A stretch of 64,000 nucleotides of DNA from an uncultured Bacilli bacterium. Its GTDB lineage: Bacteria > Bacillota_I > Bacilli_A > RF39 > UBA660. Shown piece by piece: positions 1 to 64,000 of this stretch (the first letter of the stretch is position 1; every line of letters begins with the position of its first letter). The position numbers were made by a program, and so were the translations under genes. The stretch spans positions 351 to 64,350 of the forward strand of contig CANRPP010000003.1 of the NCBI GenBank assembly GCA_947632545.1, in the 5' to 3' direction. Under the pieces are notes generated by a model, which made no database searches, was not told the origin of the DNA, and saw only the letters and a list, made by a program, of their open reading frames with translations.

Positions 1-357
1 AAAGACAAAACAATTATTAAAGAAATTGATGATGATTTTAGTGATTTAAATCATTTTGAATTTAATGACAAATTATCAAAAATCGATGATGAAATATTTA
101 AAATATTAGATGATAATGAAAAATTGTTAAAAAGTAATAAAATATCTAAAATTATTGATGAATTTAATGATAATGAAGATGATTTAGTTGCATCTATTAA
201 ATTTTATAATGATACTGTTGTTGATTTTAATAAATTGATTGTTTCTTTCCCATCAAATATTATTAGATTTATTTTTAGATATAAAAAGAAAAAATTTTAT
301 AATCATGAAAAAAGACAAATGTATGAAATATTAAAAGAAGATAACAAGAAGGAGTAA
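1..357 (+). CDS. LemA family protein, C-terminal part (5' end lies outside the window)
   Basis: Frame 1 is open from base 1 to the stop at 355-357. The C-terminal YNDTVVDFNKLIVSFPSNIIRFIF resembles the conserved LemA YN..V..YN..I..FP.N block. Confidence 0.6.
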   Translation, partial: KDKTIIKEIDDDFSDLNHFEFNDKLSKIDDEIFKILDDNEKLLKSNKISKIIDEFNDNEDDLVASIKFYNDTVVDFNKLIVSFPSNIIRFIFRYKKKKFYNHEKRQMYEILKEDNKKE

Positions 358-359
358 TT

Positions 360-1355
360 ATGAGTTTTATTGATAATATTAAAGAACGTGCCAAAAAAGA
401 TATTAAGACAATCGTACTTCCTGAATCAATGGATTCTAGAGTTATAGAAGCTACATCTATTATAATTAAAGAAGGTATTGCTAATATAATTATTATTGGT
501 AATAAAGAAGAAATTACAAATAACTTTCCTGATTATGATATTAGTGGTTCTACTATAATTGATCCTAAAAATTCAGATATTACTGAAAAATTAATTAATA
601 AATTTGTTGATATTAGAAAAAATAAGGGTATGACATATGATGAAGCAAAAGAAATTATTTTAAATGATAATATGTATTATGCTTGTATGCTTGTAAAAAT
701 GGGATACGCTGATGGTGTTGTTAGTGGAGCATGCCACTCTACTGCTAATACGTTAAGACCTTCTTTACAAATTATAAAAACTAAAGAAAATGCTTCTCTA
801 GTTTCTGCGTTTTTCTTAATGGTTGTACCTAATTGTTGTTATGGTGAAAACGGAATATTTGTTTTTGCTGATTGCGGATTAGAACAAAATCCTACTTCTG
901 ATAAACTTGCATCTATTGCAGCAAGCTCTGCTGAAAGTTTTAAATTATTAGTAGAAAAAGAACCTATGGTTGCAATGCTTTCACATTCTACAGTTGGGTC
1001 TGCCAAGCATAATGATGTTGATAAAGTTGTAGCTGCTTTAAATATTGCAAAGGAAAAATTTCCACAATATAAAATTGATGGAGAGTTTCAGTTAGATGCT
1101 GCTATTGTACCTAGTATTGCTAAAAGTAAAGCTCCAAATAGTGAAGTAGCAGGACGTGCTAATGTTTTAGTTTTTCCAGATTTAGATGCAGGTAACATTG
1201 GATATAAATTAGTACAAAGACTTGCTAAAGCGGAAGCTTATGGACCAATATGTCAAGGTATTGCTGCACCTATTAATGATTTATCTAGAGGTTGCTCAAC
1301 AAAAGATATTGTAGGAGTTGTTGCAATAACAGCTGTTCAAGCACAAAATAATTAA
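360..1355 (+). CDS. pta: phosphate acetyltransferase
   Basis: 331 aa. N-terminal IVLPES.D.RV.EA and C-terminal VLVFPDLDAGNIGYKLVQRLA...GP..QG are typical of short-form Pta. SD sequence AGGAG lies upstream. Confidence 0.9.
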   Translation: MSFIDNIKERAKKDIKTIVLPESMDSRVIEATSIIIKEGIANIIIIGNKEEITNNFPDYDISGSTIIDPKNSDITEKLINKFVDIRKNKGMTYDEAKEIILNDNMYYACMLVKMGYADGVVSGACHSTANTLRPSLQIIKTKENASLVSAFFLMVVPNCCYGENGIFVFADCGLEQNPTSDKLASIAASSAESFKLLVEKEPMVAMLSHSTVGSAKHNDVDKVVAALNIAKEKFPQYKIDGEFQLDAAIVPSIAKSKAPNSEVAGRANVLVFPDLDAGNIGYKLVQRLAKAEAYGPICQGIAAPINDLSRGCSTKDIVGVVAITAVQAQNN

Positions 1356-1381
1356 AAATATCCACAAAATTGTGGATATTT
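1356..1381. terminator. bidirectional hairpin between convergent pta and the 1410-3011 gene
   Basis: 11-bp perfect stem AAATATCCACA/TGTGGATATTT with a 4-nt loop. An A-run lies on the left and T residues on the right. Confidence 0.55.
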
Positions 1382-1409
1382 CAGACTATTGACAAAAGTT
1401 AATAGTTTT

Positions 1410-3011
1410 TTATTTGTAAGCATATATAAATTTATGTATCTCTAATTGTTTATCCGATTTATCATATTTCATTGCATATATTTCATAATTTCCTGAAGCT
1501 TCTGGTAAAGTATTATATTGACCAGTTGTTTTATTATAAATAGAATAATAGGCATCTTTATCAGATCTAAATTGTGATGGTATTAATATTTTTAATTCTG
1601 ACTTTATTTCTTTACTTAAAATCCAGTTATTACTTGTTTCAATACTATTTACTAAATTACTAACGTCCTCTTTATAATAATAAGCATTTATTATTGTATA
1701 GTTAGTTTTATCTTCATCAAAATATGTTCCCCAATCTTGAATTTCAAGTTCTCCATTGTCTGGAAGTTTTGCATCTATTATCGTTTTATATTTATATAAT
1801 TTACTATAATCTTGTTCAAAGGTTGGAAATAAACAAAAAGAACCATACATTAATAATGTAACGCCAATTATAAATCCACTAATGATATTTTTAGTACATT
1901 GAAATCCCGCATTTTTGTATTTAAAGCCAAGAATAATTGATAATAGTGGAACTGGTAGCCAACACCAAAATACCCAGGTATTTTTAGTGAAATTGAATCC
2001 TTGTTGGGGATTAATTTTATCAATTAAGTTCATCGTCCATATTGCTCCTAAAAAACTACATATTGTTATAATAAATAATATAAACATAAACTTTTTAATA
2101 AACTCAGGATTATGATACTTTTTAACACCTTTAAATTTAGATTTATCACCAAGATGATTTTCTAAATTACTGAATTTTTTTCTGATAAAACTTATTAGTT
2201 CTAAATCACACGAATTTTTTTGAATGATTATTATTTTATTCAGCTTACCAAATTTTAAATAAAAGTTTGTATCACTTTCAACACAGCGATCTATCTCATT
2301 GTAGTTAATTTTTATAGTTTCTATTTTACCTTGTCTTATGAAATAGTCATCATAAAATTCAGTATGAATTTCAGTATTAACGATTCCTTTTTTTTGTATT
2401 GAATTAAATTCCTTTTCTGAAAAATATTCTAATCTAACTTTATATAGTATCATTAAAAATATTTGATATACTACAAGGAATATTAATGTAGTAAGTAAAT
2501 TTTTAGAGAAAATTGCTATTATTGAAGTAATTATCAAATTAAGTATTGTTCCCCTAATTACATAAGACCAATATATTTGTGGAAAATATTTAGTCATTTT
2601 CTTATATTCATATGCGTCTAATATACTTTCACATGTATATAAACATTTATTATTTACTTTTTTCTTTGTTTTCTTTGGCATTTCTTCCTTATTTTTTTCA
2701 GGTGTAACTACTATTTTTTCTTCAGGCTTTATTATATATTGAACTTCTTTAACCTTTTTGATTTTTGGCTTATTATTTTTTACTTCATTAAAGATTAGTG
2801 CTATTACAAATGAAATAGTAAACCATAAAATTAGTATAATTATCATTCCTTCAAAAAAATCAATCCAAGTTGTAGGTTCTTCACCAGGCTCATCGGGCAA
2901 AAACATACCATATATTGCCATTAATGATATGCAGATTGAAGGAATTGAAAATAGTTTCCAAAAGAAGCTACTTTTAAAAATTTTATCTTGTTTATTTGTT
3001 TTTTTACTCAT
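1410..3011 (-). CDS. polytopic membrane protein of unknown function (central YcxB-like soluble module is possible)
   Basis: 533-aa ORF with an SD sequence (GAGGTGATAATATG on the minus strand). Several hydrophobic segments flank two soluble regions. I recognise no catalytic motifs. Confidence 0.6.
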   Translation of the reverse strand: MSKKTNKQDKIFKSSFFWKLFSIPSICISLMAIYGMFLPDEPGEEPTTWIDFFEGMIIILILWFTISFVIALIFNEVKNNKPKIKKVKEVQYIIKPEEKIVVTPEKNKEEMPKKTKKKVNNKCLYTCESILDAYEYKKMTKYFPQIYWSYVIRGTILNLIITSIIAIFSKNLLTTLIFLVVYQIFLMILYKVRLEYFSEKEFNSIQKKGIVNTEIHTEFYDDYFIRQGKIETIKINYNEIDRCVESDTNFYLKFGKLNKIIIIQKNSCDLELISFIRKKFSNLENHLGDKSKFKGVKKYHNPEFIKKFMFILFIITICSFLGAIWTMNLIDKINPQQGFNFTKNTWVFWCWLPVPLLSIILGFKYKNAGFQCTKNIISGFIIGVTLLMYGSFCLFPTFEQDYSKLYKYKTIIDAKLPDNGELEIQDWGTYFDEDKTNYTIINAYYYKEDVSNLVNSIETSNNWILSKEIKSELKILIPSQFRSDKDAYYSIYNKTTGQYNTLPEASGNYEIYAMKYDKSDKQLEIHKFIYAYK

Positions 3012-3095
3012 ATTATCACCTCATAATAGATAAGTTATTTTTCTATTTAATTATACCAAATAGTAAAAAGATTATTAATTTCAAGTAATGATATT

Positions 3096-3758
3096 TTATT
3101 CAACTCTCCAATCAATTTCTTTTAATCCTTTTGATTTTAAAAAGTTATTTGTTTTAGAAAATGGTTTACTTCCAAAAAATCCATTACGTGCAGAATAAGG
3201 TGATGGATGGGCACTTTCTATTACATAATGAATTTTATTTGTAATTAAGTCCTTTTTGCTTTTAGCAAAACTTCCCCATAATATAAATACTATAGGTGTA
3301 TCTTTTTGATTTAAAATTTTTATAACTTCATCAGTAAAAGTTTCCCAGCCTTTACTTTTATGTGAGGCTGGTTTTTTTGATTCTACAGTTAATACCGTAT
3401 TTAAAAGTAAGACTCCTTCTCTTGCCCATGGTATTAATGAATTATTAGTTGGAAAGGGAATATTTAAATCATCATTTAACTCTTTAAATATATTTTGAAG
3501 TGAAGGTGGTTTTCTCACACAGTTTTTTACTGAAAAAGATAAACCTTCAGCTTGATTTTCTCCATGATATGGGTCTTGTCCTAAAATAACAACTTTAGTA
3601 TCCTTATAACTAGTAAATCTAAAGGCATTAAATATTTCTCCCTTTTTGGGATAGATAGTTTTATTTTTATATTCATCATTTATAAAGAATATTAATTCTT
3701 TAAAATAGTCTTTTTCATATTCTTTTTCTAAATATATATCCCAATCATTACCTATCAT
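3096..3758 (-). CDS. ung: uracil-DNA glycosylase
   Basis: 220 aa with GQDPYHG, the PPSL.NI box and HPSP motifs of family-1 UDG. Confidence 0.92.
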   Translation of the reverse strand: MIGNDWDIYLEKEYEKDYFKELIFFINDEYKNKTIYPKKGEIFNAFRFTSYKDTKVVILGQDPYHGENQAEGLSFSVKNCVRKPPSLQNIFKELNDDLNIPFPTNNSLIPWAREGVLLLNTVLTVESKKPASHKSKGWETFTDEVIKILNQKDTPIVFILWGSFAKSKKDLITNKIHYVIESAHPSPYSARNGFFGSKPFSKTNNFLKSKGLKEIDWRVE

Positions 3759-3773
3759 AGTATCACTCCATTT

Positions 3774-4229
3774 TTATTTATGATAACTTTCATTATTTAA
3801 TATTTTAAATGCTCTATAGATTTGCTCTAGTAGGATTACTCTAAATAATTGATGAGGAAAAGTCAATTTTGAAAATGAAAGTTTATAATTAGAAATTTCT
3901 TTTATTTTATCTGATAAGCCATAACTACCACCAATTATAAAAGTTATATTACTATTTATATTTAAAATATTATCTATTTTCTTTGCAAATTCTAGTGATG
4001 ATATTTCTATTCCTTCTATTTCTAATGTTACTATATAATCTTTTTCATTGATATATTTCATTATTTTTAAAGCTTCAAGTTCTTTATTTTTTTCTTCTTC
4101 ATAAGTTGTTTCATCTTGTACTTCTATTAATTCTAATTTTGTATATTTGCTTAATCTTTTTCTATATTCATCTATAGCATCCTTTAAATATTTTTCTTTT
4201 ATTTTCCCTACTGTTATTAATTTAATCAT
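3774..4229 (-). CDS. rlmH: 23S rRNA (pseudouridine1915-N3)-methyltransferase
   Basis: 151 aa (shorter than the ~159 aa typical). The N-terminus VGKIKEKYLKDAIDEYRKRL and the C-terminus FSKLTFPHQL.RVIL.EQIYRA are typical SPOUT RlmH. Confidence 0.9.
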   Translation of the reverse strand: MIKLITVGKIKEKYLKDAIDEYRKRLSKYTKLELIEVQDETTYEEEKNKELEALKIMKYINEKDYIVTLEIEGIEISSLEFAKKIDNILNINSNITFIIGGSYGLSDKIKEISNYKLSFSKLTFPHQLFRVILLEQIYRAFKILNNESYHK

Positions 4230-4230
4230 A

Positions 4231-4986
4231 TTATACCTCTATAAGTTCTGTTTCTTTATCTTGTTCTGCGATTAATAGTTTTATATTTTTATCTTGTAAT
4301 ACAATACTTGATTCTTTATATGCTAAATCTTTTGTATTATTTTTTTCACTTATATGGGCTAAAACTACATATTTGGTATTGTTAGTAGTTATCTTTTTTA
4401 AGTAACTAGCTGTAGTTTTATTTGATAGATGGCCTCTATCACTTATTACTCTTTCTTTTAAAAATCTAGGATAGGGTCCATCCATTAACATAGCTTCGTC
4501 ATGATTACTTTCTATAACATATATATTTTTATCTTCCATTTTCTTTAAATATTTTCTATTGATATATCCTGTATCTGTTACATATACTAGAGTTTTATTT
4601 TTATATTCTATAATATATCCTACTGAAATATCTGTATCATGTGAGGTATGAATTAATTCTATAAATACATCGCTTATATTAAACTTATCTTCTATAAAAA
4701 TACATCTTTCTTTTGGGATTATATCAGATAATTCTTTATACATATCTTCTGGTATATATACTTTTATATCAGTTTGTTTTATAAAAGTAGTTAAACCTTT
4801 TATGTGATCTACATGGCTATGGGTAATTAATATTCCTGTAATTTCATTTATAGTTGTATTATTTAATTCTAAATGATTAATTAATCTTGAATAAGTGATT
4901 CCTATATCTATAAGTAATTTTGTATTATCACATATTACTAATGTACTATTTCCTTTAGAACCACTTGCTAAAACTCTTATTTTCAT
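4231..4986 (-). CDS. MBL-fold metallo-hydrolase (YycJ/WalJ-like)
   Basis: 251 aa with THSHVDH metal motif and N-terminal VLASGSKGNS, as in YycJ-type beta-lactamase-fold proteins. Its start overlaps the upstream stop by 1 nt. Confidence 0.8.
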   Translation of the reverse strand: MKIRVLASGSKGNSTLVICDNTKLLIDIGITYSRLINHLELNNTTINEITGILITHSHVDHIKGLTTFIKQTDIKVYIPEDMYKELSDIIPKERCIFIEDKFNISDVFIELIHTSHDTDISVGYIIEYKNKTLVYVTDTGYINRKYLKKMEDKNIYVIESNHDEAMLMDGPYPRFLKERVISDRGHLSNKTTASYLKKITTNNTKYVVLAHISEKNNTKDLAYKESSIVLQDKNIKLLIAEQDKETELIEV

Positions 4987-6497
4987 TAGTATAAACCTGC
5001 TGGATTTAGGGCACGTCCACTTCTATATGGATAACCTGTCCAAAGAGAGAAATGTAGATGTACTCCTGTTGCATTTCCTGTTTTACCCATTCCACCTATT
5101 ACTTGTCCTTTAGTAACATTAGCACCTGTAGAAACTCTAATACAACCTTTACACATATGAGCATACATTGTAAAGTATCCATTATGATGATCAATAAGTA
5201 CAGCATAACCACTACCATTAAATATACCTGGACCTGCCGCTACTACTGTTCCACTTTGAGCAGCAAATATATTAGATCCATATCCACATCCTGATATATC
5301 CATACCATCATGCAAACTTCCCCAACGATAACCAAAACCAGATGATACAGTAGCACATGATGCTGGCCAGCCCCACTGTCCTCGTGTTGCAATTACTTGA
5401 CCATATCCTGGAACATTTTCTGGAAGTGATGATTGGTCTCGTCCACCTTTTACTACAATCTCTTTTATTGGAGATGATAATTCTTCTGTTGATACTGTAA
5501 CAACATTAGTTGTTTCTCCATTAACTTTTTGAATTTTTTGAGTAACTCTTTTTTTACCTTTTACACCTGCTTGTTCTACTGCACTATAATTTCTAGATTT
5601 TGAAGGATCATATTTAACTTCTGTTTCGTAATTAACTTCTTCATCTTTTACTATATGATCTTCTTCTATTAAATCAAATTGCGGATGTAATATTCCTATA
5701 GTTACTTGTTCTCCTTCAAATAATAAACTATTTTTATCTTTAAAGTCTGTATTTGCAATTAAAAATTCTTCTGTTGAAATTTTATTATTAAAAGCAACAT
5801 CCTCTATAGTATCTCCTGATTTTACTGTATATTTTTGTTGTTCTTCTGTTGTACCAAATAATAATATCTTACTTACATCTTCTGAAGTTTGATATATTTC
5901 TTTATCAACAGGCACTTTATTTTCTTTAATACTTATTTTATTTTTTATATATAAATTTTCTATAATTGATCCAGTATCTTTTATTTCCTTTTGAGTATTT
6001 TGTTCATAATCATCATATTTTTCTTTTGTTATAAATGATTGAACTGTTTTAGTAACTGCATCTTTAAAGACATTTTTATCTAGTACATATATATTTACAT
6101 CTTTTGTTTTTGTTGTTTGTCCTTCATTATTAGATTTTGTTATACCTTTTATTGTTATAGTGTAACCATTAATTGTAAATGGAGATATATGTTCTATTTT
6201 TTTATAAATATCTTTAATTGAAGTAATTTTCTCATTATAAGTAACTTCTTTTGTAATATCTAAATCATCTGGAGCATAAACCTTATCAACATTATATTTC
6301 TTTTTTATATGATTTTGTTTTTGGTCAATATAATTTTCTAAACTTTCTTTATTTTTTATTAATCCTATAGATTTACCTTTTAAGTAAACTCTATAAACTT
6401 CTTGTGGCTCTTTAACTTGTTTTATATCTTCAAAACTTATTAATAAAAAACTTATTATTCCTGCGATAAGGACATAAATAATAGTTCTAAGATTCAT
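4986..6497 (-). CDS. M23 family metallopeptidase with N-terminal anchor, LysM-like and G5-like modules
   Basis: 503 aa. Has an N-terminal TM helix, YTVKSGDTIEDVA (LysM-like), a G5-like block before VVKGGRD, and the C-terminal HDGMDI...GVHLHFSLW M23 signature. Confidence 0.85.
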   Translation of the reverse strand: MNLRTIIYVLIAGIISFLLISFEDIKQVKEPQEVYRVYLKGKSIGLIKNKESLENYIDQKQNHIKKKYNVDKVYAPDDLDITKEVTYNEKITSIKDIYKKIEHISPFTINGYTITIKGITKSNNEGQTTKTKDVNIYVLDKNVFKDAVTKTVQSFITKEKYDDYEQNTQKEIKDTGSIIENLYIKNKISIKENKVPVDKEIYQTSEDVSKILLFGTTEEQQKYTVKSGDTIEDVAFNNKISTEEFLIANTDFKDKNSLLFEGEQVTIGILHPQFDLIEEDHIVKDEEVNYETEVKYDPSKSRNYSAVEQAGVKGKKRVTQKIQKVNGETTNVVTVSTEELSSPIKEIVVKGGRDQSSLPENVPGYGQVIATRGQWGWPASCATVSSGFGYRWGSLHDGMDISGCGYGSNIFAAQSGTVVAAGPGIFNGSGYAVLIDHHNGYFTMYAHMCKGCIRVSTGANVTKGQVIGGMGKTGNATGVHLHFSLWTGYPYRSGRALNPAGLY

Positions 6498-7848
6498 TTT
6501 TTACAGCTCCTTTTTCTTCTTTTCTTAAACTTAAGAATGTTGAGGTATTCTTTTTAAATAATAATTCTATGGTTGCAGTTGGTCCATTACGATGTTTTCC
6601 AATTATTAATTCACTTATACTAGAGTTATCTTCTCTTCTTGCTTCTTTATTATAATAATCATCTCTATATAAGAATGATACTATATCAGCATCTTGTTCA
6701 ATAGAACCTGATTCACGTAAATCACTCATTATTGGTCTTTTATCTTCTCTTGATTCTACACTACGTGAAAGTTGCGCTAAAGCAACTACTGGAACATGTA
6801 ATTCCATTGCAAGAGTTTTAAGACTTCTTGATATATCAGATACTTCTTGTTGTCTATTGGCACCATAATTTTTTCCTCCTGATATTAGTTGAAGGTAATC
6901 TATTATTACTATTCCTAGTCCTTTATCACTACTTGCTAGACGTCTACATTTGGCTCTTATCTCACCTATAGTAACACCTGGTGTATCATCTATAAAAAGA
7001 TTAGTATCTGAAAGTTGAGCACTTGCTTCATTTACTCTTTTCCAATCTGTATTTAATAAGTTTCCTGTTCTTAATTTATAACCATCAATTTGTCCTAGTG
7101 ATGATAAAATTCTTAATGCTAATTGCTCTGCACCCATTTCTAAATTAAATAAAGCAACTGACTTTGATGTATTCATTGCTATATGTGTAGCCATATTAAG
7201 AGCAAAGGCAGTTTTACCCATAGCAGGACGTGCTGCAATTATTATAAATTCATTTTCATGAAGGCCAGCAGTTAATTTATCAAAATCATACCATCCTGTT
7301 GCAAGTCCTGTTATTTCTCCTTTTTGTTCTGCTAATTTTTCTAAATCACTTTCTGTTTTTGCTAATACTTCTTTTATTGTTTTAAATTCACTTGATCTTC
7401 TATTTTTTACTATATTTAATATTTTCTTTTCAGCATCGTCTAATGTCTCATTTACATTTTCACTACTATTATACCCTTCACTTGCAATATCTGTTGCTGT
7501 TTGGATTAATCTTCTAAGTATTGCAGTATCTTCTACAGTTTTAATATAGTAATCTATATTAGATGCAGTAGGTACAAAATTTAATACTTCTGTTAGATAT
7601 TCTACTCCACCTACTTCACTTAATAAATTTTTATTTTTTAAATCACTTGTTACTGTTGTTAAATCAATAGGAATTTTATTATCCATAAGAGATGATAATG
7701 AAGAAAATATTTTAGCATTTTTTTCACTATAAAAAGACTCTTCTGATAATACTTCACAAGCTTTTTGTAGGGCATATTTTGATAGAAAACATGCTCCTAA
7801 TACTGATTCCTCTGCTTCTAAATTATTTGGTAATGACTTTACTGCCAT
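6487..7848 (-). CDS. dnaB: replicative DNA helicase (DnaB family; called DnaC in B. subtilis)
   Basis: 453 aa. N-terminal PNNLEAEESVLGA, Walker A ARPAMGKTAFAL, and IDYLQLI and SGSIEQDAD boxes. Confidence 0.95.
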   Translation of the reverse strand: MAVKSLPNNLEAEESVLGACFLSKYALQKACEVLSEESFYSEKNAKIFSSLSSLMDNKIPIDLTTVTSDLKNKNLLSEVGGVEYLTEVLNFVPTASNIDYYIKTVEDTAILRRLIQTATDIASEGYNSSENVNETLDDAEKKILNIVKNRRSSEFKTIKEVLAKTESDLEKLAEQKGEITGLATGWYDFDKLTAGLHENEFIIIAARPAMGKTAFALNMATHIAMNTSKSVALFNLEMGAEQLALRILSSLGQIDGYKLRTGNLLNTDWKRVNEASAQLSDTNLFIDDTPGVTIGEIRAKCRRLASSDKGLGIVIIDYLQLISGGKNYGANRQQEVSDISRSLKTLAMELHVPVVALAQLSRSVESREDKRPIMSDLRESGSIEQDADIVSFLYRDDYYNKEARREDNSSISELIIGKHRNGPTATIELLFKKNTSTFLSLRKEEKGAVKNES

Positions 7849-7858
7849 ATAATCACCT

Positions 7859-8299
7859 CTATTTTATTACGTGAATATTTACTTCTGCATAAATATCGCT
7901 ATATAAATTAATTATTACTTTATGATATCCTAATGACGTTATACTGGATTGTAGTTCTATTTGTTTTTTATCTATTTTATACCCTTTTTGTTCTAGTGCT
8001 TCTTTTATTTGCTTTGGACTAATACTACCGAATACTTTATCATCTTTTCCAGTTTTTACTTTAAATTCTAATTGTTCTTTTTCTAGCTCTTTTTTTAATT
8101 TTTCTGCTAATTTTCTATTTTCTTGATTTTGCTTTTCTTCACGAGCTTTTTCATGTTGTAAGTTATTCATATTTTTTTCATTAACAGGGACTGCATAACC
8201 ATTCTTTATTAAAAAATTTTTAGCATAACCATCAGCTACTGTTTTGATATCACCTTTTTTGCCTTGTTTTCTTAAATCTTTAATAAAGATTACTTGCAT
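7859..8299 (-). CDS. rplI: 50S ribosomal protein L9
   Basis: MQVIFIKDLRKQGKKGDIKTVADGYA is the typical L9 N-terminus. I prefer the ATG at 8299 (SD GAAGGTGA 5 nt upstream) over the ORF-track GTG at 8308, which sits inside the SD. Confidence 0.9.
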   Translation of the reverse strand: MQVIFIKDLRKQGKKGDIKTVADGYAKNFLIKNGYAVPVNEKNMNNLQHEKAREEKQNQENRKLAEKLKKELEKEQLEFKVKTGKDDKVFGSISPKQIKEALEQKGYKIDKKQIELQSSITSLGYHKVIINLYSDIYAEVNIHVIK

Positions 8300-8300
8300 T

Positions 8301-9290
8301 TTATTCACCTTCTTGTTTCTTTATTGCTTTTTTAAGTATTTCTTCTACATCACTTATACTTTGTTTTTCAAATTTAGCAGCGCCATTATAGTCATCACCG
8401 CCACCACCTATCTTATTTAAGATAGATTCTATATCATAATTACCTAGGCTTCTACCACTTACACCTATTGTATCTTTTCCTATCTTTCCTACTACAAATG
8501 AGGCTTCTATATCATTAAAGAATAAAAGTGTATCTGCTATTTTAGCTAAATCCTCTCTTCTATATATAGTATATGGTGTTGCTTTAGTAAAAGCAATTTT
8601 ATCATTTATGATTTCTATTCTACTTAATAATTTTTGTCTTTCTGTATATTCTAATAAATCTTGTTTTAAAAGATATTGTACTTTTTTTGCAGATGCTCCA
8701 AGAGATGCTAGATAGTATGCTGTATAATAAGTATTAGCAGTTGTTTTTAACATAAAATTATTTGTATCTAATACTATACCAGATAATAGCACAGTAGCAT
8801 AATAAGAATCTATTTCTGCATCATATGTTTCTAATAAATTAGTTACCATTTCACAAGTACTTGATGCTTTATCATCTAATACTATAAATGCATCTTTGAT
8901 ACTTGTTTTTCCTAAAGCATGATGATCTATTATTACTTTTTCTTTAATATGTTTTAAAACACTTTCGCTTTGTACTAAATCTTTTTTTGTTGTATCTAAT
9001 ATTAATAATAGATTCTTTGATTCTCTTTTATGAAGATTTTTTTCTACCTCACTACTTTTTATTATAGTTAAGCATCCTTCTAATTCCTTTAATATTTTTT
9101 CTACACCTAATTCATGTTTAGTATCATCTATAATTAAAAAGCAATTTTTCTTTTTATTCTTTAAAATTATATACATACCAATTGAGCTTCCTAAAGCATC
9201 TAAATCTAGATCTTTATGTGCCATAATAAATATATTTTTTGCTTTTTTAAATTTTTTTGTTAATTTCTTTTTATTTTCAATTATTACCAT
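8301..9290 (-). CDS. DHH/DHHA1 family phosphoesterase (stand-alone catalytic half at the gdpP/yybT position)
   Basis: 329 aa. DHH motifs AHKDLDLDALGS, IIDHH and a glycine motif GGGGDDYNGAA. It sits directly upstream of rplI-dnaB, as yybT does in Bacillus. Confidence 0.8.
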   Translation of the reverse strand: MVIIENKKKLTKKFKKAKNIFIMAHKDLDLDALGSSIGMYIILKNKKKNCFLIIDDTKHELGVEKILKELEGCLTIIKSSEVEKNLHKRESKNLLLILDTTKKDLVQSESVLKHIKEKVIIDHHALGKTSIKDAFIVLDDKASSTCEMVTNLLETYDAEIDSYYATVLLSGIVLDTNNFMLKTTANTYYTAYYLASLGASAKKVQYLLKQDLLEYTERQKLLSRIEIINDKIAFTKATPYTIYRREDLAKIADTLLFFNDIEASFVVGKIGKDTIGVSGRSLGNYDIESILNKIGGGGDDYNGAAKFEKQSISDVEEILKKAIKKQEGE

Positions 9291-9392
9291 AACTTCCTCC
9301 TAGATACTTTTCCCCATAGTAATTATATAATATTTTAAAAGTTTTGTCGATACTAGACATAATAAAAGAGATTGAAATTTCAACCCCTAGTA

Positions 9393-9608
9393 TTATCTTG
9401 TATAAGGTAAATATGCAACTGAACGTGCTCTTTTTATTTCTCTTGCAATATGTCTTTGATGACGTGCACAAGTTCCTGTTACTCTTCTTGGTAATATTTT
9501 ACCTTTTTCATTTATATATCTTTTTAATGTTTCTGGATCTTTATAACTAATTGTTTTTCCAGTACACATTGCACATACTTTTCTTTTCTTTCCGTAAAAA
9601 CCTGCCAT
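9393..9608 (-). CDS. rpsR: 30S ribosomal protein S18
   Basis: 71 aa. I.YKD...L.RYI...GKILPRR.TG.CA..QR....EIKRAR is typical S18. Confidence 0.95.
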
Positions 9609-9623
9609 ATTTATCTCCCTTCT

Positions 9624-10097
9624 TTAAAATGGTAATTCATCATCACTTATTTCTATGCTTGACCCAAAATCTGCGAAAGGATTACTATCTACATCAGTTC
9701 CTTTTGTATCAGGAGCCTTATCAAAATCATATGGAGTTGGCCCTTCATTAGAATTATCCGAACTATTTCCAGAATTTGATGCTTTAGTTCCTAAAAACTC
9801 AACATTATCTGCAACTACTTCAGTAACATATCGTCTATTTCCATCTTTATCATCATATGAACGTGTTTGAAGACGACCATCTACTGCAACTTGGCTTCCT
9901 TGTTGAATATAATTTTTTACATTTTCTGCTTGTTTTCTCCATACAACTATGTTTATAAAATCTGCTTCTCTTTCACCTGCTTGATTTGTAAAATTTCTAT
10001 TTACTGCAAGTGTAAATGACGCTACTGGAGTGTTACTACCAGTATATCTTAATTCTGGATCTCTTGTTAGTCTACCTATTAAAAATACTTTATTCAT
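9624..10097 (-). CDS. ssb: single-stranded DNA-binding protein
   Basis: 157 aa. N-terminus [18 protein letters not shown] forms the OB fold; the acidic tail ends DDELPF. Confidence 0.95.
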
Positions 10098-10112
10098 TTA
10101 AATACCTCTTTC

Positions 10113-10400
10113 TTAATCTTCAACTCTTACAACTAAGTGACGAATTACATTTTCATTAATTTTTACTACACGATTAAATTCTTCTACTGCAGATGAATCT
10201 GCATCTACTACGTAGAAAAAGTAATATCCTGTTTTATACTTTTGGATTTCATAAGCTAAATCTCTTTGACCTAGTGCTTTTTCTTCTACTACTTTAGCCT
10301 TTTTATCAGTTAATACCTTTTTCATAGCATCAGCAGTTTTTTTGATTTCTGCTTCCTCCATATCTGGTTTAACGATAAAAGTAATTTCATACTTATTCAT
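10113..10400 (-). CDS. rpsF: 30S ribosomal protein S6
   Basis: 95 aa. MNKYEITFIVKPD and the rpsF-ssb-rpsR gene order. Confidence 0.95.
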   Translation of the reverse strand: MNKYEITFIVKPDMEEAEIKKTADAMKKVLTDKKAKVVEEKALGQRDLAYEIQKYKTGYYFFYVVDADSSAVEEFNRVVKINENVIRHLVVRVED

Positions 10401-10500
10401 TATTCCACCTCCTTTTGGACATATGACTCATATAAATTTATGAGTAAGGAGTATTTTAAATACTCGTATGTATTATATCAAATGTTTTATATTTTGTAAA
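10401..10500 (-). promoter_or_regulatory. rpsF promoter and structured 5' leader
   Basis: Minus strand: TTTACA (10495-10500), a 17-nt spacer, then TATAAT (10472-10477). Two hairpins follow (GAGTAT..ATACTC and ACTCATA..TATGAGT) before the SD GGAGGTGG. Confidence 0.5.
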
Positions 10501-10508
10501 TTTTTTTA

Positions 10509-11000
10509 TTATTTTTTTATTAATTGCTTATTTTTATTATTTTGATACTCTTCTTTAAATTCATTTATATATTTTCTTATATCTTCTATTGTATATTCAT
10601 TTTTTTGATATTTATGCTCTATTAGAAAATTTTCTACGCTAAATTCTTCATATGATTCAAGACCATAATCTTTTTCAAATAAATCATTACATATTAAAAG
10701 TATTATTTGATTCGTTTCTATGTCATAATAATTTTTGTATAAATTACCATTCTTCCTATAAGACTCTTTTTTAGCCATATATAGTTGCATATTATTATTT
10801 GGATAGTGAAGAACTAAAAATCTGCATTTTGCTAAATTATTATAAGAAATTGTATCTGATACTTCTATTTGTCCATTGTCGCCTGTATTATATGAAAAAT
10901 CACTCTCACATCCTGTTAATGTAGATAATCCTAGTCCTGCAACTAGAGAGTATGTTAATAATTTTTTCTTTTTTTCTAATAATAATTTTTTATTTTCCAT
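10509..11000 (-). CDS. putative lipoprotein, function unknown
   Basis: Start taken at MENKK (ATG at 11000, SD AGGAGG upstream). The signal peptide ends in the lipobox LTGC. The longer ORF-track start would overlap ychF. Confidence 0.65.
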   Translation of the reverse strand: MENKKLLLEKKKKLLTYSLVAGLGLSTLTGCESDFSYNTGDNGQIEVSDTISYNNLAKCRFLVLHYPNNNMQLYMAKKESYRKNGNLYKNYYDIETNQIILLICNDLFEKDYGLESYEEFSVENFLIEHKYQKNEYTIEDIRKYINEFKEEYQNNKNKQLIKK

Positions 11001-11013
11001 ATTTATTCCTCCT

Positions 11014-12114
11014 TTATACATTAAATCTAAAGTGACAAATGTCACCATCTTGCATTAGATAATCTTTTCCCTCAAGTCTTGCTTTTCCTGCTTCTTTTAC
11101 TTTTAATTCGCTTCCATATTCTATTAAATCAGTATATGATATTACTTCTGCTCTTATAAAACCTTTCTCAAAATCAGTATGAATTATACCTGCACATTCT
11201 TTAGCATTCATTCCTTTTTTAAAAGTCCACGCTCTTACTTCATCTTTTCCTACTGTAAAATATGTAGCAAGTCCTAAAATATCATATGTTGCAGTTATTA
11301 ATTTATCTAGACCTGATTCATTTAGTCCTAATGCTTCTAGCATTTCTTTTTTATCATCTTCTTCTAATTCACTTAAAGCTTCTTCTACTTTAGCACATAA
11401 ACTTACTACTTGTGAGCCTTCTTTTTTTGCATATTCTTTAACTTGTTTTACATAGTTATTATCTTCTTTTTCTAATTCATCTTCTTCTATATTTGCTAGA
11501 TAAATAATGGGTTTTATTGTTAAAAAACTATATGACTTTAATACTTTTTTTTCTTCTTTACTAAATTCTATTTGTCTTAATGGTTTATTTTCTTCTAAAG
11601 CTTTCTTTGCTTTTTCTAATGCTTCTACTTCTATTATTGTATCTTTATCTTTTGTAGTTCTTGCTTTTTTAGATACTTTTTCTAATCTATTATTAATAAT
11701 ATCTAAGTCAGCAATAGCTAATTCTAAATTTATTGTTTCTATATCTCTTATTGGATCTATAGTTCCTTCTACGTGAATTATTTTACCATTATCAAAACAT
11801 CTTACAACTTCAACTATGGCATCTACTTCTCTAATATGTGATAAAAATTTATTTCCTAAACCTTCTCCTTTTGATGCACCTTTAACAAGTCCTGCGATAT
11901 CTGTAAATTCATAAGCAGTTGGAATAAATCTATTTGGTTCATACATTTCTTTTAGTTTAGTCATTCTATCATCTGGTACGGTAACTACTCCTACATTTGG
12001 TTCTATTGTTGCGAACGGATAATTTTCTGCTAATATTTTCTGATTTGTAATCGCATTAAATAATGTTGACTTCCCTACATTTGGCAGTCCTACTATACCT
12101 GCAGTTAAACTCAT
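11014..12114 (-). CDS. ychF: redox-regulated ribosome-binding ATPase YchF
   Basis: 366 aa. [16 protein letters not shown], a TGS-like C-terminus and the conserved ending DGD...FRFNV. Confidence 0.95.
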
Positions 12115-12193
12115 ATTATGCCCTCTTTTCTTTATATATAATTTTTCTTTATATTATAATAAATTTACTTTATTCTATCAAGAGTATATTTAA

Positions 12194-12216
12194 AAATCCA
12201 CAGTTTTTGTGGATTT
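12194..12216 (-). terminator. intrinsic terminator after the AbgT-family gene
   Basis: 9-bp stem AAATCCACA/TGTGGATTT with a 5-nt loop. On the minus strand it is followed by TTTTTAAA and lies immediately after the stop at 12218. Confidence 0.6.
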
Positions 12217-12217
12217 A

Positions 12218-13813
12218 TTATATTGTTGGATATACACCTGGACCTATTGGTATACCTAAAATATACCATCCAATAACTAATAATATCCAAGATGCACTTA
12301 TAATTGCGAAATATGGTAATACTAATTTTATTGATCTTCTTATTGTAATTGGTTTATTTTTATCAAAATTATATATATTTAAATATCCTAAATAAATTAC
12401 AAAACACGCTAGTAGAGGAGTTATACCATTTGTCATTGAATCTCCAACTCTTGCTACTAATTGAGCAAATTGTGCAGATATATTTGATTGCATAAACATT
12501 GGTACTACTACTGGTGAAAAAATTGCCCATTTAGCACCTGATGTTGTTAAAAATAAATTAGATACTGCAATTAATATTAATGTTAATAAAATTAATGGTA
12601 TTCCACTAAATCCTAAATATTCTATTAAGTTTGCAAACCATGCAGTTATAATTACCCCAATATTTGTCTTTTTAAATATTGCAATGAATTGTGACATTAC
12701 AAATATTAATACTAAAATTGTTCCTATTTTTGAGAAATATTCTCCGGTTTTTTCAATTAACTGTCTATCATTAGTGATAGTTCTTGCTCCTATTCCATAA
12801 GCTAACCCTACAAATAAGAATAATAATGACATCATATATGTAAATCCATCTTGGAAATATGAATTTTCTCCAAATACTTGATTTAAGTATGTAGCTTCTT
12901 TCATATCTAATAATAATCCTGAATTAGGTAAGTTTGGTATTAGCATATAAATAAAGATAATTATTACTACTATAGCAGTAATTAAAGCCCACTTAAGTCC
13001 TCTTTTTTGATTTTTTTCTCTTTCTATTTTATGTTGTTCTTCTTCTTCTAAATCTATTATTCTTAATTCTTCTGTTTTTGATAAATCATCTCTAACTTTA
13101 TATTTACCAAGTCTAGGACTTATTATTTTTTCTACTATAATAGTTCCTATTATAGATATTATTATAGAAGTTACAATTATAAATATTAAATTACAAGTTA
13201 AACTTATATGAGTATTACTATCTATAATAGATGCCGCAATTGATGTATAATTCATTAAGGCAACTTCTGTTGATCCTACAAATACTGAAACTCCATAACC
13301 AAAGGCAACTCCACAAAAAGCTGTTACTATACCGGTTAGAGGATTTCTTCCATTTGCTGAATATATCATTGCTACTAAAGGGATTAAGATAGCATAACCT
13401 ATTTCATTTATTAATGATGAAATTGTTGCAACAAATATAACTATAAATGTTAACTGTAAGTTTGATAGTTTTCTAATATATTTTCTAGAAAAAGCTTCTA
13501 TAAATCCTGTAGCTTCAGCAACACATAAACCTATTAATGATATAAGTAACATTCCAAGAGGTGCAAAACTCATAAAGTTTTTCGATGCGTTACTTATAAT
13601 AAATTTCATTCCATCGAAAGATAATAAGTTTTCTACTGCAACTATTGTAGCTTCTAATTCTTTAGTATTTTTATTTATTGTATTATAAGTAGCTTGCATT
13701 TCAAATTTTGATAATACAAAACTTAATAATATTACTAGAAAGCTTAACACTATAAATACAGTAATGGGGTGAAAATAAAATTTTTTTAATCTTAATTTTT
13801 TATTTTTTCTCAT
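12218..13813 (-). CDS. AbgT family transporter (p-aminobenzoyl-glutamate transporter family)
   Basis: 531 aa, polytopic. The blocks NLLSFDGMKFI...NF..FAPLG..L....G..VAE.TG resemble the conserved AbgT N-terminal region. Confidence 0.75.
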   Translation of the reverse strand: MRKNKKLRLKKFYFHPITVFIVLSFLVILLSFVLSKFEMQATYNTINKNTKELEATIVAVENLLSFDGMKFIISNASKNFMSFAPLGMLLISLIGLCVAEATGFIEAFSRKYIRKLSNLQLTFIVIFVATISSLINEIGYAILIPLVAMIYSANGRNPLTGIVTAFCGVAFGYGVSVFVGSTEVALMNYTSIAASIIDSNTHISLTCNLIFIIVTSIIISIIGTIIVEKIISPRLGKYKVRDDLSKTEELRIIDLEEEEQHKIEREKNQKRGLKWALITAIVVIIIFIYMLIPNLPNSGLLLDMKEATYLNQVFGENSYFQDGFTYMMSLLFLFVGLAYGIGARTITNDRQLIEKTGEYFSKIGTILVLIFVMSQFIAIFKKTNIGVIITAWFANLIEYLGFSGIPLILLTLILIAVSNLFLTTSGAKWAIFSPVVVPMFMQSNISAQFAQLVARVGDSMTNGITPLLACFVIYLGYLNIYNFDKNKPITIRRSIKLVLPYFAIISASWILLVIGWYILGIPIGPGVYPTI

Positions 13814-13814
13814 A

Positions 13815-14018
13815 CTACTTACCTTCCTCTGAAATTATTTTTTTTATTTTTTTATTAAATTCTATTCTTGGCATAAATAGTGATCTATTACAATTTAAGC
13901 ATTTTATTTTTATATCTGCTCCTAATCTTATAATTTCCCACTGATTTGCTCCACATGGATGTGGTTTTTTCATAATAACTTTTGTTCCTAATTCATAATT
14001 TAATTTATTATTTTCCAT
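13815..14018 (-). CDS. DUF951 family protein (YyzM-like)
   Basis: 67 aa. KKPHPCGANQWEIIRLGADIKIKCLNC is the DUF951 signature. It lies between mscS and abgT, as yyzM lies near spo0J in Bacillus. Confidence 0.75.
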   Translation of the reverse strand: MENNKLNYELGTKVIMKKPHPCGANQWEIIRLGADIKIKCLNCNRSLFMPRIEFNKKIKKIISEEGK

Positions 14019-14826
14019 TATGTACCTCGATTTGTTGATATGGTATTTTTATATTTGCTTTATCTAATGCTTTCTTTATTTCTTTTCTTAAACTTCTTTG
14101 TACTGCTAGATGTTCTGCTGATGCAGTCTCTACTATTACTCTATATATAACTCCTGATGCTTCTAATTCATTTATACCTTGTACAATTATATTTCCTTTA
14201 GTTTTTGGAATTTTCCCTGATATATCTTCTGCCATTTTATTTAAGACTTTTTCTACTTTATCAGAATCATAACTATAATCTACTGATACATCAACTATAG
14301 CAACAGAATTACTTAAGTTATAATTAATTACTTGTGTAATTGTATGATTTGCAATTATTAGGGTTTGACCTTTATAATTTTTTATCCTAGTAGTTCTAAG
14401 TCCTAAGGCAACTACTTCTCCCATAAAGTCATTTATTTCTACAGTATCTCCAATTTCATATTGATCTTCCATTATTATTGATATACCTGCTAATAAATCT
14501 TTTGCTATATCTTGGAATGCTAATCCTATTATAGCGGCAGTTATTCCTAATCCTGCAATTATGGATTTAACATTTATTCCAAAATTTGCTAATATGGCAA
14601 TTATTATAAATATTATTATTATATATCTAATAATATTTATAATTAGACTATTTATTGTTTTTACACGCTTCTGGTGATGTCTTTTTTTATAATTTTTATT
14701 TTCTGATTTTATAATTATATTTTTTATAATTTTATATATTATAAAACCTATTAATATATATACTATTGGATTTATAAGTTGAATTATATCTAATGTGTAT
14801 TTATCAAGTATTACCAATATAATCAC
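14008..14826 (-). CDS. small-conductance mechanosensitive channel (MscS family)
   Basis: Three N-terminal TM helices, then the beta-domain block IGD.VEI....GEVV..GLRTT.I....G....I.N. The true start may be the TTG at 14817, because the GTG at 14826 lies inside the SD AGGTGA. Confidence 0.8.
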   Translation of the reverse strand: MIILVILDKYTLDIIQLINPIVYILIGFIIYKIIKNIIIKSENKNYKKRHHQKRVKTINSLIINIIRYIIIIFIIIAILANFGINVKSIIAGLGITAAIIGLAFQDIAKDLLAGISIIMEDQYEIGDTVEINDFMGEVVALGLRTTRIKNYKGQTLIIANHTITQVINYNLSNSVAIVDVSVDYSYDSDKVEKVLNKMAEDISGKIPKTKGNIIVQGINELEASGVIYRVIVETASAEHLAVQRSLRKEIKKALDKANIKIPYQQIEVHNGK

Positions 14827-14832
14827 CTACTT

Positions 14833-15735
14833 TTATTTATTTAAATTCATTATTTCTAATATTCTATTTAAATCATTTGAATTTGCAAAAGATATTTCTA
14901 ATTTTGTATTCTTTACTTTTACTTTTGTTCCTAATTTTTCTGATAATTCATCTTCTAAATAATCATATTCATGATTTTTTTCTTGTTTAGTTCTTACTAT
15001 TTTATTTTTTCTTTCAAATTTATCACTACTGGAAGTTATTTCTTCTAATTGTCTAACACTTAATCCTTCTGTTATTATTTTGTTTGCTAAAGTGTTTATT
15101 TGATTTTCATCTTCTAATTTACTTAATACTCTAGCATGTCCCATTGATATTTGTTTATTACTTATTAAATCTTGTGTTTTTTGTGGAAGTGTTAATAATC
15201 CTATCATATTAGTAATGTGACTTCTACTTTTACCAAGACGTTCTGCTAACTGCTCTTGTGTTAAACCCAAATTATTTAGTAATTGTTTATATGCGGTAGC
15301 TTCTTCAATAGAATTTAGGTTTTCTCTTTGTAAATTTTCAAGTAGAGCAATCTCCATCATTTCATTATCTGTAAACTCTCTAACTATAGCTGGTATTTCT
15401 GTTAATCCTGCTATTTTAGAGGCTTTAACTCTTCTTTCACCGGCAATTATTTCATAGCCTTTTATGCTCTTTTTTATTATTATTGGTTGAAATACGCCAT
15501 GTTCTTTAATTGATGCAGCAAGTTCTTCTAATGCTGTTTGATCAAATACTTGTCTTGGTTGATATGGATTACTTCTTAATTCATTTAAGGGAACTTTTAT
15601 TATTTGTTCTTTTGGTGTTTCTGTAATAATCCTTTCTTCTATTTTATTATAGTCAAGAGGTTCATTATTAAATAATTCTTCTAAACCTCTACCTAAAGCT
15701 TTTCTTCTAATATTATTATTCTCCATTTCTTTCAA
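14833..15735 (-). CDS. spo0J: chromosome partitioning protein ParB/Spo0J
   Basis: 300 aa. Has LGRGLEELF, the GERRVKAS CTP-binding box and the HTH LTQEQLAERLGKSRSHITNMIGLLTLP...MGHAR (ParB-type residues). It lies downstream of soj. Confidence 0.9.
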   Translation of the reverse strand: MKEMENNNIRRKALGRGLEELFNNEPLDYNKIEERIITETPKEQIIKVPLNELRSNPYQPRQVFDQTALEELAASIKEHGVFQPIIIKKSIKGYEIIAGERRVKASKIAGLTEIPAIVREFTDNEMMEIALLENLQRENLNSIEEATAYKQLLNNLGLTQEQLAERLGKSRSHITNMIGLLTLPQKTQDLISNKQISMGHARVLSKLEDENQINTLANKIITEGLSVRQLEEITSSSDKFERKNKIVRTKQEKNHEYDYLEDELSEKLGTKVKVKNTKLEISFANSNDLNRILEIMNLNK

Positions 15736-16501
15736 TCACTTCCTTTGCTAAATTCATATATGCTTCAGATCCTCTACTTTTTGGATCATATGCTATTATT
15801 GGTTCACCATGAGAAGGTGCTTCAGTTAATCTTATTAGTCTTGGTATAATTGTATTATAAACTTTTTCTTTAAAGAATTTTCTTATATCATCAACTACTT
15901 CAAAACCTAAATTAGTTCTAGAATCTAACATAGTTAGTAGTACCCCCTCTATTTCTAAATTAGGGTTAAGTGTTTTTTGTGCTAACATAATTGTATTTAA
16001 AAGTTGTAATATTCCTTCTAGAGCGAAAAATTCACATTGTACTGGAATAATTACTGAGTTTGATGCTGATAAAGCATTTGTTGTGATCATTCCTAATGAT
16101 GGTGGACAATCAATTATTATATAATCATAATTTTCTTTTATTGTTTCTAAATGATTTTTTAACTGACTTCCTTTTGCAAAACCTGGATCATTTTGACTTT
16201 TTTCTATTAATTCAATATCTAACCCTGCTAAATTTATAGTAGATGGAATAACATATAAACCTTTATATTTAGTTTTTACAATAGTTTCTTCGATACTACA
16301 TTTTCCTATAAAAACATCATAAATACTATTTTCTATATCTCCTTTTGTTATTCCTACTCCTGTTGAAGTATTTCCTTGAGGATCTAAATCTATTAATAAT
16401 ACTTGTTTATCTAATGCTGCGAGTGATGCAGAAAGATTAATACTTGTCGTTGTTTTTCCTACTCCACCTTTTTGATTTACTAAAGAAATTATCTTTCCCA
16501 T
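15716..16501 (-). CDS. soj: chromosome partitioning ATPase ParA/Soj
   Basis: 261 aa with the deviant Walker A motif NQKGGVGKTTT and IIDCPPSLG. Confidence 0.92.
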   Translation of the reverse strand: MGKIISLVNQKGGVGKTTTSINLSASLAALDKQVLLIDLDPQGNTSTGVGITKGDIENSIYDVFIGKCSIEETIVKTKYKGLYVIPSTINLAGLDIELIEKSQNDPGFAKGSQLKNHLETIKENYDYIIIDCPPSLGMITTNALSASNSVIIPVQCEFFALEGILQLLNTIMLAQKTLNPNLEIEGVLLTMLDSRTNLGFEVVDDIRKFFKEKVYNTIIPRLIRLTEAPSHGEPIIAYDPKSRGSEAYMNLAKEVIERNGE

Positions 16502-16598
16502 ATAATCACCTGTTCCTTTTTTACATATAGTATTGTATCAAATATAAGCTTTTTTTTAAATGTTTTTGGCAAAAAAAGTAGATTTTTTATCTACCTTT

Positions 16599-18176
16599 TT
16601 AATCCTGTTTTTCTAATTTTATTATTACTTGATATGATTTTTGTAAATTCATTTCATCTTTTTCTACTTTTATTCCTAACTCTTCTACTTTAGAAAGTGA
16701 CTTATTAATTATTTCTATAGCAGCGTCCATTTTATTTTCAGTTGGTACTTTTTCTTTTATGTTATCATCATTTGATGATAACGGAACATTATTAGTATTA
16801 TAGGTTGGTACCTCACCTGGTAATTCTACATTTATTAAATCTGGTGCTTTAAAATAGTCTTCACTACTTTTTGGTTCTTCTTTTTGTTCACTTTCTTTTA
16901 AGGCTTCTGCTGCAGGTGAAAAGAATTTAAAACTATTATCATCTGGTTTATCAGTAGTTTGAGGAATTGGTGTGTTCAATCTTAATAAACTATCCAAATC
17001 TGCTCCTGATTTATCTGGCTCTTTTAAATTTATATCCTTTGTATTTTTCTTTAAATCATTTATATCTATTGCTGTGTTTGCAGATATTGGACCTTCTCCA
17101 AATGAAATATTTGAAGGTGGTTCTTCTATATTATCATAAAATTTTTCTGGATCGTCTTCTTCATCGTCGTCATCATCTATTTCACCAAAATTTATATATT
17201 TATTTGAAGATGTTTCATTGCTTTGAGTTTTATTATCTGGATTATCTTTATTTTCCATTACAATTAGAGGTTCATTTTCTTCTTGTTGTGATTCTTTGCT
17301 ATCTGTATCATTTTCAGGTTGACTTTCATTATTTGGCATCATTATTAATGGCTCACTATTTTGTTCTTTACTATCATTAGTTAAGTTTTGAGAATTACTT
17401 TCTTCACTATTATTTATTAATAATGGCTCATTGGATGTTTCATCTTTATCTTCAAAATTTGGAATTAAAGGATTACTCGATAAAAAACTTGCACTAGAAT
17501 CTATATCTTTTGGTATATCTTCATTGTTTTCTATATTATCTGGTAGTTCACTTATTCCACTTTCTTTTTCTGGTTCTTGTTCTTCTTTTATTCTTGCCTC
17601 TAATTGACGAACTGTCATCTTTTTTTCTATAATTTCTTTTAATAATTGTTTTTGCTTTTCTCCATCTTCGACATTTAATAAAGCTCTTGCATGTCTTTCA
17701 GATATTTCTTCTTTTAGTAAGGCTTCTTGAACTTCATCTGTTAATGATAAAAGTCTTAATTTATTTGATACAGCAGATTGACTTTTACCCATTGTTTTTG
17801 CTAAATCTTCTTGTGTCATTTCATCTATTTCTAATATTTTTTGATATGTTTTGGCTTCTTCTAAAGGATTTAAATTTTTTCTTTGTAAATTTTCAAGTAA
17901 AGCTACTTTAGATGTTTCTTTATCATCTAAATCTCTTATTATTGCAGGTATTTTTGTTAATCCAGCTAAAGCAGCTGCTTTATATCTTCTTTCACCAGCA
18001 ATTATTTCATATTTATCATTTACTTTTCTAACTATAATTGGTTGAATTACCCCATGTTCTTTTATAGATACAGCTAATTCCTTTAAAGGTCTTTCATCAA
18101 ATACTTCTCTTGGTTGAAATCTATTGGGAATAATATCGTCCAAATATAGATATACTACTTCTTCGCCTTGCTGCAT
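16599..18176 (-). CDS. noc: Noc-like ParB-family protein with a long acidic internal insertion
   Basis: 525 aa. The N-terminal 195 aa align to Noc/ParB (IPNRFQPR, GERRYKAA, HTH MGKSQSAVSNKLRLLSL...SERHARAL). The C-terminal 45 aa (AIEIINKSLSKVEELGIKVE...IIKLEK) resemble the Noc C-terminal domain. It occupies the rsmG-noc-soj-spo0J position. Confidence 0.8.
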   Translation of the reverse strand: MQQGEEVVYLYLDDIIPNRFQPREVFDERPLKELAVSIKEHGVIQPIIVRKVNDKYEIIAGERRYKAAALAGLTKIPAIIRDLDDKETSKVALLENLQRKNLNPLEEAKTYQKILEIDEMTQEDLAKTMGKSQSAVSNKLRLLSLTDEVQEALLKEEISERHARALLNVEDGEKQKQLLKEIIEKKMTVRQLEARIKEEQEPEKESGISELPDNIENNEDIPKDIDSSASFLSSNPLIPNFEDKDETSNEPLLINNSEESNSQNLTNDSKEQNSEPLIMMPNNESQPENDTDSKESQQEENEPLIVMENKDNPDNKTQSNETSSNKYINFGEIDDDDDEEDDPEKFYDNIEEPPSNISFGEGPISANTAIDINDLKKNTKDINLKEPDKSGADLDSLLRLNTPIPQTTDKPDDNSFKFFSPAAEALKESEQKEEPKSSEDYFKAPDLINVELPGEVPTYNTNNVPLSSNDDNIKEKVPTENKMDAAIEIINKSLSKVEELGIKVEKDEMNLQKSYQVIIKLEKQD

Positions 18177-18282
18177 AACCTATACCTCTCTTTTTATTCT
18201 TTTATTCTAGTTTATATTATATCATTATATTTTGATTTTGAAAAGAGGAGAAAGAAAAAAAGGCTAATAACCTTTTATCATT

Positions 18283-18918
18283 TTATTTTTTACTTATAAT
18301 AACTAGTGTTCTGATACTTTTTTCTTTTGGTAAATTAAATTTTATTAATTGATCTATTTTACATTTATATTTTTTTAAATATTTTTCAATATTTTCTAAT
18401 TCTTCTTCTACATTTGCTTTCATTGCAATCATATAACCATTTTTTTCTACTAAATGCATTGTATATCCTAATAATTTTTTTAAATTAGCTACTGCTCGAG
18501 ATATTACTATATCAAACTTATTTTTATAATCTTCACTTCTTGTATGAATTGCTTTTATATTTTTTAACTTTAATTTTTCTATAGTTTCATTTAAATAATT
18601 TACTCTTTTTTGTAATGAATCAATTAATGTTATATCTAAATGAGGAAATACTATTTTTAATACTATTCCTGGAAAGCCTGCTCCTGTTCCTACATCACAT
18701 AGAGTTTTAATTGTTCTTAAATCAACTGCTTTTACTATAGTTAAACTATCATAAAAATGTTTTAGGTAAACTTCTTCTTTTTTTACTATTCTAGTTAAAT
18801 TTATTTTTTTATTTTCTTCTATTAAAATATTATAAAATTCTTCTAATTGTTCTTTTTGTTTATTAGTCAATTTAATTCCTAATTTTTCTGTTTCTTTATA
18901 AAATTCTTCTTTATTCAT
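18283..18918 (-). CDS. rsmG: 16S rRNA (guanine527-N7)-methyltransferase
   Basis: 211 aa with the SAM motif DVGTGAGFPGI. It overlaps the 3' end of mnmG. Confidence 0.9.
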   Translation of the reverse strand: MNKEEFYKETEKLGIKLTNKQKEQLEEFYNILIEENKKINLTRIVKKEEVYLKHFYDSLTIVKAVDLRTIKTLCDVGTGAGFPGIVLKIVFPHLDITLIDSLQKRVNYLNETIEKLKLKNIKAIHTRSEDYKNKFDIVISRAVANLKKLLGYTMHLVEKNGYMIAMKANVEEELENIEKYLKKYKCKIDQLIKFNLPKEKSIRTLVIISKK

Positions 18919-20791
18919 TATATTCCTTCCTTTTTAAATAAACCATAAGAATAGAAATATCTGCAGGATTTACTCCACTTATTCTTGAGGCTTGTCCTAT
19001 TGATGTTGGTCTTATTTCAGATAATTTTTGTTTTGCTTCACTTGCAATATTTGGAATATCATCATAATTAATATTATCTGGAATTTTTTTATTTTCTAGA
19101 TTTAGCATTTTTTCTGCTTCTTTATTAGCCTTTTTTATATATCCCTCATATCTTGTATTAATTTCTACTTGTTCTAAAACTTCATAACTATAATCTAAAT
19201 TTAGGAAATGTTTTATATTTTCTATACTTATTTCTGGTCTTTTTAATAAATCATATAAACTTATTCCATCTTTTAATTCACTACTACCTATTTCTTTTAA
19301 ATATTTATTTACCTCTTCTTTTGGTGTTATTCTTGTATTTTTTAATGTTTCATAGACTTTTTCTATATTTTTTTTCTTATTTTTAAACTCTTTATACTTT
19401 TCTTCACTTATTAAACCTACTTGATATCCATACTCTCTAAGTCTTATATCAGCATTATCATGTCTTAATAATAAGCGATATTCAGCACGTGATGTTAATA
19501 ATCTATATGGATCCTTTACTCCTTTTGTTACTAAATCATCTATTAAAACACCTATATATGATTCATTTCTTTTTAAAACTAGAGGTGCTTTTCCTTCTAA
19601 TTTTAAGGCTGCATTTATACCTGCTATTAAACCTTGACCTGCTGCTTCTTCATATCCACTTGTTCCATTTATTTGACCTGCTGTGAATAAACCTTCTACT
19701 AATTTTGTTTCTAGACTTTGCTTTAATTGTTTAGAATCTATTGCATCATATTCTATTGCATAAGCATATTTTAATATTTTAGCATTTTTAAGTCCTGGAA
19801 GAGAGTGGACCATTTTTTCTTGGACATATTCTGGCATACTAGTAGAAAATCCTTGAATATATATTGTATTACCGTATTCTTTATCATCTTCTATATTGCT
19901 TTCTGGTTCTAAAAATAATTGATGACGTTCTTTATCACTAAATCTTACTACTTTATCTTCAATAGATGGACAATATCTTGGACCTATACCTTCAACATAG
20001 CCTCCATACATACTTGATTCATTTAAATGTTCATTTATAATTTTATGAGTTTCTTTATTTGTATAAATTAAATGACAAGGAGTTTGATTTTTATAATCAT
20101 AAAATGCTTTATTATCAAAAGAAAAAGTTAATTTTTTTAAATCACCTGGTTCTAATTTAGTTTGATCATAGTCAATACTATCTTTATCTATTCTTGGAGG
20201 AGTTCCTGTTTTTAATCTTAAAATATTAAATCCTATTTTTTTTAAATCATCGGATAAAAATTTTGAATTTTTTTCTCCATGAGGTCCACCTGGTGTTTTA
20301 CTTGCTCCTACTAAAATCATTCCTTTTAAATAAGTTCCTGTTGTTAAAATTACAGTAGATGATTCTATTTTTTCATTATTTTCTAAAATAACACCTTTTA
20401 TTTTATTATTTTCTACTATTAAGTGTTCTACTAAAGATTCTTTTATATCTAAATTTTTTTCATTTTGTAGAGTTTTTAACATTTCTTTTGGATAAATATT
20501 TTTATCTTCTTGTGCACGTAAGGCTTGTACTGCTGGTCCTTTTTTAGTATTTAACATTTTTACTTGGATAGCTCCTTTATCAGCACATCTTCCCATTTCT
20601 CCACCTAAGGCATCTATTTCTCTTACAACTATTCCTTTGGCAGGTCCCCCAATTGAAGGATTACATGGCATATCTGCAATATTTTTAATATTTCCCGTAA
20701 TTAAAAGAGTCTTATGTCCCATACGAGCAGTAGCTAAAGATGCTTCACATCCAGCATGACCACCACCTACTACAATTACTTCATATTTCAT
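18911..20791 (-). CDS. mnmG: tRNA uridine 5-carboxymethylaminomethyl modification enzyme MnmG (GidA)
   Basis: 626 aa. FAD motif VVGGGHAGCEA and conserved GQINGTSGYEEAA. Confidence 0.96.
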   Translation of the reverse strand: MKYEVIVVGGGHAGCEASLATARMGHKTLLITGNIKNIADMPCNPSIGGPAKGIVVREIDALGGEMGRCADKGAIQVKMLNTKKGPAVQALRAQEDKNIYPKEMLKTLQNEKNLDIKESLVEHLIVENNKIKGVILENNEKIESSTVILTTGTYLKGMILVGASKTPGGPHGEKNSKFLSDDLKKIGFNILRLKTGTPPRIDKDSIDYDQTKLEPGDLKKLTFSFDNKAFYDYKNQTPCHLIYTNKETHKIINEHLNESSMYGGYVEGIGPRYCPSIEDKVVRFSDKERHQLFLEPESNIEDDKEYGNTIYIQGFSTSMPEYVQEKMVHSLPGLKNAKILKYAYAIEYDAIDSKQLKQSLETKLVEGLFTAGQINGTSGYEEAAGQGLIAGINAALKLEGKAPLVLKRNESYIGVLIDDLVTKGVKDPYRLLTSRAEYRLLLRHDNADIRLREYGYQVGLISEEKYKEFKNKKKNIEKVYETLKNTRITPKEEVNKYLKEIGSSELKDGISLYDLLKRPEISIENIKHFLNLDYSYEVLEQVEINTRYEGYIKKANKEAEKMLNLENKKIPDNINYDDIPNIASEAKQKLSEIRPTSIGQASRISGVNPADISILMVYLKRKEYNE

Positions 20792-20809
20792 TTAGACCAC
20801 TCCTCTTTT

Positions 20810-22165
20810 TTACTTTCCAACACAAAATTTTTCAAATAAATTATCTATTATTTCATCACTATAAGTTTTACCTATTATTTCTCCTAATAAATCAAAACAA
20901 GATTTTAAATCTATTTCTATCATATCTATTGGAAGATTTTCTTTTAGACCATTTTCTACTTCTTCTAATTTTTCTAGAGCTTTTTTTGCTAAACCTATTT
21001 GTCTTGCATTACTTAAATAATTATAATCTTTTGCTTCTATTTGTTCTAAATTAAACAATTCTATTATTTTATCTTTTAATTTATCAATTCCATTTTCTTT
21101 AGTAGTTGTTGTTTCTACTATATTAAATTCTTTTAAATATTCTTTTTCTATTTTTTGTTCTAAATCATTTTTATTTATAACAACTATAGTATTTTTTTTA
21201 TTTACTTTTCTTAATATATTTTTATCATCATCAGTTAACTGTTCTGCTCCATTTAATACTACTATTATTAAATCTGCTTTATCAATTAAAGATAAACTTT
21301 TTTCTACTCCTATTTTTTCTATTTTATCTTTAGTATCTCTTATTCCTGCAGTATCTATTATATTTAGTTTAATATTATTTAAGATTATTTCTCCTTCTAC
21401 TATATCCCTTGTTGTTCCTTCTATATCTGTTACTATTGCTTTTTCTTCACCTAATAATTTATTTAGAATACTACTTTTACCTACATTTGGTCTTCCTATT
21501 ATTAAAGTATCTATTCCATTTTTTATTAATTTTATATTTTTTGATTCCTCAATTATTTTATTTAATTCTTCTTTCATAATTGATATTTCTTCTTTAATTT
21601 TATCAATTGTTACTACTTCAATATCATAATACTCTGGATAATCTATATTAACTTCTATTCTTGAAAGTAAATCTTTTATTTTATTTCTAAAATTCTCAAT
21701 CATATTAAAAGTTTTTCCTTGTAGAGAATTTATAGCAATTTCTCTTGCACTTTCTGTTTTACTTTCTATTAAATCCATAACTGCTTCTGATTTAGTTAAA
21801 TCTATTCTACCATTTAAGAATGCCCTTTTAGTAAACTCACCTGGTGTTGCAAGTCTTGCCCCATTTGATATTAATAATTCTAATATTTTATTTGTAGTAC
21901 TTATTCCTCCATGACAATTTATTTCTACTATATCTTCTTTTGTATAAGTTTTTGGAGACTTCATAACTGATATTAATACTTCATCTATTATTTTATTATT
22001 ATTAATTATATATCCATAATTAATAGTATGTGAGTCTACATCTTCTAAATTTTTTCCTTTAAATAACTTATTTGCAATTTCAATAGAGTTTTTACCACTC
22101 ATTCTTATAATTGAAATTGCTCCTACTCCCATAGAGGTTGATATTGCAACTATTGTATCTTCCAT
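20810..22165 (-). CDS. mnmE: tRNA modification GTPase MnmE (TrmE)
   Basis: 451 aa. DTIVAISTS..GAI, the G1 motif GRPNVGKSS, DTAGIR, and the C-terminal FCVGK. Confidence 0.96.
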   Translation of the reverse strand: MEDTIVAISTSMGVGAISIIRMSGKNSIEIANKLFKGKNLEDVDSHTINYGYIINNNKIIDEVLISVMKSPKTYTKEDIVEINCHGGISTTNKILELLISNGARLATPGEFTKRAFLNGRIDLTKSEAVMDLIESKTESAREIAINSLQGKTFNMIENFRNKIKDLLSRIEVNIDYPEYYDIEVVTIDKIKEEISIMKEELNKIIEESKNIKLIKNGIDTLIIGRPNVGKSSILNKLLGEEKAIVTDIEGTTRDIVEGEIILNNIKLNIIDTAGIRDTKDKIEKIGVEKSLSLIDKADLIIVVLNGAEQLTDDDKNILRKVNKKNTIVVINKNDLEQKIEKEYLKEFNIVETTTTKENGIDKLKDKIIELFNLEQIEAKDYNYLSNARQIGLAKKALEKLEEVENGLKENLPIDMIEIDLKSCFDLLGEIIGKTYSDEIIDNLFEKFCVGK

Positions 22166-22210
22166 AATATACCTCCTTTTTTATTTTTATATAATTTTAA
22201 AAAAAGAAGA

Positions 22211-22822
22211 TTAATCTTCTTTTGGTTTTATTACTACTGCTCTATTTGGTTCTTCTCCTACACTTTCTGTATATACATATTTATTATTAGTTAAAGCATT
22301 ATGAATAATTCTTCTTTCATATGAATTCATTGAATCTAATTTTGCTTCAACTTTTGTTTCTTTCACTTCTCTTGCTACTTTTTTAGCTAATCTTTCTAAA
22401 TTTTTTTCTTGTTTTTCTTTATAATTATTTACATCTATTAAAAATTTAAATGATTTTCCTATTTCTTTTTGAATTGCTTGAGAAACTACTTTTGATAGAG
22501 CTTGTAAGTTTTTACCATTTTTTCCTATTAATAAAGAATCATTATCTGAATAAATTATATAAGTGGGAACTTCATTATTTTTTCTTATCTCAATATTAAT
22601 ATTAAAACCCATATCTTTTAATAAACTATAGCAATAATCTTTTATATATTTTACAACTTCTCTTTTTTCTATTACTTCTATTTCTATTTTTTTTGTTTTA
22701 AATAACCCTTGTTTTATTTCTTTTTCATTTATTATTAAATTGGCTTCTGTCTCTTGTAAATCAATTGTTGCATTTTTTATTGCTTCTTCTTTAGTTTTTC
22801 CTATATAACTATGCTTTTCCAT
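22211..22822 (-). CDS. jag: RNA-binding protein Jag/KhpB (Jag_N, KH, R3H)
   Basis: 203 aa. C-terminal R3H block SMNSYERRIIH and a KH-like GKNGKNLQAL. It is adjacent to yidC. Confidence 0.85.
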   Translation of the reverse strand: MEKHSYIGKTKEEAIKNATIDLQETEANLIINEKEIKQGLFKTKKIEIEVIEKREVVKYIKDYCYSLLKDMGFNINIEIRKNNEVPTYIIYSDNDSLLIGKNGKNLQALSKVVSQAIQKEIGKSFKFLIDVNNYKEKQEKNLERLAKKVAREVKETKVEAKLDSMNSYERRIIHNALTNNKYVYTESVGEEPNRAVVIKPKED

Positions 22823-23741
22823 ACTTTTTTTTACTCCTTTTTACTGATAAATTTTGAAATACTGTAAATAAATTAGTTGTTACCCAGTATATTCCAAGTG
22901 CTGAAGGCATAAATAATCCCATTATTATTATCATAACACTCATCATTATTGGCATCATTTTCATACTTGGATCTAATGAATTTCCTGACATATTTAATTT
23001 AAATGATAAAAGTGTTGATAAGGCAATTAATATCATTAATATGATATAAGCTATTATAGTTGAAGTACCAAATCCTATAACTGGAGTTGTTCCAAGTTGT
23101 AATCCTAAAAATTTATCTTCAAAAATTGCAGGAGTTCTTTGTACAGCTTCAAAAAATGCGATAAATAAAGGTAACTGAATCATTGAAAATAAACATCCTG
23201 ACATTGGATTTATATTATATTTTTTATATACTCTCATCATTTCCTGGCTTTGTTTAGTAAGTGATTCTTGATCTTGCTTATCTTTATATTTATTTTGAAT
23301 TCTTGTTAATTCTGGTTGAGCTTGTTTTATCAATTCTGATTGCATTGCTGTTTTTTTGGTAAATGGAAATGCTATCAATCTTATAATTAAACTAATTATT
23401 ATTAATGATACTGCATAATTTCCTATTTTATTTCCTAATAATATAAGGATAAAAGATAATGGTTTTACAAATATTCCTGTCCATAATCCTTCATATTTTC
23501 CACTTGTTATTTTAAAATTTTCACAATCAGGTAATGTTTTAATATCAACCCCATTTTTCTCATATATTTTTATAGTTTCTTTACTTTTTGGTTTGCATAT
23601 TATATTTTGTGTTAAATTTTGACCTGTTACTTCATTTTTCACTGGATTATTTTTCTTATCTGTTAAAGTTTTTGTACAACCTGTTGTTAAAAATAAAGTT
23701 AATACAAGTATTAAAATTAACTTTTTATTTATTTTTTTCAT
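22809..23741 (-). CDS. yidC: membrane protein insertase YidC/SpoIIIJ (lipoprotein type)
   Basis: 310 aa. The lipobox LTTGC and conserved P..L.IQ.PIFIA-like and G..WV..NL blocks. It follows rnpA. Confidence 0.9.
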   Translation of the reverse strand: MKKINKKLILILVLTLFLTTGCTKTLTDKKNNPVKNEVTGQNLTQNIICKPKSKETIKIYEKNGVDIKTLPDCENFKITSGKYEGLWTGIFVKPLSFILILLGNKIGNYAVSLIIISLIIRLIAFPFTKKTAMQSELIKQAQPELTRIQNKYKDKQDQESLTKQSQEMMRVYKKYNINPMSGCLFSMIQLPLFIAFFEAVQRTPAIFEDKFLGLQLGTTPVIGFGTSTIIAYIILMILIALSTLLSFKLNMSGNSLDPSMKMMPIMMSVMIIIMGLFMPSALGIYWVTTNLFTVFQNLSVKRSKKKYGKA

Positions 23742-24074
23742 TTATATCTCCTTTATTTTAAATATTAAATTATCAAAATCTTGGTTTAATTCTTTATATG
23801 TTTTATTTGAACCATATTTTTTTAATATGATTATAAAATCTTGATTCATTTGTTTTATTTTTAGATTATTATCTACTATAGCTCTTATTTTTCTTTTATA
23901 TTTATTTCTAAATACAGCATTACCTAATTTTTTTCCTACTGAAATTCCATATCTACTGTGATTCATATAATTTTTATTATAATATATTGAAAAATATTTA
24001 CTATTTATTTTTTTACCAGAATTAATAATCTTATTAAAATCTTGGTGACTTTTTACTATATTTTTTTTATTCAT
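23742..24074 (-). CDS. rnpA: ribonuclease P protein component
   Basis: 110 aa, basic, with G.SV.KK.G.AV.RN..KR..R. It lies downstream of rpmH. Confidence 0.9.
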   Translation of the reverse strand: MNKKNIVKSHQDFNKIINSGKKINSKYFSIYYNKNYMNHSRYGISVGKKLGNAVFRNKYKRKIRAIVDNNLKIKQMNQDFIIILKKYGSNKTYKELNQDFDNLIFKIKEI

Positions 24075-24125
24075 ATATTACCTCTATTTAAAAATCTAAA
24101 AAAACCACAGTATAAAACTTGTGGA

Positions 24126-24248
24126 TTAATTACATAGTTTTTTACGTCCTTTACGACGACGATTATTTAAAATATTAGTTAGTTTACGAGCAAAGAAACC
24201 ATGCTTTTTAGCTTTTTTACGATTATTTGGTTGATAAGTTCTTTTCAT
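24126..24248 (-). CDS. rpmH: 50S ribosomal protein L34
   Basis: Not in the ORF track (40 aa). The minus strand reads [40 protein letters not shown], with SD GGAGGTGG upstream. A CCACA/TGTGG hairpin plus T-run lies just downstream. Confidence 0.85.
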
Positions 24249-24349
24249 TATTCCACCTCCAGACATAAATCTACATTATTATAATAATAAAATATGGTTT
24301 TTGTCAATTAAATATGGATAATTTTTTATATCAACATTATTAACAACTA

Positions 24350-24468
24350 TGTGGAAAAGAAAAATAACAGTTGTTAAAGAAAATTTGTGGAAAATGTGGA
24401 AAACTTATTTTTTTAGTTTTATTTTAACAAATAATATGTGGAAAATTTTGTTAATTATTTGTGGATAT
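24350..24468. other. oriC upstream DnaA-box cluster (rpmH-dnaA spacer)
   Basis: Five co-oriented boxes. TGTGGAAAA occurs at 24350-58, 24386-94, 24395-03 and 24437-45; TGTGGATAT occurs at 24460-68. Each has 1-2 mismatches to TGTGGATAA. Confidence 0.75.
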
Positions 24469-24552
24469 CATAAATTGTTTTTTTTTAGTTTATTTTTTCG
24501 ACAATTTAATGTAGAATAGAATTAATTACTTATCTTGTGGGGAGATGGTTGT

Positions 24553-25947
24553 ATGAATGTTGATATAATGTGGAACAATTTCCTAAAGCAAATTAAACCT
24601 GATTTATCATCTCTTGCTTTTGATACATGGTTTAGTGATACTAAATTATATGAATTAAAAGATGGTAAAGCTTTTATAATTGTTCCCATGCAAATTCATA
24701 AAAAACATTTAGCAGATAAATATTCTTCTTTAATAATTGAAAAATTAAATAATATTACTGGTACAAATTTTGAATTAGAATTTTTATTAGAAAATGAATT
24801 AGTTAAAGAAAAAAAGTCTGAAAATAAGGAAAATTCTAATATTATACAAGAAAATAGTAGTGGAGTACCTCCTAATTTATTTAATTCTAATTTAAAGAGT
24901 AAATATAGTTTTGAAAATTTTATTGTAGGTAATTCAAATAAATTTGCCCATGCTGCTGCTTTATCAGTAGCGGAAAATCCTGGTAAGATGTATAATCCTT
25001 TATTTATTTACGGAAATAGTGGTCTTGGAAAAACTCATTTAATGCACGCGATTGGAAACTATATAATAGAAAATAGTAATAGAAGAGTTTTATATGTTAC
25101 TAGTGATCAATTTATACAAGATTTTATTGGTATTAATAAGAAAGATGAAAAAGGAACAAACTTTAATTATATAGATTTCTTTAAAAATAAATATAGAAAT
25201 GTCGATGTTTTAATAATTGATGATATTCAGTTTTTAGGTGGCGCTACTCAAACACAACGTGAATTTTTTAATACTTTTACATCTTTATATGATGATAGTA
25301 AACAAATTATTATTTCTTCCGATAGATCACCAAATGACTTAAAATTATTAGAAGATCGTTTAAGAACAAGATTTTGTTGGGGACTAACGGTAAATATATA
25401 TCCACCTGATTTTTCCCTTAGAACTGAAATATTAAAGAAAAAAATTGCGGCTGGAAATTTTGAAAAAGAAATTCCTGAAGATGTAATTGAATATATAGCA
25501 TCTAATATTGGTACTGATGTTAGACAACTTGAAGGCTCCATAACTAGACTTGTTGCTTATTCTACAATAATGGGTGGAGTAGATATTAATCTAGATTTAG
25601 CAATTGAAGCTTTAAAAGATTTTATTAGTAAAGGAATATCTGAAAAAAATGATATTCATAGAATTCAAAAAATAGTTTCTGAATATTTTCAAATTACAGT
25701 TGAAGATATTAGAAGTAAAAAAAGAAGCTCTAACATTTCTTTTCCTAGACAAATAGCTATGTATTTATGTAGAAATATGACTAGTGAATCTTTTCCTAAA
25801 ATAGGAACAGAATTTGGTGGAAAAGATCATTCTACAGTAATGCATTCTGTTGAAAAAATAGAGCAAGAAATAAAAGTAAATAAAGATTTAGAAAAAATTA
25901 TTGAAAAATTAAAACAAGATATTGGAGAAGGAATTGTTAATAAATAA
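24553..25947 (+). CDS. dnaA: chromosomal replication initiator DnaA
   Basis: Start taken at MNVDIMWNNF (ATG at 24553, SD GGAGATGG) rather than the ORF-track TTG at 24535. Walker A GNSGLGKTHL, IDDIQF and the C-terminal DNA-binding block GGKDHSTVMHS. Confidence 0.96.
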   Translation: MNVDIMWNNFLKQIKPDLSSLAFDTWFSDTKLYELKDGKAFIIVPMQIHKKHLADKYSSLIIEKLNNITGTNFELEFLLENELVKEKKSENKENSNIIQENSSGVPPNLFNSNLKSKYSFENFIVGNSNKFAHAAALSVAENPGKMYNPLFIYGNSGLGKTHLMHAIGNYIIENSNRRVLYVTSDQFIQDFIGINKKDEKGTNFNYIDFFKNKYRNVDVLIIDDIQFLGGATQTQREFFNTFTSLYDDSKQIIISSDRSPNDLKLLEDRLRTRFCWGLTVNIYPPDFSLRTEILKKKIAAGNFEKEIPEDVIEYIASNIGTDVRQLEGSITRLVAYSTIMGGVDINLDLAIEALKDFISKGISEKNDIHRIQKIVSEYFQITVEDIRSKKRSSNISFPRQIAMYLCRNMTSESFPKIGTEFGGKDHSTVMHSVEKIEQEIKVNKDLEKIIEKLKQDIGEGIVNK

Positions 25948-25961
25948 AATAAATTACATAT

Positions 25962-26075
25962 TTTTCCACATACAAAAAATAAATTTTATGCTATTATAAT
26001 TAAAATTATTTTAATTATTAACATTTTCCACAGTAATAATATAAATAATATATTTAATAAAAAAGAAAGAAGGAA
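25962..26075. other. oriC downstream part (dnaA-dnaN spacer): DnaA boxes and AT-rich unwinding candidate
   Basis: TTTTCCACA occurs at 25962-70 and 26024-32, in the opposite orientation to the upstream cluster. The second box is followed by GTAATAATATAAATAATAT (TAA/TAT triplets resembling DnaA-trios) and pure A/T sequence. Confidence 0.55.
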
Positions 26076-26080
26076 ATAAA

Positions 26081-27211
26081 ATGAAATTAACAATTAAAAA
26101 AGATATTTTATTAGATGGATTAAATAAGGTTTCTAAAGCCATCTCTACTAAAAATTTAATACCTGTATTATCAGGAATAAAATTTGATCTTAAGAAAAAT
26201 AAACTTATATTAACAGCAAGTGATAATGATATTACTATACAAACAGTTATAATTTCAGAAAAAGATGATGATTTCAAAGTAGAAAAAGAAGGAAGTATTA
26301 TAATTTCTGGTAGATATGTTCTTGATATAGTTAGAAAATTACCAGATGAATATATAAATATAGAAGTAATTGATGAATTAAAAGTACTTATTTATACAGA
26401 AAATAGTGAATTTAATTTAAATGGAATTGATGAAGATGAATATCCAAATATTTCTTTAGATGAATCTAAAAAGAAAATAAGTATAAATAGTAAGGTATTT
26501 AAAGATATAGTTAATCAAACTGCTTTTGCAGCATCTAATGAGGAAACAAAACCTGTTTTAACAGGAATTAATTTTAATATAGTAGGGGATGTATTAGAAT
26601 GTAATTCAACAGATTCTTATCGTTTAGCAAGAAAAATAGTAAATTTAGAAAATAAGGAAAATGAAAATTATAATATAGTAATTCCTAGTCATAATATTTT
26701 AGAATTTGTTAAAATTATAGATGATGATGAAAAAGCTAAAGTAGAATTACATTTATCTAATAATAAAATATTGTTTATATATAAAAATATTAAATTTCAA
26801 TCTAGATTAATAAATGGAACATATCCAAATACATCAAATTTAATGCCAAAGGAAGATTTTCTTGTTATATCAACAAATTTAAATGATATATATAATGTAA
26901 TAGATAGAGCTAGTATACTTACTAGTGATAAAGAAAAAAATATTGTTACTTTAGAAACAGATGGAAATTTATTAACTTTAAAATCATCATCTCAAGAAAT
27001 AGGTAGAGTAGAAGAAAAAATGACTATTAAAAAGAATAATGATGAAAATATAAAAATTTCATTTAGTGCAAAATATATGATGGAAGCATTAAAATCATTT
27101 AATACTGAAAATGTAGAACTTCATTTTGTTGGAGAAATAAAACCTATTTTAGTTAAATCAAGTGAAGATGAAACTTTAACACAATTAGTTTTACCAATTA
27201 GAACATATTAA
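26081..27211 (+). CDS. dnaN: DNA polymerase III beta subunit (sliding clamp)
   Basis: 376 aa. MKLTIKKD.LL..L..V..AIS.K..IP.L.GI and the C-terminal LVLPIRT. It lies immediately after dnaA. Confidence 0.95.
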   Translation: MKLTIKKDILLDGLNKVSKAISTKNLIPVLSGIKFDLKKNKLILTASDNDITIQTVIISEKDDDFKVEKEGSIIISGRYVLDIVRKLPDEYINIEVIDELKVLIYTENSEFNLNGIDEDEYPNISLDESKKKISINSKVFKDIVNQTAFAASNEETKPVLTGINFNIVGDVLECNSTDSYRLARKIVNLENKENENYNIVIPSHNILEFVKIIDDDEKAKVELHLSNNKILFIYKNIKFQSRLINGTYPNTSNLMPKEDFLVISTNLNDIYNVIDRASILTSDKEKNIVTLETDGNLLTLKSSSQEIGRVEEKMTIKKNNDENIKISFSAKYMMEALKSFNTENVELHFVGEIKPILVKSSEDETLTQLVLPIRTY

Positions 27212-27321
27212 CATTATGTTCTTTTTTTTTATTTTTTTCTACAAAATTCATCAAAAAACGACATATGAATGTGATATTATACCACGTGAAAACGAGAAAG
27301 TTTTCATAAGGGGGAAATTTT

Positions 27322-27756
27322 ATGAATTATGAAATTAATGAAGGTACATTAGCAATTTTACCTTCAAAAAAACAAAGTAAGGTATTAGAAGATAAAGAAG
27401 AATATATCATTAATAGTACACCATTTGAAATAATGGATCATAGTTGTAAATATTTTGGTTCTTCCTATGAAGGAAGAAAGGAAGGTACAAAAGCAGTTTT
27501 AGATATTAATTATAAAGTACCTATTATTGTAGAAAATAGTAGAAATATTATATTCTTTCCTACAAATTCTCCTTCTGCAGAAGATTGTAGTTGGATTTCA
27601 TTAAAAAATATAAAAAAAATAGAAGAAGCAGAATATAATTCAACAACAATATTATTTAATAATGATATATCTATTTTAATACCTGTATCTAAAAGAACAA
27701 TAGAAAATCAAATTTTACGAGCATCTAGACTAGATTTAATTATGAGAGATAGATAA
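27322..27756 (+). CDS. ComK family protein (short, 144 aa)
   Basis: YEINEGTLAILP, PFEIMDHSCKYFGSSYEGRKEGT, VPIIVENSRNIIFFPTNSP..DCSWIS and ENQILRAS align block by block with B. subtilis ComK as recalled. SD AAGGGGG. Confidence 0.85.
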   Translation: MNYEINEGTLAILPSKKQSKVLEDKEEYIINSTPFEIMDHSCKYFGSSYEGRKEGTKAVLDINYKVPIIVENSRNIIFFPTNSPSAEDCSWISLKNIKKIEEAEYNSTTILFNNDISILIPVSKRTIENQILRASRLDLIMRDR

Positions 27757-27761
27757 TAAAG

Positions 27762-27785
27762 AAAAAGTCATTAGTGACTTTTTTT
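27762..27785 (+). terminator. intrinsic terminator after the comK-family gene
   Basis: 9-bp stem AAAAAGTCA/TGACTTTTT with the 4-nt loop TTAG, running into a T-run. Confidence 0.6.
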
Positions 27786-27882
27786 AGTGCATAAACACTT
27801 AATTTATGATATAATATTATTGTATGTATAGGAATACTGATATAGGGTGTAGGTGATTATATGAAGAAATATAGTATCAAAA

Positions 27883-28995
27883 ATGATTATTAAGAATATA
27901 AAATTGTCTAATTTTAGAAATTATTCTCATTTGAATGTTAATTTTAATGAGAAGATGAATATATTTATAGGAAAAAATGCTCAAGGAAAAACAAATATAT
28001 TAGAAAGTATTTGTGTTCTCGCTCTTACAAAAACATATAAAAATGGAGTAGAACCTAATTTAATATCTTTTAATAAAAAAAAGGCATTAATAAAGGGTAG
28101 TGTAAAAGATACAAAATTAACTAATAAATTAGAAATATGTATAGAAGAAGGTAATAAAACATTAAAAATAAATAATAATGAAATAAGAAAAATTAGTGAA
28201 TATATTTCTAATTTAAATATTATAGTATTTTCTCCTGAAGATTTAGAAATAATAAAGGGATCACCTAATGTAAGAAGAAATCTTATAAATATGCAATTAT
28301 CTCAAATATCTATTAAATATTTAAATACATACAATGAATATAATAAAATATTAAAAATAAGAAATGAATATTTAAAATTATTATTAACATCTTCTATAGC
28401 AGATAAAAATTATTTGGATATTATTACTGAAAAATTAATAGAAAAAGCTATAATAATATATCAAGAGAGAAAAAAATATTTAGACTTTATTAATAAAAAT
28501 ATAAATTCTATATATAAAAAAATAACTGGAGAAGAAAAACTTTCAATTATATATGAAACAAATATAGATATAGAAGATTTTTCTACTGAAAATATATATA
28601 ATGTTATAAAAGATAAATTTAATAAAGAATATAGAAAGGAATTAAATTATGGAATGACATTATATGGTCCGCATAGAGATGATTTTATTTTTTCATTGAA
28701 TGGGAAAAATTTAAAATATTTTGGTTCACAAGGACAACAAAAAATATCTATATTGTCCTTTAAATTATCTGAAATTGATATATTTTTAGAATATAGAAAT
28801 ACAAAACCTGTATTATTATTAGATGATATTTTTAGTGAACTTGATATAAATAAAAGAAATAAATTATTAGAATTTATAAATACTGATATTCAAAGTATTA
28901 TTACTACAACAGATTTAAAAAATATAAAATCAAAGTATACAAAAGATGCATATATATATCAAATAAATAATGGAAATATAGAAAGAAGGCAATAA
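27883..28995 (+). CDS. recF: DNA replication and repair protein RecF
   Basis: 370 aa. The N-terminus L.NFRNY and Walker A GKNAQGKTNILE align from Met1 with Bacillus RecF. The signature block is SQGQQK. Confidence 0.95.
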   Translation: MIIKNIKLSNFRNYSHLNVNFNEKMNIFIGKNAQGKTNILESICVLALTKTYKNGVEPNLISFNKKKALIKGSVKDTKLTNKLEICIEEGNKTLKINNNEIRKISEYISNLNIIVFSPEDLEIIKGSPNVRRNLINMQLSQISIKYLNTYNEYNKILKIRNEYLKLLLTSSIADKNYLDIITEKLIEKAIIIYQERKKYLDFINKNINSIYKKITGEEKLSIIYETNIDIEDFSTENIYNVIKDKFNKEYRKELNYGMTLYGPHRDDFIFSLNGKNLKYFGSQGQQKISILSFKLSEIDIFLEYRNTKPVLLLDDIFSELDINKRNKLLEFINTDIQSIITTTDLKNIKSKYTKDAYIYQINNGNIERRQ

Positions 28996-28998
28996 AAA

Positions 28999-30924
28999 AT
29001 GACAGAAATGAAAGAAAAAGAGTATGATTCATCATCAATTCAAGTATTAGAAGGATTAGAGGCCGTAAGAAAACGTCCAGGAATGTATATAGGAACTACT
29101 TCATCTAGAGGATTACATCATTTAGTTTGGGAAATAGTAGATAATGCGATAGACGAGGCTTTAGCAGGATATTGTACACATATTGAAGTAAGTATTGGAA
29201 CAGAAAATACAATAACTGTAAAAGATGATGGACGTGGTATACCTGTTGATAAACATCCAAAAACTGGTAAAAGTACAGTAGAAACTGTATATACAGTATT
29301 ACATGCTGGTGGTAAATTCGGTGGAGGAGGATATAAAGTATCTGGTGGACTTCATGGAGTAGGTGCTAGTGTTGTTAATGCATTAAGTAGTTGGTTAGAA
29401 GTAAAAGTTTATAAAAATGGTAATGTATATTATCAAAGATATGAAAATGGAGGACATCCAGTAGATGATTTAAAAATAATAGATTCTTGTTCTAAAGAAA
29501 GAACAGGAACTACAGTTACTTTTAAACCAGATCCAGAAGTATTTACAGATACAATAGTATATGATTATGAAATATTAAAAACACGTATTCGTGAATTAGC
29601 GTTTTTAAATAAAGGATTAAAAATATCTTTATATGACGAAAGAGAAGATGATAAGAAAGATTCTTTTTGTTATGAAGGTGGAATTAGTGAATATGTAAAA
29701 ATGATCAATGAAAATAAAAATCCTATTCATGAAACAATAATAGATTGTGCAGGTGTTGATAATGATATTTCATTAGAAGTTGCCTTACAATATAATGAAA
29801 CATATAATGCTAGTATATATTCTTTTGTTAATAATATAAATACTCCAGAAGGTGGAACACATGAAGATGGAGTTAAAAGAGCTTTAACTAGAATATTAAA
29901 TAAATATGCTACTAGTAGTGGAATGTTAAAGGATAAAGATTCTAATTTAACTGGAGATGATGTTAAAGAAGGAATAACTATGATTATTTCAGTTAAACAT
30001 CCAAATCCTCAATTTGAAGGTCAAACTAAAACAAAATTAGGAAATAGTGAAGTTAGAGGTATTGCTGATAAAATATTTTCAGCATCCTTTGAAAGATTTT
30101 TAATGGAAAATCCAGATCAAGCAAAGGTTATTGTAGAAAAAAGTATGACTGCATCACGTGCTAGAGTAGCTGCTAAAAAAGCTAGAGAATTAACAAGACG
30201 TAAAGGTGATTTAGATGTAACTAATTTCTATGGAAAATTATCTGATTGTAAGAGTAAAGATCCTAGTGAATGTGAAATATTTTTAGTCGAAGGTGATTCA
30301 GCAGGAGGTTCTGCTATAAAAGGTCGTAATAGTATGACTCAAGCAATACTTCCATTAAGAGGTAAAATTTTAAATGTAGAAAAAGCACGTCTTGATAGAG
30401 CGCTATCTAATGAAGAAATAAAAACAATTATTACGGCATTTGGAACTGGAATTGGCGAAGACTTCGATTTATCAAAATTACGTTATGATAAGATTATAAT
30501 AATGACAGATGCAGATGTTGATGGTTCACATATAAGAGTTTTATTATTAACACTTTTCTATAGATTTTTTAAACCAATTGTTGAAGCAGGTCATGTATAT
30601 GCGGCACAACCGCCATTATTTGTTATAAAACATGGTAAAAATATTAAGTATGTATTAAATGAGCAAGAAAGAGATGAATACTTAAAAACATTATCTCCAA
30701 ATACAAAATATGATATTATGCGTATGAAAGGTTTAGGAGAAATGGATGCAGAAGAATTAAATGAAACAACTATGGATATAGAAAAAAGAGTATTACGACA
30801 AATAACAGTAGAGGATACAATGGCTGCAGATGATGTATTTTCAAAATTAATGGGTGAAGAAGTTGAACCTAGAAGATCATTTATAGAAGAAAATGCAGTA
30901 TATGTTGAGAATTTGGATATTTAG
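28999..30924 (+). CDS. gyrB: DNA gyrase subunit B
   Basis: 641 aa with [41 protein letters not shown] and [12 protein letters not shown]. Confidence 0.97.
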
Positions 30925-30936
30925 GAGGTAAGGATA

Positions 30937-33402
30937 ATGGATAGATTAGAACAAAATAATATAGTTAATGAAGTTAAAGATTCTTTTTTGGAATATTCAA
31001 TGAGTGTAATAGTTGCACGTGCCTTACCGGATTTAAGAGATGGATTAAAGCCAGTTCATAGACGTATTTTATATTCTATGTATGAATCAGGTTATACACC
31101 AGATAAACCTCATAAAAAGAGTGCTAGAATAGTAGGGGATGTAATGGGTAAATATCATCCTCATGGAGATTCTAGTATATATGAAGCAATGGTTAGAATG
31201 GCACAAGATTTTTCATATCGTAATATGTTAGTAGATGGTCATGGTAACTTTGGTAATATAGAAGGATATGGAGCAGCAGCAATGCGTTATACTGAATCAC
31301 GTCTTTCTAAAATTTCATTGCAATTATTAAGAGATATTAATAAAGATACAGTAGATTTTACTCCAAACTTCGATGAAAGTGAAAAAGAGCCTGTTATATT
31401 ACCTTCAAGATTTCCTAATATATTAGTAAATGGAACAATGGGAATTGCTGTTGGTATGGCTACTAATATACCACCACATAATTTAGGAGAGGTAATAGAT
31501 GGTTGTATTGCATATATTGATAATCCAGATATAGATTTAGATGGATTAATGCAATATATTAAAGGACCTGATTTTCCAACAGGAGCAACTATTTTAGGTA
31601 ATAGTGGTATTAGAAAAGCCTATGAAACAGGTAAAGGAACTATTACTATTAGAAGTAAAGCTAGGATAGAAGAAGAAAAAGGAAAGCACTATATAATTGT
31701 TGATGAAGTTCCATATGGAGTTAATACATTAGAATTAAAAAATAAAGTAGCGGATTTAGTACATAATAAAGTAATAGATGGAATAAGTGATTATCATACA
31801 GATTTAAAAGATGGAATAAAAATTACTATTACTTTAAAAAAAGATGCAAATCCACAAGTAGTATTAAATAATTTATATAAGCATACAGCTTTTCAAACAA
31901 GTTATGGTATAACATTTTTAATGCTTGATCAAGGAGTACCTAAAACTTTAGGATTAAAAGATATAATATCAAAATATATTGATTATCAAAAAGAAATAAT
32001 AATAAGGAGAACAAGATTTGATTTAAATAAAGATGAAGCACGAGCACATATTTTAGAAGGGTTAAAAATAGCATTAGATCACATTGATGAAATTATTAAA
32101 TTAATAAGAGGCTCTAAAAGTGATGAAATTGCAATGAATGGTTTAATGTCAAATTATTCATTAACTGAAAAACAAGCTCAAGCAATTCTTGAAATGAAAT
32201 TAAGAAGATTAACTGGATTAGAAAGAGATAAAATTGAGAATGAATTAAAAGAATTATTAGAAGAAATTGAAAAATTAAAAGGTATTTTAGCAAGTGAAGC
32301 TAAAGTATTAGAAATAATAAAAGAAGAAATGTTTGAAATAAAAGCAAAATTTGCTGATGAGAGACGTACAAATATTGATATGACTGCTATTGAATATATT
32401 GAAGATGAATCTCTAATACCTGTTGAAGATATAATAATAACTCTAACAAATAAAGGCTATATTAAACGTTTAAAATCAGACACTTATAGATCTCAAAATA
32501 GAGGTGGTGTTGGTATTAAAGGTATGACAACTAATGAAGAAGATATAGTAGAACACTTGTTATCAACAAAAACACATGATTATATATTATTCTTCTCTAA
32601 TAAGGGTAGAGTTTATAGATTAAAAGGTTATGAAATACCAGAATTTGGCAGACAATCTAAAGGTTTACCAATTGTAAATTTACTATCTCTTGATAAAGAT
32701 GAAAACATACGTTCTATAATATCTGTTGATGGCAAAGAAGAAAATTCTAAATATTTATTATTTACAACTAAAAAAGGACTTGTAAAAAGAACAGAAATTA
32801 AAGAATTTGATAGTATTAGAAAAGGTGGAAAAATAGCTATTCTTCTAAAAGAAGAAGATGAATTAATTTCTGTTAAAAAGACTAGCGGACAAGATGAAAT
32901 AGTAATTGGTGCAAATAATGGTAGAATGGTTAGATTTATAGAAACTGAAATAAGATCTATGGGTAGAAATACTTCAGGAGTAAAAGGAATAGATTTAGGA
33001 GATGCTATAGTAGTTGGAAGTGAAGTATTACAACCAGACCAATTAATATTAATAGTTACTGAAAAAGGTTATGGTAAACAATCACCAATTGAAGAATATA
33101 GATTGACTCATAGAGGAAGTAAAGGTGTTAAAGCACTAAATATAACAGAAAAAAATGGAATGATGGTAGCATTAAAATGTGTGGATAAAAATAAAATAGA
33201 ATCAAATGATATAATGATTATAACTGATAGTGGAATAATTATGAGAATGCCTTTATCACAAATTTCTATTTTAAAAAGAGCAACACAAGGAGTTAGGTTA
33301 ATTAATTTAAAAGAAAAACAAACAGTATCTACAATAGCAATTGTAGAAAAAGAAGATATTGAGGAAGATGAACCAACTGAAATACCTGAAAATGTAGCAT
33401 AA
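30937..33402 (+). CDS. gyrA: DNA gyrase subunit A
   Basis: 821 aa with [36 protein letters not shown] and the active-site tyrosine block [10 protein letters not shown]. Confidence 0.97.
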
Positions 33403-33417
33403 TAGCTACATTTTTTT
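33391..33417 (+). terminator. hairpin and T-run overlapping the gyrA stop codon
   Basis: 7-8 bp stem AATGTAGC/GCTACATT with a 6-nt loop that contains the TAA stop, followed by TTTTTTT. It is AT-rich and therefore weak. Confidence 0.5.
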
Positions 33418-33425
33418 ATAAAAAT

Positions 33426-33439
33426 ATTTCCCGGGAAAT
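33426..33439. promoter_or_regulatory. Noc-binding site (NBS), perfect palindrome ATTTCCCGGGAAAT
   Basis: Exact match to the 14-bp B. subtilis NBS consensus. It extends to the 16-bp palindrome TATTTCCCGGGAAATA (33425-33440). Confidence 0.75.
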
Positions 33440-33450
33440 AAAAAAAGTAA

Positions 33451-33466
33451 TGTTTCACGTGAAACA
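33451..33466. promoter_or_regulatory. parS: parS centromere-like site 1, TGTTTCACGTGAAACA
   Basis: Perfect 16-bp palindrome that fits the Firmicute parS consensus TGTTNCACGTGAAACA at every position. It extends to 18 bp as ATGTTTCACGTGAAACAT. Confidence 0.87.
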
Positions 33467-33487
33467 TAGATAAGTTAATTTTAATAA

Positions 33488-33503
33488 TGTTTCACGTGAA
33501 ACA
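33488..33503. promoter_or_regulatory. parS: parS centromere-like site 2, TGTTTCACGTGAAACA
   Basis: Second identical copy. The 21 nt TAATGTTTCACGTGAAACATA are shared with site 1. The centres are 37 bp apart. Confidence 0.87.
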
Positions 33504-33555
33504 TACACTAAAATTAAAAAACTTGTATTTTTAATAATAATATAATACAATAAAT

Positions 33556-33630
33556 ACGTGCAATAAGTGCATTGGAACCAAGTCAGAATCGGAAGATAGC
33601 AGCTTTAACAATCAACACTTATGTGCACTT
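33556..33630 (+). ncRNA. ffs: signal recognition particle RNA, short (4.5S-like) form
   Basis: CCAAGUCAGAAUC-GGAA-GAUAGCAGC matches the universal SRP domain IV (CCAGGUCAGGUCC-GGAA-GGAAGCAGCC in E. coli 4.5S). It is closed by a 12-bp terminal stem GUGCAAUAAGUG/CACUUAU(G)UGCAC. TATAAT lies at 33541-46 and a T-run follows the 3' arm. The scr gene sits next to tadA/dnaX in Bacillus too. The exact ends are approximate. Confidence 0.75.
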
Positions 33631-33650
33631 TTATTTTTGGAGTGAATTAA

Positions 33651-34088
33651 ATGAAAGAAAAATATATGAAAATAGCTATAAAAGAAGCAATTAAATCATT
33701 TAAAAAAAATGAAGTTCCAGTAGGTTGTGTTATAGTAAAAAATAATAAAATAATAGCAAAAGCACACAATTTAAAAGAAAAAAAACATAGTGTTATATAT
33801 CATGCAGAATTAATTGCAATAGAAAAAGCATCAAAAAAATTAAAAAATTGGAGATTAAATGATTGTGAAATATATGTTACATTACAACCATGTCCTATGT
33901 GTTCAAGTGCAATAAAACAAGCTAGAATTTCAAAAGTTTATTATGGGGTAGAAAATAAAAATAATGATATTAGTAACAAAATATTTGTAAATAAAGATAA
34001 TAATGCATGTGTAATAATTGAAGAAAAAATATGTGAAGAAGAGTGCAAAAAAATAATTACTAAATTCTTTAAAAATAAGCGAAAATAA
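33651..34088 (+). CDS. tadA: tRNA adenosine(34) deaminase
   Basis: 145 aa with the CMP/dCMP deaminase zinc motifs HAELIAIEKA and PCPMCSSA. Confidence 0.9.
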   Translation: MKEKYMKIAIKEAIKSFKKNEVPVGCVIVKNNKIIAKAHNLKEKKHSVIYHAELIAIEKASKKLKNWRLNDCEIYVTLQPCPMCSSAIKQARISKVYYGVENKNNDISNKIFVNKDNNACVIIEEKICEEECKKIITKFFKNKRK

Positions 34089-34129
34089 TGCTAAATATGG
34101 TATAATATATATAGAAAAGTGGTGATTTT

Positions 34130-35782
34130 ATGTATCAAGCTTTATATAGAAAATATAGACCAAAGAGTTTTGATGATGTAGTAGGACAAGATTTTGTTGT
34201 AAAAACATTAAAAAATTCAATAATAAATAATAAAATTAGTCATGCATATATGTTTTTTGGCCCTAGAGGTATTGGAAAAACAACAATTGCTAAAATATTA
34301 TCTAGGTCTGTTAATTGTGAAAATCCTCAAGACGGAAATGCTTGTGGAAAATGTAATAGTTGCTTAAAATCTATAAATAGTGTTGATATCATTGAAATTG
34401 ATGCTGCTTCAAATAATGGTGTTGATGAAATAAGAGAAATAAAAAGCAAAGTTAATATTGTACCTAGTGAACTTAAATATAAAGTTTATATAATAGATGA
34501 AGTTCATATGTTAACATCGGGTGCATTTAACGCATTATTAAAAACTTTAGAAGAACCACCAAGTCATGTTATTTTTATATTAGCAACAACAGATCCTCAA
34601 AAAGTATCAGATACAATTATTTCAAGATGCCAATGCTATTCATTTAAAAGAATTAGCGTTGAAAATATTATTTCAAAATTATCATATGTATGTAAAAAAG
34701 AAAACATAATGATAGATACTGCTGTTTTACAGTTAATTGCGGAACATTCTGACGGAGGATTACGAGATTCATTGGGTGTATTAGATAAATTATCATCTTA
34801 TAAAATGGATAAAATAACCATTGAAGATTATTATGAAATTAATGATATGATTACAGAAAAAGAATTAAATGAATTTAAAAATAGTATTTTATTATTAGAT
34901 AATAAAACAATCATCGATAAAATAAAAAAATATAGTGATAGTGGAAAAAATTTAATTGAAATTATAAAACAACTATTGATATCGTTACGTGATGATATAA
35001 TTAATTATTATATAAATGATAATAAAAATAATATAAATATTACTGAATATCAAAAATTAACAAATATAATAAACGAAAATATGTTTGATATTAAAAAAAG
35101 TGGAAATCCCAGAATTTATATAGAAATAATGTTGTTAAATTATATAAATAATTCAAAAATTATTTCCCAGGAAATAAATAAAAGCGAAAATCCTATAAAA
35201 AATGAGAAAAATGATAGTAAAATAGAAAATATAGTAAAAAAAGAAGTAAAAAAAGAAAAAATAAAAGAAGATAATAGTGATAAGGAAAAAGAAGATTCAT
35301 TAATTAATAATTCAAATTTATTAGAAATAAACGATATTAGAATTAATAATGTTTTGGCAAAAGCAGATAAAAAAGAAAAAATTAAAAATTTATCACTAAT
35401 TGACTCATTAAATGAATATGTTTTTGATCAAAAAATAGGATATATCATTTCAGAAATTTTAAATGCTACTTTAGAGGCTGCCAGTAATGATGCTTTAATT
35501 TTGAGTTATGAATATGAGTCAGTTGTTGATACTAATTTAAATAATTTAGAAAAATTAACTAAAGTGTTTAATGAAAAGACTGATTCTAACAAAAAACTAG
35601 CAATTGTTAGTAAAGCAAAATGGGATAAAGTAAAAAAAGAATACATTAATAATACTAAAAATGGCAAAAAGTATGATATTATAGAAGAGCCTGATCTAGT
35701 TATTAAAAAAAGTCAGGAAAATAAATCAAAAAATGCAGAAAATGCTTTAGATTTATTTAAAGATATAGTGGAAATAAAATAG
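34130..35782 (+). CDS. dnaX: DNA polymerase III subunit gamma/tau
   Basis: 550 aa with YRKYRP..F.DVVGQ, Walker A GPRGIGKTT, the zinc module CGKCNSC, IIDEVHML and SRCQ. Confidence 0.95.
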   Translation: MYQALYRKYRPKSFDDVVGQDFVVKTLKNSIINNKISHAYMFFGPRGIGKTTIAKILSRSVNCENPQDGNACGKCNSCLKSINSVDIIEIDAASNNGVDEIREIKSKVNIVPSELKYKVYIIDEVHMLTSGAFNALLKTLEEPPSHVIFILATTDPQKVSDTIISRCQCYSFKRISVENIISKLSYVCKKENIMIDTAVLQLIAEHSDGGLRDSLGVLDKLSSYKMDKITIEDYYEINDMITEKELNEFKNSILLLDNKTIIDKIKKYSDSGKNLIEIIKQLLISLRDDIINYYINDNKNNINITEYQKLTNIINENMFDIKKSGNPRIYIEIMLLNYINNSKIISQEINKSENPIKNEKNDSKIENIVKKEVKKEKIKEDNSDKEKEDSLINNSNLLEINDIRINNVLAKADKKEKIKNLSLIDSLNEYVFDQKIGYIISEILNATLEAASNDALILSYEYESVVDTNLNNLEKLTKVFNEKTDSNKKLAIVSKAKWDKVKKEYINNTKNGKKYDIIEEPDLVIKKSQENKSKNAENALDLFKDIVEIK

Positions 35783-35795
35783 AGGAGGAATAATT

Positions 35796-36095
35796 ATGAA
35801 TATGCAAGCGTTAATGAAACAAGCACAAAAATTACAAAAAGATATGTTAAATGCCAAAGAAGAAATTGATAATACCTTATTTACTGGAGAAAACTCATTA
35901 GTAAAGGTAACTATGAAAGGTACAAGAGAACTAACAAAAGTAGAAATTAATTCAGAAGAATCATTAGATAAAGATGATATAGAAATGTTACAGGATATGA
36001 TTTTAGTTGCTGTTAATGAAGCATTGTCTAAAATAGATAAAATGACAGAAGAAAAAATGGGAAAATATGGCAATTCTATGCCAGGATTATTTTAG
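35796..36095 (+). CDS. ybaB: nucleoid-associated protein YbaB/EbfC
   Basis: 99 aa. MNMQALMKQAQKLQKDM and the C-terminal PGLF, within the dnaX-ybaB-recR order. Confidence 0.92.
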   Translation: MNMQALMKQAQKLQKDMLNAKEEIDNTLFTGENSLVKVTMKGTRELTKVEINSEESLDKDDIEMLQDMILVAVNEALSKIDKMTEEKMGKYGNSMPGLF

Positions 36096-36097
36096 AT

Positions 36098-36694
36098 ATG
36101 TTACCTGAAAGTATAAATGATTTAATAGAATCTTTTAAATTGTTGCCCGGTGTGGGTGCAAAAACAGCAGAAAGATTAGCATTTTCTATAATTGAAATGG
36201 AACAAGAAAATGTCAATTTTTTTTCAAATAGTTTACTTACAGTAAAAAATAAAATAAAACATTGTATTATTTGTAATGGTTTAGCAGATAATGATATATG
36301 TCCTATATGTCAAGATAAATCTAGAACTAATGATATCTTATGTGTATTAGATGATCCAAAAAATGTATTTTTATTTGAAAAAATGGGAATATTTAAAGGA
36401 AAATATCATATACTTGATGGTTTGATTTCACCTTTAGAAGGAATTAATCCTGAAGATATAGGAATTGATAAATTACTAGAGAGGATAAAAAAAGAAAACT
36501 ATAAGGAAATATTATTTGCATTAAAACCTAGTATAGAAGGTGAAACTACCTCTTTATATATTAAAAAAATATTAGATAATAACAATATTAAAACTACAAG
36601 ATTGGCAAGTGGTGTTCCTATGGGAGCAGATATGGAATATATTGATGAATTGACTTTAGAAAGAGCATTAGCAGATCGAAAAGAAATAGAATAA
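36098..36694 (+). CDS. recR: recombination protein RecR
   Basis: 198 aa with LPGVG.K.A.R.AF, the C4 zinc finger C..C......C.IC and a Toprim region. Confidence 0.95.
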   Translation: MLPESINDLIESFKLLPGVGAKTAERLAFSIIEMEQENVNFFSNSLLTVKNKIKHCIICNGLADNDICPICQDKSRTNDILCVLDDPKNVFLFEKMGIFKGKYHILDGLISPLEGINPEDIGIDKLLERIKKENYKEILFALKPSIEGETTSLYIKKILDNNNIKTTRLASGVPMGADMEYIDELTLERALADRKEIE

Positions 36695-36737
36695 AATATA
36701 TCTTTTTTCATATTTTATATTAAGGAGATGGACAAGT

Positions 36738-36923
36738 ATGAAAAAAGTATTATATTTTGTAAAAAGGGTTTTATTAAGTTTTATAATTTTATATAGTTAT
36801 AATTTAATTGCAGTAAATTTTAATATGGTAATTCCTATTAACTTAATAACAGTAGGTGCAGTTTCAATTTTAGGTGTACCATCTTTAATAGCTTTATTAT
36901 TAATTAAAATAGTTGCTTTATAA
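36738..36923 (+). CDS. bofA: BofA-like pro-sigmaK processing inhibitor (small two-TM protein)
   Basis: 61 aa. Two hydrophobic helices with the P.N.ITVG.VSILG.P.L..LL pattern. It lies downstream of recR, as bofA does in Bacillus. The assignment rests on size, topology and synteny. Confidence 0.55.
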   Translation: MKKVLYFVKRVLLSFIILYSYNLIAVNFNMVIPINLITVGAVSILGVPSLIALLLIKIVAL

Positions 36924-36943
36924 AAAAGTTGTGAGGTGATATT

Positions 36944-37774
36944 TTGGATATTTATAATGAACAAGAAAAAGCTTGTGCTTTTATTGAAAAAACTATAAAA
37001 GAAAATCAAAAAATATCACATGCATATTTTATAGAAACAAATGGGTATAAAAATTATCTCGATTTTGTTAAATATATGATTAAACTTATATTATGTTCTA
37101 CACTAACTAATAATAAAGAAAAAACAAAAATTATTAATGCTATTGATCATAATAACTATCCAGATATTCAATATATCTATCCAGAAGGTAATTATATAAA
37201 GAAAGAGCAACTTTTAAATCTTGAAAAAGAGTTTTCAAAAAAATCAATGCTAGATAATAAATTAATTTATGTAATAAATGAGGCAGAAAAACTAAATGAT
37301 TCTTCTGCAAATACAATATTAAAATTTTTAGAAGAACCTGAAGAAAATATTATTGCAATTATAGTTGCAAATAATAGGTATAAGGTAATAGAAACAATAT
37401 TATCACGATGTCAAATAATATCATTATCTAATAATAATATTAATATAGATATAAATGATTATACAGAAGAATTTTTAAATGATTTAATAAAAACAAAAAA
37501 ATTAATTATAAACTATGATTTATATTTAGAAAATTTATTTTCAGATAAAAAATCTTCCATTGATACCTTAGAAAATATAGAATTATTATTTTATAATTAT
37601 TTAAATGAATATACTATTTCTAAATCAATGAAAACTTTATTAGACCAATCAAAAAATGAAGATATAATAAAATATATTTTAATTATAAATGATTTTAAAA
37701 ATAAATTAGAGTATAATTTAAATATTAAATTGTGGTTAATGAATTTAATTGTTGAATTATTAGAGGTGAAGTAA
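36944..37774 (+). CDS. holB: DNA polymerase III subunit delta prime
   Basis: 276 aa with a TTG start (SD GAGGTGA 5 nt upstream). Has SHAY.F, ANTILKFLEEP and SRCQ.I blocks. Confidence 0.85.
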   Translation: MDIYNEQEKACAFIEKTIKENQKISHAYFIETNGYKNYLDFVKYMIKLILCSTLTNNKEKTKIINAIDHNNYPDIQYIYPEGNYIKKEQLLNLEKEFSKKSMLDNKLIYVINEAEKLNDSSANTILKFLEEPEENIIAIIVANNRYKVIETILSRCQIISLSNNNINIDINDYTEEFLNDLIKTKKLIINYDLYLENLFSDKKSSIDTLENIELLFYNYLNEYTISKSMKTLLDQSKNEDIIKYILIINDFKNKLEYNLNIKLWLMNLIVELLEVK

Positions 37775-37775
37775 A

Positions 37776-38558
37776 ATGTATAATGTAATAGGTGTTAAAT
37801 TTGAATTATCAAACAATATATACTATTTTGATGTAAATAAATTACAATTAAAAAAAGGTGATAAAGTAATTGTTGATTCAGAAAATATAATTGATTTTGG
37901 TGTTTGTGTAACAGATATAAAAACTGAATCAAAAGATAATTTAGTTTTTCCGTTAAAAAAAGTTATTAGAAAAGTAACAAAAAAAGACTTAAATATTTAT
38001 AATGAAAATCAAAAAAATGCAGAAGAAGCATTAATATATGCTAAAAAATGTGTAAAAAAATTAAATTTAAGTATGAATTTTATTTCTTCATATTATACAT
38101 TTGATAAAAATCAATTATATTTTACTTTTACAGCAGAAGAACGTGTTGATTTTAGAGAGTTAACTAAAAAATTAGCCCAGAAATTTAAAACTCGTATAGA
38201 GTTAAGACAGATTGGTGTTAGAGATAAAGCAAAATTAATAGGAGGAATAGGTCCTTGTGGATTATTTCTATGCTGTAATACATTTTTGACTGACTTTAAT
38301 AGTGTTTCTATAAATATGGCTAAAAATCAATTTTTGGCATTAAATCCTTCTAAAATAAATGGAGTATGTGGTAGATTATTATGTTGTTTAAATTATGAAG
38401 ATGAAATTTATACTGAATTAAAAAAAGATTTGCCAAAAGTTGGAACTACTATCACAACAGAAAATGGAACAGGAAAAGTAGTATCTGTAAATATATTTAA
38501 TAAAAGCTATAAGTTAGAACTAGATAAATATACTATTGTAGAAGAGTTTGTAAAATAA
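37776..38558 (+). CDS. ricT: PSP1-domain protein RicT (YaaT)
   Basis: 260 aa. IELRQIGVRD.AK..GG.G.CG...CC..FL..F..V...MAK.Q.L.LNP.K..G.CGRL.CCL.YE is the PSP1/RicT signature. It follows holB. Confidence 0.9.
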   Translation: MYNVIGVKFELSNNIYYFDVNKLQLKKGDKVIVDSENIIDFGVCVTDIKTESKDNLVFPLKKVIRKVTKKDLNIYNENQKNAEEALIYAKKCVKKLNLSMNFISSYYTFDKNQLYFTFTAEERVDFRELTKKLAQKFKTRIELRQIGVRDKAKLIGGIGPCGLFLCCNTFLTDFNSVSINMAKNQFLALNPSKINGVCGRLLCCLNYEDEIYTELKKDLPKVGTTITTENGTGKVVSVNIFNKSYKLELDKYTIVEEFVK

Positions 38559-38559
38559 T

Positions 38560-39294
38560 ATGGAAGTTTTAAACGACTTATTAGGCTATAAAAATATTAA
38601 AATATATCAAAATACAGATTGGTTTTCCTTTACTTTAGATAGTGTTTTACTAGCGAATTTTGTTACAATATTAAAATCTACTAAAAAAATTTTAGATATT
38701 GGGACAGGAACTGGAGTTATACCACTAATATTATCAACAAAAACGAATCTAAAAATTGATGCAGTAGAAATACAAGAAGAGGTAGCGAACTTATTTAAAA
38801 AATCTATTAATTATAATCATTTAAATGATAGAATAAATTTAATTGTTGATGATATTTTAAATTATGCAAAAAATAAAAACAATTATTATGATATAGTTAT
38901 TTGTAATCCGCCTTATTATAGAGATTCTAAAATTAATAATGAAAAGGAAAAAACAATCTCAAGACATGAAAATACATTAAATTTAGATACACTAATTAAA
39001 GTAAGCAAAAAGATATTAAAAAATAATGGTAAATTATATTTAGTTTATAATTGTGATAGGTTTTTAGAATTGTTAGATAAATTACTATCAAATAATTTAA
39101 TACCAAAAAAAATTAGATTTGTACATGATAATTTAGAAAAATCTGCAAGTATGGTATTAATAGAATGTACTAAAAATGGAAGATTAGGTTTAAAAATAGA
39201 AAAACCATTTATTCTAAATATTAATAATATAAATACTAGTGAATATGAAAGAGTTTTAACAGGGGATGATAATAGTGAGCCAAAAGAGTTATAA
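38560..39294 (+). CDS. SAM-dependent methyltransferase, YabB/TrmN6-like (tRNA m6A37 family)
   Basis: 244 aa with the SAM motif LDIGTGTGVIP and the N6-adenine motif CNPPYY. It holds the yabB position between ricT and rsmI. Confidence 0.8.
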   Translation: MEVLNDLLGYKNIKIYQNTDWFSFTLDSVLLANFVTILKSTKKILDIGTGTGVIPLILSTKTNLKIDAVEIQEEVANLFKKSINYNHLNDRINLIVDDILNYAKNKNNYYDIVICNPPYYRDSKINNEKEKTISRHENTLNLDTLIKVSKKILKNNGKLYLVYNCDRFLELLDKLLSNNLIPKKIRFVHDNLEKSASMVLIECTKNGRLGLKIEKPFILNINNINTSEYERVLTGDDNSEPKEL

Positions 39295-40120
39295 TAATGA
39301 TAAATCTAATTTATATTTAATACCGACTCCAATAGGTAATTTAGAGGATATAACAGTTAGATCTTTAAATTTATTAAAAAAAGTAGATTTTATATTATGT
39401 GAGGACACAAGGGTTACTGGAAGTTTATTAAAAAAATATAATATAAAGAAAAAGTTAATTAGTTGTTATGAATATAATGAAGATAAAGTAAAAGATGAAG
39501 TTATAAAATATTTAGAAGAGGGTAAAAATATAGGTCTTGTTACAGATCAGGGTACTCCAATAATAAGCGATCCCGGTTTTAAAGTTGTTAAAGAAGTTAT
39601 TAATAATAATTTTAATGTTATTGGCCTACCTGGCGCTACCGCTTTTGTACCGGCTTTAATTTCTTCAGGACTATCGCCATCTAAATTTTTATTTTATGGA
39701 TTTTTGAATTCTAAAAATAAAAAACAAATTGATGAACTTAATTCTTTAAAAAATATTCCATATACACTTATATTTTATGAAGCACCACATCGTATAATTA
39801 ATACATTAAATAATATAAGAAAAGTAATGGATAATAGAAATATCTGTATTGCTAGAGAAATCTCAAAGTTATATGAAGAAATATATAGAGGTACGATAGA
39901 TGATGTTTTAAAGGAAATAGAAAATATAAAAGGAGAAATAGTTTTATTAGTAGAAGGAAATACTACGAATACAGACTACTCCGATATGTCAATTATTTCT
40001 CATATAAATTTATATTTAGAAGATGGAATGTCAGAAAAAGAAGCAATTAAATTAGTTGCCAAAGAAAGAAATGTAGCCAAATCAATTATTTATAAAGAAT
40101 ATCATATTAAAAAGAAATAA
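39266..40120 (+). CDS. rsmI: 16S rRNA (cytidine1402-2'-O)-methyltransferase
   Basis: LYLIPTPIGNLEDIT.R.L..L......CEDTR and YEAPHR. The start is uncertain (ATG at 39266 or the in-frame GTG at 39275). Confidence 0.88.
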   Translation: MIIVSQKSYNNDKSNLYLIPTPIGNLEDITVRSLNLLKKVDFILCEDTRVTGSLLKKYNIKKKLISCYEYNEDKVKDEVIKYLEEGKNIGLVTDQGTPIISDPGFKVVKEVINNNFNVIGLPGATAFVPALISSGLSPSKFLFYGFLNSKNKKQIDELNSLKNIPYTLIFYEAPHRIINTLNNIRKVMDNRNICIAREISKLYEEIYRGTIDDVLKEIENIKGEIVLLVEGNTTNTDYSDMSIISHINLYLEDGMSEKEAIKLVAKERNVAKSIIYKEYHIKKK

Positions 40121-40140
40121 TATACGAGGAAGTGATTGTC

Positions 40141-40707
40141 ATGAAATTAATAGTAGGTTTAGGTAATCCAGGTAAAGAGTATGAAAATACAAGACATAAT
40201 ATAGGATTTTATTTTTTAGATAATTATGTAAAAATTAAAAATTTAGGTAACTATAAATCAAAAGATAATGGATTATATATAAAAACAAAGTTATTTGAAA
40301 ATGATGTTATATTTTTAAAACCACAATCATTTATAAATCTATCAGGAGAAGTAATAAGAAAATATGTAGATTTTTATAAAATAAATATAGATGATATTTT
40401 AATAATTAGTGATGATTTAGATTTATTAGAGGGTAATTATAAATTAAAACCTGCTGGAAGTAGTGGAGGACATAATGGTTTAAAAAATATTGAAAAATGT
40501 TTGAATACTAATAAATATAAAAGATTAAAAATAGGTATTTCAAATAATAAAAATATTGATACTAAAGATTATGTATTAAGTAAATTACAGACTAAAGATA
40601 AAGAACAATTAGAAACTATAAAAGATACTATTAGTAATATAATAGATGATTATTTTAAATTACCATTTTCTGATTTAATGAATAAATACAACCATAAAAA
40701 TAGGTGA
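40141..40707 (+). CDS. pth: peptidyl-tRNA hydrolase
   Basis: MKLIVGLGNPG.EY..TRHN.GF. ATG at 40141 is preferred over GTG at 40132, which abuts the SD GAGGAAG. The gene ends with TGA. Confidence 0.93.
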   Translation: MKLIVGLGNPGKEYENTRHNIGFYFLDNYVKIKNLGNYKSKDNGLYIKTKLFENDVIFLKPQSFINLSGEVIRKYVDFYKINIDDILIISDDLDLLEGNYKLKPAGSSGGHNGLKNIEKCLNTNKYKRLKIGISNNKNIDTKDYVLSKLQTKDKEQLETIKDTISNIIDDYFKLPFSDLMNKYNHKNR

Positions 40708-40711
40708 TTAT

Positions 40712-43700
40712 ATGAGTATTTTTGATAATTTTATAGATATTAATTATAAAAAAGGTATGGGTGTATCTTCTAATACATCTGAATTTTTTTGTGTTTATTT
40801 ATATAATTTATTCAAAAAAGAAAATAAAAATATATTAGTTGTAGTAAATTCATTATATGAAGCTAATAAAATATACTCTTCATTACAAAGTTATCTAAAT
40901 TCCTGTTATTTGTTTCCTATGGATGATTTTTTAACAAGTGAGGCTATCGCAATTAGTCCAGATTTAAAAATAACTAGACTAGAAACAATTAATTCTCTTA
41001 TTAGTGGAGAAAAATGTATTGTTGTTACAAATTTAATGGGATATTTGAGATTTTTGCCTGAAAAAAGTCTCTATTCTAAAGCCTGCATTAATTTATCTAT
41101 TGGAATGGAAATAAAACCTAATGATTTAATTGAACTTTTAACTGATTATGGATATACACGTGAATCAATTGTTACAAAAACAGGTGAAGTTGGTGTTAGA
41201 GGATTTATTATAGATGTATATCCAATAGGTGAAGATAATCCAATAAGAATAGAATTTTTTGGAGATGAAATAGATTCAATAAGATATTTTTCTACAGATA
41301 ATCAAAAATCTATAAAGAAATTAAAAAGTATTATTATTTATCCATTTACTGAATTTATAGTAGATAAAAAAGTAGATGAGGATCATTATGGCATGCAAAA
41401 ATATTTACCTATATATTCTAAAAATGTAAGTAATATATCTAAATATATAGATGATTCTATAGTAGTATATAAGAATTATAGAGATTTGGAAGTAGGCTTT
41501 AAAAATATAATGAATGAAGTTACTACTTATAAAGAAACTAAAGATATAGATTTTAATAATAAATATATGTTTGATTTATCTGAAATAAATAATGATAATT
41601 ATTGTTATTATATGAGTTTAAATAATATATCTTCTAATTTAGAAAACTCTAATATAACTACATATAATGTTTCTACAATTAATAACTTTATGGAAAAAGA
41701 AGAGTTAATTAATGAATTTTTATTACAACAAAAAAATAAAAAAAGGACTATAATTATTTGTGTTTCGAAAAATAGAATAAGAAAGATAATTAAAAATTTA
41801 CATTGTAAAATATTTGAAACTGATGAAAATAATATAAAAATAAATGAAATAAATATTATAGATAAACCATTAACAGAAGGATTTATTTATAATGACTTTG
41901 TAATTTTAACAGAAAAAGAATTATTTAAAAAGAAAACAGAAAATAAAAAATATAAAACAAAATTCAAATATGCTTCTAAAATAAAAGATATTAATTCTAT
42001 AAAATTAGGAGATTATGTTGTTCATAATGCACATGGTATAGGAATATATAATGGTATTAAAGTACTTTCGAATAATGGTATTAAAAGAGATTATATTGAG
42101 GTTTTATATAAGGGAACAGATAAACTTTATATTCCAGTTGAAAAAATAGATTTGCTATATAAATATGTAGGTAAAGAAGGTATGATTCCTAAAGTAAACA
42201 AGATGGATAGTACAGATTGGAAAAAGACAAAAGCTCGTGTTAGAAATAGAGTTTCTGATATGGCAGAAAAATTACTTAAATTATATGCAGAAAGAGAAAG
42301 AAAAAAAGGTTTTGCCTTTAGTAAGGATAGTATATTACAAACACAATTTGAGGATGAATGTAGTTTTATTCTTACTGCGGATCAACAAATTGCAATTAAC
42401 CAAATAAAAGAAGATATGGAAAAAGATATTCCAATGGATAGATTATTATGTGGAGATGTTGGTTTTGGTAAAACAGAAGTTGCCTTTAGAGCAATAGCAA
42501 AAGCAGTAGCGGATTCAAAACAAGTGTTATTTTTATGTCCAACTACAATTTTATCTAATCAACATTATGAAAACGCTTTAAAACGTTTTGAAAACTTTCC
42601 TGTAAATATATCACTATTAAATAGGTTTACTGGACAAAAAGAGACAAAGAAGATTTTAACAGGATTATCAAATGGTACCATAGATATAGTAATCGGTACT
42701 CATAGGTTATTAAGTGATGATGTACGACCTAAAGATTTAGGCTTATTAATAATAGATGAAGAACAACGTTTTGGAGTTAGGCATAAAGAAAAAATAAAGG
42801 AATATAAAACTAATATTGATGTTTTAACTTTAACAGCAACACCAATTCCTAGAACATTGCAGATGTCAATGGTAGGTATTAGAAGTCTATCTTTAATTGA
42901 AACTCCTCCTGTTAATAGATATCCAATCCAAACTTATGTAGTTGAAGAAAATAATCAATTAATAAAAGATGCAATTTATAAAGAATTATCAAGAAATGGT
43001 CAAGTTTTTATATTATTTAATAGTGTAGAAAAAATAGAAGCAAAGACAGCTGAAATAAGTAATTTAGTACCAGATGCTAAAGTTTCTTATGCACATGGTA
43101 GAATGACAAAAAATGAATTAGAAAACAAGATGATAAGCTTTATAAATAATGAATTTGATGTATTAGTTTGTACTACAATTATAGAAACAGGAATAGATAT
43201 TCCAAACGCTAATACATTAATAATTTTAGATTCTGATAGATTTGGTTTAAGTCAACTATATCAAATAAGAGGAAGAGTAGGTAGAAGTAATAGATTTGCT
43301 TACGCTTATTTAATGTATAATCCTTCTAAAGTTTTAACAGAAACAGCAGTTAAACGTTTAAATGTAATAAAGGAATTTACAGAATTAGGTAGTGGTTTTT
43401 CAATTGCCACAAGAGATTTATCAATTAGAGGTGCAGGAGATATATTAGGTAGTGAACAAGCAGGTTTTATCGATACAGTAGGTATAGATTTATATCTAAA
43501 AATGTTAAATGAAGAAATTTCAATTAAAAAAGGTATAGAAGTAGAAGAAGAAAGTGAAAATAAAGAGCCACTTTTAAATATAGCTACTCATATTGAAGAT
43601 AGTTACGTAGATGATGAAACTTTAAAAATAGAGATTCATCGAAAGATAAATGAAATTAATAGTAAAAATATGTTAGAAAGTATCAAAAATGAATTAGAAG

Positions 43701-44029
43701 ATCGATTTGGAAAACTTAATGATGATATGTTAATTTATATGTATGAAGAATGGTTTGAAAAACAAATAGAGCAAATTGGGGTAAAAAGTATAAATCAAAC
43801 AAAAAATTATATTGAATTAGTATTTCCTAAAGAACTTGCATCAAAAATAGATATGGAAGATTTATTTGTAAAATCATATAATATATCTTCGATGTTTAGA
43901 TTCAAAAGTAAAGGAAGTAACATAGTAATAATTTTAGATATAATTCATCTAGATAAGCACCCATTATTTTATTTAACTGAACTACTTGATTATATAGAAA
44001 ACAAATTTATAAAAAAGTTGACTAACTAA
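40712..44029 (+). CDS. mfd: transcription-repair coupling factor
   Basis: 1105 aa with helicase motifs GDVGFGKTEVA, DEEQRFGV, TATPIPRT and QLYQIRGRVGRS. Confidence 0.96.
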   Translation: MSIFDNFIDINYKKGMGVSSNTSEFFCVYLYNLFKKENKNILVVVNSLYEANKIYSSLQSYLNSCYLFPMDDFLTSEAIAISPDLKITRLETINSLISGEKCIVVTNLMGYLRFLPEKSLYSKACINLSIGMEIKPNDLIELLTDYGYTRESIVTKTGEVGVRGFIIDVYPIGEDNPIRIEFFGDEIDSIRYFSTDNQKSIKKLKSIIIYPFTEFIVDKKVDEDHYGMQKYLPIYSKNVSNISKYIDDSIVVYKNYRDLEVGFKNIMNEVTTYKETKDIDFNNKYMFDLSEINNDNYCYYMSLNNISSNLENSNITTYNVSTINNFMEKEELINEFLLQQKNKKRTIIICVSKNRIRKIIKNLHCKIFETDENNIKINEINIIDKPLTEGFIYNDFVILTEKELFKKKTENKKYKTKFKYASKIKDINSIKLGDYVVHNAHGIGIYNGIKVLSNNGIKRDYIEVLYKGTDKLYIPVEKIDLLYKYVGKEGMIPKVNKMDSTDWKKTKARVRNRVSDMAEKLLKLYAERERKKGFAFSKDSILQTQFEDECSFILTADQQIAINQIKEDMEKDIPMDRLLCGDVGFGKTEVAFRAIAKAVADSKQVLFLCPTTILSNQHYENALKRFENFPVNISLLNRFTGQKETKKILTGLSNGTIDIVIGTHRLLSDDVRPKDLGLLIIDEEQRFGVRHKEKIKEYKTNIDVLTLTATPIPRTLQMSMVGIRSLSLIETPPVNRYPIQTYVVEENNQLIKDAIYKELSRNGQVFILFNSVEKIEAKTAEISNLVPDAKVSYAHGRMTKNELENKMISFINNEFDVLVCTTIIETGIDIPNANTLIILDSDRFGLSQLYQIRGRVGRSNRFAYAYLMYNPSKVLTETAVKRLNVIKEFTELGSGFSIATRDLSIRGAGDILGSEQAGFIDTVGIDLYLKMLNEEISIKKGIEVEEESENKEPLLNIATHIEDSYVDDETLKIEIHRKINEINSKNMLESIKNELEDRFGKLNDDMLIYMYEEWFEKQIEQIGVKSINQTKNYIELVFPKELASKIDMEDLFVKSYNISSMFRFKSKGSNIVIILDIIHLDKHPLFYLTELLDYIENKFIKKLTN

Positions 44030-44076
44030 TAAAGGATTGTTATTCTTTATATAGTTGGTATGTGGAGGTAATAATT

Positions 44077-44769
44077 ATGAGCATTAGTGTAGACAATAAT
44101 GATATGTTAAATAAATTAATATTACAACATCAAAATAATTATAAGTCTACAGTAATTGAGATAATAAAAAACAATACTTTATCATTAATAGAAGAGGATA
44201 TTATTTCCCTTATAAAGAAACCACCATTAGCATCAATGGATTTGCTAGAGCAAAAATTGTTATTTTTAGCTAAGAGAGAAAATTTAGTTTTAAATTATGA
44301 AATACTAACAAAACTATTATCGGATTATAGAGAAAAACTTATTGATAATATTAGAAAATTAAAAGAGTTTAGAAATGATAGTTTAATAAAAAAAGTAGAA
44401 GAGTTTAACCCTAAAAGAGATTTAGATATTATATGTATTGAGACGAATATGCTTGATGCTATAGATAAAAATATTAAGAAAAAAATAAAATCTAATATAT
44501 TAAAGTTTAATAATGATATATTATTAAAAAATATAGATAATATATATAAAAATGATATTAATATAAAAATAAAACAAAAGATTGCAACAGATTTTGAAAA
44601 ATATATTAAAACTACTTATCAAAAACAACTTCTTGAAAGCATTTCAATAAAAATAATGATAAAAGATAGAACCTTAATTAGTAGGATTAATGAACAAGGA
44701 GAAAGATATTTATTTACAAAGTCAAATTCCCATATTTTTGTAGATGAAGATATGAATACTACGTGTTAG
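44077..44769 (+). CDS. hypothetical protein, soluble and probably helical
   Basis: Start at the ATG at 44077 (SD GGAGG 8 nt upstream). 230 aa, K/N/I/L-rich, with no hydrophobic segment and no motif I recognise. Confidence 0.55.
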   Translation: MSISVDNNDMLNKLILQHQNNYKSTVIEIIKNNTLSLIEEDIISLIKKPPLASMDLLEQKLLFLAKRENLVLNYEILTKLLSDYREKLIDNIRKLKEFRNDSLIKKVEEFNPKRDLDIICIETNMLDAIDKNIKKKIKSNILKFNNDILLKNIDNIYKNDINIKIKQKIATDFEKYIKTTYQKQLLESISIKIMIKDRTLISRINEQGERYLFTKSNSHIFVDEDMNTTC

Positions 44770-44911
44770 TATTCTTTTTATTTGTAATATTGGAAATAAT
44801 TACCAAGTGAATTTTGCTATATAAATATTATAATATAAATATATGAAGATATTTGAGTATAAAATTTAGAATATTAGAAATAATATTTGTAGAAGAAAGT
44901 GAGGAATAAAC

Positions 44912-45442
44912 ATGAAAACAACTGGTGTAGTAAGAAGAATTGATGATTTAGGAAGAATTGTTATTCCAAAAGAATTGAGGAGAACTTTAAGAATTCGTGA
45001 TGGAGAATCTTTAGAAATTTTTGTTGAAAATGAAATGATTGCTTTAAAAAAGTTTTCTTCTATGTCTGATTTACAAGATATTTCTAATAATCTTACTAAT
45101 ACAATTAATCAAATAATTCTTAAAAATGTCATGATTACCGATAGAGATAAAGTAATTGCAGTATCAAATAATATAAAATCTAAATATTTAGAAAAGAATA
45201 TTTCTAAATATTTGGAACAAAAACTTAACAATAGAGAAATAGTTATAGAAAAAGGTTTTCATGAAATTGAACTTATTGACGGTGTTAATGAAACTTACTC
45301 TTATGTAATAAGTCCAATAATTATGAATGGTGATGCTATTGGTAATGTAGTTATATTTTCAGATAAAGATAGTATAACTGAAAGTGAGGTTAAACTTGCT
45401 TCAATCATATCAAATTTTTTGGGAAAATATATTGAAGAATAG
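44912..45442 (+). CDS. spoVT: stage V sporulation protein T (AbrB-type DNA-binding domain plus GAF-like domain)
   Basis: 176 aa. The N-terminus KTTGVVRRIDDLGRIVIPKELRRTLRIRDGE.LEIF is the SpoVT/AbrB swapped-hairpin domain, and a ~120-aa C-terminal domain follows as in SpoVT. It lies after mfd, as in Bacillus. Confidence 0.88.
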   Translation: MKTTGVVRRIDDLGRIVIPKELRRTLRIRDGESLEIFVENEMIALKKFSSMSDLQDISNNLTNTINQIILKNVMITDRDKVIAVSNNIKSKYLEKNISKYLEQKLNNREIVIEKGFHEIELIDGVNETYSYVISPIIMNGDAIGNVVIFSDKDSITESEVKLASIISNFLGKYIEE

Positions 45443-45469
45443 AAAAATATATGATATTATAACTTCAGT

Positions 45470-45700
45470 TAGAGGTTGTGATAAAGAGTTTTATAAATGA
45501 ATTCTATTAAAGAGAGTCTAGATAGGTGGAACTAGATATAGAATATTTATAAAATATGGCTTTTGAACCATTATATCGATATGTAGGTATAATCGTATAT
45601 AGGCGTTAACTATTTAAGTGTATAATTAATATTATAAATTAAGGTGGTACCGCGAGAAAACTCGTCCTTATGTTTATAATGTTTTTTTATTTTTTAAATA
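45470..45700 (+). promoter_or_regulatory. T-box leader (probable Met specifier) controlling metG
   Basis: AGAGAG at 45511-16, GGTGGAA at 45525-31, candidate specifier AUG at 45556-58, GCGTTA at 45603-08, and the T-box core AAGG-TGGTACC-GCGAGAAAACTCG-TCCTT at 45641-69. T-runs follow at 45682-45695. Confidence 0.8.
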
Positions 45701-45733
45701 TAATTATTATGATAAATGTAAAGGAGACTAACT

Positions 45734-47254
45734 ATGAAAGAAAAATTTTATATTTCAACTGCAATTGCATATACATCTGGTAAACCTCATATAGGAAATA
45801 CATATGAAATAGTTTTAGCGGATGCTATTGCTAGATATAAAAGGTTAAAAAACTATGATGTATATTTTCAAACAGGTACAGATGAGCATGGAGAAAAAAT
45901 AGAAATAAAAGCAAAAGAAGCAGGAATTAGTCCAAAAGAGTATGTAGATGAAGTATCAGGTGAAATAAAAAGAATATGGGACTTAATGAATACAAGTTAT
46001 GATAGATTTGTAAGAACAACTGATACTAAACATGAAAAAATAGTTCAGCATATATTTAAAAAAATGTATGATAAAGGAGATATTTATAAAGGAGAATATA
46101 GAGGACTATATTGTACACCTTGTGAGTCTTTTTGGACTGAAGCACAGCTAGTTAATGGTAAATGTCCAGATTGTGGTAGAGATGTTGCCGAAGCTAGTGA
46201 AGAAGCATATTTCTTTAGATTATCTAAGTATCAAAAACAATTAGAAGAATATATAGAAAGTCATCCAGAATTTATTCAACCGGTTGCACGTAAAAATGAA
46301 ATGTTAAACAATTTTATAAAACCAGGACTACAAGATTTATGTGTTTCACGTACTTCATTTGATTGGGGAATACCAGTAGATTTTGATCAAAAACATGTAG
46401 TTTATGTTTGGCTTGATGCCTTAACTAATTATATTACTAATATTGGTTATGATGTTGATGAAACAACAGATGAATTTAAAAAATATTGGCCTGCTGATTT
46501 GCATTTAATAGGAAAAGATATAATTAGATTTCATACTATATATTGGCCATGTTTCTTATTTTCTTTAGGTTTAGATTTGCCTAAAAAAGTGTTTGGTCAT
46601 CCATGGCTTTTAATGAATAATGATAAAATGAGTAAAAGTAAAGGAAATGTCATATATGCGGATTCTTTAGTAGAAGAATTTGGTGTAGATGCTGTTAGAT
46701 ATTATCTTTTACATGAAATACCATTTTCAAGTGATGGAAATATAACTCGCGATTTATTAATAGAGCGTATTAATAGTGATTTAGCTAATGTTTTAGGTAA
46801 TTTAGTTCAAAGAACAATTTCAATGGGAAATAAATATTTCAATGGTCATGTTACTAATAAAGAACAAAAAGAAGAACTAGATACAAATTTTATTACTATG
46901 ATTAATAATCTAGATAATGAAGTAGCAGAAAAAATGGATAAATTGGAAATAAATGCGTCTATTGATAAAATATTTGATGTATTAAGAAATAGTAATAAAT
47001 ATATTGATGAAACTACACCATGGATTTTAGCTAAAGACGAGGCAAAGAAGGATAGACTAGAAACAGTTTTATACAATTTACTAGAATCTATTAGAGTTTG
47101 CGCTATTTTATTAAAACCCTATTTACCAGATACTAGTATTGAAATATTAAAACAAATAAATACTTCAAATAATTCATTTAACTATATTGCTGATAATATA
47201 TATGATCTTAATAATCCAACCCCATTATTTAAAAGAATAGATTTAAAACATTAA
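45734..47254 (+). CDS. metG: methionine--tRNA ligase (short form without the C-terminal tRNA-binding domain)
   Basis: 506 aa with the HIGH-type PHIGNTYE, the zinc knuckles C.PC....C.DC and KMSKS. Confidence 0.95.
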   Translation: MKEKFYISTAIAYTSGKPHIGNTYEIVLADAIARYKRLKNYDVYFQTGTDEHGEKIEIKAKEAGISPKEYVDEVSGEIKRIWDLMNTSYDRFVRTTDTKHEKIVQHIFKKMYDKGDIYKGEYRGLYCTPCESFWTEAQLVNGKCPDCGRDVAEASEEAYFFRLSKYQKQLEEYIESHPEFIQPVARKNEMLNNFIKPGLQDLCVSRTSFDWGIPVDFDQKHVVYVWLDALTNYITNIGYDVDETTDEFKKYWPADLHLIGKDIIRFHTIYWPCFLFSLGLDLPKKVFGHPWLLMNNDKMSKSKGNVIYADSLVEEFGVDAVRYYLLHEIPFSSDGNITRDLLIERINSDLANVLGNLVQRTISMGNKYFNGHVTNKEQKEELDTNFITMINNLDNEVAEKMDKLEINASIDKIFDVLRNSNKYIDETTPWILAKDEAKKDRLETVLYNLLESIRVCAILLKPYLPDTSIEILKQINTSNNSFNYIADNIYDLNNPTPLFKRIDLKH

Positions 47255-47372
47255 TTGTAAAAAAATGTATACTAGTTGTAAAATTAACAATATTTTACAT
47301 AACTTTTTGTAAAACTATGATATATTATAATGGTTGTAAAGGTAGTAAAAATATCTGAAAGGAGAAACCTTT

Positions 47373-47543
47373 ATGCCAAAGAAAATGAAGAAGTGGTTTA
47401 ATTTAGATAGTTTTTATTTCTTAATGCTATTTATTTTTACTATATTTATCATTAATAAATTTAACTATCTAGATATAGCATATTTTTCGCTGATAACAGT
47501 TTATTATATTAGAATAAAGTTACATCAGAAGAAAAAAATTTAA
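47373..47543 (+). CDS. small hydrophobic protein (56 aa), function unknown
   Basis: Below the ORF-track size cutoff. SD AAAGGAGA lies 7 nt before ATG. It reads MPKKMKKWFNLDSFYFLMLFIFTIFIINKFNYLDIAYFSLITVYYIRIKLHQKKKI, and a hairpin plus T-run follows directly. Confidence 0.45.
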   Translation: MPKKMKKWFNLDSFYFLMLFIFTIFIINKFNYLDIAYFSLITVYYIRIKLHQKKKI

Positions 47544-47570
47544 ATACCATTGACAAAGTGGTATTTTTTT
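47542..47570 (+). terminator. hairpin and T-run after the 56-aa ORF
   Basis: Stem AAATACCA/TGGTATTT with a 9-nt loop, followed by TTTTTTT. The loop region contains a TTGACA hexamer that could serve tatD. Confidence 0.5.
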
Positions 47571-47597
47571 ATTTATGGTATTCATAGGAGTGATTTT

Positions 47598-48356
47598 ATG
47601 TATATAGATACTCATTGTCATTTATCAAAAGAATATTATGATGATATTAATAAAGTTATAGAAGAAAATAAGCTTAATAATATTGATAAAATGATTGTTT
47701 CTGGTTGTGAAAAAAATAGTATTAGAGAAGTAATTGATATAATAAATAAATATGATTTAGTCTACGCTACTATTGGTTATCATCCAGATCAAATAAATAT
47801 AGTTACAGATAAAGATATAGAGGATTTGGAAGAAGTAATAAAATCAAATCAAAAAATAGTTGGAATAGGAGAAATAGGGTTAGATTATCACTATGATAGT
47901 AATAATAAAACCGCTCAAAAAAAATTATTTGAAAAACAATTGAAATTAGCAGAAAAATTATCTTTACCAGTTGTAATTCATAGCAGGGATGCTACAAAAG
48001 ATACAATTGATATATTAAAAAAATATAGACTTAAAGGAATAATTCACTGTTTTTCAGGTAGTTTAGAAACTGCTAATATATACATTAAAATGGGTTATAA
48101 ACTTGGAATAGGAGGAGTATTAACTTTTAAAAATAGTAAATTACATGAAGTGGTGGAGAATATTTCTTTAAAAGACATAGTATTAGAAACAGATAGTCCA
48201 TATTTAACACCAGAACCATATAGAGGTAAAATAAATTCATCAAAATATATTCCAGTAATCGCAGAAAAAATAGCCAATATAAAACATATTTCATTAAAAG
48301 AAGTATCAGAATTAACAAATAAAAACTGCTATGAATTGTTTGACTTAGATAGATAA
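47598..48356 (+). CDS. tatD: TatD family metal-dependent DNase/hydrolase (YabD)
   Basis: Start at MYIDTHCHL (ATG at 47598, SD AGGAGTGA), not the ORF-track TTG at 47550. Has IGEIGLDY, VIHSRDA, IHCFSG and ETDSPYL. Confidence 0.92.
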   Translation: MYIDTHCHLSKEYYDDINKVIEENKLNNIDKMIVSGCEKNSIREVIDIINKYDLVYATIGYHPDQINIVTDKDIEDLEEVIKSNQKIVGIGEIGLDYHYDSNNKTAQKKLFEKQLKLAEKLSLPVVIHSRDATKDTIDILKKYRLKGIIHCFSGSLETANIYIKMGYKLGIGGVLTFKNSKLHEVVENISLKDIVLETDSPYLTPEPYRGKINSSKYIPVIAEKIANIKHISLKEVSELTNKNCYELFDLDR

Positions 48357-48426
48357 AAATGGTACTATTTAACTATAATAGTATGATATTACTAATATAT
48401 GTTACCAAATAACAGGAGATGATTAT

Positions 48427-49059
48427 ATGAAAGACTCTAAAGAAACAGGTGTTGTTTATTCTAGAAAAATATTATTCATGTTATTATTGGTTACATTATT
48501 AGTTGTAGTAGTTATTAGTTTTTCTTTTGCTGTTTATATGAATGGAGAAGAAGGAGTAAATAATACTATTGAATATGGAGATATATCAATGAAGTACATA
48601 GAAAAAGAAAATAGTATTTCAATTGATAATGCTATGCCTACTAGTGATGATGTAGGTATGAAACAATTTGGTAAAAACGAATATTTTGATTTTACAGTTA
48701 ATTCAAGAATAGTAGGAAATGTAAAAATAGAATATGAGATAGCTGCTAGTAAAAACAAAGATTCAACAATCCCAGATAATGAAATAAAATTATATTTAGA
48801 AAAAGAAAAAAATGGTACATATGTTAAAGTAGCTGATCCTAAAAATTATATACCAGAAGATAAACAAACAGAAATAGGAACTCCTGCAGGAGATATGCTA
48901 CTATATAAAGTAGAAAAGATAAAAAAATCAACTGATGATAATAGTGTAGAATACGTCGATAATTATCGTTTAAGAATGTGGCTAGATGAGAATGCTACTA
49001 TGTCTGATGTAAGAAAATTTAGTGTTACTGTTAATGTATATGGGAAAACTAAAAAATAA
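48427..49059 (+). CDS. exported protein, TasA/camelysin-like candidate (paralogue 1 of the SipW cluster)
   Basis: 210 aa. A basic N-terminus plus one hydrophobic helix ending SFSFAVY, then NNTIEYGDISMKY..ENSISIDNAMPTSD. It is beta-rich and paralogous to 49080-49694. Confidence 0.6.
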   Translation: MKDSKETGVVYSRKILFMLLLVTLLVVVVISFSFAVYMNGEEGVNNTIEYGDISMKYIEKENSISIDNAMPTSDDVGMKQFGKNEYFDFTVNSRIVGNVKIEYEIAASKNKDSTIPDNEIKLYLEKEKNGTYVKVADPKNYIPEDKQTEIGTPAGDMLLYKVEKIKKSTDDNSVEYVDNYRLRMWLDENATMSDVRKFSVTVNVYGKTKK

Positions 49060-49079
49060 TAATATTGGAGGATATTTCT

Positions 49080-49694
49080 ATGACTAATACCGATTCAAAA
49101 AATATATTGTTATCAGTTATTGGTGTTGCTATATTGTTAGTTGCTGTAGTCGGAATATCATATGCTATATTTGTTTTTGCTAAAAAAGGTGATACTCTTA
49201 ATACTATCTCAACAGGTAAGATATCTATGCTTTATACAGAAAGTGATAATACAATTTCAATAAATAATGCTACTCCTATATCTGATTCAGTTGGAAAAAT
49301 TCAAAATGAGTATTTTGATTTCACTGCAGCAGCAGAAATAAAAGGTAAAGTCTCTATTAGCTATGAAGTAAGAGCGGTAAGAACAGATACTAATGAAGCA
49401 AATAGATTACCTGATGAAGCTGTAAATTTATATTTAGAAAAAAAAGATTCTTCAAAATATGTTTCAGTCATGGAACCTACTCCATTTAAAAAAACTCAAA
49501 ACTCTACTTTAGATAATGTTTATGTTAATAAAGATAGTATGTTATTATATAAAGGACTTATAGTAAGTAATAATGAAACTTCAGTTAAAGAAGACTTTAG
49601 ATTAAGAATATGGCTTAATGATAAACAAAAGTTAGATGATACTCAAAAAATATATAAATTAAGAGTAGATATATACTCCAGCTTAAATAAATAA
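49080..49694 (+). CDS. exported protein, TasA/camelysin-like candidate (paralogue 2)
   Basis: Start at the ATG at 49080 (SD GGAGGA 7 nt upstream). The hydrophobic helix ends GISYAIF, then LNTISTGKISMLYTESDNTISINNATPISD. It shares EYFDFT, LYLEK, MLLYK and RLR.WL blocks with paralogue 1. Confidence 0.6.
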   Translation: MTNTDSKNILLSVIGVAILLVAVVGISYAIFVFAKKGDTLNTISTGKISMLYTESDNTISINNATPISDSVGKIQNEYFDFTAAAEIKGKVSISYEVRAVRTDTNEANRLPDEAVNLYLEKKDSSKYVSVMEPTPFKKTQNSTLDNVYVNKDSMLLYKGLIVSNNETSVKEDFRLRIWLNDKQKLDDTQKIYKLRVDIYSSLNK

Positions 49695-49699
49695 TAAAT

Positions 49700-49721
49700 A
49701 AGGAACAAGATTCCTTTTTTA
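49700..49721 (+). terminator. hairpin and T-run after paralogue 2 (possible partial terminator inside the cluster)
   Basis: 6-bp stem AAGGAA/TTCCTT with the 5-nt loop CAAGA, followed by TTTTT. Confidence 0.5.
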
Positions 49722-49774
49722 GTGCAATTTTATATATTTCATGTTATTATAATATATATAGTAGGATAATAGAG

Positions 49775-50581
49775 GTGAAAATAGTGGATACAGTTTTAGA
49801 ACAAATAAATGAACAAGAAAAACAAAAAAAAGAAAAACTAAATAAAGTTAAAGTCATTTATAATATTTATCATTTCATTACAAAAGTAATTTTATATTCT
49901 ATATTAATGATTTTAATTATAGCAGCAATCTTTTTTGTTTTGTATTTTGTTGATATGCAATACAATATAAAAAAAGGTACATATAAACAACCTCTTTTTG
50001 GAGCCTATATAATAATAAGTCCAAGTATGGTACCTACTATTAATGTTTACGATGCAATAGTTATAAAAAGAACTGAAGCCAAAGAACTAAAAGAAGATGA
50101 TATTATAACCTTTTTATCGAGTGATTCTAGATATAGTGGTCTTACTATTACACATAGAATTACAGGTATAGAAAAATCACAAAATGGGGAATACTTATTT
50201 AGAACTAAAGGCGATAATAATAATTCAGAAGATTCTGCATTAGTAAAAGAATCTGATATATATGGAAAAGTAATTTTAAAAATACCTAAAATAGGATATC
50301 TCCAACAGATTTTAACAAATTCTTTCGGTTGGATATTATTAATTGTAATACCTTGTATGGGTGTTGTTATATATGACATAATTAAAATATTTAAATCTCT
50401 AGCAAGAATTGGTACATCAAAAATAAAGAAAAAAAATGAATTTGCTAATTATCGTGATAACTATATAGAAACAATTAGTCAACAGGAAAAGACAAATGAT
50501 AGTGAAGTTTCTAGTAATGATTTATCAGCTATAGAAAATAATATAGATAATGATAATGATGATGACATAGACTACTTATAA
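49775..50581 (+). CDS. sipW: signal peptidase I, SipW-like (ER/archaeal type, S26B) with an acidic C-terminal tail
   Basis: 268 aa with the boxes ISPSMVPT (Ser), LTITHRI (His) and TKGDNNNSEDS. TM helices lie before and after the catalytic domain. The start may be the GTG at 49784 (SD GAGGTGA). Confidence 0.85.
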   Translation: MKIVDTVLEQINEQEKQKKEKLNKVKVIYNIYHFITKVILYSILMILIIAAIFFVLYFVDMQYNIKKGTYKQPLFGAYIIISPSMVPTINVYDAIVIKRTEAKELKEDDIITFLSSDSRYSGLTITHRITGIEKSQNGEYLFRTKGDNNNSEDSALVKESDIYGKVILKIPKIGYLQQILTNSFGWILLIVIPCMGVVIYDIIKIFKSLARIGTSKIKKKNEFANYRDNYIETISQQEKTNDSEVSSNDLSAIENNIDNDNDDDIDYL

Positions 50582-50601
50582 TTTACTATGCGGAGGATAC
50601 C

Positions 50602-51114
50602 ATGAATAAAAAAAATATATGTATAATAGTTATTGGTATAATTATCATTTTACTTTTAATATATTACAGTAATAGAATTATTAATAATAATTCATCAAGA
50701 GTAAATAAAATTAAAATTGTTGAAAATAATGTGGGAGAAAAAGAAGACTTTATAAATTATGGTTCTATAAATGATGATGAAATTGCAAAAATAAAACCAT
50801 TTAAATTTTCAGTAATAAATAAAGAAAGTAATAATTCTAAATATAATCTTTTAATAGAAGATATAGTTGATAATGAAAAAGAAGAATTAATTTTAAGTAG
50901 AAAATATTTACATTATGAATTATCTTTAAATAATAATGTTATAAAAAAGGGAATTTTATCTGATATAAAAAATAATATTATAGATACTAGAACTATTAAA
51001 AAAAATAAAACAAATAATTATTCACTAAAGATTTGGGTAAGTTTAAATGATTCAGAAATAGATTTGGAACATAAATATTATAGTTATAATATTGTTGCTA
51101 TACCGATAGAGTAA
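50602..51114 (+). CDS. N-terminally anchored or exported protein, divergent short paralogue 3 of the cluster
   Basis: 170 aa with SD GGAGGA. One N-terminal hydrophobic helix. The C-terminal NYSLKIWVSLND...YYSYNIVA parallels NYRLRMWLDENA...FSVTVNVY in paralogue 1. Confidence 0.55.
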   Translation: MNKKNICIIVIGIIIILLLIYYSNRIINNNSSRVNKIKIVENNVGEKEDFINYGSINDDEIAKIKPFKFSVINKESNNSKYNLLIEDIVDNEKEELILSRKYLHYELSLNNNVIKKGILSDIKNNIIDTRTIKKNKTNNYSLKIWVSLNDSEIDLEHKYYSYNIVAIPIE

Positions 51115-51128
51115 AAGGTGGTGAAACT

Positions 51129-51818
51129 ATGAAAAATATAGTTATTGAATATTTTAATATATTAGCCTATATAATAACAGGTATAGTCTTTTCTATCGCA
51201 TCATTTTTAATAATAATTAATATTTATCATTATAAAAATGTTAATGAAGTATATAAAACTCAAGATAGTAATTATGAAATAAAAGATAATTTAAAATACA
51301 AATTAGATAATATAAAATCAAATATAAATAATTTACCTTCTTCAACTAATCCAAACTTCATAGCGTATTCAAAAATTCAAACAAAATTAAATATTTGTTA
51401 TGAAAAGATAGATATAGAACAATTTGATAAATTATTAACAAAAACTGATATATCAATAAGTGATGTATATAATATGCAACAATTTTATAAACTTAATATT
51501 GCAAATGAATGTCTAATCAAGCAATTATATACACTAGTAGATGATGAGGATAATTCTATTAATAATCTAGCGTCTTTCAATCTAGTAAAACCTTTTATTA
51601 AAAATAATATAGATCAATTAAAAGAATCATCTGATTATATAGAAAAAGTAATTAAAAGTAATAGTAGTTATAAATTTACCAATGATTTTACTAAATCTAG
51701 TATATATGATGAAGTTAAAGATAGTTATTATAAAATAATAAATGATTATAATAATTCAATAGACTTTATATATGATATATCTATATGGTATAAGAATGAA
51801 GTAGGTGAAAATACATGA
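51129..51818 (+). CDS. N-terminally anchored protein, function unknown
   Basis: 229 aa with SD AAGGTGGTGA. A single TM helix near the N-terminus is followed by a polar N/K/D/Y-rich domain. No motif recognised. Confidence 0.55.
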   Translation: MKNIVIEYFNILAYIITGIVFSIASFLIIINIYHYKNVNEVYKTQDSNYEIKDNLKYKLDNIKSNINNLPSSTNPNFIAYSKIQTKLNICYEKIDIEQFDKLLTKTDISISDVYNMQQFYKLNIANECLIKQLYTLVDDEDNSINNLASFNLVKPFIKNNIDQLKESSDYIEKVIKSNSSYKFTNDFTKSSIYDEVKDSYYKIINDYNNSIDFIYDISIWYKNEVGENT

Positions 51819-52264
51819 AAAAAATAATAAATTATAGTTTACTATTTTTAAAGTATCTGTTATATTTAGGTGCTTTTGCTATTTCACTTTATATTATTAC
51901 TATTATAAATCAAAAGCAAAATAGAAATATTACGGAATTAATAACTGCTATATTACCATATATTTTATTATTAATAGTATTTTTTATTAATATTATATTA
52001 AGACAAAAAAATATAAATCATAATATATTTTATAACTTAACATGTTGTATTGCATTTTTAACTACTATAATTGTGGGATTAAGATCAATATATGATACAA
52101 ATATGATTTTAAATCAAATAACCGGTTATAATATAAACTTTATATATTTTAATGACTATCTAGTATATATGAAAATATTAATATATGGTTTAATTATAAG
52201 TAATTTATGTTTCATGTTTAAAAATAAAAAATCAGATGTTAAAAAGGAAACAGAAGTTTTATAG
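51815..52264 (+). CDS. small polytopic membrane protein (about four TM segments), function unknown
   Basis: 149 aa. Its start overlaps the preceding stop (ATGA), implying translational coupling. Confidence 0.55.
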   Translation: MKKIINYSLLFLKYLLYLGAFAISLYIITIINQKQNRNITELITAILPYILLLIVFFINIILRQKNINHNIFYNLTCCIAFLTTIIVGLRSIYDTNMILNQITGYNINFIYFNDYLVYMKILIYGLIISNLCFMFKNKKSDVKKETEVL

Positions 52265-52280
52265 ACTTCTATTTTTTTTT
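52252..52280 (+). terminator. intrinsic terminator closing the SipW cluster
   Basis: Stem AGAAGT/ACTTCT with a 7-nt loop spanning the stop codon, followed by ATTTTTTTTT. Confidence 0.6.
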
Positions 52281-52307
52281 GTTATATAATCTAGGAAAGG
52301 TGATTAT

Positions 52308-53093
52308 ATGGACAAATTTAACTTTAAAAAGAAATACGGTCAAAACTTTCTTAATAATAAACAAAAAATAAAAAAAATAGTTAATGCTGCTGAAATTAAA
52401 AATAATTCTTTAATTATTGAAGTTGGTCCTGGTGGTGGTAGTCTAACTAAAGAACTTTCAGAAAAAGCCCAATATGTACTTTGCTACGAAATAGATAAAG
52501 ACTTAAAAAGTCATTTAGATAGTTTATTTATAAATAGTAATGTAGATATCATTTATGATGATTTTTTAAAAAGAAATATAGAGGAAGATATTTGTAAATA
52601 TAAATATACTCATTTATATTTTATAAGTAATGTTCCTTATTATATAACAACACCTATATTAATGAAATTAATTGAAGCAAATTTAATATTTGATAAGATA
52701 GTTATGATGGTTCAAGAAGAAGTAGGAGAAAGATTTAGTGCTAAACCAAATACAAAAAGCTACAGTTCAATTTCAGTTTTTTTAGATTATTATTTTGATG
52801 TAAAAAAAGAATTTAAAGTTAATAGATTAGAATTTCATCCAGTACCCAATGTTGATAGTGTTGTAGTATCCTTTACAAGAAAAAAAGATTTATTAGCATT
52901 AAAAGATAAAGATTTATTTTTCAAATTAGTAAGAGATTCTTTTAAGTTTAAAAGAAAAAATATAAAGAATAATTTAAAAAATTATAATTTAGAAGTAATA
53001 GAGAAAATATTAATTGAAAATAATTTTGATTTATCTTGTCGTGCAGAACAACTTCCTATGGAAGTATTTGTAAAAATAAGTAATGCATTATAA
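52308..53093 (+). CDS. rsmA: 16S rRNA (adenine1518/1519-N6)-dimethyltransferase
   Basis: 261 aa with KKYGQNFL, EVGPGGGSLT and NVPYYITTPI. Confidence 0.93.
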   Translation: MDKFNFKKKYGQNFLNNKQKIKKIVNAAEIKNNSLIIEVGPGGGSLTKELSEKAQYVLCYEIDKDLKSHLDSLFINSNVDIIYDDFLKRNIEEDICKYKYTHLYFISNVPYYITTPILMKLIEANLIFDKIVMMVQEEVGERFSAKPNTKSYSSISVFLDYYFDVKKEFKVNRLEFHPVPNVDSVVVSFTRKKDLLALKDKDLFFKLVRDSFKFKRKNIKNNLKNYNLEVIEKILIENNFDLSCRAEQLPMEVFVKISNAL

Positions 53094-53168
53094 TAATTAT
53101 TTTATTTTGAAATATTTATTAAAGAATATTTCTTTTTTTTTATCATAAAATTAGGTGGAGATGATTTT

Positions 53169-53957
53169 ATGAGTTTTGAAATTGGGGATTTAGTAACGAG
53201 AAAATCATACAATAATGATATTTTATTTAAGATTATTGATATAAATAATGATATTGCGATTTTAAAAGGTGTAGATCTTAGACTATATGCTGATAGTGAA
53301 GTTGATGATTTAGTAAAGGAAGAAAAAGTCTATAATGTGAGTAAATCTGACAGAAAAATAATTAATGAAAATATAAGAAGTTTAGATCTTAATAGGGATG
53401 AATATTTTTATTTGCCAGGAAAGATTTTACATATAGACGGTGACGAAGATTATTTAAATAGATGTATGAATTTTTATAAAGACTTAAATGTTAAAGCGTA
53501 TGGAATACCCTTAAAAGAAAGTGAAATAGCTGAATATTTATCAGAATATTTAAATAAGTATAATCCTGATATATTAGTTGTTACTGGACACGATGCATTC
53601 TATAAGAAAAGAAAAGATTTAGATAATATTGATAATTATCAAAATACAAGAAATTTTATAAATGCAGTAAAAGTTGCTAGAAAATATGAAAAAGATCAAA
53701 ATAAATTAATAATTATTTCAGGTGCTTGTCAGTCTAATTATGAAGAATTAATAAAGGCAGGCTCTAATTTTGCATCTAGTCCTAAAAGAATAAATATTCA
53801 TGCTCTCGATCCTGCAATAATTGCATCAACTATTGCGCTTTCAGTAAAAAATAAAAGTATTGATTTGATACCTTTAATAGAAAAAACAAAATATGGTGCT
53901 GATGGAATAGGAGGAATTATTACAAATGGAACAATGTATGTGGGGTATCCTAGATGA
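53169..53957 (+). CDS. yabG: sporulation-specific protease YabG
   Basis: 262 aa with GD.V.R.SY..DI.F.I, ILH.DGD..YL..C and PDILV.TGHDA. It follows rsmA, as in Bacillus. Confidence 0.85.
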   Translation: MSFEIGDLVTRKSYNNDILFKIIDINNDIAILKGVDLRLYADSEVDDLVKEEKVYNVSKSDRKIINENIRSLDLNRDEYFYLPGKILHIDGDEDYLNRCMNFYKDLNVKAYGIPLKESEIAEYLSEYLNKYNPDILVVTGHDAFYKKRKDLDNIDNYQNTRNFINAVKVARKYEKDQNKLIIISGACQSNYEELIKAGSNFASSPKRINIHALDPAIIASTIALSVKNKSIDLIPLIEKTKYGADGIGGIITNGTMYVGYPR

Positions 53958-54187
53958 ATATAAATAAGATAAGAAATTTTATTATGAAAAATAAAGAAAA
54001 TACTTTCTCTTTTAAGTTTAAAGGTGCTAGAAATCAAACAGAAGAATTTATTGGTAAAATAATAGGTGTTTATAGATCTATTTTTACAGTTAAAGTTAAT
54101 AATTATACTGGTAGAGTTAAATCTTATAGTTACAATGATGTTTTAACAGGCAGTTTAGAAATAAAAGAAATTGTATTAAAAAAATAA
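53954..54187 (+). CDS. veg: Veg family protein
   Basis: 77 aa. I..IR........G....FK...GR........G.I...Y.S.F.V.........SYSY.D.LTG.LE aligns with B. subtilis Veg as recalled. Its ATG overlaps the yabG stop (ATGA). Confidence 0.8.
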   Translation: MNINKIRNFIMKNKENTFSFKFKGARNQTEEFIGKIIGVYRSIFTVKVNNYTGRVKSYSYNDVLTGSLEIKEIVLKK

Positions 54188-54259
54188 ATATTGCATTTAT
54201 TAGAAAAGTATTATAAAATGAAAGTATAAAGTGATACACTTTAAGAGGAGGAACTAGAT

Positions 54260-54559
54260 ATGAAAATTACATCAGTAAATGTACGTAAGATTGAAAAAGA
54301 AGGATCACGTATGAAAGGAATTGCTTCTGTTTTGTTAGATGATAGCTTTGCAGTTCATGATATTCGTATTATCGAAGGAGATAATGGTTTATTTATAGCA
54401 ATGCCTAGTCGTAAAACTTCTGCAGGAAGTTATAGAGATATAGCACATCCAATTAATCCAGAAGTAAGAGCAATGTTTGAAGATGCTATAATCGAAGCAT
54501 ATAATAATGCAGAAGATGCAAATACTGAAAATACTGAAAATAGTGAAGAAGGAGAATAA
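54260..54559 (+). CDS. spoVG: septation/sporulation protein SpoVG
   Basis: [60 protein letters not shown] is near-identical in pattern to SpoVG. Confidence 0.95.
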
Positions 54560-54575
54560 TCTCCTTTTTTTATTC
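54546..54575 (+). terminator. intrinsic terminator after spoVG
   Basis: Stem AAGGAGA/TCTCCTT with the loop ATAA overlapping the stop codon, followed by a long T-run. Confidence 0.7.
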
Positions 54576-54619
54576 ATAAAAATAAATTTACTTCATATAC
54601 TTTTCTAGGAGGAAAAAAT

Positions 54620-54910
54620 ATGGAAAAGCAAGAAGCAATGGGTAGTTATACACACGGAATAAGTTTAGCAGAAAGAAAAAATTTAATAGTAACAGGAGTT
54701 AAAAAAATAGAAAATTTTGATACTGAACAGTTTTTATTAGAAACTAGTATGGGTTTTATATTAGTAAAAGGAGAAGATTTAGAATTAATTAAATTAGATA
54801 CTATTCAAGGTAATGTTTCTATTAGAGGGTTAGTAAGTAGTATAAATTATTTAGAAGAAGGCCAAAAGAAAAATAAAGAAAATAGTATATTTAATAGGTT
54901 ATTTAAATAA
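54620..54910 (+). CDS. yabP: sporulation protein YabP
   Basis: 96 aa with H.ISL..R..L.VTGV..I..FD...F.LET..G.....GE.L.I..L......V.I.G. Confidence 0.85.
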   Translation: MEKQEAMGSYTHGISLAERKNLIVTGVKKIENFDTEQFLLETSMGFILVKGEDLELIKLDTIQGNVSIRGLVSSINYLEEGQKKNKENSIFNRLFK

Positions 54911-55224
54911 TGAATATAAGAATACAAATAATATCAATGATATTTTCCTTTGTTTTTGGAATATTTTTTTCAATGTTTACTAATATAAATTATAAGTACT
55001 TATTTTATAAAAATATTGTATTTAAAGTATTTTTTACATTTATATATATAATAGATTGTGCATTATTATATTTTTTAATAATCAAGAAAATAAATAATGG
55101 AATAGTACATTTATATTTTTTACTATTTATAGGTGGAGGTTTTTTAGTAGGTTTATTTAAATTTAATCGTTTTATTGATAAATTTAAATACTGTTTAAAA
55201 AATGTCAAGAAAAGAAAAAAATAG
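54910..55224 (+). CDS. yabQ: spore cortex biosynthesis protein YabQ (candidate)
   Basis: 104 aa and polytopic. It overlaps the yabP stop by 1 nt (TAATG). Assigned from yabP-yabQ-divIC synteny and topology. Confidence 0.65.
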   Translation: MNIRIQIISMIFSFVFGIFFSMFTNINYKYLFYKNIVFKVFFTFIYIIDCALLYFLIIKKINNGIVHLYFLLFIGGGFLVGLFKFNRFIDKFKYCLKNVKKRKK

Positions 55225-55285
55225 TCTAATTTATTGTATTAATTTACTTTAGTGATATACTATTATTGATAAGGTAGATGATTAT

Positions 55286-55576
55286 ATGGCAAAAAAGAGG
55301 AAAAGTAAATCTGTAAAACGTATTTTCATTTTAGGAATAGGTTCTTTGGTAGTAATTTTAGGAACTACATATACCATAGGAAAATATTGGCTTGAAATAT
55401 TTGATAAATATAATGAGAAAAAAGAATTAAAAACAAAATTATCTGATCTAAAAGAAAAAGAAGAAGCTTTACAAGTTGATGCAAATAAACTTCAGGATCC
55501 AGATTATATTGCAAGATTTGCAAGAGAAAAATATTCGTATTCAAAAGATGGAGAAATAATTCTACGTATTCCGTAG
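55286..55576 (+). CDS. divIC: septum formation initiator DivIC/FtsB family
   Basis: 96 aa. A basic N-terminus, one TM helix, a coiled coil, and the conserved LQDPDYIARFAREKY...DGE block. Confidence 0.88.
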   Translation: MAKKRKSKSVKRIFILGIGSLVVILGTTYTIGKYWLEIFDKYNEKKELKTKLSDLKEKEEALQVDANKLQDPDYIARFAREKYSYSKDGEIILRIP

Positions 55577-55663
55577 AATTTTTATATGTAAAAAGGAAAA
55601 TATAACATTGTTTATTCTTGATTAAATACGCTATTTCGTATAGAATAGTATTGGTGGTATTAA

Positions 55664-56983
55664 ATGATTTCATTAGAAGATAAATTTAAATTTAATATTG
55701 GTGATACTATAGTAATTGGTTGTTCCACTGGGCCTGATTCTATGGCTCTTTTAGACATGCTAATAAAAGCAAGAGAAAAATATAAATTAAAAATTATTTG
55801 TGCTCATGTAAATCATAAATTAAGAGAACAAAGTGAAGAAGAAGAAATTTTTATAAAAGATTATTGTAGTAAAAAGAACGTATTAATAGAAGTTATGTCT
55901 ATAGATAAATATGGAGATGATAACTTTCATAATGAAGCAAGAAATATAAGATATAACTTTTTTGAAAAGCTTGTTAGAAAATATAATGCAGATTATTTAA
56001 TGACTGCTCATCATGGAGATGATTTAATAGAAACTATTCTTATGAGAATTACTAGAGGTTCTAATTTAGAAGGATATAGTGGTATTCATAAAATATCAGA
56101 AATGGAAGGCTATAAAATAGTTAGACCTTTAATTTATTATACAAAAAAAGAATTAGAAGAATATGATATAGAAAATAAAGTTAAATATTATATAGATGAT
56201 TCAAATTTAAAAGATAAGTATACTAGGAATAGATATAGAAAATATATATTACCATTTTTAAAAGAAGAAGATTCTAATGTTCATAAAAAGTTTTTAAAGT
56301 TTAGTGAAAATTTAGAAGAAGCAGAAAAATTTATTAATAAAGAAAGAGATAAAGCTTTATCAAGTATAATTAATAAAAAAACAAATAGAATTTTAATAGA
56401 CAAGTTTCTAAAAATAGACAAATATATTCAAAAAGAAATTCTATATTATATTGTGGAAGATTTTTATCAAGATGATTTAATATTAGTTAATGATAAGCAT
56501 ATTGAACTTTTATTTTATTTAATAAATAGTAATAAATCTAATCTAGTTGTTAATCTACCTAATGAGATTGTAGCGATTAAAAGTTATAATGAATTTTATC
56601 TAAAACGTGAAATGGATGAAATAACTTCTTATGAAATAGAATTTAATAAGTATGCAGAATTACCTAATAATCATATAATTGAAATGGTAGAAAAAACAGA
56701 TGATAATTCAAATAATGTATGTAGATTATTATCTAAAAATATTATGTTGCCTATAACTGTCAGAACTAGAAAGTTTGGAGATAAAATAAGTGTAAAAGGT
56801 TTAAATGGAAAAAAGAAAGTAAAGGATATCTTTATTGAAGCAAAGATTCCTATAGAAAATAGAGACACATGGCCAATAGTAGTTGATGCCCTAGGTAATA
56901 TACTTTGGATACCAGGTGTAAAAAAATCTAAATTTGATATTCCAAAAGGGGAAAACTGTGATATAATATTGAAATATCGTTAA
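55664..56983 (+). CDS. tilS: tRNA(Ile)-lysidine synthase
   Basis: 439 aa with the PP-loop [27 protein letters not shown] and the C-terminal R.R..GD......G.KK.KD.FI..KIP...R..WP. Confidence 0.92.
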
Positions 56984-56993
56984 GGAGGAAATT

Positions 56994-58979
56994 ATGAATA
57001 AAAATGTTGTAAATAAGAAAAATGTAAAAAGAGGTTTAGTTCCATATTTATTTATGTTCTTAATTATGCTAGGTATATTTTATGTAGCTAATATTATGAA
57101 TACAAAAATAAATGATTTAACATATAATGAATTTATGACTGAATTAAATGATGGTACTATAAAAGATGCTACTATAACTACAAGAGGTAGTGCTGGAACA
57201 TATGAAGTTACAGGTAAGTTAAAAGGTTATAAGAAAAATGAATCATTTTTTGCAAGACTTCCAAAAAGTGAAGAAGTAATGAAAAAAATAGTAGATGCAG
57301 GTGAAACTCAAGAATTTAAATTAGAGGTTGAACCTGATCCTGAAAGTTCTACATTTTTAATGGTATTAGTTAATGTATTACCATTTGTATTATTAATAGC
57401 TATTGCATTTTTCTTCTTTAATCGTCAAATGGCTGGTAATAAAAGTTCATTAGATTTTGGAAAGAGTAAAGCCAAATTAAGCAATGAAAAAAACAAAGTT
57501 ACATTTAAAGATGTTGCTGGATTAAAAGAAGAAAAAGAAGAAGTAGCAGAATTAATTGACTTTTTAAAAAATCCAAAGAAATTCCAAAAATTAGGTGCTA
57601 GAATACCAAAAGGAGTATTATTATTTGGTCCTCCAGGAACAGGTAAAACCTTACTTGCTCGTGCAGTAGCTGGAGAAGCTAATGTTCCATTCTATTTTAT
57701 AAGTGGTTCTGACTTTGTAGAATTATTTGTAGGTGTTGGAGCAAGTCGTGTTAGAGACATGTTTCAACAAGCAAAAAGAAATGCACCTTGTTTAATATTT
57801 ATTGATGAAATAGATGCAGTTGGTCGTCAAAGAGGTACTGGTTTAGGTGGTGGCCATGATGAAAGAGAGCAAACCCTAAATCAATTACTTACTGAAATGG
57901 ATGGTTTTGGAGAAAATGAAGGTATTATTATAATAGCGGCTACTAATAGACCAGATGTATTAGATCCTGCTTTATTACGTCCTGGAAGATTTGATAGACA
58001 AGTTACAGTTAATCTACCAGATGTAAAAGGTAGAGAAGAAATTTTAGAAGTTCACGCTAAAAATAAAAAGTTAGCTGAAGGAATAACTTTAAAAAATCTT
58101 GCTAAAAGAACACCTGGATTCAGTGGTGCAGATTTAGAAAATTTATTAAATGAAGCTGCATTACTTACAGTTAGAAGAAATAAAGATGCTATTACTATGA
58201 GTGAAATAGATGAAGCAACTGATAGAGTTTTAATGGGACCTGCCAAAACATCACGTAAATATAGTGAGAATGATCGTAAATTAGTTGCCTATCATGAAGC
58301 AGGTCATGCTGTTATTGGCTTAAAATTAGATAATGCTAATGATGTTCAAAAAGTAACAATAATTCCACGTGGATCTGCAGGTGGTTATAACATGATGGTT
58401 CCAAGTGAGGAAAAATTATGTTCAACAAAAACAGATTTACTTGAAGAAATTACAGGCTTACTTGGTGGTCGTACCGCCGAAGAAATAACTTTTGGAGAAA
58501 TAACAACAGGAGCACATAACGATTTTGAAAAAGCAACAAAGATTGCTAGAGCGATGGTTACTGAATATGGTATGAGTGATTTAGGACCACTTCAATTTGA
58601 ACAACAAGAGGGAAGCGTATTTTTAGGAAGAGATTATAATAAAAGTCAACATTTCTCAAATGAAGTAGCTAATGAAATTGATATGGAAATGAGAAAAATA
58701 ATAAACAATTGCCATGAGCATGCAAAAGAAATAATAACTAAAAATAAAAAATTATTAAAATTAATAGCGGAAACTTTACTTGAATATGAAACTTTAACAA
58801 AAGAACAAATAGATTATTTAGTAGAAAATGGTAAAATGCCTGATGAGGAAAATGAAAAGAGTTTAGAAAAATTATCTATTACAAAATTAAAAGAACTTGC
58901 AAAAGAAAAAGGCATTAAAAACTATTCAAAAATGAGTAAAGCTGAATTAGTAGAAGAATTAGGAAAACTTGAAAAATAG
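56994..58979 (+). CDS. ftsH: ATP-dependent zinc metalloprotease FtsH with an extra C-terminal helix-extended-helix (Rho_N/SAP-like) module
   Basis: 661 aa with Walker [12 protein letters not shown], the SRH region, the zinc site HEAGHA and the tail [30 protein letters not shown]. Confidence 0.96.
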
Positions 58980-59020
58980 TTTTCCTTTTTATATAATTGA
59001 ATTATTAAGGAGTGATTGTT

Positions 59021-59449
59021 ATGAAAAATAAAGGAAAAAAAGAATTAAATAAGTTGAAAAAAAGCGCTAATGATTTTAAAACATTTATTTCTAGAGGAAA
59101 TGTTGTAGATATGGCTGTAGGTGTTATTGTTGGTGGAGCTTTTGGAAAAATAGTTTCAAGTTTAGTAAATGATATTATAATGCCTGTAATAGGTGTTATA
59201 TTAGGAGGACTCGATTTTAGTAATTTAAGTATAAGAGTAGGAGAAGCAAACTTAAAATATGGTATTTTTATCCAAACAATAATAGATTTTTTAATAATTT
59301 CATTTTGTATATTTATGATGGTAAAATTATTTGAAAAATTTAAAAAGAAAGAAAAGGAAGAAGAACCTAAAAAAAGTGATGAAGTATTATTACTAGAGGA
59401 AATAAGAGATTTATTAAAAAAAGAAAGAAAATCAGTTAAGAAAAAGTAA
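59021..59449 (+). CDS. mscL: large-conductance mechanosensitive channel
   Basis: [35 protein letters not shown] at 59021 is preferred over GTG at 59012, which abuts the SD AAGGAG. Confidence 0.92.
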
Positions 59450-59534
59450 CTTATGTTACTTTTTGTTGTTTATAACGTTAATTTATAGTATAATATGTGT
59501 GTTTATTAAAAGTTATTTAAGGAACTGTGATAAT

Positions 59535-60524
59535 ATGGAATGGAAAATAGGTAATGTTAATATTAAGAATCAAGTTGTTTTAGCGCCTATGGCTGGAATA
59601 TCAAATTCTGCATTTAGAAAAATTGCTAAAGAGATGGGTTGTGGACTTATATATGCAGAAATGGTTAGTGATAAAGCTATAATGTATGAGAATAGAAAGA
59701 CTATCGATATGCTTTATATGGAGGATATAGAAAGACCTATCGTACAACAAATATTTGGTACTGATGTTGATAGTTTTGTACTTGCTGCTAAATATATTTA
59801 TGAAAATATGCATCCAGATATTATTGATATTAATATGGGTTGTCCTGTTCCAAAGGTTGCAGTAAGAGCTCAAGCAGGAGCAGCACTATTAAAATCACCA
59901 CATAAAATATATGATATAGTAAAAGCTGTTGTTGATGCTGTAGAAATACCTGTTACAGTAAAAATAAGAAGTGGTTGGGATCAAAATAGTATTAATGCAG
60001 TAGAAGTAGCTAAAGTAATAGAAAGTGCAGGAGCAAGTGCTATTTGTATACATCCTAGAACAAGAAGTCAAGGGTATAGTGGAAAAGCCTGTTGGGATAT
60101 AATAAAACAAGTTAAAGAAAATGTAAGTATTCCAGTAATAGGAAACGGTGATATAAAAACGGCAGATGATGCCAAAAGAATGTTAGAAGAAACAAAATGT
60201 GATGCAGTTATGATTGGAAGAGGAGTTTTAGGTAATCCATGGTTATTAAAACAAACTGTAGAACTTCTTGATAACAACAATTATATAGATGCACCTAGTC
60301 TAGAAGAAAAAATTGATATGTGTATAAAACATCTAAATTACCTAAAAGAAATAAAACCTGACAAAGTAGCAAGACTAGAAATAAGAAATCATATAGGTTG
60401 GTATTTAAAAGGAATGAAAAACTCAAACGAAATTAAAAATAAAGTATATCAATGTTTAACTATTCATGATATAATGCAAGTGTTAGTTGCTTATAAGGAG
60501 GAAATAAAAAATGACAAAGACTAA
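59535..60524 (+). CDS. dusB: tRNA-dihydrouridine synthase
   Basis: Start at MEWKIGNV (ATG at 59535). Has LAPMAGISN..FR, DINMGCP, VTVKIR.GWD and IGNGDI. Confidence 0.92.
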   Translation: MEWKIGNVNIKNQVVLAPMAGISNSAFRKIAKEMGCGLIYAEMVSDKAIMYENRKTIDMLYMEDIERPIVQQIFGTDVDSFVLAAKYIYENMHPDIIDINMGCPVPKVAVRAQAGAALLKSPHKIYDIVKAVVDAVEIPVTVKIRSGWDQNSINAVEVAKVIESAGASAICIHPRTRSQGYSGKACWDIIKQVKENVSIPVIGNGDIKTADDAKRMLEETKCDAVMIGRGVLGNPWLLKQTVELLDNNNYIDAPSLEEKIDMCIKHLNYLKEIKPDKVARLEIRNHIGWYLKGMKNSNEIKNKVYQCLTIHDIMQVLVAYKEEIKNDKD

Positions 60525-61236
60525 AAAAGAAGAAATAAAAGAAAAAGAAAAGAAAACTAAAGAAGAAAAACAAGTAATAGAAGATACTACATTAGTAAAA
60601 AAAGAAAAAGTAAATAAAAAAGAAAAAAAGAAAGCTTCATTTATAGAAAGACTTGGAGCATTAATTATAGATTTTTTTCTTATTAGTATGGTTGTTTCAT
60701 TAATAACATATCCATTAATAAATAATGAAAACTATAAAAAATTAAATAATGAAGCTCAAGATACTTTGGAAAAATATAATGCTGGTAAATTAGATGCTAA
60801 AACTTATTTAAGTAGATCAGCTGATATTAGTTATGATATTTCAAGAGAAACAGGTTTATCTTCATTAATAAGTATATTTATATTCTCTTTATATTTTATA
60901 GTATTTCAGTATAAAAATAAGGGGCAAACTATTGGTAAGAAATTATTAAAAATAAAAATAGAAAAAGCAGATGGTAGTGAATTAAATATAAATGATATTA
61001 TGTTTAGATCATTAATAGTAGATTTTATTTTATATGATATTATAGCATTATGTTTATCTATGCTTTCAAATAAGAGTGGTTATTTTTATGGAGTATTAAT
61101 ATTTGAATTAATCCAATATATAATAGTTTTTATGAGTGCTATTATGATTTTATCTAGAAAAGATAAAAGAGGTATTCATGATATAATTACACATACACAA
61201 GTAATAAAAGAAAAAACAGAAGGAGAAAATGTATGA
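60511..61236 (+). CDS. RDD family membrane protein with a K/E-rich N-terminal extension
   Basis: 241 aa. Three hydrophobic segments and the terminal SRKDKRGIHDIITHT (RDD-type R..D..D). It overlaps dusB and lysS by a few nt. Confidence 0.7.
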   Translation: MTKTKKEEIKEKEKKTKEEKQVIEDTTLVKKEKVNKKEKKKASFIERLGALIIDFFLISMVVSLITYPLINNENYKKLNNEAQDTLEKYNAGKLDAKTYLSRSADISYDISRETGLSSLISIFIFSLYFIVFQYKNKGQTIGKKLLKIKIEKADGSELNINDIMFRSLIVDFILYDIIALCLSMLSNKSGYFYGVLIFELIQYIIVFMSAIMILSRKDKRGIHDIITHTQVIKEKTEGENV

Positions 61237-62702
61237 GAGAATTAACAGAACAAGAAAAAGTTAGAAGAGAAAAAGTAGATAAAATACGTGAATTTTGTAA
61301 TCCTTATCCGGAAAGATATGAAATAACACATGAAATAAAGGATGCAAAATTATTAGAAGATGGAACAACAGGTGTTAGTGTTGCTGGTCGTATTGTATTT
61401 ATGAGAAAAATGGGAAAAATGAGCTTTTTAACTATCCGTGATATAGAAGAAAAGATTCAATTATCAATTAAAGTAGACATGGTAGGAGAAGAAAAATATA
61501 AATTTTTTAAAGAAAATATAGATGTAGGAGATTTTATAGGAGCAACAGGAGAAGTATTTACTACTCATACAGGAGAAAAAACTATAAGAGTAGATAAGTT
61601 TGAATTTTTAGGTAAGGCATTAAAACCACTACCAGAAAAATTTCATGGCCTAACAGATCAAGAAGCTTGCTATAGACAAAGATATGTTGATTTAATAATG
61701 AATCAAGAAACAAGAGATAGATTTATTACAAGAATTAAATTTATAAAAGAACTTCGAAATTATTTAGATAATTTAGGATATATGGAAATAGAAACACCTA
61801 TATTAAATAATAAAGCAAGTGGTGCTACAGCAAAACCTTTTAAATCACATCATAATGCCCAAGATATGGATGTATATTTAAGAATTGCTCCTGAAACTTA
61901 TATGAAAAGAGCAGTAATTGCAGGAATACCTAAGGTATATGAAATAGGTAGATGTTTTAGAAACGAAGGAATAGATCAGACACATTTGCAAGATTTTACA
62001 ATGATTGAAGCATATCAAGCATATTATAACTATAAAGATAATATGAAATTAATTCAAAATATGTTACAAACAATTATCAAAAAGGTTTTTGGTAAACTTA
62101 CTATTGTAATAGGTGATAAAGAAATAGATTTTAGTGGAGACTGGCCTACAGTATCATTTAGAGATTTATTAATTAAATACTCAAATATAGATATAGATGA
62201 ATATAATACTAAAGATAAATTATTAAAAAAGATCCAAGAAGAAAAATTAGAGCTTGAGAGTGAAACTCCTATTGAAGATTTAGGTTTTGGTAATTTAGTA
62301 GATGTATTATACAAGAAAGTTGCAAGACCATATTTAGATGGACCTGTATATTTAACTGAACACCCTATAGATTTATCACCTCTTGCTAGAAATAATGATG
62401 ATAATCCTAATATAACAGATAGATTTCAATTAGTAGTAAATGGTGCTGAAATAGTAAATGGATATTCAGAATTAGTTGATCCTATAGAACAAGAAAAGAG
62501 ATTACTTGAACAAGCTAAATTAAAAGAAGCAGGTGATGCTGAAGCAATGGATATGGATTATGATTATATATCTGCTATGGAATATGGAATGCCACCAATA
62601 TCAGGCTGGGGTATGGGTATAGATAGAATAATACAATTACTTACAAATAGTGAAAATATAAAAGATGTTGTAATGTTCCCTTTAATGAAACCATTATCAT
62701 AG
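61233..62702 (+). CDS. lysS: lysine--tRNA ligase (class II)
   Basis: 489 aa. An OB-fold N-domain, the motif 2 region FRNEG.D..H..DFTM.E.Y, and the motif 3 region GMPP.SGWGMGIDR. Confidence 0.96.
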   Translation: MRELTEQEKVRREKVDKIREFCNPYPERYEITHEIKDAKLLEDGTTGVSVAGRIVFMRKMGKMSFLTIRDIEEKIQLSIKVDMVGEEKYKFFKENIDVGDFIGATGEVFTTHTGEKTIRVDKFEFLGKALKPLPEKFHGLTDQEACYRQRYVDLIMNQETRDRFITRIKFIKELRNYLDNLGYMEIETPILNNKASGATAKPFKSHHNAQDMDVYLRIAPETYMKRAVIAGIPKVYEIGRCFRNEGIDQTHLQDFTMIEAYQAYYNYKDNMKLIQNMLQTIIKKVFGKLTIVIGDKEIDFSGDWPTVSFRDLLIKYSNIDIDEYNTKDKLLKKIQEEKLELESETPIEDLGFGNLVDVLYKKVARPYLDGPVYLTEHPIDLSPLARNNDDNPNITDRFQLVVNGAEIVNGYSELVDPIEQEKRLLEQAKLKEAGDAEAMDMDYDYISAMEYGMPPISGWGMGIDRIIQLLTNSENIKDVVMFPLMKPLS

Positions 62703-62817
62703 AATCTTTATAAAATAAAAGATATAACTTTTTTAAATTTAAAAATCAATTGTTAAAAAATCTTAATAAAAAAAATATAATATATTTATATATTTACATT
62801 AAGAAATTATTAGAAAG

Positions 62818-62842
62818 AAAGGGTATATTAACTCTTTTTTTT
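62818..62842 (+). terminator. hairpin and T-run downstream of lysS
   Basis: 7-bp stem AAAGGGT/ACTCTTT (one G-U pair) with a 6-nt loop, followed by TTTTT. Confidence 0.45.
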
Positions 62843-62922
62843 CATTAAAATTTCATAAAAAAAGTGCATAAATACTTGTAATATCAGTACAATGTAGTAT
62901 ATAATTAATATGGGAGGTAATT

Positions 62923-64000
62923 ATGGAAAAAAGACATAATATAGTAAAAGTTGTTCTATTAGCTACTTTAGTATTTGTACTATTATCTTGGATTTTACCA
63001 GCTGCTTATTTTCAAGAAAGCTATGTAGAACAAGGAAGAGTTCAAATTGGATTATTTGATTTATTTAGTTATCCAATAACAACAACTTTAGCATATTTTG
63101 GAAACATCTTGTTATTTATATTAGTAATAGGAGGATTTTACGGAGTGCTAAATAGAATTGGAGCATATAGAAAAATGCTTGATTCTATGGCTAAATCACT
63201 TAAGAAGCAGGGAAAATTAGTAATCTCAATTATGATGGTATTACTTGCAGTAATAACTTCAATCTGTGGATTACAATTAGGTTTAATGTTATTTTTCCCA
63301 TTCCTAATTTCATTAATATTACTAATGGGATATGATAAAATTGTTGCTGCATTAACAGTTGTTGGTTCAACAATGATTGGTATTGCAGGTACAACATTTG
63401 CATATTCAAATGTTAGTGTTATTTATACACTATTTAGTCTTAAAATAACTAGTAATATATTAATTAAAATATTAGTATTAGTGTTAGGACTAGCAGTATT
63501 AATAGGTAACACAATAATTTATATATCTAAAAATAATAAACCTAGTAAAGCAGCTAAAAAATCAACAAAGAAAGATTCAAGTAAAGAAGAAAAAAATATT
63601 GATGAAGTATTAATACCAGCTGAATCTAAATCAAAAGCAAGTATAGTACCAATTATAGTTATATTTAGTATTATATTTGTAATTATGATTTTAGCATTTA
63701 TACCATGGTCAAATTCATTTACTAATAATGCATTTGTAACTGCAACAGAAGGAGTTACTGGATTTAAAATATTTAACTTTGCATTATTTGGTAAACTACT
63801 TGGTAAGAGTGTTCTTCCTTTTGGAAATTGGACATTAACTGAATTAATAACACTTACAGTTATTTCAACATTAGTACTTGCATTGATTTATAAAGTTAAA
63901 GCAAATGAATTATATGATGGATTATTTGAAGGAATGAAAAAAGCATTAATACCAGCTGTTGTAGCTATGCTAGTATATACATGTTTAGTAATTAATACAT
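62923..64000 (+). CDS. YfcC family (DcuC-like fold) membrane transporter, N-terminal part; continues beyond the window
   Basis: Open frame from the ATG at 62923 (SD GGGAGG) to the window end, about 359 codons with no stop. It is polytopic with an N-terminal ILPAAYF... pattern typical of YfcC-type carriers. A candidate promoter is TTGTAA (62876-81), 18 nt, TATAAT (62900-05). Confidence 0.6.
   Translation, partial: MEKRHNIVKVVLLATLVFVLLSWILPAAYFQESYVEQGRVQIGLFDLFSYPITTTLAYFGNILLFILVIGGFYGVLNRIGAYRKMLDSMAKSLKKQGKLVISIMMVLLAVITSICGLQLGLMLFFPFLISLILLMGYDKIVAALTVVGSTMIGIAGTTFAYSNVSVIYTLFSLKITSNILIKILVLVLGLAVLIGNTIIYISKNNKPSKAAKKSTKKDSSKEEKNIDEVLIPAESKSKASIVPIIVIFSIIFVIMILAFIPWSNSFTNNAFVTATEGVTGFKIFNFALFGKLLGKSVLPFGNWTLTELITLTVISTLVLALIYKVKANELYDGLFEGMKKALIPAVVAMLVYTCLVINT

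Follow-up and report, generated by a model that had tools for sequence, protein, structure and literature searches.

Co-located parS and Noc-binding sites downstream of gyrA in uncultured Bacilli: a likely origin-proximal loading zone for two ParB-family proteins

Introduction

Our understanding of the ParB paralogue Noc rests on Bacillus subtilis and Staphylococcus aureus, in which the Noc-binding sites (NBS) are dispersed and physically apart from the parS centromere. B. subtilis has about 70 NBS. In the model species, these are single sites spread across the half to two-thirds of the chromosome nearest the origin, with 41 loci in S. aureus, where Noc covers 8–10 kb around its sites (PMC5540599). 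The N-terminal amphipathic helix of Noc (alpha-1, alpha-2) is reported to be highly conserved in the homologues examined so far and to be indispensable for membrane attachment as well as for nucleoid occlusion (PMC4331003, PMC8429893).

Whether a protein reads parS or NBS is set by four positions, i.e. residues 173, 179, 184 and 201 of Caulobacter ParB (Jalal et al. 2020, PMC7383237). At these positions, ParB carries R-T-A-G and Noc carries Q-K-K-R, with Q173 reading the A at position 1 of the site and R201 the C at position 6. A single lysine at either 179 or 184 is permissive for NBS, and K179 alone is sufficient in the Caulobacter ParB background (PMC7383237).

Here, we describe a 64-kb stretch of DNA from an uncultured Bacilli bacterium (64,000 nucleotides, referred to as the window throughout), in which one NBS and two parS sites are packed into 80 bp. 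The original prediction for this stretch was that nucleation sites of ParB and Noc are juxtaposed close to oriC and may constitute a principal loading locus.

A compact site cluster between gyrA and ffs

The three sites (Table 1) occupy most of the 146-bp gap that separates the gyrA stop codon from ffs, the gene of the small SRP RNA. The NBS matches both ATTTCCCGGGAAAT and the 16-bp tATTTCCCGGGAAATa and carries the two bases that separate NBS from parS (A in position 1, C in position 6), and the two parS sites match the Firmicute consensus TGTTNCACGTGAAACA. The parS copies are identical over 21 nt (33448–33468 and 33485–33505), with centre-to-centre distances of 26 bp from NBS to parS-1 and 37 bp from parS-1 to parS-2. 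Everything that had been claimed about the coordinates, the perfect palindromy, the 21-nt identity and these distances was confirmed on the sequence, and so was the setting between gyrA and the SRP RNA gene, upstream of a TATAAT element (33541–33546). As the intergenic gap measures just 146 bp, the 26-bp spacing in the window is partly forced; the meaningful fact is the clade-wide co-location of both site types in one intergenic region rather than this particular distance.

Table 1. Positions in the window of the sites and genes discussed (. denotes strand-less features)
Feature	Position	Strand	Remarks
ParB/Spo0J, 300 aa	14833..15735	-	ParB_N, HTH_ParB and ParB_C domains; GERR CTP-binding motif; R-M-T-G
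soj/parA ATPase	15716..16501	-	
Noc orthologue, 525 aa	16599..18176	-	ParB_N, HTH_ParB; Q-K-S-R; ~270-aa disordered acidic linker; Noc-type C-terminal domain
Bipartite oriC (Firmicute/Bacillus type)	24120..26032	.	DnaA-box clusters on both sides of dnaA; GC-skew minimum
gyrA, upstream flank	30937..33402	+	Conserved synteny anchor
NBS TATTTCCCGGGAAATA	33425..33440	.	Perfect 16-bp match; perfect palindrome
parS-1 ATGTTTCACGTGAAACAT	33450..33467	.	Perfect palindrome; perfect 16-bp Firmicute parS within
parS-2 ATGTTTCACGTGAAACAT	33487..33504	.	Perfect palindrome; same as parS-1 over 21 nt
Putative ffs promoter	33514..33546	+	-35-like TTAAAA; -10 AATAAT or TATAAT; consensus matches only
SRP RNA gene, small (ffs), downstream flank	33549..33642	+	
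One-mismatch NBS TATTTCCCAGGAAATA	35161..35176	.	Within variable linker of dnaX; ISQEI version

With up to two mismatches allowed, the two perfect copies are the sole matches to the parS consensus in the 64 kb (shuffle mean of 0.05 matches; 0 of 100 shuffles reach the observed number). The NBS core is found at the same stringency in the cluster and as a one-mismatch copy in dnaX (35162–35175), compared to 0.08 matches in shuffles of the 64 kb. The claimed lack of further full sites thus stands at this threshold, the one-mismatch NBS in dnaX being the nearest to an exception, and a scan of the 64 kb at three mismatches added nothing but poor matches. Likewise, no parS or NBS lies around noc–soj–parB in the window, and the parB/spo0J gene was correctly noted to be devoid of an internal parS, a difference from the ParABS system of B. 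subtilis. TRF found zero tandem repeats in the cluster of the window, whose sites are single copies, unlike the tandem arrays of relatives described below.

The window has a G+C content of about 25%, and its GC skew reaches a minimum and switches sign near 24 kb. Clusters of DnaA-box-like sequences at 24120–24468 and 25962–26032 flank dnaA. Together, the skew and the boxes place the site cluster about 7–9 kb from oriC, which agrees with the predicted distance of ~9 kb. To the right of oriC, the genes run dnaA–dnaN–(144-aa ORF)–recF–gyrB–gyrA, followed by the site cluster and by ffs–tadA–dnaX–recR–holB–ricT–...–pth–mfd; to the left lie rnpA–yidC–jag–mnmE–mnmG–rsmG–noc-like–soj–parB.

Three further features of the window were recorded in passing. 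Its only perfect DnaA box (TTATCCACA, 33180–33188, minus strand) sits within gyrA at the 3′ end and precedes the NBS by ~240 bp, which may be a coincidence. The 144-aa ORF in the dnaN/recF interval (27322–27756, plus strand) has no NCBIfam match, while the dnaN-adjacent gene of one relative (L142, 1–102) has a Pfam match to ComK (PF06338), so the ORF of the window may be ComK-like, too. Finally, a T-box leader (45469–45672, plus strand, 111 bits) is found upstream of metG (45734–47254).

Conservation across relatives

A cross-genome scan for NBS and parS no more than 30 bp apart, using one genome per species for 185,579 species (GTDB), returned at least 120 matches. All 120 matches listed fall into the same syntenic region downstream of gyrA, adjoining ffs–tadA–dnaX, and nearly all of them into the gyrA–ffs/tadA gap itself. 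The NBS core seen in the window recurs in the corresponding gap of more than 120 related genomes. Scattering of the palindromes in the manner of a repeat family had been named as the outcome that would speak against a loading locus; among the matches listed, the opposite was seen. GyrA at the listed loci is 48–94% identical to that of the window. The matching genomes are all low-GC (23–37%) MAGs of uncultured gut bacteria that carry labels such as Bacilli, Mollicutes, Tenericutes, Erysipelotrichaceae, 'Clostridium sp. CAG:710/417/1000', Ca. Scybalousia and Ca. Onthousia—a clade that we take to be the GTDB order RF39. The same pattern had zero matches in 2.9 million viral contigs.

Several MAG records with the locus are labelled Muribaculaceae or Bacteroides helcogenes (L004, L005, L011, L023, L029, L039 and others), and NCBI places Ca. 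Scybalousia under Bacteroidales. NCBI lineage labels are unreliable for these MAGs, probably through mislabelling or through contamination of the bins. One of the loci (L089, 1,000,001–1,008,000) is part of CP091739.1, the complete 1.53-Mb chromosome of a clade member.

Because this first sample had been chosen for the juxtaposition itself, a second one was drawn from metagenomes by the GyrA C-terminal domain only. Among the low-GC relatives with downstream sequence, a parS cluster directly follows gyrA in 17/17 loci and also contains NBS in 11 of them, whereas three high-GC outgroups have neither a parS nor an NBS cluster after gyrA. In line with the prediction, the cluster is probably a principal loading locus. 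Of 17 related loci inspected for ffs, 16 contain the gene, mostly between the cluster and tadA. Some lineages (L130/131, L136/137) have clusters of parS only. On the other side of oriC, the 21-kb noc–soj–parB regions of three relatives contain no parS and no NBS. Because the loci share ancestors, all such counts across them suggest more independent observations than there are.

Anatomy of the clusters

Between lineages, the clusters range from 1 to >15 sites spread over 0.2–3.6 kb, and the order, copy number and spacing of the sites differ. A fixed architecture in which the NBS always comes first after gyrA can be rejected, given that the first site is a parS in 41 loci and an NBS in 38. With order, number and spacing all variable, no strict architecture seems to be required. 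Many lineages have regular tandem arrays in which a composite unit of one parS and one NBS is repeated, e.g. in L064 (75-bp unit, 8.8 copies), with periods of 64–112 bp in the arrays of L010, L007, L035, L095, L046 and L128. Such arrays are not confined to the gap next to gyrA: the one in L007 (900–1560) lies between tadA and dnaX and the one in L046 ~1.9 kb from ffs, while in L135 (2585–3158) ffs is flanked by sites to its left and right. Lineages have no more than the palindromic cores in common, their spacers being unrelated, which indicates that arrays have been rebuilt repeatedly with both cores retained. Judging from these sequence comparisons, both site types appear to be under ongoing selection.

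To what extent do the two site types remain distinct? Of the sites in 1.1 Mb of related loci that are built on the common scaffold, 537 were pure parS (G1/A6 in both halves) and 325 pure NBS (A1/C6 in both halves). Hybrids made up of one parS and one NBS half do not occur among the 862 sites, and intermediates at positions 1 and 6 are almost absent. Two discrete site classes are what two orthogonal homodimeric readers would predict, and the zero count of hybrid sites argues against ParB–Noc heterodimers as readers. The lack of hybrids is also evidence, from within natural genomes, for the switch of specificity at two positions known from mutagenesis.

The distances between neighbouring sites were compiled from 120 GTDB loci, 21 metagenome loci and the window (L001–L141). 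NBS–parS centre distances peak near 26, 36 and 46–48 bp, and the best period is ~10.75 bp (jitter-null p ~0.003, 130 non-redundant spacers). As the loci are phylogenetically related, this periodicity is only suggestive of a helical phasing of neighbouring NBS and parS.

NBS are not restricted to the intergenic cluster. A perfect NBS is present inside dnaX in 25/69 related loci, mostly in a poorly conserved linker, and in relatives NBS occasionally occur further downstream as well. The dnaX sites are read in two frames, as ISREI (21 sites) or YFPGN (4 sites), with 3 more between alignment segments; this use of two reading frames points to selection on the DNA rather than on the peptide. In one relative (L068, 5326–5435), the site is repeated in frame to give three copies in tandem, spaced at a period of 48 bp. 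Within the 64 kb of the window and the 8–21-kb loci of relatives, NBS are concentrated in the parS cluster and dnaX.

Two candidate readers with distinct predicted site specificity

The genome encodes both candidate readers in the order rsmG–noc–soj–parB, which is conserved in the relatives examined and matches the gene order of B. subtilis, with noc positioned as in Bacillus. Compared to solved structures, the 300-aa protein is closest to B. subtilis Spo0J (218 bits vs 161 bits for Noc) and is, by its sequence, a canonical ParB. For the 525-aa protein, the ranking is reversed, with Noc (7nfu) scoring best at 220 bits and ParB/Spo0J proteins reaching 167–181 bits.

At the four specificity positions, the two proteins differ in the manner expected for a parS reader and an NBS reader (Table 1). 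Position 184 of Noc-like proteins in the clade is S or A, rather than the K of characterised Noc. Following the published residue rules (PMC7383237), ParB of the window is predicted to be parS-specific and the Noc-like protein to be NBS-specific. The parS sites combine the consensus with an origin-proximal position and an encoded cognate ParB (residues of the R173/G201 type) next to Soj, and the NBS combines its consensus with a reader that has Q173, R201 and a permissive K. The predicted side-by-side position of ParB and Noc nucleation sites close to oriC is thus supported, both by readers with the discriminating residues and by the conservation of the locus.

A Noc orthologue with a long disordered linker

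The Noc-like protein shares with Noc its ParB-family N-terminal and HTH domains, the location of its gene downstream of rsmG and the closest solved structures, although NCBI annotates it just as a 'ParB/RepB/Spo0J family partition protein'. Its score against NCBIfam TIGR04285 (290 bits over residues 6–205) stays below the 315-bit cut-off; when scanned separately, the C-terminal 52 aa align to model positions 204–255 with a further 18.9 bits. The match to the family is hence split by a linker of ~270 aa.

In one respect, the protein departs from what had been assumed. Only 16 aa precede its PNRFQPR motif, and the reading frame is closed by a stop one codon ahead of the ATG, so the N-terminal amphipathic helix cannot be present. 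The earlier assumption of a canonical Noc was therefore not borne out: the orthologue of the window has no membrane-targeting helix and, for this reason, may not act in classical nucleoid occlusion. The best 120 homologues are all 430–540 aa long and share a short N-terminus—typically 16 aa ahead of PNRFQPR—as well as a conserved C-terminus, with the QK[S/A/T]R signature present in 119 of them. The short N-terminus suggests that the Noc orthologue of the clade may not be a nucleoid-occlusion factor.

The linker (about residues 203–479) is acidic and variable, with an AlphaFold2 pLDDT <50 for most of its length. Embedded in it are conserved islands, i.e. PLIPNF, YINFGEI, LDSLLRL, FKFFSPAxEAhK and DYFKAPDL, of which FKFFSPAxEAhK is found in 119/120 of the best homologues. 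This motif has an amphipathic character (hydrophobic moment of 0.45) and is partly helical in the AlphaFold2 model; whether that bears on membrane recruitment is only a lead. A likeness between SFKFFSP of the linker and SFSRFFG of the Noc N-terminus was considered as well, yet the spacing of the phenylalanines differs, leaving this, too, as a lead only.

Interpretation

We consider it likely that the 80-bp stretch represents, in minimal form, a loading zone that lies close to the origin throughout the clade and serves two orthogonal ParB-family clamps. Dimers of canonical ParB (Spo0J) would nucleate on the two parS sites and homodimers of the Noc orthologue on the NBS. Both proteins would then, in analogy to ParB and Noc of B. 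subtilis, close into CTP-dependent clamps and slide onto the shared flanking DNA, which could give rise to two orthogonal nucleoprotein complexes on one stretch of ~10–20 kb including oriC. The overlap of the complexes and their reach to oriC are suggested by the several-kb spreading of ParB and Noc in model species. Our best guess for the Noc-like protein is that it would mark or tether the origin region, or recruit partners via its linker motifs, in a role alongside ParB-driven segregation; classical chromosome-wide nucleoid occlusion is less likely.

A bolder proposal, which is possible although we regard it as doubtful, is that the Noc orthologue is a second centromere-binding CTP clamp instead of a nucleoid-occlusion factor. 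It would load from parS-interleaved sites, co-assemble with ParB on the origin region and employ its linker motifs to recruit partners or tether the origin. Such a protein could either be a repurposed Noc or reflect a near-ancestral state after ParB duplication, with NBS born from parS copies in an array.

The main rival to the loading zone is that the gyrA–ffs spacer merely acts as a safe harbour. Here, parS and NBS would each need proximity to oriC, and in a compact genome of ~1.5 Mb this spacer would be among the few tolerant intergenic spots. The two site types would then share it without any interplay, and the Noc-like protein would act genome-wide via dispersed NBS. The variable order, number and spacing of the sites, the lineages with parS only, the NBS in dnaX and occasionally farther downstream, and the forced proximity in the 146-bp gap of the window can all be accommodated in this way. 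Moreover, one NBS per 64 kb equals the average density in B. subtilis, and NBS loci like this cluster might therefore be numerous in the genome. However, the 64 kb contain many other intergenic regions and both site types are confined to a single one, just as the 21 kb across oriC in three relatives have zero sites of either type. Further points against a mere shared refuge are the joint amplification of composite units into regular arrays, which many lineages show although their spacers are unrelated, the helical phasing suggested by the NBS–parS spacing and the single locus shared by all 120 matches listed. We therefore judge an independent use of the spacer by the two systems to be unlikely.

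Much less probable still is that the palindromes are operators and serve ParB-family proteins in the local transcriptional control of ffs, tadA or dnaX. There is a precedent in KorB, a ParB-family protein acting as a transcriptional regulator. Such a role would agree with parS-2 ending ~10 bp before the -35-like element in the putative ffs promoter and with ffs, tadA and dnaX always being neighbours. Yet the position of the sites relative to promoters is not conserved (L007, L046, L135), their copy number varies from 1 to >15, and NBS also occur within the dnaX coding sequence.

A protein-independent repeat or hairpin family, be it a REP-like element or a gyrA terminator, is hardly credible: while the sites are perfect palindromes just past a stop codon, they exactly match two experimentally defined protein sites, their cores alone are conserved between lineages, and they are restricted to one locus among the matches listed and the 21-kb regions of three relatives. 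The terminator or hairpin reading in particular was rejected, as a search for terminator-like sites gave none and the palindromes all lack a T-run behind them.

If the sites indeed form a loading zone, the locus would offer a natural test case for two orthogonal ParB-family sliding clamps on one DNA track, which may act as roadblocks for each other, mix or cooperate. A Noc lineage without the membrane-targeting helix and with a motif-rich disordered linker further suggests that Noc has roles beyond nucleoid occlusion. On the practical side, the parS/NBS cluster is a useful origin marker for uncultured genomes of the clade.

Comparison with known systems

A literature search found no report of natural interleaved parS/NBS clusters or of a Noc lineage with this architecture, and nothing on Noc or a second ParB paralogue in Clostridioides difficile; subscription-only papers were outside its scope. 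The closest described system is that of Noc and NBS in B. subtilis and S. aureus, with which the clade shares an identical 14/16-bp NBS sequence and an orthologous reader encoded after rsmG, including residues of the Q173/K179/R201 type, the GERR and ENLQR CTP-binding motifs and the Noc-type C-terminal domain (PMC7383237, PMC8429893). What differs is that the NBS of the clade form clusters, intermingled with parS, at a single conserved locus, whereas those of the model species are dispersed, and that the Noc-like protein of the clade has a disordered linker inserted.

In common with chromosomal ParABS systems, the clade has canonical parS, ParB and Soj, an origin-proximal location and several parS copies. 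Unlike in those systems, sites for another, orthogonal ParB-family protein lie among its parS sites, and many relatives have regular tandem parS arrays. The latter bring to mind sopC of the F plasmid, which consists of tandem 43-bp units with one SopB site each. Both are built from a tandem unit that carries a palindromic site for a ParB-family protein, but the arrays of the clade are chromosomal, and each of their units has two different sites for two paralogues. Orthogonality of the two protein–site pairs within one cell is exploited in mParSpot two-colour labelling (PMC11109969), an engineered system with arrays at separate loci; those of the clade are interleaved by nature. While parS, NBS, ParB and Noc are thus all known, their natural interleaving at one clade-wide locus appears, from the literature searched, to be new.

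Follow-up and report, generated by a model that had tools for sequence, protein, structure and literature searches.

Six genes in the tatD-rsmA interval of an uncultured Bacilli bacterium appear to form a dedicated export and processing set for a new family of surface subunits, planned like the fibre loci of the SipW/TasA type (the TasA superfamily). We give this reading a probability of roughly 0.55. The genes lie in the 64,000-nucleotide stretch of DNA that we analysed (the window). In order, they encode two exported paralogues (A1 and A2), a signal peptidase, a third paralogue (A3) and two membrane proteins (M1 and M2). All features described below are on the plus strand.

Results

An earlier note on this DNA had described six genes with their motifs, an ATGA overlap and two hairpins, and we found all of these where it placed them. 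All six same-strand open reading frames were confirmed at their coordinates. Public contigs of identical sequence, on which genes had been called independently, reproduce lengths of 210, 204, 268, 170 and 229 aa. Each gene is preceded by a ribosome-binding site of the AGGAG/GGAGG/GAGGTG type.

That the six genes are a conserved unit, as had been suggested, is borne out by relatives among uncultured gut Bacilli. We compared 45 complete intervals between tatD and rsmA, taken from different species-level genomes. One to five A genes lie directly upstream of the peptidase gene in all 45. M1 and M2 are found in 35 intervals, always together and always downstream of the peptidase, and A3 in 25, never without M1/M2. 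Ten intervals hold minimal clusters of A and peptidase only. The arrangement recurs far beyond chance.

The A family

A1 (48427..49059, 210 aa) and A2 (49080..49694, 204 aa from its ATG, a gene call from 49080 that the identical public contigs support) are 37% identical. They have in common a block that reads GDISMKYIEKENSISIDNAMPTSDDVG in A1 and GKISMLYTESDNTISINNATPISDSVG in A2, as well as NEYFDFT, LYLEK, MLLYK and YRLRMWL (FRLRIWL in A2); every block previously quoted for the pair is present. The N-terminal helix ends in ISFSFAVY in A1 and GISYAIF in A2. For A1, a signal peptide is predicted at residues 1-35 (48427-48531), with cleavage at SFA|VY; for A2, cleavage is predicted at SYA|IF, after residue 29.

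Our search found 274 homologues of A1, all unannotated; at 50% identity, the whole family, likewise unannotated, falls into at least 1,562 clusters. All its members begin with a basic segment, followed by a single helix and a predicted beta-sandwich. In the AF2 model of A1 (pLDDT 83), a helix (7-39) is followed by a low-confidence linker of about 10 residues (40-49) and then by a confident all-beta domain. The long helix and the beta domain together give the model the shape of a lollipop. The best 50 Foldseek matches are generic jellyroll or beta-sandwich folds, and a profile search of the PDB found no solved structure with a significant match to the A-family profile.

The family also includes long, dispersed members. 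Among 146 A-family representatives (P0157-P0302), 45 are 330-1743 aa long; 44 of these 45 carry the N-terminal motif, and their domains are Big_2, Flg_new or DUF6273. None of the 45 has a C-terminal hydrophobic segment. A loose LPXTG-like pattern occurs in one, which we take as chance.

One could also argue that the A domain is a non-covalent module for binding cell wall or glycan, like SLH or CWB2, which fixes A1, A2 and the long, adhesin-bearing paralogues to the wall as a cleaved, non-polymeric coat without any fibre. Wall-binding families indeed look like this, with one common N-terminal module joined to functional domains that vary and no further anchor, and peptidoglycan genes are present in the clade. 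Foldseek ranks carbohydrate-binding modules and lectin-type sandwiches highest (CBM61, CBM22, CBM32 and concanavalin A), but with TM 0.2-0.35 and an rmsd above 8 A these are weak matches. Such a coat would leave unexplained why short subunits of 165-175 aa stand in tandem without a passenger domain, and it accounts neither for a membrane-anchored paralogue (A3) nor for the TasA-like N-terminal extension. We therefore regard it as rather unlikely.

The peptidase and the cleavage motif

The peptidase (49775..50581, 268 aa; alternative GTG start at 49784) is an archaeal/ER-type signal peptidase I, as the earlier note held. It scores 96 bits against TIGR02228 (cutoff 51.85) and 97 bits against the SipW equivalog model, under the cutoff of 190. 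The boxes ISPSMVPT, ITHRI and TKGDNNNSEDS are confirmed and flanked by two transmembrane helices (residues 38-56 and 187-205). The catalytic residues Ser84, His127, Asp147 and Asp153 are invariant in all 58 homologues compared, and among solved structures only SEC11A/C are related (E about 2e-6).

SipW cuts TasA at GTWA|AF, where the aromatic residues at P2 and P2' have been implicated in poor processing by LepB (PMC10269814), and mature TasA in fibres starts with AFND (8AUR). The proposal that a site of the SipW type terminates the helix in both A1 and A2 agrees with what we see: SFA|VY and SYA|IF have canonical -3/-1 residues, and their P2 and P2' are aromatic as in GTWA|AF. The motif [GASTC]-[FYW]-[GASTC]-x-[FYW] stands at the helix end in 137 of 184 distinct A-family proteins (74%), with the consensus VVG(I/V)S(F/Y)A|(A/I/V/T)F. 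It is degenerate in the A proteins of minimal clusters.

Aligned by hhalign with a real TasA-family alignment, the motif falls in line with the cleavage site and first strand of TasA. The match is confined to the first 60 columns (P = 6e-4, probability 28%), where the hydrophobic signal region contributes to the score, and hhalign detected no similarity beyond them. Neither Peptidase_M73 nor TIGR04088, the model of SipW-cognate signals, matches any of 35 A-family members. TasA, AbpA and other donor-strand filaments are absent from the best 50 Foldseek matches. The claim that the paralogues belong to TasA/camelysin is thus not supported; what stands of it is a generic jellyroll or beta-sandwich fold and a TasA-like cleavage site. 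This goes halfway towards one of the outcomes that the earlier note named as refuting its reading. "TasA-like", the term used in the title of the earlier note, is an interpretation, not an observation. No model identifies the A proteins as TasA/camelysin, and the PDB profile search shows no TasA either.

Could the helix simply stay in the membrane? The A domain would then be a membrane-proximal stalk on an uncleaved signal anchor, and the peptidase would be the general one of reduced genomes. The peptidase could indeed serve these small genomes as their general signal peptidase and not be a dedicated one, because it is located in a universally conserved, origin-proximal housekeeping region (dnaA is about 24 kb away, and every relative examined has the cluster). 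The hydrophobic segment of the A family is long (16-19 residues) and unusually conserved, and a clean site is missing in A3 and in the minimal clusters. However, signal peptides of the TasA type are equally conserved, small -3/-1 residues fall exactly at the helix end in nearly three quarters of the family, the aromatic pattern around them is that of a known SipW substrate, and the peptidase gene always has A genes immediately before it. Permanent anchoring of the whole family seems quite improbable to us.

A3, M1 and M2

A3 (50602..51114, 170 aa) is a divergent but full-length paralogue: hhalign aligns it to the A family over 166 columns (probability 97.8%, E = 8.8e-13). That, apart from the N-terminal anchor, it retains only the C-terminal block, as the earlier note had it, is wrong. 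Its N-terminal helix lacks a -3/-1 cleavage site in the window copy, and most of 26 A3 homologues have a bulky residue at the position equivalent to P1. A3 is therefore probably a membrane anchor, base or nucleator subunit. The statement that no TapA-like gene is present needs to be qualified accordingly, since A3 could fill this role.

M1 (51129..51818, 229 aa) belongs to an orphan family and has a single N-terminal transmembrane helix and then a bundle of about 190 aa, predicted to be all-alpha (AF2 pLDDT 76). C90 and C128 are invariant in the family. Foldseek gave no match to the M1 model below E = 0.45. M2 (51815..52264), a small protein with four transmembrane segments as judged from its hydrophobicity, overlaps M1 by ATGA (51815-51818); its invariant polar residues are N59, N70, F72-Y73-N74, R90 and D94. 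We found no consistent Pfam family for either protein. None of the 36 database homologues of M1 is named and all but one are without a Pfam domain; together with the strict pairing downstream of the peptidase, this argues against M1 and M2 being widespread housekeeping proteins.

Signals and gene neighbourhood

A consensus scan places one or more candidate sigma-70-type promoters upstream of A1 (48340..48379: TTGACT-N17-TACTAT with an upstream TG, and TATAAT at 48374-48379). They are candidates only, because promoter matches in the region (69) are not above those in shuffled sequence (62). The two hairpins exist as described, but they are weak. The one after A2, a possible attenuator (49700..49720, AAGGAA-CAAGA-TTCCTT plus TTTT), has a 6-bp stem and -3.5 kcal/mol; the one that closes the cluster (52246..52285, hairpin 52246-52276, followed by a T-run) reaches -7.1 kcal/mol. 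A consensus terminator scan of the region that requires at least three G-C pairs reported none. Among relatives, stronger equivalents (dG <= -6) follow the last A gene in 41% of 56 loci versus 8% of control windows, a five-fold enrichment, which bears out the idea of a terminator-like hairpin after the major-subunit genes. A permissive search found hairpin-like elements after M2 in 40 of 44 related loci.

The neighbours include spoVT, yabG, spoVG and yabP/yabQ, and TasA was first described as spore-associated (PMC9674648). The same machinery might then be specific to sporulation and build a spore appendage or an outer spore layer, not a vegetative fibre. We give this only a slim chance: its case is one of neighbourhood, the sporulation genes are intermixed with metG, tatD, rsmA, tilS and ftsH in what is the ordinary conserved origin-proximal synteny of Bacillota, and the sigma-70-type sites, the only promoter-like ones found, are statistically uninformative. 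That the A proteins are type IV pilin-like subunits, with the retained helix forming the core of the filament as in archaeal pili and the assembly machinery encoded elsewhere, is very improbable. The lollipop shape and a weak profile match to the archaeal pilins 6NAV and 8TIB across helix and first strands would fit, but these E-values (0.2-0.4) fall short of significance and stem from the hydrophobic helix. A class III/prepilin motif is absent (neither G nor A at -1 ahead of the helix, no Glu5), and the cluster encodes a serine signal peptidase I instead of an ATPase, platform protein and prepilin peptidase.

Discussion

The closest known systems are tapA-sipW-tasA of B. subtilis and sipW-calY/tasA of B. 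cereus. In these loci, too, a gene for an ER/archaeal-type signal peptidase I adjoins those of exported beta-sandwich substrates, whose long conserved signal peptides end in small-aromatic-Ala|x-aromatic and whose core follows a short N-terminal extension. There, as here, more than one type of subunit is encoded, including a candidate anchor or nucleator. Unlike in Bacillus, the subunits match neither Peptidase_M73 nor the SipW-cognate signal model, the peptidase has long cytoplasmic tails and does not reach the SipW equivalog cutoff, the part of candidate anchor falls to a membrane-retained paralogue and not to TapA, two orphan membrane proteins are added, and many dispersed paralogues are fused to adhesin-type repeats. 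The locus is also a fixed, clade-wide part of the core genome, not an accessory operon regulated by SinR.

The likeness extends to the TasA superfamily of archaea and bacteria (AbpX, AbpA, Tafi, Saci_0406 threads, CanA), in whose loci a TIGR02228 peptidase is accompanied by major, minor, tip and anchor subunits as well as by membrane accessory proteins (bioRxiv 10.64898/2026.01.04.697558). Mature subunits there are about 160 aa long and carry an unstructured N-terminal donor extension (bioRxiv 10.64898/2026.01.04.697558; PMC9674648). Our cluster follows the same plan, down to tip-like proteins with variable extra domains, predicted mature subunits in the range of 160-175 aa and an extension that is unstructured in monomer prediction. 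In contrast, we found no sequence link to any of these families, and the accessory proteins are not DUF5305. With SEC11 and archaeal signal peptidase I, the peptidase has the Ser-His-Asp catalytic residues and the box order in common; it differs in being bacterial, in its two transmembrane helices and in being encoded beside its probable substrates, and partners of the SPCS type are not recognisable.

From these parts we infer cleavage and polymerisation, and what A3, M1 and M2 do, as follows. A1 and A2 would enter the membrane through their long conserved Sec-type signal peptide, and the adjacent peptidase would cut after small-aromatic-Ala to release mature proteins of about 175 aa. The first 15 or so mature residues would form a flexible extension ahead of the beta-sandwich domain. 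Mature subunits would then join by their common domain, most likely by donating an N-terminal strand to a neighbour, into a fibre or surface array. A3, with the same fold, may remain in the membrane to anchor or nucleate this assembly, while M1 and M2 may assist the peptidase or the assembly as accessory factors in the membrane. The dispersed long paralogues, in which the same N-terminal module is followed by Ig-like or Listeria-Bacteroides repeats, would be displayed by joining the same assembly. Most probably, then, the cluster makes a new, divergent system of the TasA type for surface fibres or display, and not TasA itself.

Results

Gene layout and conservation of the cluster

The interval between tatD and rsmA holds six ORFs on the same strand, and the same products are called on public contigs of identical sequence. 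Two tandem paralogues with exported products, A1 (48427-49059) and A2 (49080-49694), are followed by the signal peptidase gene (49775-50581), the divergent third paralogue A3 (50602-51114) and two genes for membrane proteins, M1 (51129-51818) and M2 (51815-52264). The sequence blocks of the paralogues, the peptidase boxes, the ribosome-binding sites and the ATGA overlap described in the earlier note were all found. By hydropathy, A1, A2, A3 and M1 each have a single helix, the peptidase has two and M2 has four. At 18-28%, the G+C content of the cluster region is similar to that of the remainder of the window (24.6%).

A scan of GTDB with one genome per species yielded 79 loci, all from uncultured gut Bacilli. 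The genomes go under the labels 'Bacilli bacterium', 'Tenericutes', Candidatus Onthousia or Clostridium sp. CAG:451 and come from rabbit, mouse, human, ruminant and chicken hosts. The six genes form a conserved unit: all 45 complete tatD-rsmA intervals contain one to five A genes and then the peptidase. Ten of these intervals carry nothing more. M1 and M2 are present in 35/45, never singly, and A3 in 25/45, always together with M1 and M2. The exact architecture of the window (two A genes, peptidase, A3, M1, M2) is common to eight of the 45 intervals, the window counted.

Locus L070 contains a second A-A-A-peptidase cluster (6141-9563), with neither tatD nor rsmA within the fetched locus and a peptidase only 38% identical to that of the window, which suggests that the A-peptidase module can duplicate or move. 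In locus L024 a tandem A paralogue (4235-4780) seems fragmented and is probably a pseudogene or an assembly frameshift.

The window also includes the replication-origin region of the chromosome (14800-33400). From reading the ORF translations, we take the genes on its minus strand to be rnpA, yidC, jag, mnmE, mnmG, rsmG, noc, parA and parB, and those on its plus strand to be dnaA (24535-25947), dnaN, recF, gyrB and gyrA. About 24 kb separate the cluster from dnaA, and its strand is the one with positive GC skew. Two further ORFs nearby are conserved. A 56-aa hydrophobic ORF between metG and tatD (47373-47543) is found by tblastn in 26 related loci, and in locus L001 the gene call has 62 aa. 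The other ORF (44062-44769) lies between mfd and spoVT, has 235 aa and no Pfam domain, and is conserved in 42 related loci.

Transcript attenuation after the major subunits had been proposed from a hairpin behind A2, with a second hairpin closing the cluster. Both hairpins exist, though they are weak (-3.5 and -7.1 kcal/mol in a custom search with controls). A consensus terminator scan reported neither, and a promoter scan was uninformative in DNA of 25% G+C. Among 56 distinct loci, 41% have a hairpin with T-run (dG ≤ -6) behind the last A gene, as against 8% of random windows of equal length. This enrichment supports the idea of attenuation after the major subunits, although the window's own hairpin is weak.

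The peptidase is of the archaeal/ER type

With TIGR02228, the model for archaeal/ER-type signal peptidase I, the peptidase scores 96.1 bits, well over the curated cutoff of 51.85; with the Bacillus SipW equivalog NF046067 it scores 97.1 bits, under the cutoff of 190. Its catalytic Ser lies in SxSM, a His replaces the Lys (xHR), and the GDNxxxxD box is present. Ser84 (SPSM), His127 (THR), Asp147 and Asp153 (KGDNxxxxD) are invariant in 58/58 homologues from related loci. Solved structures exist for only two relatives, human SEC11A and SEC11C, and the peptidase aligns to both. Hence, the original assignment to the archaeal/ER type is sound.

Among its relatives the peptidase varies in size from 197 to 314 aa, owing to N- and C-terminal tails outside the two transmembrane helices. 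The window peptidase has a strongly acidic C-terminal tail (50380-50581), …NDSEVSSNDLSAIENNIDNDNDDDIDYL, for which there is no room in the 190 aa of B. subtilis SipW. In the stretch 49775-49786, its annotated GTG start falls within its own GAGGTG ribosome-binding site. Since an in-frame GTG at 49784 is better spaced, the true peptidase may be three residues shorter than annotated.

The signal and predicted cleavage module of the A proteins resembles that of TasA

From 80 related loci we gathered 184 distinct A-family members, of which 137 have [GASTC]-[FYW]-[GASTC]-x-[FYW] at the end of the hydrophobic helix; the others mostly show looser forms such as GISVA↓TF or IVGA↓AF (arrows mark known or predicted cleavage sites). 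The consensus reads LVVAVVG(I/V)S(F/Y)A↓(A/I/V/T)F(T/S)Y(S/T)KxG...N.I.TG.I.M.Y. A1 and A2 have normal tripartite signal peptides (basic, hydrophobic, small) and fit the motif, with predicted sites after residue 35 (SFA↓VY) and residue 29 (SYA↓IF), respectively. SipW cuts TasA at VGGGTWA↓AF, and the aromatic residues of TasA at P2 and P2' have been implicated in its poor processing by LepB, a peptidase of the bacterial type (PMC10269814). The TasA fibre structure 8AUR starts at AFNDIKSKDATFASGTLDLS.

We compared the A family with an alignment built from real TasA homologues in two hhalign runs. Only columns 8-69 of the A family align, with residues 3-65 of TasA (P = 6.3e-4, probability 28%); within them the cleavage motifs, a G-T-[LI]-x-[LM] first strand and an N-x-x-P turn are in register. 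With a less diverse alignment the P value is 0.047. This N-terminal similarity between profiles is suggestive but falls short of proof, because the hydrophobic signal region adds to the score.

Searches with family models and against PDB sequences linked the A proteins to no known family. The earlier note had named two models for recognizing TasA-type subunits, PF12389 (Peptidase_M73) and the SipW-cognate signal-peptide model TIGR04088, and neither is among the families listed for 35 A-family members at E ≤ 10. PF12389, which all real TasA homologues examined carry, also matches no window protein at E ≤ 1. Profile searches of PDB sequences with two A-family alignments returned nothing significant. 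Pfam and NCBIfam scans of the six proteins and of the A, M1 and M2 families identified the peptidase as the only meaningful family; weak matches to Head_binding, DUF4446, SAG1386/EF1546, FliL and DivIC were discarded as driven by helices or composition. The family is nevertheless large. A search with A1 of a collection of 5.8 billion proteins retrieved 274 proteins of about 200-220 aa, none with a Pfam domain or a name, and no A-family member examined bears a name from any source. Among 1.84 billion cluster representatives, a profile of the mature domain matched at least 1,562 clusters (50% identity) with E ≤ 0.001, of which 878 reach E ≤ 1e-10; the domain nearly always occupies residues 40-200.

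The AlphaFold2 model of A1 (mean pLDDT 83) consists of a helix (residues 7-39), a low-confidence stretch (40-49) and a confident all-beta domain. Foldseek matches of this model in the PDB are generic jellyrolls and sandwiches (CBM61, CBM22/32, IBDV VP2, TNF, concanavalin A), with E-values of about 5e-5 to 2e-3 and TM-scores of 0.2-0.35. Neither TasA nor any other donor-strand filament or TasA-superfamily structure is among the best 50. Given that HMM searches, PDB-profile searches and the best 50 Foldseek matches all lack TasA, we do not place the A proteins in the TasA family. The description of the paralogues as TasA-like has support for the signal and cleavage module only; the profile alignment stops after the first 60 columns. 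The low-confidence stretch follows the predicted cleavage site and, in this monomer prediction, would be compatible with N-terminal donor-strand complementation.

A3, M1 and M2

A3 had been thought to keep the C-terminal block alone. Instead, an alignment of 26 A3 homologues matches the A family over 166 columns (hhalign probability 97.8%, E = 8.8e-13), which makes A3 a divergent member of full length. Where the A family has its P1 alanine, A3 proteins mostly carry Leu, Met, Ile, Val or Phe, with W-Y next to it; A3 of the window and its nearest relatives have no -3/-1 site whatever. Judging from these residues, A3 is probably retained in the membrane. If so, it would by analogy be a candidate anchor or nucleator, a role that TapA plays for TasA (PMC9674648).

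M1 and M2 were said to match nothing recognized, and family-wide scans agree: neither family has a consistent Pfam model, DUF5305 included. None of the 36 database homologues of M1 has a name and only one has a Pfam domain. M1 contains two invariant cysteines and is modelled as a transmembrane helix with an all-alpha bundle (pLDDT 76), for which Foldseek returns nothing under E = 0.45. M2 has four hydrophobic segments and the invariant polar residues N59, N70, FYN72-74, R90 and D94. Strict linkage to the cluster is the only evidence that makes M1 and M2 candidates for a role in it.

Long paralogues

Among the 146 newly listed representatives of the mature-domain profile search (P0157-P0302), 45 are long proteins of 330-1743 aa, and 44 of these have the N-terminal motif. 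Their C-terminal parts carry Big_2, Flg_new (Listeria-Bacteroides repeat), DUF6273 and similar extracellular modules. A C-terminal hydrophobic segment is present in none of the 45, and a loose LPXTG-like pattern in one, which we take as chance. If the long paralogues are cleaved at the motif, then the A domain is their sole common means of staying on the cell, which argues that it mediates attachment, by co-polymerization or by binding.

Individual genomes contain seven to nine or more A-family genes scattered around the chromosome. Genomes rich in such genes are CANQYK (Lapin-015__bin28; loci L074-L081), JAZUAY (L059-L066, L070, L072, L077, L082) and CANQWY (L028, L029, L054, L058, L064, L069). 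The products of most dispersed genes are 490-905 aa long and have C-terminal domains, Big_2 among them; these genes lie away from any signal peptidase gene. At one locus (L085, 10001-25232) a 1,743-aa A-family protein with Flg_new repeats is followed by three small unannotated genes and then by murG-murB-ftsQ-ftsA-ftsZ. Hence, the clade has genes for peptidoglycan synthesis and division, despite the 'Tenericutes' labels on some MAGs.

Discussion

Our preferred reading, to which we give a probability of roughly 55%, is that the cluster exports a fibre or array in the style of the TasA superfamily. The A subunits would leave the cell by Sec export and be cleaved by the adjacent ER-type peptidase. 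The mature beta-sandwich subunits would then use their N-terminal extension to assemble into a fibre or array, which an uncleaved A3 would tether and long paralogues would decorate, with M1 and M2 as accessory membrane factors. The sequences themselves establish the peptidase type, the A family, its motif, the homology of A3 and the synteny, whereas cleavage, polymerization and the roles of A3, M1 and M2 are inferred. In loci of the TasA superfamily, a TIGR02228 peptidase accompanies major, minor, tip and anchor subunits as well as membrane accessories, and the mature subunits of about 160 aa have an N-terminal donor extension that is unstructured in monomer predictions (bioRxiv 10.64898/2026.01.04.697558). 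The cluster follows the same plan: a TIGR02228 peptidase is co-located with A genes, the putatively anchored A3 (25/45) and the candidate accessories M1 and M2 (35/45). What stands of the earlier interpretation is the peptidase, the operon logic and the signal and cleavage module, while membership in the TasA family does not.

One could go further and regard the A domain as a sortase-independent device for surface display, new to science and typical of a widespread lineage of uncultured gut Bacilli, through which all proteins with this N-terminal beta-sandwich enter one membrane-anchored polymer nucleated by A3 and built by M1 and M2. We offer this extension tentatively, and the odds are against it.

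Other explanations have to be weighed. The A proteins could be cleaved and form a non-polymeric coat that binds the cell wall. The CBM-like fold matches speak for such a coat, which we nevertheless consider unlikely. Somewhat less probable still, the A proteins could be uncleaved signal-anchor proteins that happen to lie beside a housekeeping peptidase; the core genomic position of the cluster close to dnaA would fit this, as would the degenerate motif in minimal clusters. A sporulation-specific form of the same system is improbable and finds no support: the suggestion of a spore-surface role came from the neighbouring genes, and these are the ordinary origin-proximal synteny of Bacillota. Type IV pilin-like subunits we largely reject, since the weak, non-significant profile matches to the archaeal pilins 6NAV and 8TIB are set against N-termini (...SKQILLSV...) that offer no prepilin site, with no G or A at -1 and no Glu5, and against a cluster without pilus machinery (no ATPase, platform or prepilin peptidase genes).

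Systems that pair an ER-type signal peptidase with beta-sandwich surface subunits of its own are already known. In the literature searched we found no description of this subunit family, of the membrane-retained paralogue, of the M1-M2 pair, of adhesin-fused members or of a locus fixed across the clade.

Fibres of the SipW/TasA type provide Bacillus biofilms with their main protein scaffold, and have recently been recognized to belong, as one branch, to a cross-domain superfamily of donor-strand filaments. Under the fibre or array reading, the cluster would extend this superfamily by a large bacterial branch that lacks annotation and brings along new accessory proteins and adhesin-fused members, in uncultured Bacilli that are common in human, mouse, rabbit, ruminant and chicken guts. 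If confirmed, this would provide a second natural class of substrates for understanding why sites with aromatic P2 and P2' residues need ER-type signal peptidases. It would also explain how bacteria with small genomes display surface proteins and attach to host or food particles.
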